A stretch of DNA of 64,000 nucleotides from Macrostomum lignano (Eukaryota), in contig NIVC01000593.1 in the NCBI GenBank assembly GCA_002269645.1, positions 119,454 through 183,453 of the forward strand. The letters run 5' to 3'. Every line of letters begins with the position of its first letter. The stretch's first letter is position 1. The notes beneath the pieces were generated by a model. That model made no database searches. It had not been told where the DNA came from and saw nothing but the letters and a program-made list of their open reading frames with translations. Made by a program: the position numbers and the translations under genes. This document shows, one piece after another, positions 1 to 64,000 of the stretch.

Positions 1-19219
<19,219 letters not shown>

Positions 19220-20602
19220 GAGGGACGAGGGGGGTTGGAGAGGAACCGAGGGAGCGTCGCCCTCTCGTCTAACTTCTCCAATTGCTATACGAGTATTTAA
19301 GATAACAGAGGGAGCCTTTGAGCGTCTGTTTGGTGCATCGAATGGTAAAATATCTCAGTTAAAGCAGGGCTGAAGCGGATCAACTTATGCATAAGTGAAA
19401 GGGAAAATGGCCAGCTAACTTGAGGTGGCTGCCCTCCTGAGCCCTGGCATAGGCTGTCCAGCCATTCAGATAAATGTCCATTCCTCTCTCAGCCTGTAGA
19501 TTGCGCGCCTGCACCCACCCCACCGATCTGTGCGGCAAAGCGCAAGGCATGGCATTGCACACAGCCTTGGGGGCGCGCTTTCTTGGAACAAAAACACAGA
19601 CACAAAATCTGTTTCTTTTTTCGTCTCTGTCCATCTTTTCTGTTGTCTCTCTTCTTTCGCAAAAGAAGACGAAGAAGAAACCTATTAGTCTGGTCTGGGG
19701 TAAAAAGTGATGCTTAATTACGATTAAACGCTTTAGCTAGAGGGCTGCATTTGGGCGCTGGTGATGAATGCGGTTAAATGGCATCATTTTGCCTTGCGAT
19801 ATTTCTTATGCAAATGCGATCTCCACATCTTGCTGTGCAGTATTTTTTATATAGTCTAAATATTCTTGAAATGTTTACACACTGTTAGACTAAGATGTGA
19901 CTTTTGGGCGAACTACAAGTTTTTGTTTGTTCAAATTTGCACAGCAGATCTCAATCTGTAGCTACGAGCTTGGCTTGCTGTTGAATCAGCAGTCACCTTA
20001 TGCGTCACACATTTGCTGTGACGCAAAGATTTAGTACTATATAGCTGGTGTTGCACTCGGTCGAATCCATGCAGACTTCGATTGGAAACTTGCGATAAGG
20101 CGCTCTTCCTGTACAAGATTTCTCCTGTACATGTGTACATGTACGGTCTCCTAGTCTACACAGAAGCATGCAAACTGTCCTGCTGGGTTAAATGCAGTTT
20201 AAAGCGTAGATTATACAGCATGCTTGTTGCTGTGTTCAAAGCAGAAACACTGCATAATGTGAATCTATTTGCTGAACTATCTTAATGGCCAAATATGAAC
20301 TGTCGGTGGGGGCTTATCTTTATATCGTCCAATACAAGTTTGTTTTACTTTTTTCTCATACATAGAATTGGAACTGGCCCCCTTTTGCAATTTTATTGAC
20401 TGCATAGTTTGTTTACTAGTTAGTTTATTACCTGCAGGTTAGTAGAGTTATGCCCAAGCAGCTGCTATTTAATAAATTAGGATCTAGAATATTAAAACTA
20501 CTGACTACAATTATTGATTTCTCTGTCTGCAATCTATGCATTAATGTACATGCATGGTTCGACGATCCACTCAGCAAAATTGAAAATCGTCATAATCATT
20601 AA

Positions 20603-21034
20603 CAGGGACGTCGCCAACGCCCCTCGTCGCCAACGGGGGGGGGAAGGGGGGACATGTCCCCCTCCTAGTAAAATATCTGGCGGGGACATGCCAATGCTTT
20701 GTCCCTTCCACCCCACCTTGTGACCCGTTATGGAAATCAATAATTTTTCTGCAGGGCGACAAAATGTAGCGCAACAATGGGTGCCTGCGGCGCCAAAATG
20801 AGTGCCTGCGACGCCAAAATGAGTGCCTGCGGCGCTAAAATGAGTGCCTGCGGCGCCAAAATGAGTGCCTGCAGCGCCAAAATGAGTGCCTGCGGCGCCA
20901 AAATGAGTGCCTGCGGCGCCAAACTGAGTGCGGACAACACCGATTCTGAAAAAAATGTACATGTAGGAATTTTGTCATGTACATGTACATGTATAATTGT
21001 TGGCTTTGTCCCCCACAACATGACGACGCCCCTG
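20603..21034. mobile_element. hAT-type MITE copy 1 (432 bp) with internal 21-bp repeats
   Basis: TIRs are CAGGGACGTCG ... CGACGCCCCTG. An exact 8-bp TSD ATCATTAA lies on both sides (20595-20602, 21035-21042). About 7 internal ATGAGTGCCTGCGGCGCCAAA units. Confidence 0.88.
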
Positions 21035-22177
21035 ATCATTAAAATAAATTTAGAAACCTCATAGATGCTCCAAAAAAACTGCAGTCATGTGACCGTATAC
21101 TTTTTATTTGTTTGTACATGTACAACGTCTGGCTGTCTGGCTGACCTCACAATATATGAGGGAATTTTATGGTTTTGAAATTATCTCAGAAATATTTATA
21201 ACTCGACGACGTAATTAGCATGCAGCTGGGCCCGAAATCGGCCGCCTGGAATTGAATTTTAGATTTCACCAGCTGAGAAAAAGCTAACTCTGCCCTCTCG
21301 ATCAATCTCTATACAGTGGCACGAAAATTTTCTTGATATTTTATTATTCATAGAGCTAGCTATCATGTACCAAATGTAAGTATGTGCAAAATACATGTAC
21401 AACTGTTGCTTTATACAATAATATTTCCCGCGGGCTCTTTAGTAAAACCGTCATCGTCAAGAAAAGCGGAGAGGAAGAAATCATCACTAAAGTTAGCTCC
21501 CGGCTCCCGGCTTCCCACCCCGTTCAACAACAACAAATTTAACAATCGCTGGAAACTTGCAGTACATAAATCGACACAATAAAGATAGCATTACACATGA
21601 TAGTTCTTTGAATCGTCCCTTTTCGTATCATGAACATCAAAAACTGAGAATTGGAAAAGTCCCAAATGCGCTCTATTATTTCAGACAGCTATATGTACAA
21701 AAAATATATCAATATCCAACCCTTGCTTACATAGGAAAAATTGCTTACAGGATTTTTTACGATTTTAAACAGATTTTGCTCATTTACGAGGGTGCCGCTT
21801 TATCAATATTTCCAAGTTATGAGATATCATTGAATTAGAGCAATCTTTGCAAAAATATTTTAATTTCACTGACCAAATGAAATATCTAATACAAATAATT
21901 ATCGAGGTCGAAAAAATTCTTAGATTATCCTAACACCGGGAAATTTTACTTAGTGTAGTTTAACAATTTTTTCTTTAAATGACAGTAAGAGAGAAATACA
22001 AAGTTTTCAGTAAAACACATACTAAATTATTATTGTTAATAAACTATACTTTTAAATATTTTTTTGTTTTTTACATATAATAATGTTTATACTATTTACT
22101 TTTAACAGTGGAATTCTTTCTTTTATTTTTGCATTCGTGCATACAATTTCCATCTTGAACACAAGGCTCAGACCCTA

Positions 22178-22189
22178 GTTTCTAGTAAT
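22178..22189 (+). promoter_or_regulatory. Possible RFX X-box-like site upstream of WDR35
   Basis: GTTTCTAGTAAT, 28-39 bp before the ATG, is an imperfect match to GTTNCY-RGYAAC. IFT genes are typical RFX targets. Confidence 0.25.
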
Positions 22190-22216
22190 CGTCATTCTAC
22201 AGTTTCAGTTACCGAA

Positions 22217-25200
22217 ATGTTTGTTTACTTGAGTAAAAAGGTAAAAATATCTACAGAAATTGCTTTTTGGTTTCTTTGGAAATGTATTGACAATTATGCA
22301 AAGCATCTTAGTTTTCGGTGCTCAGTTATTTTGCTAGATAATTCTATTTTATATCCAAGTGTTCGCTCGTAAAGTTGAAGGATTCTAGAATTTCTGTTTA
22401 TTTTTTTCATGTCATTTGATAGTACATTTTTCTTAACAAAAGTGCCTCACATCGGAAAAAATTCTAACATAAAAATAAAAACTTGCAAAATCATCATCAT
22501 GTAAAAGCTATGTATTTTTGAATTTCAAATAACCAATAAAAATATTTTTCAGAAAAAATATAAAGTTGTTATCACTTAAAATTTTCTTCAACAGATTGCA
22601 ATACCAAACAATGTGAAGCTGCAGTCACTGTCATGGAACAAGGAGAATGGCTACCTCGCATGTGGTGGAGATGATGGGCTTCTGAAGATTTTGAAGTTAG
22701 AGTCACAGCCAGGTCATTTTTAAACTGCAGAGTTTAACAAGTTTGTTTACATTTAAATTGAAAATTTTTGACTAATAAATGCTAAAAAATAATAAATACA
22801 ATATTAAGTACTATTCAAAATGGACAAATAAAACTTACTTTTAGTTAACAACAGACTTTACCTTTTATGTGCTTAAAATTCCACTTGCTTTTTGTTGAGA
22901 TATAATTTTAGGTACTCTGAAAAAAAGATACGTGCTGTTAATAACGATTTATACGCTTGTAAATACTGTATTTCTACATGTATGCATAGCGCAAAAACTG
23001 AAATGATAAAAAAAATTATTATTGATATATACTGAGTAAACAAATAATTTAAAATATCATGAGAAAGATTTAAAGTGTAAAAATAACTAACCTTAACTCT
23101 GGAAACATATCGCACACCACATATAGACGGTCGAGTCAAGGGCCTGGCAGCGCCCAGCAACCTGACCATGAACCAGAGCCTGGAGGGCCACAGCGGCGGC
23201 GTGCACACCATCGCCTGGAACGAGGGCCACCAGAAGATCACCACCAGCGACACCAACGGCCTCATCATCGTGTGGATGTTCTACAAATCCTCCTGGTACG
23301 AGGAGATGATCAAGAACAGCCGATCGCAGGTCTGCGACATGAAGTGGAACATGGAAGGCCAGAAGATCTGCATCGCCTACGAGGACGGCTCCGTGATTGT
23401 CGGCTCAGTGGACGGCAACAGGATCTGGGGCAAGGAGCTCAAGCTCAATCTCAAGGCGGTCGCTTGGTCGCCAGACAGCAAAATTATCCTGTTTGGCATG
23501 AAGAATGGCGATATTCATATCTACGACCACACGGGCAACTCTGTGGTGCGTTGAGATACTGATTTTGTAATTAATACTCGCATAGATACATAAAGTAGCT
23601 AAACTCCGGGGAGCTCAATGGGACATGTCCCCCAGTAAAAGCTATGGGGATGGGGGACATGCCAATGCTTTGTCCCCCCACCCCACCTTAATTGTGACCC
23701 GTTATGGAAATCAATCATTTTCTTTAGGGCAACAAAATATAGCGCCTGCGGCACCAAAATGAGCGCCAGCGCGACGCTAAAATGAGGGCTGACAACACCG
23801 GTTCTCAAAATAATGTACATGTAGGAATTTAGTCATGTACATGCTGAAATTCTTGGATTTGTCCCCCCCCCCACCACCACAAAATCCATAGGGGCGACGC
23901 CCCTGGCTAAACTGCTTATAAATTAGCAGAAAATGCAGCTTTCTATAATTCTGTTTGAAATTTCTGGCCAGGTTTAATGTCGGAACTAACGAATCTTCAA
24001 TGTCTGACGCCTACTCACAACTCTCATGCCGCACTCATCGCCCTGGTTACAGTGCCGAATGGAAGTCCCCAAAACCGGACCGGAGCTCGCGGGCATCAGC
24101 TGGTTCAGCAACCGCCTCCTTGCCCGCCCGGAGGTGCCCACCCCTTGTCTGGCCATTGCCTTCACCAACGGTCGCCTGCTGCTGCTACGTGACGAAGCCG
24201 ACGACCGGCCAATCGAGCTGGACACCCGGCTCCGCCTGAGGGCCTTCAACTGGAGCCACGACGGCTCCCTGCTGGCCTGCGCCGGCCATCTGGCCAGCCA
24301 GAAGGACACCGACAAGGATGTCAACACGGTGAAGTTCTATTCGTCTAACGGTGAACACCTGCGCACGCTGAAGGTGCCTGGAAACGACATTACAGCCTGC
24401 ACCTGGGAGGGCGGCTCCCTCAGAATCGCGCTGGCGGTGGACAGCTTCATCTATTTTGCCAACGTGAGGCCGCGTTACCGTTGGGCCTATTGCGGCAACA
24501 CAGTTGTGTACGCTTACAACAGGCCGGACCGGGTGGAGAACTGCGTCGTATTCTGGGATACAAAAAACAACCTGCGCTTCATCAAGTACATCGCCGGTGT
24601 GACTCATGTAGCCGCGGCTGGCGAGTATTGCTGCATCGCTCACAAGCCTGAGCAGGAGACGGTTGCAGCTGTTGAATCGGGCGCCGGCAAGTGCACCCTG
24701 GTGCTGTGCAACGCCATTGGGACGCCGTTGGATACTCGCGATCTGGACATGGACGCTGAACAGGTTGCCATGACGGCTAGTCACGTGGTGGTAGCCTCAG
24801 ATAGGGCCGTTTACACCTGGCAGTTCAAGGATCCAAAACAGCTGGCAGTAATGGAGGTTAGCGAAAAGCGCAAGGCCGGAGCGGAGAAGCTGTTCCATAT
24901 CGATGAAGGCGCGCCAGCCGAAGGCGAGGGCTTGAATTTTACGCGAGTTAATGAGAAGGTATGTTAATTGTTTATGGTTATGTCTAAGGCCGGTCCTGTG
25001 TAGTTTGAATACTAATATTAAAGTTAATAATAGTCTATGACCAAGTACTATATTATTATTAATAGTCTATGGCCAAGTACTATATTATCATTAATAGTCT
25101 ATGGCCAAGTACTATATTAACATTAATAGCCTATGGCCAAGTACTATATTAACATTAATAGCCTATGGCCAAGTACTATATTAGCATTAATAGCCTATGG

Positions 25201-28200
25201 CCAAGTACTACGAGCCATGGAAGTCTATGATCTTTTGCACAGAGGAATTTCTTCTAATACTGATTAGCCTTCAGTAGTCTCGAAAAGACTCTATCGCATA
25301 TCCTGAAATATTCCAGGAGATACGCGACAGAATCTGTGCTGTAGGCGTCAGCGCCAAACTTGTGGTGATTGCGCGCGAATCCGGCGCCGTCCTACAATTC
25401 GGTCTTCCCTCGATGGCGCTCGAAGTTCGGCACAGGCTTGAGTGCACGCCCTACGAGCTGCAGGTTAACTGCAATAGCACGTGAGAGCTTTTACAACTCG
25501 ATTATGCTTGAATATGGAACCTTGAACCGGATTCTATGGTTATCTGCAGCTAATCTCCCCAAATGTTTCTCCTACTAAAAGAGATCATCACTGACTTTTA
25601 CTGTTCACAGCTCGAGTTTAAGGAAACATGGGTGCTGCACAGGATCCCTAAGGGGGGTCAAGTGGCTAGTCTTTAGCACTAAAATGACTTTTTAATTTTA
25701 CCACCTTTCTGCGTCTGATCAATGAACTGCAAAAGTTGATATATGAACTTTGTGATCCCAAACCATCGCTGACCTCATCGACCACCTTGAAACTCTGCAG
25801 CCGGCTCGCCATCATCGACCAGAGCGGAGTTCTCACCTTCTTCGACCTCGAAAAGGCGGCCGCAGCGACAGCTCCCCCGAAGGACCAAGAGCAGGGAGCG
25901 TCGTCACTGCCGCAGACATTCGAGCGCAAAGACGTCTGGCACATGCGATTCGCTGAAGACAATCCCGACTTGTTCGCCTTCATGGAAAAGACCAGAATGT
26001 ACGTGATGAAGGGCCTGGAGGTTGAGGAGCCAGTGTCCAGCTCAGCTTACCTGTGCCAGTTCAAGGATCTGGAGATCAAAGGCGTACTATTAGACGAGAT
26101 TCTCAAAGACTGCCCGAGCAGTCCCAGCCAGGACTACCTGCTAGACATGGAGGTGAAAGCGTTGAGGGATATGCGAGACCTCACTGAGAAGTCGGGCATT
26201 GAGCAGAGCTTGAAATTTGTTGAAGAGCATCCTCATCCGAGGCTGTGGCGCCTGCTGGCAGAGTGTGCTCTGGAACGGCAGAACCTGCAGGTGAAACTTA
26301 GCTTTAAATGTTTGCTTTTGATGCAACATGCTTTCTAAGTACATGCACGACGACTCTTTCCTCAGTGAAGGGAAGTACTTTACCAGGAAAGTTCAAGTGA
26401 AAAGGATGTGTTTTCTAGGAAAGCAAAAAAACGGGCGTAATTTCCTGAAAAAATAAATGGATTGTAAGAAGCTTTTGTGTCCGAGAAGTTTGAATGGATA
26501 TTTTTACGGAAAATCAAAAGCGGTGTGCTTTCCTGGAAAGTGAAAAATGTGCTTTCCTGGAAAGTGAAAGGATGTGCTTTTCTAGAAAGGGAAAGGGATA
26601 TGCTTTCTTGGTAAGTGGAAGGGATATGCTTTCCTGAAAAGGGAAAGGGGTGTGCTTTCTAAGAAAGTGAAAAATTCTTTTGACATAGTTCTCCGAAATG
26701 TGCTCACGATTGTCTTGCCTGCCCTTTGCCGGCACTCCAGGTCGCGGAGCAAGCCTACGTGAAATGCCGCGACTACGCCGGCGTCCAGCTGATCAAGCGG
26801 CTGCAGAATCTGACCAGCGACCAGCTGCGCAAAGCCGAAGTCGCCGTCCATTTTGGTCGATTCGAAGCCGCCGAAGAGATCTATTTGAAAGCCGATCGCA
26901 AGGACCTGGCCGTGGAGCTCTGTCGCACAGTTGGCGACTGGTTCCGCCTGGTGCAGCTGGTCAAGTCCAGCACAGGCGCCGGGACAGACGCAGTGCTGAT
27001 GGAAGCCTGGGAGGCGCTGGGCGATCACTACAGCGACAGGCAGAGCTGGCAGCTGGCCATAGACTATTATGCTCAGGCCCAGAAGGAGGAGAAGCTGGCC
27101 GAGAGCTACTACCTGTTGGAGGACTACCAGAATCTGGAGAAGGTGTCCCTGCAGCTGCCAGACAATCACAAGCTGCTACCTCAGCTGGCTGCAAAGTTTG
27201 CCGCCATCGGCATGGGCGATCAGGCCGTGTCAGCTTACATCCGCTGCGGTCTGGTCAAGGACGCTATCAACACCTGCGTACAGCTGAACCAGTGGACAAC
27301 CGCAATCGAGCTGGCTAAGCAGCACAATTTGCGCGATATTGACGCACTGCTGACCCAGTACGCCAACCACCTGCTGGATAAGAACAAGCTGGTTAATGCT
27401 GTTGAGCTCTACAGGAAGGCTGGTCATTTTCTTGAGGCTGCGAAGTATATGCACAAGGTTTGTATTGGCTGCGGACTGCTAATCTACTCGCTGACCGAAT
27501 TCTTGGAAACCATTGATTAAAATACCCTACTGACAAACAGACCCCTACTGACAAACAGACCCTACTGACAAACAGACCCTACTGACAAACAGACCCTACT
27601 GACAAACAGACCCTACTGACAGACAATACAGATGAAAATGTGAAACCAACAAATATTCTGATCGCACTTAACCTCCGCAGCTCACAATGGACGAAGTGAA
27701 GAAAGGCAGTTCGCCAATGAAGATCAAGAAGATGTTCGTACTGGTTGGCATGCTCATTGAACAGTACCACGAGCAGAGCAAGACTCAGGCTAAGTCTAAA
27801 GCCAAGTCAAAGAGAGGCGGCAATGAGGTTTGTTATTTGTGTTATAACGCGTGCGTATCTATAACAAACTTAAATTGATATGGTTGCATTGATTGAATGA
27901 TACTGTGCCATTTTATGGAATTTTTCACCGGCTTGAGTGAAATTTCGGAATCTCTTTATTATAGAGCCATGAGCCATAGAAAAAAATATATCAACTAACG
28001 TCATAGACTACAGAAGCGTCTTTATTTTATTGGGCTAGGTCATTTAAATACTATTCTTTAGTCTATGGCTGGGCCCAACCGGGGAATGGATACGCTTCTG
28101 TAGTCTATGGCCGGGCCGAATTGAAAATAAATACGTTTTGCAGTCTATGGCCGAGCCCAAGTGGGGAATAAATACGTTTCTGTAGTCTATGGCCGAGCCC

Positions 28201-30134
28201 AAGTGGGGAATAAATACGTTTTGCAGTCTATGGCCGAGCCCAAGTGGGGAATAAATACGTTTTGCAGTCTATGGCCGAGCCCAAGTGGGGAATAAATACG
28301 TTTCAGTAGTCTATGGCCGGGCTCAAGTGGGGAATAAATACGTTTCTGTAGTCTATGGCCGAGCCCAAGTGGGGAATAAATACGTTTCTGTAGTCTATGG
28401 CCGGGCTCAAGTGGGGAATAAATACGTTTCTGTAGTCTATGGCCGGGCTCAAGTAAGGACTAACTTATACTTAAACTTGTCAGTTTAACTTGTCAGCCCC
28501 AGGGCTACTCGTCGCGTATATGCAATTTCCACTGCGTCACTCTTTCAGGCAAGCACGGCTCTTGCCGGTCTCCTAGAAGAAGACACCGAAGCAGTTGATA
28601 GCCGGCTAATGGACGGAGCTTGGCGCGGAGCGGAGGCTTATCATTTCTACCTGCTGGCCCAGAGGCAGCTGTACGCCAACTATAACGACGCAGCGATGCA
28701 CACGGCAATGGTGTTGAGGGACTATGAGGACATCCTGCCGGCTAGGAATATCTACTCGCTAATTGGTGAGTTGTATTTCTAATTGATCAGAGTATTTTAT
28801 TTCAATGACTAATTGAGTAGAAGGACGGCAAACATTGTTTCTTATAAAAAGTTTGGGGCGCGATTGGAAGCAGACCAGATGCTTACAACAAGCCTGGCTT
28901 ATTGCTATGTTGATTTTTGTAATGCTTTATTTGTGGAAATAATAAATCCTACTTTCTTGACTGCAAAGTCCAACATTGCTTCAAGACTTTGGTGGGTCGC
29001 ATCGCAAATCTCTCTATCGCCTACTGAAGAGTAGTGAAACACGAATACGTAGCAAATATCTTGTGAAAAATTACTCCTAATATCCCAGTTGAAAAAAATA
29101 TTTCCAGCTCTATGCGCGTGCGCCAATCGAGCTTTCGGCACCTGTTCTAAAGCCTTCATCAAGCTGGAGACGCTGAACGGAGCCACCGAGGCTGAACTGG
29201 ACGAGTACAGGGAGTTGGCCACCGAGATATTCAACCGGTATAGCCCTAAGGATCAGCGAACGCAACAGGAGCTGGAGCTGGAAGCTTTAATGGAAGGGTA
29301 AGGCTGGTAGGGCTTCACTTCCTTATCTTTATTTCAACCCCACTCTGTCTCTCAACCCCTGTACCCTAGCAGCCACCTCACTCCCCGCGCTTTGATTCAA
29401 TTCCTTATCTCCTCCCACTCTGTCTCTCAACCCCTGTACCCTAGCAGCCACCTCACTCCCCGCGCTTTGATTCAATTCCTTATCTCCTCCCACTCTGTCT
29501 CTCAGCCCCGCACTCTAGCAGCCACCTCACTCCCCGCGCTTTGATTCAATCCCTTTTCTCCACCCGCTCTGTCTCTCAACCCCTGTACCCTAGCGGCCAT
29601 CTCACTCCCCGCGCTTTGATTCAATTCCTTATCTCCACCCGCTCTGTCTCTCAACCCCTGTACCCTAGCAGCCACCTCACTCCCCGCGCTTTGATTCAAT
29701 TCCTTATCTCCTCCCACTCTGTCTCTCAGCCCCGCACTCTAGCAGCCACCTCACTCCCCGCGCTTTGATTCAATCCCTTTTCTCCACCCGCTCTGTCTCT
29801 CAACCCCTGTACCCTAGCGGCCATCTCACTCCCCGCGCTTTGATTCAATTCCTTATCTCCACCCGCTCTGTCTCTCAACCCCTGTACCCTAGCAGCCACC
29901 TCACTCCCCGCGCTTTGATTCAATTCCTTACCTCCATTTCTACCCCACTCTGATTCCACTGATTGAATAACACGCATCTCAATCTGCAGCGAAAGCAAGA
30001 TTCCAATCTGCATAGTTACTGGCCAAGCGATCACGAGTTATCAGTTCTGGATGTGCCCGATGTGCAAGCACAGCGCAGGTGAAAACGAGATAGCCAGACT
30101 GAAGCATTGCCCGCTGTGCCACAATGTCATCTAA
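22217..30134 (+). CDS. WDR35: WD repeat-containing protein 35 / IFT121 (IFT-A complex), complete
   Basis: Eleven exons: 22217-22240, 22595-22712, 23127-23545, 24053-24958, 25317-25480, 25801-26290, 26741-27457, 27681-27827, 28549-28765, 29108-29297, 29990-30134. Total 3537 nt, 1178 aa. The N-terminus MFVYLSKK|[36 protein letters not shown] and [17 protein letters not shown] are diagnostic for WDR35. The C-terminus has the zinc-finger tail [22 protein letters not shown]...HCPLCH. Confidence 0.96.
23606..23905. mobile_element. hAT-type MITE copy 2 (300 bp) in WDR35 intron 3
   Basis: Same internal sequence as copy 1 (GGGGACATGCCAATGCTTTGTCCC, GTGACCCGTTATGGAAATCAAT). Right TIR is CGACGCCCCTG and the left TIR is degenerate. 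The exact 8-bp TSD is GCTAAACT (23598-23605, 23906-23913). Confidence 0.85.
25030..25210. repeat. 32-bp minisatellite (WDR35 intron 4)
   Basis: TTAATAGCCTATGGCCAAGTACTATATTAACA-type units, about 6 copies. Confidence 0.9.
27525..27625. repeat. 17-bp minisatellite CCCTACTGACAAACAGA (WDR35 intron 7)
   Basis: About 6 copies. Confidence 0.9.
28060..28455. repeat. 42-bp minisatellite (WDR35 intron 8)
   Basis: About 9 units of GTCTATGGCCGAGCCCAAGTGGGGAATAAATACGTTTCTGTA. Confidence 0.93.
29335..29935. repeat. 75-bp minisatellite (WDR35 intron 10)
   Basis: About 8 units beginning CACTCTGTCTCTCAACCCCTGTACCCTAGCAGCCACC. Confidence 0.93.
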
Positions 30135-30678
30135 TTGGCTACAAATTCTACGCTACTCGCAGCAGTAGTGCGGATGTAACGATTCAATGACTCGATTCGA
30201 TAAACAGCTTTTTAATATTTTCTTCAGTCTTTGCTCGTTTATTTATTTAACTTGCTTTCTGTTGTCAGTCTGTGCATGAGAGAAAATGCAAAATTATTTA
30301 ACAATTGGAAATAGTGAACCTTTTAAATATTGGGATTAACAAATAATAAACTTACTCCGTCCCTCTCTACTTGATTTCTTTCTTAATTTTAAATAAAGGC
30401 TTTTTTTCAAATTGGCAAAAAGTTTGCAAAAACGAAAAGCAGACATCTAAAAAATACATGAACCTGAACAAACTTTTGTTTCTATTCATTATTTTACAAA
30501 CAATAGTAAAGCGTTATTTAAAAAAGTGGTAGAATGAAGTTAAAAATGTCCATGTGATGAGGACGCACTTTTTCCCAAACTTCACGCTCGCACATGGGCT
30601 CCAAACTTGCTAGCCTACTAACGGCAGGCTATGGGCATTTTTTGCTCTTTTTGTAATTTTCATAGAATTCATACTATG

Positions 30679-31202
30679 GCTTTTTGCGTTCTAGTTTGGA
30701 CTGCGGGCTGTTAATTTGGACACAGAGTTGAGCAAAGCCCAGAGAATGCTGGCTAGTCTATGGCACAAACCAGAAGCAACTGACGGGCTTTTAAATTCGA
30801 CAGCGGGCACAAATTTGGACAGTCTTTTCCTTCCCCTTTCTCTTGCATGTTTTTTCTTGAGCCAGAGCACAAAGTACACGACGAGTTTTTTAGAAGGAAG
30901 AAACAGGCTCTGACAATGCAAGAGTCTTAAAGTTTAAAGTTTTAGAAAATTGTATCTAACGGTTTGGATAAGTTCAATGTTTGGGTCAAATATACAGATT
31001 CATAAGCTACCCTCAAAAACTGACTACTGTCGTTCTTAACTTTGATCTTCTTGTCTTCTGTGTCCAAATTTGTGCCCGCTGTCGAATTTAAAAGCCCGTC
31101 AGTTGCTTCTGGTTTGTGCCATAGACTAGCCAGCATTCTCTGGGCTTTGCTCAACTCTGTGTCCAAATTAAAAGCCACAGTCCAAACTAGAACGCAAAAA
31201 GC
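30679..31202. mobile_element. Foldback/MITE-like element with about 143-bp inverted arms
   Basis: Arm 30679-30821 is the near-perfect reverse complement of 31061-31202, with a 239-bp spacer. The same pseudo-peptide (DTELSKAQRMLASLWHKPEATDG) appears on both strands in the ORF track. Each arm holds repeated AATTTGGACA motifs. Confidence 0.8.
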
Positions 31203-31258
31203 TATATATAGTAGAACTTTCGCAGCTATTTGATTTTTTGAGTTATAACAAATCGGCT

Positions 31259-31323
31259 CAGCCAATCAGCGTCGAGGTGTTTCATTTATAACAAACTTCG
31301 GTCCAGTTGGCGGCTATAAAAAC
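31259..31323 (+). promoter_or_regulatory. CCAAT + TATA promoter-like arrangement
   Basis: CAGCCAATCAGC at about 31259 and CTATAAAAA at about 31315, followed by a GC-richer leader-like tract with no ORF. Confidence 0.35.
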
Positions 31324-33551
31324 CGGCGTTTTTGGCCCGCTCGGACTTCAACTTGGCCGGTCACCTGTCACCTGACACCCGGCTGCTACACGCGACCGTC
31401 GTCTCTTGATCCCCGGATCGCGACTCTCCCCGTCATCATCAAGGACGAATCCCCCCGGTCGTCAGCAGCGAACATCAAAGTTAAAGATCATCACCTGCTA
31501 GCTATCTGCGAAGATTGTGACATCAGCATCATCCCGGGTCTACAGCTGCGAAGCATCAAGCCGATTCGGTCACTGTGGATTACCTGGTCTCCGGCTGTTG
31601 AGTTTCTGATTGGTTGGGTGAGAGGCTACCTAGACTTGCTTGATTGGGTGATCCCTTATCTGTCCCCTATTTCAGTACATGTAGCTGGATTAGGCGCACA
31701 CTTTTGGTTATTTTGTTCAGTAGTGCTGTTATTGAGGCAGAAATCATTCAATAATACTGTTAGTAGTCTGAAACTCCAATTCAATCTGCGATGTGAAGTG
31801 AATCAGTGAGAAGGTTAAATCTGACAGTTATTTTTATCGGTTTTATTTCTTTGTTCGCCGATGGCTCAGATGAGTAGCTAAGCTAGTAGGCGCCGGTCAC
31901 AGTGGACCAATGGCAAGGCAGTTCTCAGTCGATTAATCTATCAAATCAGTGAGCAAAATTGCCAATAGTGCAAAATCGGCGCTAGAGATGTACTCTGTGC
32001 ACTCTAGGTTAGCCAAGCGGCTCGGGTAATGAATCATGCGGTCTCTGAAGTTCGAGTTAGTCTATCATCAGCGCTATGAGAGGCTAGTTGGCGCGTTGAA
32101 GGCCAAAAGTACAATTCCTCGTATTTAGCAATGTAATAGTACATGTAGCTACCTCATAGTCTCGCCACTGCAAGAATCCCATGCACAAGTCCCCTCTGTA
32201 CCTGCATGGCCAATGCGATCTAGTCCCAGCAGTGTCCCTTAACATCGGCTATGACTTCGAGATTGACAGGAAAAAGACACTAGTTGGCAGGTAAGTGCAA
32301 AGCCCCCTCTAGTCGGAAGCCCAATTTCGAAAGTTCCGGTTTGGTGAGCCAGGACGTACGGGCTGGTGGCAGCAAGTTAGCTAACCTGCGGGTTAACTAA
32401 TTTCTACCTTCAAAATTCTCCCTGTTTGTCTCTCGCTGTCCCTCTCTTAGCTATAGGACCTAGACTGCTCGCCACACGATCAAGCTACCATGGGGCTGAC
32501 CATCTGACAGGAGTGGGGGGCCAGGTCTCTAATTGATTTATTTCTGAGACCTGAGGCCCGAAGGCTTCCCGAAAGCGGCCGAAAAAGCCGAACCCATCAC
32601 ATGAATGAATCAAAAAATGCCGTTTAAAAAAACAGCGGAGAGTTGAAGTACTTCTTAAAATATAGATATTGTCAGTTTTTCTGACAAATTTGTAATATTC
32701 GTAAAGGTATTAAATAATAATTTGGCAATAAAACAGTTTTAAACCTATACGCCTTGCCTGCCTTGACAATCCGACTATACTAAAAAATGGTTTTGTCTCT
32801 GGGAGGTATCATTTGCCTAGTTCAGTTTTCATATTTTACACGTGCGAGTTAACTATATCTCAAATCAATTTTATTGAAAGTAAAATACAAATAATCTTTA
32901 AAACATTAAGCTCGTACAAGACAACTGTAGCTAATTTAAATAAAACATTAAATATAGATTCAATTAACAAAGCTATACAGTCTCCATTTTTTGGACTGAT
33001 ACTTTTCAGGTTAATGATTGCGCACAAAGTCACTTATAAATTCAAGTTCTATTCACGTAAATCTCGATTAAAATCCCGGAAGGATAGTGACGTTTCGTTA
33101 GTCCCGATCCAGACTTTCTACCTGCATATACTGCTATGGTGAAAATGGTTTCGATAAAACAAATGTTAATTTAAATCGTTAAAGCCGCTCTTTATCAATT
33201 CTTCGGTTTTATGGCTATCGTAAAAATAGCCCCTACCTTCCGGAAAACAAAATATATTAACTCTTGCTTCCTAGAAATTTCCTAGAAATAAAAATGTGCC
33301 CGTCTTTAAATAAGAATTTCTATATAGTAGTCCTTTGGGATGTCACTAGCCCAGAATATTTTCAGAAGAATAAAAAATGAATTTAACAAACTTTCACCAG
33401 GCTCTTTAGTTGATGCTGATTGGAAGCCAATTGAAGTTGAGGTATTGACAATTTCAATGGTGAAAAACTGAAGTTGTTATCTCGCTAATGCAATTAAGGC
33501 CTTCAAAAAAAATAAAAAATAGCACAAATCACAGCCATGCAAGTCACAGTT

Positions 33552-35686
33552 TTACTGCAACGGCTTGCCCAGGACCGACGCCGAGTCTCGAGCAGCCGAA
33601 ATTCTGCTTCGATTATCGTCGACCAGCTCGCCCCCTTCGCCGCCGCCGTTGCCGACTGCAGCCGATTGCGCAATCAGCGACGCCATCGATGACGTAATCG
33701 ACGCCGAATAAGAATAAGTCGTCGGCGTTGTCGAATCGGCGCACTGCAGCTCGTCGTCGTCAGCATTGATGGCGCCATAGTAAGCTGGCCGCCACTGATG
33801 CTCGCAGCTGGCCGACGAAACCGACTGGAGTAGCGGCGACGCGTCCGGCGACTGCTGACGTCGAGTCGACGGCAGGTAACGACGGCCGAACAGCCAGGCG
33901 ATCAGGAAGGTGCCAATCAGGCAGCAGAGCAGGCAGCCAGTCAGCAGCAGCATGCCCAGGCAGCCGGCGTCGCAGTCGCCTGCCAGACAGCCGACATCGT
34001 TGCTGACTGTCGAAGAGCTGTGGTTCGCCGCCGTCGCTCGGCCGTTTGAGCAGACGGGGCAGACCAGCAGCCGACAGGGTGTAAAATTTTTATGGCTAGA
34101 CGGTGGCCCTCCGGTGGGTGACGCGGTTGCCTGCCAATGCATTCTATCTATCCAGGTCAGCTGGCAGCAACTCTCGAGGCAGTTATACAATTATTATGCA
34201 CGCAATTTATGCCCCAGCCAAGGGCCTGTGATATGATTGCGTAATAGCCAAATTTCACGCTGCAAATAGAATGATTCTTCGACACTAAATTTTATCACAA
34301 GTATTGCGCAATACTTTTTTTGAGCCAATAATGGACCACTTTATATCAACTCATGCGAAGCTTTCTTCTGATAACACCGATAAGAAAGTGAAATACGCAT
34401 GTGAATTGAAATGGAAAGTTGAAAGAAACAAAATTCTATTAGTTACTTTAGTTGCTTCAACATACTACTTTGTTACGATCCTATAAGTAAGCTATAAGCA
34501 ATTCACATGACTTATTTAGATTAAAAAACTCTACAATTCGCCTATTGCATAAGGGCCCTTGGTTCGACTCCGTGCACGGTCTCATTAATTTGAGGCCTGT
34601 GCACGAAAACCTCAACTAACCAAAGCCTAGAAACTCACCTAAACACTGACCTAAAACCTAAACGTCCCCTAAACCCTGACGTAAACCATAAACGTTACGT
34701 AGACCCTGCTCGAAGGCCTAACCGTCACCTAAACTCTGACCTAAATCCTAAACGCGACCTAAACACTGATATAAATCCTAAACGTCACATAAACCCTGAC
34801 CTAAATACTATAAACGTCACCTAAACCCTGACCTAAATACTATGAACGTCACCTAAACCCTGACCTAAATACTATAAACGTCACCTAAACCTGACCTAAA
34901 TCCTAAACGTCACCTAAACCCTGATCTAAAGCCTAAAAATCACCTAAACCTTAACCTGTAGACAAATTTCCCTATCAGCGCGTCAGCGTCAGCAGCAGCA
35001 CCTTCAGTCCAGCACCAGTATAGAAACTCGATTAAAGGTCGATTTACCTTTAAAAATGATAATGATAAATAAATAGTTGCACACAGCTCCGTGTTCTCGC
35101 GAATTTCATTAGAAAAAATTAATGGATTTTACGTGTCACGTTTCGACATCAGGAAGTGAAAATGATAACTCAATCATGGGACCAGTCTCGATTACAAGGA
35201 GACGAAGATGCAAGGAAACTTGAGCTGATCCTAAAGCTTTCAGGCATCGATCAGCTTGGCTCTATTGGGGCAATCTATACCGTTGTTCAAGTTGTTAGAC
35301 ACCGGATGTCAAACAAGGTCAAACCAGTTCACCATTAGTCGATTTCAATTCTCCCTGAAGATAAAAGTTCATATTGCTGGGGCTGATCTTAGAAAGCAAA
35401 GTATATAGGATTCCTCACGGCAGGCCTGCCATTTGGATTCCTGGCGAGCTCGCGTGAGCAGTCCGTTTCAGATGAATCAGACAGTGAACTCAAGCAGCTG
35501 GCCTTGTTAAAGAAAACCGATTGAGCGACAGGACACGAGGGGAAGCAAGATTGGCAGGTGGGCGGATCAATTAAGCGCTGCAAGAATGCTGTTGGACTTT
35601 TAACTGCACTCGCAAAGTACAATAAGTACTATACTATCGCCTGTTATACATGTATAAGCGATCGCGCCAAGCAGACAGGCGAGCAT
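33552..35686 (-). CDS. Putative small type I membrane protein: Cys-rich ectodomain, one TM helix, tail with endolysosomal sorting motifs
   Basis: The terminal exon 33552-34130 has a phase-0 CAG acceptor and GC-rich coding-like composition. It encodes TM GCLGMLLLTGCLLCCLIGTFLIAWLF followed by RRY. It joins in phase to a GTGAGG donor at 35418 of an upstream exon (CQSCFPSCP...). The start MLACLLGAIAYTCITG at 35686 needs an unverified intron of about 46 nt, so the 5' structure is tentative. Confidence 0.55.
34620..34955. repeat. About 30-bp CCTAAA-rich tandem repeat
   Basis: TAAACGTCACCTAAACCCTGACCTAAATCC-type units, about 11 degenerate copies. Confidence 0.88.
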
Positions 35687-35754
35687 GCCGAGCGTGCCGC
35701 TAAAAATTTCGCCGTCTAGGAGGGCAGCAGCTCTGCCTGAGGTTCTGATGTGGT

Positions 35755-36110
35755 TGTGGCCCAGCAACTGAGGATCTTGGAGGCTGGCCCAGCAACTGAC
35801 ACTCTGGGAAGCTGGCCCAGCAAGTGAGGATCTGGGAGGCTGGCCCAGCAACTGAGGATCTGAGAGGGTGGCTTAGCAACTGAGGATCTGGGAGGCTGGC
35901 CCAGCAACTGAGGATCTGGGGGGGGGGCGGTGGCCCAGCAACTGAGGATCTGGGAGGCTGGCTCAGCAAACTGAGGATTTGGGAGGCTGGCTCAGCAACT
36001 GAGGATCTGAGAGGATGGCCCAGCAACTGAGGATCTGGGAGGCTGGCCCAGCAACTGAAGATCTGGGAGGCTGGCCCAGCAACTGAAGATCTGGGAGGCT
36101 GGCCCAACTA
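35755..36110. repeat. 28-bp minisatellite GAGGCTGGCCCAGCAACTGAGGATCTGG
   Basis: About 12 units. Confidence 0.92.
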
Positions 36111-36499
36111 AGGATCAACGGTAGTTATAAAAACAATAAATCACAGAGAATATCAAGTTACTAGAGTACAATCAGGGAATTCGGTGCAACATTCCGGACA
36201 CCATCAATCAAAAACAAAGTGCCAGTGTACGAGTATTCTCGGAATTTCTGTTTATTAAGTACTGCTTACTGTAGGAGGAGACGCCGCGCACAGAACAGGA
36301 CAAGGCAGCTGGTGCCAGCAAGTTCGAACTCGTGCATACTGTACACTATAAATTCATGACGAAAGCCAGCGAGACAGCGGCGAAAGAAAACAGAAGCAAA
36401 AATAAACAGCATCATCAATCAGCGCTTTGCAAGCTGCAAAAATCTGCCAATAATTTTAAAATAATCATCAGGGTGGGTGAAATGAAATGGATTGCTAAT

Positions 36500-37020
36500 G
36501 TCTGGCTGTCTATCTACCCATCTGTCTGCCATCTACCTGTCTAGCTACCCATCTGTCCGCAGTCTACCTGTCTAGCTACTTATCTGTCTGCAGTCTACCT
36601 GTCTATCTACCTATCTGTCTGCAGTCTACCTGTCTATCTACCCTTCTGTCTGCCATCTACCTCTCTATCTACCCTTCTGTCTGCCATCTACCTCTCTATC
36701 TACCTATCTGTCTGCAGTCTACCTGTCTATCTACCCTTCTGTCTGCCATCTACCTCTCTATCTACCCTTCTGTCTGCCATCTACCTCTCTATCTACCTAT
36801 CTGTCTGCAGTCTACCTGTCTATCTACCCTTCTGTCTGCCATCTACCTCTCTATCTACCCTTCTGTCTGCCATCTACCTCTCTATCTACCTATCTGTCTG
36901 CAGTCTACCTGTCTATCTACCCTTCTGTCTGCCATCTACCTCTCTATCTACCCTTCTGTCTGCCATCTACCTCTCTATCTACCTTTCTGTCTGCAGTCTA
37001 CCTGTCTATCTACCATCTGC
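36500..37020. repeat. 31-bp minisatellite with 93-bp trimeric higher-order repeat
   Basis: The GCAGTCTACC variant recurs at 36621, 36714, 36807, 36900 and 36993. Confidence 0.92.
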
Positions 37021-37928
37021 CTGTGTTCACCTGTGACTTAATTGCAATCCATTTACAATTAACTAAAACCACGTGGACAAAAAACCGGTAAAATATTAAA
37101 GATTAAGAACAAAGCGAGTTGATTAACAAAGTCTTTCAATATCTGTTAGAGCAGAAGTCTGGCTATAGTAGTCTAAGACTTAACTTGATTCATAAACTCG
37201 GTGAAAAATTTTACCACATGGAAGATGGAATGCAGGGTCTTCGCATTGCTGCTGCAATTGCGCGCTCAGAACAGATAAATTGGGGCCCGCGACAACAAAG
37301 ACTCAGCGCTGTGTAAGAACAAAGACTTTACAATATAATAATATATAAAATTATTAATAAGTAGCTTTAATTGAAAGCGTTCTGTTTAATAATAGCTGAT
37401 CACAATTCTGCAGCTGAAGAGAATCTGTACAAAGGAAATTGCATGCGAATAGTAATCAAATTATTACGAGTATAAACAGCAAATACAACAGTTAAATATA
37501 ACAGATTATTGAGAAGGCAAGGCGTAGTACTCATACGCATCTTAAAGTTGTTGCATTTTCGGAATATCATGTTTTTTGTTATTATATACTACGGATAATA
37601 TTTGTATGCGATAGGAGTAAACAAAAAATAACCATTAATAAATAATTTATTGTTCTTAAATATAATCGCAAAACAGAAAAACAATAACAGTTGATATATT
37701 TGCTTCCACACTTAGAGATCTGATGATAGCGCCGATTTAAGAGCCTGATCGATGAATTTCTTCTCTTTCAGGCACCGCGGAAAAGGGGTCGGGGTGGGGG
37801 CAGCTGCCCTCTGGATTGAGACTGGGGGACAGCTACCTGACCTAACGGAGGTCAAAGGGGATCCAAAGTGCCTGTTCCCTATATTTGATATATTATATAT
37901 CGATATATGATTGCACCGACTAGTGGGG

Positions 37929-38233
37929 GGTTTTGGAGCCTAGTGGTCAGATCGTCGGACTCACAACTTAAAGGTCGGGGGTTCGACTCCCGATCCCACT
38001 CGGAACAATTTGTGTCCTTGAGCAAGACATTTAACTCTGCATTGCTTCAGTTCACCCAGCTTTAAAATGGGTGCCAGCATTAGCTGGGGTAATTGAGGGT
38101 GTGTGTGGCGACCCCCCAGTCCTTGGACTGCACAGCCGTACGCAGCCTTCAGTTGCGCCGCGCAATAGCTGCGGTTGAGCTGTCGGTTGCACATCTGGCC
38201 ATTAGGGCAGGTGTAATCAATCATTATTATTAT
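37929..38233 (+). mobile_element. tRNA-derived SINE with CORE-like domain
   Basis: A-box-like TAGTGGTCAGA and B-box GGTTCGACTCC. Then TGTGTCCTTGAGCAAGACATTTAAC...CAGTT...TAAAATGGG, which resembles the MIR/CORE-SINE core. It ends in an (ATT)n tail. Confidence 0.75.
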
Positions 38234-38356
38234 CCTTACTGACTAGTAAAAAGCATCGTCAAAATTGGGTAAACAGCGAGAGTAACTGTACCCACATTTA
38301 TAAGCAAACCCGCCTCGTCATCTTATAAGTCTCACAAACTCAAGGCATTTTACTAG

Positions 38357-41300
38357 TTAGTTAGCAGCATCCGGCCGAACAATATGATAAGTGACCAGGT
38401 ACTCCGGGTAGGCCTGTTCGCCCCGGTAAATAACGTATTCGGCAAATGACAGGCCGCCAACTGACGGCCGGCCAATAATCGAGTGATGTCCGGGGGGCGC
38501 GTGAGCTACTTTCATGGCGCTAAACTGTAGGAACGATTTGCCAAGGCAGACGCGGCACACCAGCAGCTGGCGGGCGCACTGGTAGCAGGATTTGTCCCGG
38601 TGCGCCGGGCAGCCGGTGCCGCCGCCGATGCCGTACACGTACTGATTAGACTTGGAGGAATTCTCAGCAAAGTAGATCCCGGCGCCGAACATGCCGCCAA
38701 TGTAGGCGTGACGCTCGTCGAAGCCTTTCTGAACGATGGCGCCAACGAATGGGCTGCCGTGGAACAGCAGGCGCTCGTTCTGGTTGCCGGCGTTCTCCTC
38801 GGCAATCTCGTGTCGCCTGTGCGAGTATCGCTCCCATAAGCGCTGGTTGCGCACCTGCGATTATTGATGAGGGGTGGGTGCGCCTCATGCGGTTATCGTA
38901 TTAGACTATAGACTGTATGCATGAGAGACTTTCTAGGAACGGTTTAGGAGATATTTTAGGGACGTTTGAAGAATGGTTTAGGAGACAATCTAAGAATAGT
39001 CTAGGAGACTTTTCTAAGCTTGGTTTAGAAGACATTCTAAAAACGGTTTTGGAGACATTCTAGGACAGGTTTAGGAGGCATTCCAACAATAGTTTAGGAG
39101 ACATTCCAACAATAGTTTAGGAGACATTCCAACAATAGTTTAGGAGACATTTCAACAATAGTTTAGGAGAAATTCCAACAATAGTTTAGGAGACATTCCA
39201 ACAATAGTTTAGGAGACATTTCAACAATAGTTTAGGAGACATTTCAACAATAGTTTAGGAGACATTCCAACAATAGTTTAGGAGACATTTCAACAATAGT
39301 TTAGGAGACATTCCAACAATAGTTTAGGAGACATTTCAACAATAGTTTAGGAGACATTCCAACAATAGTTTAGGAGACATTCCAACAATAGTTTAGGAGA
39401 CATTTCAACAATAGTTTAGGAGACATTCCAACAATAGTTTAGGAGACATTTCAACAATAGTTTAGGAGACATTTCAACAATAGTTTAGGAGACATTCCAA
39501 CAATAGTTTAGGAGACATTCCAACAATAGTTTAGGAGACATTCCAACAATAGTTTAGGAGACATTTCAACAATAGTTTAGGAGACATTCCAACAATAGTT
39601 TAGGAGACATTCCAACAATAGTTTAGGAGACATTCCAACAATAGTTTAGGAGACATTCCAACAATAGTTTAGGAGACATTTCAACAATAGTTTAGGAGAC
39701 ATTCCAACAATAGTTTAGGAGACATTCCAACAATAGTTTAGGAGACATTTGCAACAATAGTTTAGGAGACATTCCAACAATAGTTTAGGAGACATTTCAA
39801 CAATAGTTTAGGAGACATTTCAACAATAGTTTAGGAGACATTCTAAGAATAGTCTAGGAGACATTTCTAAGCATGGTTTAGAAGACATTCTAAAAACGGT
39901 TTAGGAGACATTCTAGGACAGGTTTAGGAGGCATTCCAACAATAGTTTAGGAGACATTCCAACAATAGTTTAGGAGACATTTGCAACAATAGTTTAGGAG
40001 ACAGCCCGAGGCAAAACTGACAAACATTGACAAAAAAGTTTTAAGCAATAACTAAAATGGGCCAGTCGAGCTCACCTTCTGCACCTTGGAGATGGCGTAT
40101 CTCGAGAACACGCCGCCGCAATTGTCCCGATGCTCCCTATAGGTGCTCTGCATCTGCTCCTCGACAGACTGAAACTCCGGATCAGTGTTGGCCAAGTCAA
40201 CTAAGATTGTAGCGTTAGCGGCGCCGGGCGGGAACACGCCGCCGCTTGGCGCCATCGAGGGCGCGCCAACGCCGCCAAGATGACCAGACGCGAGGCCGCC
40301 GACTCCAGCGGTGTGGTAGCTGCTGCCGCCGCCGCCGCTGCTAACCACAGCAGCCGAGCCGTCCAGGTAGCCGCGGGCCAGCAGGTCGACGCCGGCTGGC
40401 GGGCAAGCCGACCGCAGCCGCTCGATGCCCTTGAGAATTCGGTGCCGATGCCCGAACGCGGACACGCCAATCTCTTTGAGATCCTCGTGGCCCATCTCAA
40501 CTAGAACGTCGATGCCAATCTTTTCCCGTTCAAACGTGTCAATCAATTCGTCCAGGTGGAGGCTGCGCAAGAAATTGCAGACGTTCAACGGACCGGGATC
40601 GGGGGCGGCGCTAGCGTTGGCGTTAGCGCCGCTTGTTGCGTCAGCTCCGCCTGCGGTGGAGTGCGGATGCAGCGGCACCGGGCTGGGGCTGGCTGGAGCG
40701 TCTAACAGCAGGCCGGAGGTGCCGTCGGATGTCGGAATGGCGGAGCTGGCGATCGGCAGCGGTGGTGGTGGCGGCGGAGCCGGCTTCGGCACAGACAGAG
40801 GCGGGCTGTGCAGCGGCATGGCGTCCATTAGCAGAGCACGGGCATCGTCGGCCGAGCAGAGCTCAAGTGCCGTCTGGCCCTCGTGATTGCGCAAGCAAAC
40901 GTTGGCACCGTGGGCAAGGAGTAGTGCGCACACCTGAGCGGCCGTGTTGAAAGTAGTTAATTAATTAAATGAAAGGAGTTCTTGTAAGCTAATTATAATA
41001 GAGATAGAGAGACCAGAGGGAAAGGGAGATAAAAGAGGATAAGGAGGCCAGAAAGGGAGATAAGAGAGGATAAGGAGGCCAGAAAGGGAGATAAAAGAGG
41101 ATAAGGAGGCCAGAAAGGGAGATAAGAGAGGATAAGGAGGCCAGAAAGGGAGATAAGAGAGGATAAGGAGGCCAGAAAGGGAGATAAGAGAGGATAAGGA
41201 GGCCAGAAAGTGAGATAAGAGAGGATAAGGAGGCCAGAAGGGAGATAAGAGAGGATAAGGAGGCCAGAAGGGAGATAAGAGAGGATAAGGAGGCCAGAAA

Positions 41301-44300
41301 GGGAGATAAGAGAGGATAAGGAGGCCAGAAAGGGAGATAAAAGAGGATAAGGAGGCCAGAAAGGGAGATAAGAGAGGATAAGGAGGCCAGAAAGGGAGAT
41401 AAAAGAGGATAAGGAGGCCAGAAAGGGAGATAAGAGAGGATAAGGAGGCCAGAAAGGGAGATAAGAGAGGATAAGGAGGCCAGAAAGGGAGATAAGAGAG
41501 GATAAGGAGGCCAGAAAGGGAGATAAGAGAGGATAAGGAGGCCAGAAAGGGAGATAAGAGAAAACGAGAAATCCTTTATGAGACGAGAAGCCATTATGAC
41601 CTGGAAGTCGAGCCCGGGCCATAATGGCACAAAATGAAGAGTTAGGCTACAAACTAATACTATTATTATTAACATGCAAAACATGAGCAGACCTGAGTCC
41701 GGCCTTTCTGAGCGGCCTCGTGAAGCGGACTGTAGCCCCATTTATCAACGGCATTCACGTCGGCTCCGTGTCGAACCAGCAGCGCGGCAATGTCAACGTG
41801 GCCATAGGAGCTGGCATTGTGCAAGGGTATTAGTCCGCCTCGGTCCTGCGCGTTCACCTCGGCACCCTGGGCTAGCAGGTATTCGGCCACTTCGTAATTA
41901 TTATAGCCAGCGGCCAGGTGTAACGGGGTAGAGTTCCTGCCGGCAGTGTCCCGGCAAGAGATGTTCTCTGGTGAGACCAGGCGCTGCACCTTGGCCAAGT
42001 TGCCTTTCTTAGCGGACTCTAGCAGGGCCTGGTCACCCCGAAGCAGGTCGTAGATGTCCGACTCGGTGTCCTTGACCAGGTCGATCGGGGCGCAGCCGTC
42101 GCGATTCTTTTTAGCCGGATCGGCGCCGTGTCGGAGTAGCAATTTGCAGATCTCGAATTTGCCTTTAGCCGCGGCCTCGTGTAGGGGAGTGAATTTCCAC
42201 AGATCCGTCACGTTGACGCTGGCCCCGCTGTGCAGTAGCAGCTCGGCCACCTTGGCGTGACCGTAGCTGCAGGCGTTGTGCAGTGGCACCAGGCCGCCTT
42301 TGTCCTTGGCGTGCACGTCGGCTCCCTGCTGCAGTAGGAATTCAACAACCGACAGTCGGTTGTAGCCGGCGGCAAAGTGCAGCGGTGTCGAATGTCGGCC
42401 GTCCAGATCGCGACAGTTCACAGCCTCGGGATGGGCGCGGACTAGGCGGGTGACCAGGTCCAAATCGCCCGATTTGGCTGCCTCTAGTAGTTGCAAGTCG
42501 ACTTGGTTGCGAGTTTCCGGCACCGGCGGAGCTGGCGGCGTCGGTGGCGACGTCGGAGGGACGGGCGGCGAAATGGGCAACGAGGCAGAAGCGGACGACG
42601 AGGAAGAAGGCTGCTGCTGCTGTACAGTAGTGGTGGGCACCGCGGCCAGAGAGGGCGGACTGGCGGCGGCAGCAGCCGTAGCCGCGGCCGCGGCAACAAT
42701 GGGCGCAGCAGTCGGCCTGCACGCCTCCTGAGCTAGCAGAGCGGCCAGGGCGGGCTCGGCTGCCACGGAGTCGGCGCTGTGACCGTCCAGCGAGTGTACA
42801 GTGGGATCGGCGCCGTAGGCTAACAGCAGACGGCAGGCGGCGGTGTGGCCGGCCCCAGCGGCTGCGTGCAGAGGGGTGTGGCCGGACCGGTCGGGAGAGT
42901 TGGGCTTGGCGCCGAGTTTCAACAGCAATTCCAGCACGTCCATGTGGCCACGGCTGGCGGCCACGTGCAGCGGCGTCTGCAGTTGGCGATTCTTGTCGCC
43001 AAGCTGGCAGCCTTTGCGCAGTAGGCTCTCGCCGATCTGCCGACGCTTACCGCCGGCCGGGGTGGCGCAGGCGGCGCAGGCGTGCAGCAGGGAATCGCCG
43101 CTGACCGGATGCCGGTAGTTGAGCAGGTCCGGCGTGATCAGCTTCTTTACCTGAGTGATGGAGAGGTTTTGTGCAATGCAAGACTGGGCCTCTTTAACGA
43201 CGAATTGGGCACCTTCTCAAATTTCAATACCCGGTTGGCGCTCCAATACCAAATCTTGGCGCTCCAATACCAAATCTTGGCGCTCCAATACCAAATCTTG
43301 GCGCTCCAATACCAAATCTTGGCGCTCCAATACCAAATCTTGGCGCTCCAATACCAAATCTTGACGGCCCAATACCAAATCTTGGCGCCTCAATACCAAA
43401 TCTTGGCGCTTCAATACCAAATCTTCGCGCCTCAATACCAAATCTTGGCGCTCCAATACCAAATCTTGGCGCTCCAATACCAAATCTTGACGCTCCAATA
43501 ACTAATTTTGGCGCTCCAATAACTAATCTTGGCGCCTCAATAGCAAATCTTGGCGCTCCAATAACTAATCTTGGCGCCTCAATAGCAAATCTTGGCGCCT
43601 CAATCACTAATCTTGGCGCCTAAATCACTCACTAATCTTGGCGCCTCAATCACTAATCTTGGCGCCTCAATAACTAATCTTAAGGCCTCAATAAGTAATC
43701 TTGGCGCCTCAATCACTAATCTTGGCGCCTAAATCACTCACTAATCTTGGCGCCTAAATCACTCACTAATCTTGGCGCCTCAATCACTAATCTTGGCGCC
43801 TCAATAACTAATCTTGGCGCCTCAATCACTAATATTGGCGCCTAAATCACTCACTAATCTTGGCGCCTCAATCACTAATCAATACCAGCGCATCAATACC
43901 AAATCCTGGTTCTTAAATACCCATCATGAGGCATTCAATAACAATGCCGTTTCCGTTTCAATCAAAACAAAAATCTTGGCACATTGACAAGCTGCAGTTC
44001 CAATTGTAAAGTTCCCGAGCTTGTAAAACGGTGCCTATTAGATACCAATAAAAGAACTCACCGAAGCAGAGTCGGCGCCGAGCACAGCATTGTACAAACA
44101 GCAGCCTTTATAGTCTCTCATCAGCCTGTCGCGCAGGTCCGGAGTCGGCGCCAGATCGGCCGGCGTCTTGCCGTGACAATTGGCGTGAAACGGATCGGCC
44201 GAGTGGGCCAGCAGCAGGGCACAGACTTCGGCCCGGCCTTTGCTAGCCGCCTCGTGTAGCGGAGTGAACTGCCACAGGTCAACTGCGTGCACGCTGGCCC

Positions 44301-47300
44301 CGGCCTGCAGCAGCAGCTCGGCAACTTCGTAGTGACCGTAGCTGCAGGCGTTGTGCAACGGCACCAGGCCGCCTTTGTCCTTGGCGTGCACGTCGGCGCC
44401 GTGCTGCAGTAGGAGGCGAATTATCTTGGTCCGATTGTAGCCGGCGGCCAGGTGCAACGGCGACGATTTACGGCCGTCGCCGGCGTGACAATTCACGTTG
44501 ATTGGGGTCAGGTAGAGTCGCATAATCTCTTCGTTGCCGCTGCGCGAGGCTTCGAGGATTTCCTCTTTGCGGTAGTCGCCTGTGAAGGCAAAATGTTATG
44601 AGGATTGTTAACAGTGGGGATTAATAAAGATAATGTGCTGTGCTGAAGACAACAGCCTTCAGTTGTTGCTAGCATTTAAACTTTTAGACTTTTGACGAGG
44701 GTTTTCAGTCAATTGTGATTGCATCTCCGCGTTCCTTCTCGTGTTTGCATGTAACATCATGTCATATGTCAATTTTATGTTACGGTATTAATTTTAATAT
44801 ATCGAAAGATAAATTGTGGATCGTCATTTTGAGCGTTTTTGAGTAGCATTTAAGTTACCGCAGCGATTTACATTGAAAATTCTAAATAATCTTGACTCCC
44901 AATTCATTGGTCCCTGGATCCAAACCAAGGATTTCCGATCATTTCCAAGGCACTAAGATTCAGGCATTGAAAAATCGTTCTATTGTACAAAAATTAAGAA
45001 TGTATCAAGACTACATGGACGTCGTAATCCTGCGATTGTCAAGTTTCCAAGTGTCAAGAAGAGAGGAATCAAGGTGAGTAGCTTCACTAATTAATGATTC
45101 GTGCTTGAGTTTAATCGGTATCATAAGCGACAAAGAAATTCAGGCGTATTACTAAGGAAATTCTCGTGTACTAATGTAGTACAAAATCTTTAGTATCGAA
45201 AAAATTTCTATCGTCACAAATCTAATACTTTGCTCTTGACGTTCTGCAAAGTACAAGGAAAAATCTTTAAAATCGTTGATAAGAGTACAAAAAGATTTGC
45301 GTTAAGTCTAATTTGACCAGAGTAAGAGTTACAAATCCAATTCGTTCCACCCAATAGTGCAACAAGCACTCCGCTGTCTGTCTGTCTGTCTGCCTGACGG
45401 CCCTAATGTAGAACTTCTCCAGCTTCTGTCCAACCAACAGCCAGACAAATTTGGAGAAGTAAAAAATAGAGGAAACCTCAAGACTCGAGACGGCGCTGTC
45501 TGGTGGCTGGGGAATGCCAATAAAATGGCATTTGCATTTCATTTTGACCGGACTGGATAGCTGAGCCAAAGAGATCTCTACATAGATACTTGGAGCAATA
45601 ACAAAAATATGTTTTCTATATTGTTGGAATTATTCGTTGGCGGATTCTTAAGCTTTGTCCAAGGACGTCTTGGAGGACGTCCAAGATTAAGACGTCCTTC
45701 GTTTTGTCTTATTCATCGGATTGTTCTTTTAGAAAAAATATTTGATGCATGAGCTGGTATTACAACTTTATAGGAATGTCTTTTTGAAGCATTTGTTAAA
45801 AATTTTGTATAGAGTTTCAAGTCGACAGTGTTAAAGATGTAAGACGAGCGATTTTTTAGAAAGCAGTTTTTAATCCAGACTGTAGATTTCAATCTCCTTA
45901 GCCTGACAGACCGGTCTGGGCAACTTGACCGCCTTTTCCTCTCCTAGTCAATCAACACTGCCTTGTTGTATGTCGGCGCAGCAAAATGAAAGGAGCAAGA
46001 CTGGAGCGAACGAAGCAAATAGAGGGATGAGGCAGTTGGGCCTGCCTCTTCCCAGAGGGATCAGAAAATTGCATTTCATCTCTTGCTCAATCAGGAATAT
46101 AAAATCGAAGTCTGCAATTGTCTGTCTAAATGGTGTGCTCATCGTAGTCTGGAGATAACTTTCAGTTGATGATAAATCCTAGAACAGCGCAGAACAGCCA
46201 ATCAGCGACTGGAACGATTTCTCTTACATCAAATCCGATCATGACAAGCCTCGCATATTGATGATAGGCGCAGACTATGTATACGTGTGTATACATATGC
46301 ATGTATATGCAAAGAAAAAGCTAAAGCAATCTATAGACGCCTGTGTAAATTATCCAGCAGTGTGGGCGGCCTCGCGTGCGAGACGCGGGCCTTAACCCCC
46401 CCCCCCCCCGACCGATTCAAGTTGGGCCAGCATGGATAAGAGGGCAAGAAGGGGGATTTGCATCAACCCACCGAGTGGAGAAAAGAGTGCGCCACTTGTG
46501 CTTGCCAGCTAGCTCAGGAGCTGCTGGGCACGGAGAGAGACCGGGGAGTGCGGGAGAGGCAAAGATCGAGAGAAAGAGAGTTCATAGAGGCAAAGATGGG
46601 ATCCTTCGGTAAGACGAGGGCGAAGCCTCACTGAGGCATCCGTGGGCCCAGTGTGTGGGATTAGGGACCGGGATTATTCTAGCGCAGAACACCAAGAATG
46701 CGAGCACAAACTTCGCCAAAAAACACACTCGCGCAGACACACGCCGATCGGGCATCCGCCAATCCTCTTAGCGCCACCAATCTCACTTCAGCCACCCTGC
46801 TCCACTACTGTGGACTCAAAAAATCAGCCTTTCCAGCCTTCACAAGCTCCCCTTCAACATCATTCAAGAATAAAGAAAAATGAATGCACGCCCTCGTCTT
46901 AAGGCGGCAAGGGGAAGAGAGAGAAGACGCAGAGGAAGAGGAAAAGGAAAGAAAAATGGTCCACCCAGTGTCGATTGGATTGATGACGCTCTGGATGCTG
47001 GAATTGGGAATTGAGAATATGTGGACAGCAACCGAGAGTGGAGGCTGGCAGAGGCAACGGCGGCGACGGAAGGGCAGAGAAGAGAATGACGGAGGGTGGG
47101 GAAGGAGGGACAGTGAGTGGAGCATTGGCACTATTGGATTTGCCCAAGCGACCCATTCTCAAGCCGCCCCTACCCCGCCATCCAAGGCCTGCTTGAGCAG
47201 CCTCTTACCAATGGGTTCTCCCCTCACTTGCGCGCTCCAAGGGACCAGGGACAGGGAAGGGGGTCGAGAAATGGGGGATAAGGAAGCAGGGAGAGTGTGG

Positions 47301-48974
47301 GGAAACCAGAGCGAGGGATAGGGGGTGGGGTGAGAACAGGGGCAGGAGATGGAGATGCGGATAAAATAGACCAGGATCTCCGTCTTGCTTTGCTTTTCTT
47401 GGCTAGCTGAGATCTTCCCCCTAAAAAATTATCGAAATTTCTTCGGACTAAGATTAGCAGCAACAGCAATATGGGCCAACAAATGAGCGGCGAAGCCTAT
47501 TGCCGGGCCACCATAGAGAAGCTATTAGCCGAACTGAACACCACGGACAGTCGGGTCAGCGAGAGCAAAGTAATAAACTCAGACAGCGGCAACACGGCGG
47601 CGGTGTCGGTAGAATTCACCTGGCGCGAATGGGCCAGAGTTAGCAAATATCTGGAACGCGTGCTGCCAAGCGCGGAGCAGAAGCGCTTATTAAACTATGT
47701 GCTATTAGATCGGACGGGACTGCGGCACTGTCGGGAAGAGGCAGCCGCGGCGCCAGCGGAATACAACTATTCTGAGACCGAGACCCAGAGCCCAGTTGAG
47801 AACGGGCACGCGGGCAACAGCGCCAAGCCCGGCTGGACGGTGCACGTCAACTATGGCGACGTTGGCAGCAAGAATCCCATTCTATATCGGGACTTTGTTA
47901 AACTGCACTTCCAACTAGACGACGTAAAATTGCAGACGGACGCAGGCGAAGCCGAGGCCGAGGCCGCGGCGAATCGGCTGGCCGATTCTGTCAAGCGACG
48001 TTGCGGCGGCATCGGCATCAACCTGCTGGTGACCAAGGCAAAGCACCACGCCAGCGAGTGTTGCGTCGTAGTCAGTGGCACAGTCGACGTTCGATCCGTG
48101 CTGCGCAACGCGCAACAATTCGAGCTGCGTAGCTGGCTAAATCAGGCCAAAGCCGAGGATCAGGAGCTGTCCGATCAGCTGATGCGATCGGCGGCCGGGC
48201 TGCGCGATAAAATCGACGGAGCTGCGTCGGCCGCAGCGGCGGCAGCGGCAGCATCGGTTTCGACACCGCCGGCAGCGGCTGAAACTGACAACCCGACGCC
48301 GCCGGCGCCACGGTCGTCCAGAGCTGCAACTGCCGCAACAGCGGCTGCAGCGGCGGCGACGGCGGCTAAACAGGTGGACAGCAACAACCGGTACTTCCCG
48401 ATGCGGCTGAGCTACTCCGAGGACACTAACCGGGTGACGCTGGTGTACGCGCAGGAGGCGGCCACGCTAGTGCAGGCCCGGGCCGGGCGTTGAATTGACG
48501 CACAAAAAAAACAGATTCTATCCAAGTTATGCGGATTTTTATCAATACGAGCTAATGATTTTTCAATGCTAATCACTATACATACAGGTATTATTATTTG
48601 TGTGACGCGAAAGACAATTACTCTGCCTATCTGTCGTGAAATAGTATCCGTTTTACTGTTATCTTTGTTTTAAAACGCTAATCTTCGCATTCTAATAGAA
48701 CTGGAGCAGCTCCTTTAAAAAGCAATTAAAATTTAGAAACATCCGGATATCAGCTCAGTGAAATGACTTTCTGAACTACAAGCGTATGCTATTATACCGC
48801 TGACATTGTTTGACACTGCTAAAGTACTCAAATAAGAGCCACCACTTGGTTTGCATATATTTGTCCTAGTGTTTTAGTGTCTTGTGTCTGTCTGCCTGCC
48901 TGTCTGTCTGTCTGTATGTCTGTCTGCCTGCCTGCCTGTCTATGTGTCTGTCTGTCTTTCTGTCTGTCTGTCTT

Positions 48975-49037
<63 letters not shown>

Positions 49038-51695
49038 GCCTGCCTGCCTGCCTGCCTGTCTGTCTGTCTGTCTATGTGTCTGTCTGTCTGTCTATGTGCC
49101 TGTCTGTCTTTCTGTCTGTCTGTCTGTCTGTCTTTATGTGTCTGTCTGTCTGTCTGTCTGTCTTGTGTCTGTCTGCCTGCCTGTCTGTCTGTCTGTCTTG
49201 TGTCTGTCTGCCTGCCTGTCTGCCTGCCTGTCTGTCTGTCTTGTGTCTGTCTGCCTGCCTGTCTGCCTGTCTGTCTGTCTGTCTTCCTGCCTGTCTGTCT
49301 TGTGTCTGTCTGCCTGCCTGCCTGCCTGCCTGCGATATGCATCAGATATCAGATCTATCAAGATGCATAGCTTCCTACTGGCCTAATTGATTCCATGATA
49401 ACTAAGACAGTCCAAGTTTAGAACATGTCTTCTGAGTATCGTGTGACACAAAGCCGGACATGATTACCGGACTACGACAGGAAGTGACTACTGTATAGCC
49501 AGCCATTTCTGCTCCCTTCAACACAGGAAGTATGGCCACTCCGTTATCTATACAAATAATAGTGATGCATTACTAAGACAAATTAGACGAGAAAGTATGT
49601 TTAAAATAAGTGGAAGATTACACACTAGCTACTAATTTGATCAGTAGTAAAAATGCGAAATAAAAACGGAAATTAAACATTTTAAAAAAATAAGAAATCT
49701 CCAGAATGACTTGAAATTGGTTTAAAATAAGTGCCTGATGAGATGCTAGGATGCATGGCTCAAAAGAGAATGTGTTGTCGGTGCTTCACTGTTTCAAGGC
49801 CAACTATTTTTCTTATAGAAGCATTATTTGATAGTCGCACTTTTTGCTAATTTGCTAGTTAGCGACTGTCTGCGGCGCCAAAATGAGTGCCCTGCCTGCG
49901 GCGCCAAAATGAGTGCCCTGTCTGCGGCGCCAAAATGAGTGCTCTGCCTGCGGCGCCAAAATGAGTGCCCTGCCTGCGGCGCCAAAAAGAGTGAGTGCTC
50001 TGCCTGCGGCGCCAAAATGAGTGCTCTGCCTGCGGCGCCAAAATGAGTGCCCTGCCTGCGGCGCCAAAATGAGTGAGTGCTCTGCCTGCGGCGCCAAAAT
50101 GAGTGCCCTGCCTGCGGCGCCAAAATGAGTGCCCTGTCTGCGGCGCCAAAATAAGTTCCCTGTCTGCGGCGCCAAAATGAGTGCCCTGTCTGCGGCGCCA
50201 AAATGAGTTCCCTGCCTGCGGCGCCAAAATGAGTGCGCTGTCTGCGGCGCCAAAGTGAGTGCCCTGCCTGCGGCGCCAAAATGAGTGCCTGCCTGCGGCG
50301 CCAGAGTGCCCTGTCTGCGGCGCCAAAATGAGTGCTCTGCCTGCGGCGCCAAAATGAGTGAGTGCTCTGCCTGCGGCGCCAAAATGAGTGCCCTGCCTGC
50401 GGCGCCAAAATGAGTGCCCTGTCTGCGGCGCCAAAATGAGTGCCCTGTCTGCGGCGCCAAAATGAGTTCCCTGCCTGCGGCGCCAAAAAGAGTGAGTGCT
50501 CTGCCTGCGGCGCCAAAATGAGTGCTCTGACTGCGGCGCCAAAATGAGTGCCCTGCCTGCGGCGCCAAAATGAGTGAGTGCTCTGCCTGCGGCGCCAAAA
50601 TGAGTGCCCTGTCTGCGGCGCCAAAATAAGTTCCCTGTCTGCGGCGCCAAAATGAGTGCCCTGTCTGCGGCGCCAAAATGAGTTCCCTGCCTGCGGCGCC
50701 AAACTGAGTTCCCTGCCTGCGGCGCCAAAATGAGTGCCTGCCTGCGGCGCCAAAATGAGTGCCCTGCCTGCGGCGCCAAAATGAGTTCAAATAAAACCGT
50801 TTCTCAAAACAGAATCCAGGAATTTATTCATGCAGAATTCTTGGCTCTGTCAACTGAGCACAACTAGAGCTTCACAACCCAGGCAAGGTGTCCCAACGCC
50901 TATCCAAAAATGACAAAACACCCCGCAGGTAGATTAGTCTCCTAAAAGCTTACCAGTGAGCACCTGTCTGGCCTCAACCTCGGCCAAGTCGAGCGGCGTC
51001 CGACCTTCGGCATTCCTAGCGGACGGATCCGCTTTCCGCTGCAGCAGCAGCAGGCAGGCCTCCAGTTTACCCTTGGCGGCGGCCTCGTGCAACGGCGTGT
51101 AGCCCCAGTTGTCCTTCAGATTAGGATCGGCGCCGGAGTCCAACAGCAGATTGACAACGTCGCAGTGGCCAAATGAGCAGGCATTGTGCAGCGGCACCAG
51201 GCCGCCTTCGTCGCGCGCGTTAACCGGAGCGCCGCTCTGCAGCAGGGCGGCGGCAACGTCGCGTCGACCGAAGCCGGAGGCGAAGTGCAGCGGAGTGCTG
51301 CCCTGGCCAGCTGGGTCGCGAGCCAGGGCGCTGTGACCCATCGCTAGCAGCCGCTTGACCCGAGCCAGGTCGCCAGCTCGACAGGCTTCGAACAGGTCCG
51401 GCGAGGCGGCCGACTCCAGACTGCTGGCACCAGTGGCGGCGGAGGATGGCGCGTGCTGCTGTTGTTGCTGCGGCTGCAGCAGTGGCGGCGGCGAAGGTGG
51501 CAGCGTTGGGGGCAGCGGCGACGGTGGAGTCAGCGTGATCAACTGCTCCGATGGCGGCGGAGTAGCGCCACTTGGAGTGGCGCTGCCCGACACTGTGCGC
51601 GCGCCAGTTGGCATGGCGCTGCACAGCGGAGCAGCGGAATGTTCCAATGATTGATGGCGTATTTTACCATATTTGCCGTAGGATCCCGTAGCCAT
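38357..51695 (-). CDS. TNKS: Tankyrase (ankyrin repeat clusters 1-5, SAM, PARP catalytic domain), complete
   Basis: Five exons: 50954-51695, 44062-44579, 41693-43150, 40076-40933, 38357-38854. Total 4074 nt, 1357 aa. It has the repeated [12 protein letters not shown] / [16 protein letters not shown] / [12 protein letters not shown] pattern and the SAM sequence [33 protein letters not shown]. The PARP domain has the H-Y-E triad ([26 protein letters not shown]) and the CHCC zinc motif ([12 protein letters not shown]). Confidence 0.97.
38930..40003. repeat. 23-bp minisatellite AACAATAGTTTAGGAGACATTCC (tankyrase intron 4)
   Basis: About 45 units, degenerate at the edges. Confidence 0.96.
41010..41560. 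repeat. 31-bp purine-rich minisatellite (tankyrase intron 3)
   Basis: About 18 units of GGAGATAAGAGAGGATAAGGAGGCCAGAAAG. Confidence 0.96.
43235..43885. repeat. 21-bp minisatellite AATCTTGGCGCTCCAATACCA (tankyrase intron 2)
   Basis: About 30 units, shifting along the array to AATCTTGGCGCCTCAATCACT variants. Confidence 0.95.
47471..48493 (+). CDS. Uncharacterised intronless 340-aa protein nested antisense in tankyrase intron 1
   Basis: A 1023-nt ATG-to-TGA ORF that is non-repetitive over most of its length. Its GC-rich codon style matches the real exons and contrasts with the AT-rich flanks. It begins MGQQMS (MGxxxS). I recognise no domain. Confidence 0.7.
   Translation: MGQQMSGEAYCRATIEKLLAELNTTDSRVSESKVINSDSGNTAAVSVEFTWREWARVSKYLERVLPSAEQKRLLNYVLLDRTGLRHCREEAAAAPAEYNYSETETQSPVENGHAGNSAKPGWTVHVNYGDVGSKNPILYRDFVKLHFQLDDVKLQTDAGEAEAEAAANRLADSVKRRCGGIGINLLVTKAKHHASECCVVVSGTVDVRSVLRNAQQFELRSWLNQAKAEDQELSDQLMRSAAGLRDKIDGAASAAAAAAAASVSTPPAAAETDNPTPPAPRSSRAATAATAAAAAATAAKQVDSNNRYFPMRLSYSEDTNRVTLVYAQEAATLVQARAGR
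48880..49335. repeat. (CTGT/CTGC)n microsatellite (tankyrase intron 1)
   Basis: Directly visible. Confidence 0.95.
49866..50850. repeat. 26-bp minisatellite (CTGCCTGCGGCGCCAAAATGAGTGCC) derived from the hAT MITE interior
   Basis: About 35 units of the MITE internal repeat. They are followed by ACCGTTTCTCAAAA...AGGAATTTATTCATG...AATTCTTGGCTCTGTC, which matches the sequence that follows the repeats in both MITE copies. Confidence 0.85.
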
Positions 51696-53250
51696 AGCTA
51701 CAGCTATGGCGGAACACTATATTATACTTGTTGTTAGATAAAAAATTACTTTTTTATTTACTTAAAAAAATTTAACCTTTCAAAAGTTCTACTATCATAA
51801 TACACTTCTACTGCCTACCTCTATTTTTGGCTATTTATTATAACTGATTGTTTAATTTGTTTAATAGCTACTTATAATCTTTGTACTAATTAGCATAGTG
51901 GTTATATCCAATATATATATATTGATATTATCTACCCAATTATAATAATAAATTAACTAGTCATTATTAGTCATTAAAATTAAATTAAGGATAGAATAAA
52001 AATATAGGAATAAAATAAAAAACTTCAAGCATAACTCTCTAGTAATATGCTTGAAAGCAAGGTTTTTACTAGCACTAAGAAGCAAAATTGTTGTATACAA
52101 AGTTTATTTTTAAGATGCAATTTGGTCCTTATTGCATAAAAAACCTAAAAAAAACTAACATAGGTTTTTTGCTAGTATTAGGATTCAAACTTATATCCAA
52201 GGTCTAATTGGAAAATGCAATTTTGAAAGTCAAGATGCTATTATGCTCCATACTCCCGAAGATGCTGTTTTGTGGGGAAAATTCTCGCGTGCAACAAATT
52301 CCCAGGCAGCCATGTGCGGCATGCACGGCGTGCAACCAAGAGGCAGAAATTATTTTAGCATGCGCCATGCAAATATTTTATTCACTCCGCGTTTTTGGTA
52401 ATGACAAGTTTTTTTTATTTTAAATTGAATGTCTTACAATAATAACACAATGTGCATAACGAGAGATCTTTCTGTGTATCTGCAATAAGGAAAACAATTT
52501 TTGCGTGAGGCAATACAATTTTCAGGCATTATAAAACAGTATATAATAAATACAAACTATAATATTTTGTCAAAGTGTTTTTTTTTTTCGTTTTTATTTG
52601 AAAGTGTGTCTTGCATTAATTATTCAATGCAAAGCTTACCACTTACATAGATAGATTGGTAGATCTAGATCCCTTGCTGCCACTCACCTGTCCTAGTTTA
52701 CTATGGATAGTTTCTTTTCTTTATTTGAATTTTAAATCTCTCATTAAAAATTAAATCTAAAAGATCTAAAATTTAAATTAAAAAATTTAAAGTCATTTAG
52801 CTCGGCGTGCATGGGGTGTATATGTGATTTGACCTCCCGTGTGCGGCGTGCAAGGGCAAAAATTATTTTTGCATGCATTAAGCATACTCGGGACTATGGA
52901 TTATGCTATACTCCTATAGATAGACTAGTATCTCTATTGCACAAAAAATATTATATTTTATTCAAGCAAAACCTAAAGTTATACCAGTCTCATTTTGGGT
53001 TTATACTATATAGTATATTATTGGCATAGCTATAAATATATACTTACTTTGTACACAAAGTTTGTTTGCCTTAGCCTTATATATTGCATATAGTCACATT
53101 ATATTTACCAAATATATAGACTGCAAGCCTCATTTATCAGTTTGGTTGCCAATTATTTATTTCTAAAGAATGTGGTGCTCTAGTGCATGTGATGGGTAGG
53201 TCATACTATTCATAAATAATAGTCCGAAAGTCGATAAGAGTGGAGCAGGC

Positions 53251-53276
53251 GTCGCCGCGGGGGCCGCGTCACTAGT
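53251..53276 (+). mobile_element. Probable Helitron 3' terminus
   Basis: A GC hairpin CGCGG-GGG-CCGCG is followed by TCA-CTAG-T, within an otherwise AT-rich tract. The 5' end was not identified. Confidence 0.4.
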
Positions 53277-55306
53277 TAAAATAACTCATGACTCTCGACT
53301 CAGGTAAGATTAATTTGGGTTCAGATAAGATGAATTACGAATATAAAATAATTGCATGTACAAATAGATACCTACAATATTTTTCGCGTATGTCAATAGT
53401 ATTCTTTTACACTTTTCGCTTTTTGCACAAACATAATTGTTCTGCGTAATATTTTTTCTCAATATTCTACGAAGCATTTCTGTTTTTAAAAAGATCCATG
53501 AGGAAATATTGTAACAGGCTATAACAAAAACGTATAATCTACTAAACAGGCAGTTGCTTCGTTTCGGAATAAATTATTTTTAATGTAATCATTTAATGAA
53601 TAAAAGAGATGAATTGTCAATTAATTCTCCAGGTATTACGGTCTATGTACAAGTATGATGATGCATGTTCTTATCGGGGCGCCACAAGATGGCGCAAAAC
53701 TTTTAAAGGACACGATAAAGTGTTCACGATGTTCCCTGGCAAAGAAAACTCTGGCTAAAATACTAGAGCGTGTATTTTTCTAATTATTGTTGAGTGCTCT
53801 TCAGTATCTCGGATTCACGTGGTCTATTGTATTGGCATTTGTGAGCATACAGTTACTTTACGTACATGTACCATGTACTCATACGCATGTATATGTAGAT
53901 GTATACGTACATGTATACGCTTATTGTAGAACATAATGAGGCATGAGCAATAATAATGAAAAATGCATTTTATTCTGCCATGTACGATTTATAACTGGGA
54001 GTTGTGTATTCATCCACAGCAATAGTATTCGCAGTAAAATGTTTATACGTTAGATTTGATTTATATTTTATAAAGCAACATCAAATTAGAACACGCAGAT
54101 TTTGTATTATTTTACAAAGCTATATTGTGCACTCACGGTGCCGCCACATAAGAATTAACTTCGTTTATAAAAACACGTAAATGTTTATAAACAGAGCAAG
54201 CAGATGCCACACAAAAATCTGGATGAAATTGGTTAGAAAAAAAGAACAATGAAGAAATAAAGAAATACCTGCTTTGAGTTCTAAGCCTTAAGACTGGTCT
54301 AGTCATAAGCAAAGAAAACTTTACATAGCCGAGATAGTCGTAGGAGTTTCTACCGATCCAAACTGAATAAGGAAATTTTCTGAAACTGTCACCTGGATTT
54401 CTGAATTCTTTGTCTGTGCTAGGTAAATTGTATTATACTTAATTAATTAGCGAAAAGTGAATACGTAGTGATTTATTCAATTTTAACTGCAGGGAAACAC
54501 ATGTCACAAATTTTGTACTTTTAGAAGCTTATACCTTTAAAATCCAGACAAAGCATGTATTGTATTGTTTTCAATAGGACATTAGTTTTAATGGATAGGG
54601 GTAATTATAGTACGCAATGTTATGCAATTGAAACGCAAACTATGTGCCACTGAGATCAATTACTCATATGCATATCGAACTATGTACTTATAGTGAAGTA
54701 TAATTTCCATAGCGAAACAATTACACAGAATTTCCTGCAAACTAACTAAATCCGTGCATTAATTTGTGCAGTGCGGGACAAGCTAGATGATTGGACAAAT
54801 CAAATACAGAGTAGGCAACAAAACAGATTGTTATTACAAGTAATAACAGTGCAGAAGGTTAGCAAATACACTTCAAATAAACAGTCATTTTTATTATATA
54901 CGAGTACTTACATAACTAGAGCGGGGAGTATTGTGAGCAGTTAGGTTTTTGTAACAACAGGTAGGATAATACGATATGCTGCTGCAATGCGTCACTCGCC
55001 TATACAGGATTGGGGTTATATTGCACAGGGGCCAAGCCAGTGATCTGGATTCTAGCGGGCTCAGTCTTAGAAATCTATTACACCATATTAATATAAAAAC
55101 AACGAAAGAAAAACGCTGAAAACGCAAAGATGCCAAACAAATATGAGAAGTTACAACATGAAAATGTTGTTAAACAGTTGATAATAAGAGACACACAGAT
55201 TAATCAGCCATGCTTTAATTTTCAATGAAAATCAACTATCAGACAGATAAAATTGCACCTATTATGATTGGTAATAAAATCAAGTCTACTAGATACCCAG
55301 ATCTCA

Positions 55307-58300
55307 TCAAGCCGCTGAACTCCCAGCGGCTGCCGATGCTGTCGCAACGTCATGCGCCGGTTCCGTATTGATCTCTTGAAGCTGATTCCGCGGCCGCTTC
55401 TCGCTTGGCGGTCCCGAATCTGACCAGTCCCCATCTCCAATCCCTGCGGCATCTTCCATAGCAGCTTCGGCCTCGTCTGCAGCCGCGATTCGTCGTTTCA
55501 CGGCGCTGGCAGTCTGGTCAGGATCAGGAGGCGACGTGTCTTCCTGCACAACGTCAGCTTCGTTGCTATTAGTGTCGCCGTTCGCCGTAGTCACTTCGTC
55601 GGCAGCCGAATCTATCGATGGCGACGCCGCCGAGGCCGCAAAAGATTCGGCCTCGGCGGCGGGAATTCGACGCGGCTGTTGCAGCTTTCTGGCGCATTTT
55701 TCACGCCGTTTGCGCGCCTCAAGCAGTTCAAGAATGGCTGCAGGCTTGCCGCCGCCAGTCACTGGTGGAGCAACCGACGCGGGCGCCTCCTCAGACTGCT
55801 GCTGCGCCTCTTTGTCTGATGACTCAACAGCGCCGTCGTGTCTGACACCGCCGTTATTATTGTTCTCCTCATCGTCATCATCGTCGCTCAGCACGACAAC
55901 CATATCGGGAGGCACCGCTGCTGGCCTCTCGGGTGTTGGACACGGAGCTTGGCGCTGCGCCTGAATGCTGCGACGTTGCTGCGCTTGCTGCTGCTGCTGC
56001 TGATGGCGCGACACGACCGGCCCTGCTGACTGATGAATAATAGGCTGTGCAGGAGGCGCCGGCCGAGACTGCGGAATCCGCAGACCTGGCTGGTGCACGG
56101 GTCGCGAAACGGTCGCAGCCGAAGGCCCAGTTAAATCGATCACGGATCCTCTGGTTTTGCCACTCCTGCGCTGGGCGTGCTTATCCTCCTCGGCGATAAG
56201 GCTGCGCAGTTTGCCAAGCCGTAGGAACAGGTGCATCCGGTAGGCGCTTTTAAATCGGGATACAATCTGCGACTTGTCTGCAAGAGTAGTGGCGGCAGTG
56301 AGATCCTGCATGAACCGGCTGTATTGGCGCATCATACCCTGCAATAGGGACACTGTGGCATTAAGCGCTGTGCCAATATTGCGCACGTCAACGGATTCGA
56401 TGTCGGATAGGATTGTCTCTATGCGAACATTCTGCTTGTACCACAGCTCGGTGCGCTGGGTGACACTAGCTTGGCCGGCAGCTGTTGCTGGCGCCGCTAC
56501 CTGCTGCGGCTGCTGCTGCCGCCGTTGCTGTTGCTGCATCTGTTGCAATTGCTGCAATTGCTGACGATTGTGCAGCTGCGAGCCAACCTGATTGTGCTGC
56601 TGGGTCAACTGCCGATGCGGTTGCAGAGGCTGATTACCTACAGTAGTGGACGCCGACGGCATCCTAGAAGTGACTTTTGGCACCGAACTCAAATCCAGCT
56701 GCATGCCAGCAATGGTGGCGTTGCTAGTAACGCCAACTCCGCCGCGAACGCTGCCGTAGGCGATTGCTGGAGTTGCAGCGACTAGAACTGGCAGCTGGGC
56801 TTGACGGATCGTCTGCAGCTGGGGCAGTGGCAGAGGCTGCAGCTGCAGTGGCGCCGAGTTAGGAGGAGCAGGTGCGGCAACCGTTTTCTTTGCTTGGGCC
56901 ACTTTCTGCTTCTCAGAGCGTTTGCTTGCCTCCTGAAAGCGTTAAAGCAAATCGGATTAGTTAGTATAGTATTTAATTGAAAGGAAATCATTGCAGAGCT
57001 CTATATGTTTCCCCCCTCTCTTCCCTTCCCAGTCCCTCTCTTTCGGGTCTCCGACTCTCCGTCTCTCCCTTCCTGTTTGCCTCCTATCTAGTCCAACCTT
57101 TCCATCTAGTCTAACCCTTTCCGTCTCCATCTAGTCTAGCCCATCCTGTCTCCATCTAGTCTAACCCTTCCTGTCTCTATCTATTCTAACCCTTCCTGTC
57201 TCCATCTATTCTAACCCTTCCTGTCTCCATCTATTCTAACCCTTCCTGTCTCTATCTAGTCTAACCCTTCCTGTCTCCATCTAGTCTAGCTTATCCTGTC
57301 TCCATCTAGTCTAACCCTCCCTGTCTCTATCTATTCTAACCCTTCCTGTCTCCATCTATTCTAACCCTTCCTGTCTCTATCTAGTCTAACCCATCCTGTC
57401 TCCATCTAGTCTAACCCTTCCTGTCTCTATCTATTCTAACCCTTCCTGTCTCCATCTAGTCTAGCTTATCCTGTATCCATCTAGTCTAACCCTCCCTGTC
57501 TCTATCTATTCTAACCCTTCCTGTCTCCATCTAGTCTAACCCTTCCTGTCTCTATCTATTCTAACCCATCCTGTCTCCATCTAGTCTAACCCTTCCTGTC
57601 TCTATCTATTCTAACCCTTCCTGTCTCCATCTAGTCTAACCCTTCCTGTCTCTATCTATTCTAACCCTTCCTGTCTCCATCTAGTCTAACCCTTCCTGTC
57701 TCTATCTAGTCTAGCCCATCCTGTCTCCATCTAGTCTAGCCCATCCTGTCTCCATCTAGTCTAGCCCATCCTGTCTCCATCTAGTCTAGCCCATCCTGTC
57801 TCTATCTAGTCTAGCCCATCCTGTCTCCATCTAGTCTAGCCCATCCTGTCTCCATCTAGTCTAACCCTTCCTGTCTCCATCTAGTCTAACCCTCCCTGTC
57901 TCTATCTATTCTAACCCTTCCTGTCTCCATCTATTCTAACCCTTCCTGTCTCTATCTAGTCTAACCCTTCCTGTCTCCATCTAGTCTAACCCTTCCTGTC
58001 TCCATCTAGTCTAACCCTTCCTGTCTCTATCTAGTCTAACCCTTCCTGTCTCCATCTAGTCTAACCCTTCCTGTCTCTATCTATTCTAACCCTTCCTGTC
58101 TCCATCTAGTCTAACCCTTCCTGTCTCTATCTAGTCTAGCCCATCCTGTCTCCATCTAGTCTAGCCCATCGGCCATCCTGTCTCCATCTAGTCTAACCCT
58201 TCCTGTCTCTATCTAGTCTAACCCTTCCTGTCTCCATCTAGTCTAACCCTTCCTGTCTCTATCTAGTCTAGCCCATCCTGTCTCCATCTAGTCTAGCCCT

Positions 58301-61300
58301 TCCTGTCTCCATCTAGTCTAGCCCATCCTGTCTCCATCTAGTCTAGCCCATCCTGTCTCCATCTAGTCTAACCCATCCTGTCTCCATCTAGTCTAACCCT
58401 TCCTGTCTCCATCTAGTCTAACCCTCCCTGTCTCTATCTATTCTAACCCTTCCTGTCTCCATCTATTCTAACCCTTCCTGTCTCTATCTAGTCTAACCCT
58501 TCCTGTCTCCATCTAGTCTAACCCTTCCTGTCTCCATCTAGTCTAACCCTTCCTGTCTCTATCTAGTCTAACCCTTCCTGTCTCCATCTAGTCTAGCCCA
58601 TCCTGTCTCCATCTAGTCTAGCCCATCCTGTCTCCATCTAGTCTAACCCTTCCTGTCTCCATCTAGTCTAACCCTTCCTGTCTCTATCTATTCTAACCCT
58701 TCCTGTCTCCATCTATTCTAACCCTTCCTGTCTCCATCTATTCTAACCCTTCCTGTCTCTATCTAGTCTAACCCTTCCTGTCTCCATCTAGTCTAGCTTA
58801 TCCTGTCTCCATCTAGTCTAACCCTCCCTGTCTCTATCTAGTCTAGCCCATCCTGTCTCCATCTAGTCTAGCCCATCCTGTCTCCATCTAGTCTAGCCCA
58901 TCCTGTCTCCATCTAGTCTAACCCTTCCTGTCTCTATCTATTCTAACCCTTCCTGTCTCCATCTATTCTAACCCTTCCTGTCTCCATCTATTCTAACCCT
59001 TCCTGTCTCTATCTAGTCTAACCCTTCCTGTCTCCATCTAGTCTAGCTTATCCTGTCTCCATCTAGTCTAACCCTCCCTGTCTCTATCTATTCTAACCCT
59101 TCCTGTCTCCATCTATTCTAACCCTTCCTGTCTCTATCTAGTCTAACCCATCCTGTCTCCATCTAGTCTAACCCTTCCTGTCTCTATCTATTCTAACCCC
59201 TCCTGTCTCCATCTAGTCTAGCTTATCCTGTATCCATCTAGTCTAACCCTCCCTGTCTCTATCTATTCTAACCCTTCCTGTCTCCATCTAGTCTAACCCT
59301 TCCTGTCTCTATCTATTCTAACCCATCCTGTCTCCATCTAGTCTAACCCTTCCTGTCTCTATCTATTCTAACCCTTCCTGTCTCCATCTAGTCTAACCCT
59401 TCCTGTCTCTATCTATTCTAACCCTTCCTGTCTCCATCTAGTCTAACCCTTCCTGTCTCTATCTAGTCTAGCCCATCCTGTCTCCATCTAGTCTAGCCCA
59501 TCCTGTCTCCATCTAGTCTAGCCCATCCTGTCTCCATCTAGTCTAGCCCATCCTGTCTCTATCTAGTCTAGCCCATCCTGTCTCCATCTAGTCTAGCCCA
59601 TCCTGTCTCCATCTAGTCTAACCCTTCCTGTCTCCATCTAGTCTAACCCTCCCTGTCTCTATCTATTCTAACCCTTCCTGTCTCCATCTATTCTAACCCT
59701 TCCTGTCTCTATCTAGTCTAACCCTTCCTGTCTCCATCTAGTCTAACCCTTCCTGTCTCCATCTAGTCTAACCCTTCCTGTCTCTATCTAGTCTAACCCT
59801 TCCTGTCTCCATCTAGTCTAACCCTTCCTGTCTCTATCTATTCTAACCCTTCCTGTCTCCATCTAGTCTAACCCTTCCTGTCTCTATCTAGTCTAGCCCA
59901 TCCTGTCTCCATCTAGTCTAGCCCATCGGCCATCCTGTCTCCATCTAGTCTAACCCTTCCTGTCTCTATCTAGTCTAACCCTTCCTGTCTCCATCTAGTC
60001 TAACCCTTCCTGTCTCTATCTAGTCTAGCCCATCCTGTCTCCATCTAGTCTAGCCCTTCCTGTCTCCATCTAGTCTAGCCCATCCTGTCTCCATCTAGTC
60101 TAGCCCATCCTGTCTCCATCTAGTCTAACCCATCCTGTCTCCATCTAGTCTAACCCTTCCTGTCTCCATCTAGTCTAACCCTCCCTGTCTCTATCTATTC
60201 TAACCCTTCCTGTCTCCATCTATTCTAACCCTTCCTGTCTCTATCTAGTCTAACCCTTCCTGTCTCCATCTAGTCTAACCCTTCCTGTCTCCATCTAGTC
60301 TAACCCTTCCTGTCTCTATCTAGTCTAACCCTTCCTGTCTCCATCTAGTCTAGCCCATCCTGTCTCCATCTAGTCTAGCCCATCCTGTCTCCATCTAGTC
60401 TAACCCTTCCTGTCTCCATCTAGTCTAACCCTTCCTGTCTCTATCTATTCTAACCCTTCCTGTCTCCATCTATTCTAACCCTTCCTGTCTCCATCTATTC
60501 TAACCCTTCCTGTCTCTATCTAGTCTAACCCTTCCTGTCTCCATCTAGTCTAGCTTATCCTGTCTCCATCTAGTCTAACCCTCCCTGTCTCTATCTAGTC
60601 TAGCCCATCCTGTCTCCATCTAGTCTAGCCCATCCTGTCTCCATCTAGTCTAGCCCATCCTGTCTCCATCTAGTCTAGCCCATCCTGTCTCTATCTAGTC
60701 TAGCCCATCCTGTCTCCATCTAGTCTAGCCCATCCTGTCTCCATCTAGTCTAACCCTTCCTGTCTCTATCTATTCTAACCCTTCCTGTCTCCATCTATTC
60801 TAACCCTTCCTGTCTCCATCTATTCTAACCCTTCCTGTCTCTATCTAGTCTAACCCTTCCTGTCTCCATCTAGTCTAGCTTATCCTGTCTCCATCTAGTC
60901 TAACCCTCCCTGTCTCTATCTATTCTAACCCTTCCTGTCTCCATCTATTCTAACCCTTCCTGTCTCTATCTAGTCTAACCCATCCTGTCTCCATCTAGTC
61001 TAACCCTTCCTGTCTCTATCTATTCTAACCCTTCCTGTCTCCATCTAGTCTAGCTTATCCTGTATCCATCTAGTCTAACCCTCCCTGTCTCTATCTATTC
61101 TAACCCTTCCTGTCTCCATCTAGTCTAACCCTTCCTGTCTCTATCTATTCTAACCCATCCTGTCTCCATCTAGTCTAACCCTTCCTGTCTCTATCTATTC
61201 TAACCCTTCCTGTCTCCATCTAGTCTAACCCTTCCTGTCTCTATCTATTCTAACCCTTCCTGTCTCCATCTAGTCTAACCCTTCCTGTCTCTATCTAGTC

Positions 61301-63981
61301 TAGCCCATCCTGTCTCCATCTAGTCTAGCCCATCCTGTCTCCATCTAGTCTAGCCCATCCTGTCTCCATCTAGTCTAGCCCATCCTGTCTCTATCTAGTC
61401 TAGCCCATCCTGTCTCCATCTAGTCTAGCCCATCCTGTCTCCATCTAGTCTAACCCTTCCTGTCTCCATCTAGTCTAACCCTCCCTGTCTCTATCTATTC
61501 TAACCCTTCCTGTCTCCATCTATTCTAACCCTTCCTGTCTCTATCTAGTCTAACCCTTCCTGTCTCCATCTAGTCTAACCCTTCCTGTCTCCATCTAGTC
61601 TAACCCTTCCTGTCTCTATCTAGTCTAACCCTTCCTGTCTCCATCTAGTCTAACCCTTCCTGTCTCTATCTATTCTAACCCTTCCTGTCTCCATCTAGTC
61701 TAACCCTTCCTGTCTCTATCTAGTCTAGCCCATCCTGTCTCCATCTAGTCTAGCCCATCGGCCATCCTGTCTCCATCTAGTCTAACCCTTCCTGTCTCTA
61801 TCTAGTCTAACCCTTCCTGTCTCCATCTAGTCTAACCCTTCCTGTCTCTATCTAGTCTAGCCCATCCTGTCTCCATCTAGTCTAGCCCTTCCTGTCTCCA
61901 TCTAGTCTAGCCCATCCTGTCTCCATCTAGTCTAGCCCATCCTGTCTCCATCTAGTCTAACCCATCCTGTCTCCATCTAGTCTAACCCTTCCTGTCTCCA
62001 TCTAGTCTAACCCTCCCTGTCTCTATCTATTCTAACCCTTCCTGTCTCCATCTATTCTAACCCTTCCTGTCTCTATCTAGTCTAACCCTTCCTGTCTCCA
62101 TCTAGTCTAACCCTTCCTGTCTCCATCTAGTCTAACCCTTCCTGTCTCTATCTAGTCTAACCCTTCCTGTCTCCATCTAGTCTAGCCCATCCTGTCTCCA
62201 TCTAGTCTAGCCCATCCTGTCTCCATCTAGTCTAACCCTTCCTGTCTCCATCTAGTCTAACCCTTCCTGTCTCTATCTATTCTAACCCTTCCTGTCTCCA
62301 TCTAGTCTAACCCTTCCTGTCTCTATCTAGTCTAACCCTTCCTGTCTCCATCTAGTCTAACCCTTCCTGTCTCCATCTAGTCTAACCCTTCCTGTCTCTA
62401 TTTAGTCTAACCCTTCCTGTCTCCATCTAGTCTAACCCTTCCTGTCTCTATCTATTCTAACCCTTCCTGTCTCCATCTAGTCTAACCCTTCCTGTCTCTA
62501 TCTATTCTAACCCTTCCTGTCTCCATCTAGTCTAACCCTTCCTGTCTCTATCTAGTCTAGCCCATCCTGTCTCCATCTAGTCTAGCCCATCGGCCATCCT
62601 GTCTCCATCTAGTCTAACCCTTCCTGTCTCTATCTAGTCTAACCCTTCCTGTCTCCATCTAGTCTAACCCTTCCTGTCTCTATCTAGTCTAGCCCATCCT
62701 GTCTCCATCTAGTCTAGCCCTTCCTGTCTCCATCTAGTCTAGCCCATCCTGTCTCCATCTAGTCTAGCCCATCCTGTCTCCATCTAGTCTAACCCATCCT
62801 GTCTCCATCTAGTCTAACCCTTCCTGTCTCCATCTAGTCTAACCCTCCCTGTCTCTATCTATTCTAACCCTTCCTGTCTCCATCTATTCTAACCCTTCCT
62901 GTCTCTATCTAGTCTAACCCTTCCTGTCTCCATCTAGTCTAACCCTTCCTGTCTCCATCTAGTCTAACCCTTCCTGTCTCTATCTAGTCTAACCCTTCCT
63001 GTCTCCATCTAGTCTAGCCCATCCTGTCTCCATCTAGTCTAGCCCATCCTGTCTCCATCTAGTCTAACCCTTCCTGTTTCCCTCCCATCTAGTCTAGACT
63101 TCCTGTCTTTGCCTTCCCATTCCTGTCTCCCTCATACGACTACGAGCCTTTCTATTCCTGTCTACTCGCTGACCTCCCCTTGCCCCCCTCTTTTGTCCCC
63201 AAGCTTCTAGAAAAAAAACAACGTACCAGAAAGTGCTCTTTAACAGTTTTAATAACAACAACGGCTTCCTCCTGTAGGTGCCGTAGTGAGCTCTGATCGC
63301 AGGCGTAGCAAAGCCAAACAGACTCGTCCGGCAAGCTTTCAATATCCTGCAGAGCGCTGCGACCAAGATTGCGTTTAATACAAGTGCGACAGAATGAATG
63401 CTCGCAATTGTCGCAGCAGATTAATGAGCCGCCTTCGCCGCACCAGCGACACTGATTCTCTTTGCCCTGCTCGTCCGAGTCGAAGTGGCCAGACGCGTAG
63501 AATTTATAGCATTTCTGGCACACCAACACTTTTAGTAGCGGATGCACCTGAATGAAGATGGAAAAACAAACTTTTGACTTTTGAGTAGTATTCACTAAGT
63601 AGTAGATAACAGTTTTAAAGTGAAAAAAATTTATTGCACACTTACATCCATAGTGCCATTGTAAGGATTGACTTTCTTTCCACAAGCGGTGCACTTAACG
63701 GTGTCGTAAATTCCTGGCGCGGCGCATCGAGCACCGGACGAGGCCTGATCGAAGCAGGCAACTTGGCTATTGCCAGTCTCAGCAACGGCTTCCGGTTGCA
63801 CAACCACAGTGCCGTCCTCCAATTGCTGCTGGCCTTGACCATTAATTATAGTAGTAGTCAGAGTAGGCGTTTGGGGCTGCGACAGTGGCTCAGGCAACTG
63901 AGGCGCAACTAACGTTGCCTCAGTATTGTCTTCCTCCTCACTGTTTGCCACGCGCCGAATCGCGCACTGCTTGGTTCGCAT
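55307..63981 (-). CDS. ATRX-like ADD-domain protein lacking the SNF2 helicase (dADD1-like architecture)
   Basis: Exons 63646-63981, 63227-63547 and 55307-56932 are all phase 0 (about 760 aa). The ADD domain reads VKCTACGKKVNPYNGTMD|VHPLLKVLVCQKC...NQCRWCGEGGSLICCDNCEHSFCRTCIKRNLG...WLCYAC and aligns with the ATRX GATA-like + PHD fingers. The ORF ends in TGA TGA at 55307. The 5' end may extend beyond the window. Confidence 0.85.
57085..63075. repeat. 6-kb 25-bp satellite (CCATCTAGTCTAACCCTTCCTGTCT) with kb-scale higher-order repeat, intron 2 of the ADD gene
   Basis: About 240 units. Marker variants recur at spacings of 1757, 1832 and 832 bp. Confidence 0.97.
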
Positions 63982-64000
63982 AATTAATTATTAACTACTT

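What the first reader, a model, noticed from the sequence alone, without database searches (positions are those of the whole stretch)
55307..63981. ATRX ADD domain in a stand-alone gene with no helicase: a possible independent split of ATRX
Seen: a full ATRX-type ADD domain, then one long exon ending in TGA TGA. The 3.6 kb to the next gene (tankyrase) is AT-rich and has no SNF2-like ORF. Known: vertebrate ATRX carries the ADD (H3K9me3/H3K4me0 reader) and the SNF2 helicase in one polypeptide; Drosophila splits them into dADD1 and XNP; C. elegans XNP-1 lacks ADD. Inference: this lineage encodes a separate ADD reader of about 760 aa with its own C-terminus, and a helicase-only XNP should exist elsewhere. 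That would be a non-insect case of ATRX fission or ADD-only duplication.
Basis: partly seen in the sequence, partly recalled or inferred. Interest (0 to 1): 0.82.

Follow-up and report, generated by a model that had tools for sequence, protein, structure and literature searches.

The report
Stand-alone ATRX reader gene in flatworm
In the flatworm Macrostomum lignano, the histone-reading front part of the chromatin remodeller ATRX is encoded by its own complete gene with no helicase attached, which looks like a second split of ATRX, separate from the one known in insects, although the matching helicase gene could not be located here.

Summary
A three-exon gene lies on the minus strand (63981..63646, 63547..63227, 56932..55307). 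It encodes 760 aa with a full ATRX-type ADD domain and ends in TGA TGA. A 3.6-kb AT-rich spacer and then tankyrase follow it.

The window is Macrostomum lignano contig NIVC01000593.1. The gene is already annotated from transcript data as hypothetical protein BOX15_Mlig004496g3 (PAA80198.1).

The protein matches, from its first residue, the N-terminal ~530 aa of the fused ADD+SNF2 ATRX models of trematodes. The shared order is MRKKQ start, L-DGT-VV-P motif, ADD, helical hairpin, IDLT motif. Mollusc and vertebrate ATRX are also fused, so the stand-alone state is derived and is not the insect event.

No SNF2 sequence exists in the 64-kb window or around four other M. lignano copies. An unidentified relative with conserved synteny has the same stand-alone architecture. 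Duplicate copies show pN/pS 0.18.

The M. lignano helicase gene was not located, so "fission" cannot yet be told from "ADD-only duplicate beside a fused copy". Verdict: real gene, a new instance of the dADD1/XNP-type split, moderately interesting.

The parts
63646..63981 (-). Exon 1 (aa 1-112). Holds the ATG at 63981, the N-terminal MRTKQ start, the LEDGTVVVQPE motif (aa 54-64, 63790..63822) and the first CxxC of the GATA-like zinc finger (C97, C100).
   Evidence: The N-terminus aligns from residue 1 with Opisthorchis ATRX. The motif is nearly invariant across flatworm ATRX and has pLDDT 62-75.
63548..63645 (-). Intron 1, 98 nt, GTAAGT...TTCAG.
63227..63547 (-). Exon 2 (aa 113-219). Holds the rest of the GATA-like finger (H114, C122, C125), the aromatic pocket residues F128/Y129, the acidic loop, and the PHD-like finger (C145, C148, C157, C160, C165, C168, C192, C195).
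56933..63226 (-). Intron 2, 6294 nt. Almost all of it is a 25-bp tandem repeat of 238 copies (57101..63081).
   Evidence: The same intron is 1959 nt in duplicate loci L001/L002.
55307..56932 (-). Exon 3 (aa 220-760 plus stop). It holds the end of the long ADD C-terminal helix, a Gln-rich disordered linker, the helical hairpin module, two SIM-like motifs, an acidic tail, the EKRPR basic motif, and TGA TGA.
56162..56449 (-). Conserved helical module (aa 381-476: ELWYKQN...SRFKSAYRMHLFLRLGKLRSLIAEE). It is predicted to form a helical hairpin.
   Evidence: BLASTP to the same position in trematode ATRX gives E=9e-9 and 1.3e-8. The alignment is. pLDDT is 70-87.
56126..56146 (-). SVIDLTG motif (aa 482-488), SIM-like. 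It is conserved as (V/T/S/F)IDLT in flatworm ATRX and in the L004 relative.
   Evidence: The SIM reading is an inference.
55865..55903 (-). MVVVLSDDDDDEE (aa 563-575), a hydrophobic core followed by an acidic run, SIM-like. It is conserved as IVVLSD in the paralogue and as IVLLSDDDE in the L004 relative.
   Evidence: The function is inferred.
55382..55402 (-). EKRPRNQ basic motif near the C-terminus, NLS-like. The counterparts are HKRSRPQ in the paralogue and PKKSRLSS in the L004 relative.
   Evidence: The function is inferred.
51696..55306 (-). 3' UTR plus intergenic spacer, 32-34% GC, with no coding potential. Poly(A)-like hexamers lie 88 nt and 412 nt after the stop (55219 and 54895).

Best explanation
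This is a functional, separately transcribed gene that encodes only the chromatin-targeting N-terminal part of ATRX.

Shown:
- Its order of modules is the MRKKQ start, the L-DGT-VV-P motif, the ATRX-type ADD, a helical hairpin and an IDLT motif. These line up one-to-one with the N-terminal ~530 aa of the 2100-2200-aa fused ATRX models of trematodes.
- After these modules it has its own disordered acidic tail, a basic motif and a stop codon.
- No helicase exons lie downstream.

Inferred:
- In the macrostomid lineage the ancestral fused ATRX gene was split, or the front half was separated and moved away from the helicase half.
- The protein reads the histone H3 tail (unmodified K4 plus K9me3) through its ADD.
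- It uses its helical module and SIM-like motifs to bring partners to heterochromatin, probably including a separately encoded ATRX/XNP helicase. This would mirror dADD1 with XNP in Drosophila, and the truncated ATRXt isoform in mammals.
For: Gene model and ADD identity:
- The gene model and stop codon are read directly from the sequence.
- The locus is identical to the transcriptome-based GenBank annotation. Its 'g3' label marks the third gene of a transcriptional unit cut using trans-splicing and poly(A) data. Gene-specific poly(A) evidence was not seen.
- The ADD is ATRX-type by sequence and by fold.

Collinearity with fused ATRX:
- The profile search aligns profile positions 55-621 to residues 52-629 of the 2202-aa Paragonimus ATRX, whose SNF2 domain is at 1298-1612.
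- BLASTP aligns residues 1-244 to 1-253 of Opisthorchis ATRX (E=9e-50) and the helical module to the same position (E~1e-8).
- Fused ATRX also occurs in Clonorchis, Calicophoron, Mytilus, Haliotis, Babylonia and vertebrates.
- In Echinococcus multilocularis the SNF2 gene starts 760 bp downstream of the ADD gene.

No helicase near any copy:
- There is no SNF2 sequence in the 64-kb window, in +-10 kb around two duplicate loci and two paralogue loci, or in the relative's contig. A fused control locus (L006-L008) was detected by the same probes.

Conservation:
- An unidentified relative (L004) has the same stand-alone architecture and keeps the ubiquitin-like upstream neighbour.
- In an NJ tree of the ADD, M. 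lignano plus L004 form a clade (76% bootstrap) beside the neodermatan ATRX clade. That sister placement itself is unsupported.
- pN/pS is 0.18 between duplicate copies and all copies have intact ORFs.

Histone-pocket residues:
- The residues equivalent to human H189, Y203 (here Phe), Y204, D212, D217 (here Glu), Q219 and R246 are kept (residue roles from PMC12900699).
Against: - The M. lignano helicase gene was never found. The two helicase searches list only the best 120 hits and none is from M. lignano. A trans-acting partner, and the absence of a fused copy, are therefore both assumed.
- No RNA reads were examined directly. Transcript support is indirect, through the published annotation pipeline.
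- Human E252 and E218, which contribute to H3K9me3 binding, are Ala177 and Asn143 here. K9me3 specificity is therefore uncertain.
- The 'fused' trematode proteins are gene predictions. For Paragonimus kellicotti and Echinococcus granulosus the same locus is annotated as separate pieces, so the ancestral flatworm state may be 'adjacent' rather than strictly 'fused'.
- Homology of the helical module to the vertebrate post-ADD helices is not significant (hhalign E=0.05).
Confidence: 0.62

Rival explanations
1. Partial duplication. M. lignano still has a full-length fused ATRX elsewhere. This gene, its near-identical copies and its paralogue are ADD-only duplicates that lost or never had the helicase part. 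They would act like a hard-wired version of the mammalian ATRXt isoform.
For: - The helicase gene was not located, so a fused copy is not excluded.
- The genome is highly duplicated, with at least three near-identical copies plus a paralogue pair at 68% ADD identity. The publication reports extensive redundancy (PMC5730564).
- The protein database searches could have missed a fused copy, either through the apparent length limit in the search for homologous proteins or because it was never annotated.
Against: - The exhaustive profile search of 1.84 billion representatives returned as M. lignano hits only the ADD-only proteins. Its highest-ranked long hits that I could name came from other species: trematodes, Nematostella, Mytilus and Babylonia.
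- Both paralogue families and the L004 relative are ADD-only with a conserved own C-terminus. The stand-alone form is therefore old and constrained.
Confidence: 0.22
2. Annotation or assembly artefact. The gene is really the 5' part of a fused ATRX whose helicase exons are far away, unassembled, or joined by unusual splicing.
For: - Split gene models of truly fused ATRX are common in other genomes. Examples are Aldrovandia G00281220/G00281210, Echinococcus granulosus versus E. canadensis, and Paragonimus kellicotti versus P. heterotremus.
Against: - Exon 3 is one open frame of 541 codons that runs into TGA TGA.
- The tail and stop are conserved in three contigs, in the paralogue and in another species.
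- The next gene on the same strand is a complete tankyrase, in two independent contigs of 157 kb and 521 kb.
- No SNF2 sequence lies in the 55 kb downstream.
- The annotation pipeline cuts gene boundaries with trans-splice and poly(A) data.
Confidence: 0.06
3. Decaying remnant or pseudogene of the ATRX N-terminus with no function of its own.
For: - About 60% of the protein is predicted to be disordered, and the tail has no detectable homologues outside macrostomid-like sequences.
Against: - All five M. lignano copies examined and the L004 relative have intact ORFs.
- pN/pS is 0.18, with synonymous changes also prevailing in the tail (8 synonymous against 3 nonsynonymous in aa 589-757).
- All zinc ligands and the short motifs are conserved.
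Confidence: 0.03

Closest known systems
Drosophila dADD1 (CG8290), the ADD-only partner of the helicase-only XNP/dATRX (Lopez-Falcon et al. 2014, PMC4249797; review PMC10671109)
   Same: Both are stand-alone genes encoding an N-terminal ATRX-type ADD with no SNF2 domain. dADD1 is interpreted as the product of an ATRX gene fission and is reported to bind H3K9me3 and to work with XNP and HP1a.
   Different: - The phylum differs (Platyhelminthes versus Insecta). Flatworm and mollusc relatives are fused, so the events are independent.
- There are no MADF domains here (Pfam).
- This protein keeps the flatworm-ATRX helical module and the IDLT motif.
- Neither a partner helicase nor any interaction has been shown here.
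Fused ATRX of trematodes (for example Paragonimus heterotremus KAF5400000.1, 2202 aa; Opisthorchis felineus TGZ66706.1, 2115 aa)
   Same: The N-terminal ~530 aa are collinear with this protein: MRKKQ start, L-DGT-VV-P motif, ADD, helical module and IDLT motif.
   Different: The trematode proteins continue through a ~700-aa linker into SNF2 and Helicase_C domains. The M. lignano protein ends after a 280-aa tail of its own, and no helicase is nearby.
Echinococcus ATRX locus (E. multilocularis CDS41068.1, 518 aa ADD gene, plus the adjacent 1502-aa SNF2 gene)
   Same: The ADD part is annotated as its own gene and has the same module order.
   Different: The SNF2 gene lies 760 bp downstream on the same strand, and the two are merged into one 1935-aa model in E. 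canadensis. In M. lignano the two parts are physically unlinked.
Mammalian ATRXt, the truncated ADD-containing, helicase-less splice isoform of ATRX (PMC13074095)
   Same: It is an ADD-bearing ATRX product that lacks the helicase, and it is reported to localise to heterochromatin.
   Different: ATRXt is an isoform of the fused gene, not a separate gene. Here the helicase-less product is the only product the locus can encode.
DNMT3A/3B/3L ADD domains
   Same: They share the GATA-like plus PHD zinc-finger fold.
   Different: The match is far weaker (26 bits against 115; TM 0.58-0.61 against 0.91). There is no methyltransferase domain.

Membership tests
ATRX-type ADD domain (Pfam PF17981 plus PHD-like finger) | GATA-like C4 zinc finger (human C171, C174, C197, C200) | tested here: met
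   C97, C100, C122 and C125 align to the human ligands. They are invariant in the 10-sequence flatworm alignment.
ATRX-type ADD domain (Pfam PF17981 plus PHD-like finger) | PHD-like finger with eight Cys ligands binding two zinc ions | tested here: met
   C145, C148, C157, C160, C165, C168, C192 and C195 are all present and aligned.
ATRX-type ADD domain (Pfam PF17981 plus PHD-like finger) | Single globular fold with a long C-terminal helix; closer to ATRX than to DNMT3 | tested here: met
   AF2 pLDDT is >90 for aa 92-235. Foldseek gives 3qln TM 0.91, rmsd 1.5 A, E=5e-15, against DNMT3A TM 0.58, E=2e-5. phmmer gives 115 bits against 26 bits.
ATRX-type ADD domain (Pfam PF17981 plus PHD-like finger) | Residues that read H3K9me3 and unmodified K4 (human H189, Y203, Y204, D212, D217, E218, E252) | tested here: inconclusive
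   Kept: H114, F128 (for Y203), Y129, D137, E142 (for D217). Changed: E218 to N143 and E252 to A177 (residue roles from PMC12900699). Binding was not measured.
Full-length ATRX/XNP (SNF2 remodeller) | SNF2-related ATPase and Helicase_C domains in the same polypeptide | tested here: not met
   Pfam finds only ADD_ATRX. There is no tblastn helicase match in the window or in the other M. lignano loci.
Orthologue of the ATRX N-terminus | Collinear similarity outside the ADD to bona fide ATRX proteins | tested here: met
   The N-terminus, the L-DGT-VV-P motif, the helical module and the IDLT motif are collinear with trematode ATRX. Similarity of the module to vertebrate ATRX is not significant.
dADD1-type split ATRX (ADD gene plus separate helicase gene) | ADD encoded by a separate gene with its own stop and 3' end | tested here: met
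   Shown by the stop codon, the spacer and the tankyrase neighbour. The transcript-based annotation agrees.
dADD1-type split ATRX (ADD gene plus separate helicase gene) | A helicase-only ATRX/XNP gene elsewhere in the same genome | not testable with these tools
   The M. lignano genome cannot be searched by similarity here. The protein searches listed only the best 120 hits and none was from M. lignano. A planarian helicase-only cDNA product, DjXnp, does exist.
dADD1-type split ATRX (ADD gene plus separate helicase gene) | Physical or functional interaction with the helicase and HP1 | not testable with these tools
   This needs co-immunoprecipitation or pull-down experiments.
dADD1-type split ATRX (ADD gene plus separate helicase gene) | MADF domains (isoforms b and c, Drosophila genus only) | tested here: not met
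   There is no MADF hit in Pfam. The feature is not universal in the family (PMC4249797).
DNMT3-type ADD | Best similarity to DNMT3 ADD, with a cytosine methyltransferase domain | tested here: not met
   DNMT3 hits score E~1e-4 against 2e-32 for ATRX. No methyltransferase domain is found.

The most novel reading that the evidence does not exclude
ATRX may have been split more than once within flatworms, through a stepwise route that spliced-leader trans-splicing makes easy. The proposed steps are: a fused gene (trematode models); then two adjacent same-strand cistrons 760 bp apart (the cestode annotation); then unlinked genes (Macrostomum, and possibly planarians, whose DjXnp cDNA product is helicase-only). 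The M. lignano ADD gene is itself labelled as the third gene of a multi-gene transcriptional unit. M. lignano, which can be made transgenic, would then be a second animal, after Drosophila, in which the two halves can be studied separately.
Probability: 0.3. Interest if true: 0.55.

Novelty: new member of a known kind. Interest (0 to 1): 0.42.

Why it matters
ATRX mutations that cause disease cluster in the ADD and in the helicase. The only published evolutionary survey I found places that fission within insects (PMC4249797).

A second, independent natural split in a regenerating, transgenesis-capable flatworm would have two uses. It would show that the two halves can work as separate polypeptides more generally. 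It would also give a stem-cell-rich model in which to test each half alone.

On the practical side, these M. lignano proteins are auto-named 'DNA helicase' in UniRef although they have no helicase domain. That label should not be propagated.

Tried and rejected
- **Finding the M. lignano helicase.** Only the best 120 hits are listed and none is from M. lignano. That tool also appears to ignore candidates longer than about 1.75 times the query.
- **Supplementary tables of the M. lignano papers.** One GO-list mention of an 'ATRX' homologue turned up in a proliferating-cell gene list. It cannot be assigned to the ADD gene or to the helicase gene. The genome paper's supplements had nothing.
- **Literature search.** 'ATRX' with 'Macrostomum' gave nothing relevant. 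The accession numbers of the unidentified relatives gave nothing.
- **Helical module versus vertebrate ATRX.** The profile-profile test against the vertebrate post-ADD helices gave E=0.05 and probability 1%, so homology is not established.
- **C-terminal tail (aa 520-760).** It has no significant match to the trematode linker or helicase, so the breakpoint could not be mapped.
- **P0132.** Looking up contigs for this AT-rich flatworm-like ADD protein found no record.
- **DNMT3-type ADD.** Rejected.
- **Pseudogene.** Rejected.
- **MADF or any other Pfam domain.** Rejected. The only other Pfam hit was a sub-threshold TPR_CCP1_N match at E=0.08.

Full report
**What is there.** On the minus strand, an ATG at 63981 opens a three-exon gene. 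An in-frame TAA lies 9 nt upstream of that ATG. The exons are 63981..63646, 63547..63227 and 56932..55307. The introns have canonical GT..AG ends and all junctions are phase 0. The spliced CDS is 2283 nt and encodes 760 aa. It ends in TGA at 55309-55307, followed directly by a second TGA.

Intron 2 is 6294 nt and is almost entirely a 25-bp tandem repeat in 238 copies (57101..63081). This explains the uniform skewed composition of 57-63 kb. The 3611 bp after the stop has 32-34% GC and only short, meaningless ORFs.

**Where it comes from.** The protein is 99% identical to GenBank proteins of the free-living flatworm Macrostomum lignano. An identical-length 760-aa entry is PAA80198.1, BOX15_Mlig004496g3. 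Its annotated gene spans 8675 bp on contig NIVC01000593.1 of assembly GCA_002269645.1. An 18,694-base stretch of the window matches that contig exactly.

The gene is therefore already annotated, but only as a hypothetical protein. UniRef calls it a 'PHD-type domain-containing protein', and for older partial models, wrongly, a 'DNA helicase'. The annotation was built from RNA-seq-guided assemblies, with gene ends cut by spliced-leader and poly(A)-tag data. The suffix g3 marks the third gene of a transcriptional unit, after a kinase and a ubiquitin-like gene. This is indirect transcript support for a separate mRNA. I did not see reads for this gene itself.

**The ADD domain.**
- Pfam finds ADD_ATRX at E=3.5e-14.
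- Against solved structures, residues 88-210 match the human ATRX ADD at E=2e-32 and 115 bits. DNMT3B reaches only 26 bits.
- All twelve zinc-ligand cysteines are in place.
- An AlphaFold2 model built on a ten-sequence flatworm alignment gives pLDDT >90 for aa 92-235. It superposes on the free ATRX ADD crystal structure with TM 0.91 and rmsd 1.5 A. DNMT3 ADDs reach TM about 0.6.
- Of the residues reported to matter for H3K9me3 and K4me0 reading (PMC12900699), the equivalents of H189, Y203 (here Phe), Y204, D212, D217 (here Glu), Q219 and R246 are kept. E218 is Asn and E252 is Ala.
- H3-tail binding is therefore likely, but its methyl-specificity is open.

**It is the front part of ATRX, not just any ADD protein.** A profile of this protein, its paralogue and one relative was run against 1.84 billion representative proteins. 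After the M. lignano entries, the best hits were flatworm ATRX proteins (names).

Paragonimus heterotremus KAF5400000.1 is 2202 aa. It aligns over residues 52-629 to profile positions 55-621 and carries SNF2 and Helicase_C domains at 1298-1923. Opisthorchis, Clonorchis and Calicophoron have equivalent fused models of 2115-2223 aa.

The sequences show the same order of elements:
- an MRKKQ start;
- an L-DGT-VV-P motif about 35 residues before the ADD;
- the ADD;
- a helical module (...SFQSIYRFHLFARL... in trematodes, ...RFKSAYRMHLFLRL... here);
- a (V/T)IDLT motif.

BLASTP aligns residues 1-244 here to residues 1-253 of Opisthorchis ATRX (E=9e-50). It also aligns the helical module to the same position in two trematodes (E about 1e-8). 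The module is predicted to be a helical hairpin with pLDDT 70-87.

In a neighbour-joining tree of the ADD alone, the M. lignano genes and the relative form a clade with 76% bootstrap. It sits beside the neodermatan ATRX clade (75%), though that sister placement itself is unsupported. DNMT3B lies outside.

**No helicase anywhere near.** I used two ATRX helicase probes. The other was the Paragonimus helicase.
- Neither finds anything at E<=0.01 in the 64-kb window.
- Neither finds anything in +-10 kb around two near-identical duplicate loci and two paralogue loci of M. lignano.
- Neither finds anything in the relative's 12.5-kb contig.
- The same probes do find SNF2 exons 0.3-0.9 kb after the ADD exon in a control locus from an unidentified eukaryote (L006-L008).

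The next gene on the same strand is a complete tankyrase. Its ANK repeats start at 51695, its SAM domain is at about 40.5 kb and its PARP domain at about 38.5 kb. The same neighbour follows the gene on a second contig of 157 kb.

By contrast, in Echinococcus multilocularis the SNF2 gene begins 760 bp after the ADD gene on the same strand. In E. canadensis the two are merged into one model.

**The stand-alone form is conserved and constrained.**
- M. lignano has at least three near-identical copies and a paralogue pair (68% identical in the ADD). All are ADD-only with the same module order.
- A contig from an unidentified organism (ENA ERZ25070786, L004) keeps the ubiquitin-like upstream neighbour.
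- That contig encodes the same architecture: ADD, module, FIDLT, IVLLSDDDE, a basic PKKSR motif and a stop. This mirrors SVIDLTG, VVVLSDDDDDEE and EKRPR in the window gene.
- Between the window copy and a duplicate copy there are 14 synonymous and 8 nonsynonymous differences, giving pN/pS 0.18. Synonymous changes also predominate in the tail. The counts are small.

**Comparison with what is known.** The only published account of an ATRX split that I found places a single fission within insects, giving dADD1 and XNP. It infers a fused ancestor of plants and animals (PMC4249797). Here the fused state is seen in trematode models, in mollusc RefSeq models (Mytilus californianus 1954 aa; Haliotis and Babylonia with ADD plus SNF2) and in vertebrates. 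The flatworm stand-alone gene therefore cannot share the insect event.

It resembles dADD1 in being an ADD-only gene derived from the ATRX N-terminus. It differs in lacking MADF domains and in keeping flatworm-ATRX modules. Mammals make a comparable helicase-less product, ATRXt, by alternative processing (PMC13074095). A planarian helicase-only product, DjXnp (1076 aa, Q868M6), exists. This hints that free-living flatworms more generally may keep the two halves apart, but its 5' completeness was not checked.

**What remains unproven.** I could not search the M. lignano genome by similarity, and the two protein searches with helicase queries listed only their best 120 hits. Three claims are therefore inferences:
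- that a helicase-only XNP exists in M. lignano;
- that no fused copy persists;
- that the ADD protein works with the helicase in trans.

The SIM-like and NLS-like readings of the short motifs are also inferences, drawn from their sequence and conservation. The trematode 'fused' proteins are themselves gene predictions. Some sister species have split models of the same locus.

**Verdict.** The finding is a real, already-annotated but uncharacterised gene. It is a new, independent instance of a known kind of arrangement (the dADD1/XNP-type split). It is of moderate interest for chromatin evolution and offers a potential experimental handle in a transgenic flatworm model.

Noticed in passing
window 57101..63081 (intron 2 of the ADD gene); L001 10756..12714: A 25-bp minisatellite (TCCATCTAGTCTAACCCTTCCTGTC, 238 copies, 91% matches) fills the intron and gives it a strong strand skew. 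The same intron is only 1959 bp in the near-identical duplicate loci, so the array length differs about four-fold between copies, or was collapsed in assembly.
   Followed up: partly
window 1..49000: More than 20 different short-unit tandem arrays (units of 4-75 bp, up to 1.3 kb each) sit in introns and intergenic DNA across the window. Nearly every non-coding interval has its own array.
   Followed up: no
window 38357..51695 (-): This is a complete tankyrase gene with ANK repeats, SAM and a PARP catalytic domain. Its first intron holds a 26-bp array (49866..50786) that produces spurious ORFs of about 300 aa in three frames.
   Followed up: partly
window 24026..24967 (+) and 13117..14631 (-): Further genes lie in the window: a WDR35/IFT121-like beta-propeller exon and a spectrin-repeat exon.
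   Followed up: no
P0002, P0003, P0131 (UniRef entries of M. lignano): UniRef names these ADD-only proteins 'DNA helicase' although none has a helicase domain. The label was evidently inherited from ATRX-family membership.
   Followed up: partly
L012 (Echinococcus multilocularis LN902841.1) 10001..21918: The ADD gene (518 aa) and the SNF2 gene (1502 aa) are annotated separately, 760 bp apart on the same strand. The E. canadensis model joins them into 1935 aa. Whether cestodes make one mRNA or two is unresolved.
   Followed up: partly
P0294 (Dugesia japonica DjXnp, Q868M6): The planarian XNP cDNA product is 1076 aa with SNF2 and Helicase_C but no ADD. Planarians may therefore also keep the two halves apart. 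The 5' completeness of the cDNA was not checked.
   Followed up: no
L005 4896..6506 (GCA_013332635.1, organism not identified): An intronless 536-aa ADD-only protein (P0006) carries a Lys/Ala/Pro-rich, histone-H1-like tail. It is another stand-alone ATRX-type ADD gene from an unknown non-flatworm-looking source.
   Followed up: no
L011 (Logan SRR8856672 contig) 29..4852: A 1607-aa ATRX-type helicase (P0296) has a long Ser/Lys/Asp-rich N-terminus, starts with Met and has no ADD. The contig looks like a transcript. The organism is unknown.
   Followed up: no
L010 1334..7206 (upstream of the window end): The ADD gene is labelled g3 of a transcriptional unit whose g1 is a protein kinase and whose g2 is a ubiquitin-domain protein. 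The g2-to-ADD order is conserved in the unidentified relative L004. This suggests an operon-like unit resolved by trans-splicing.
   Followed up: partly
PMC5173321, Figure 1-source data 3: A M. lignano transcript whose best human match is ATRX appears under GO 'DNA modification' in one of the proliferating-cell gene lists. It cannot be told whether this is the ADD gene or the helicase gene.
   Followed up: partly
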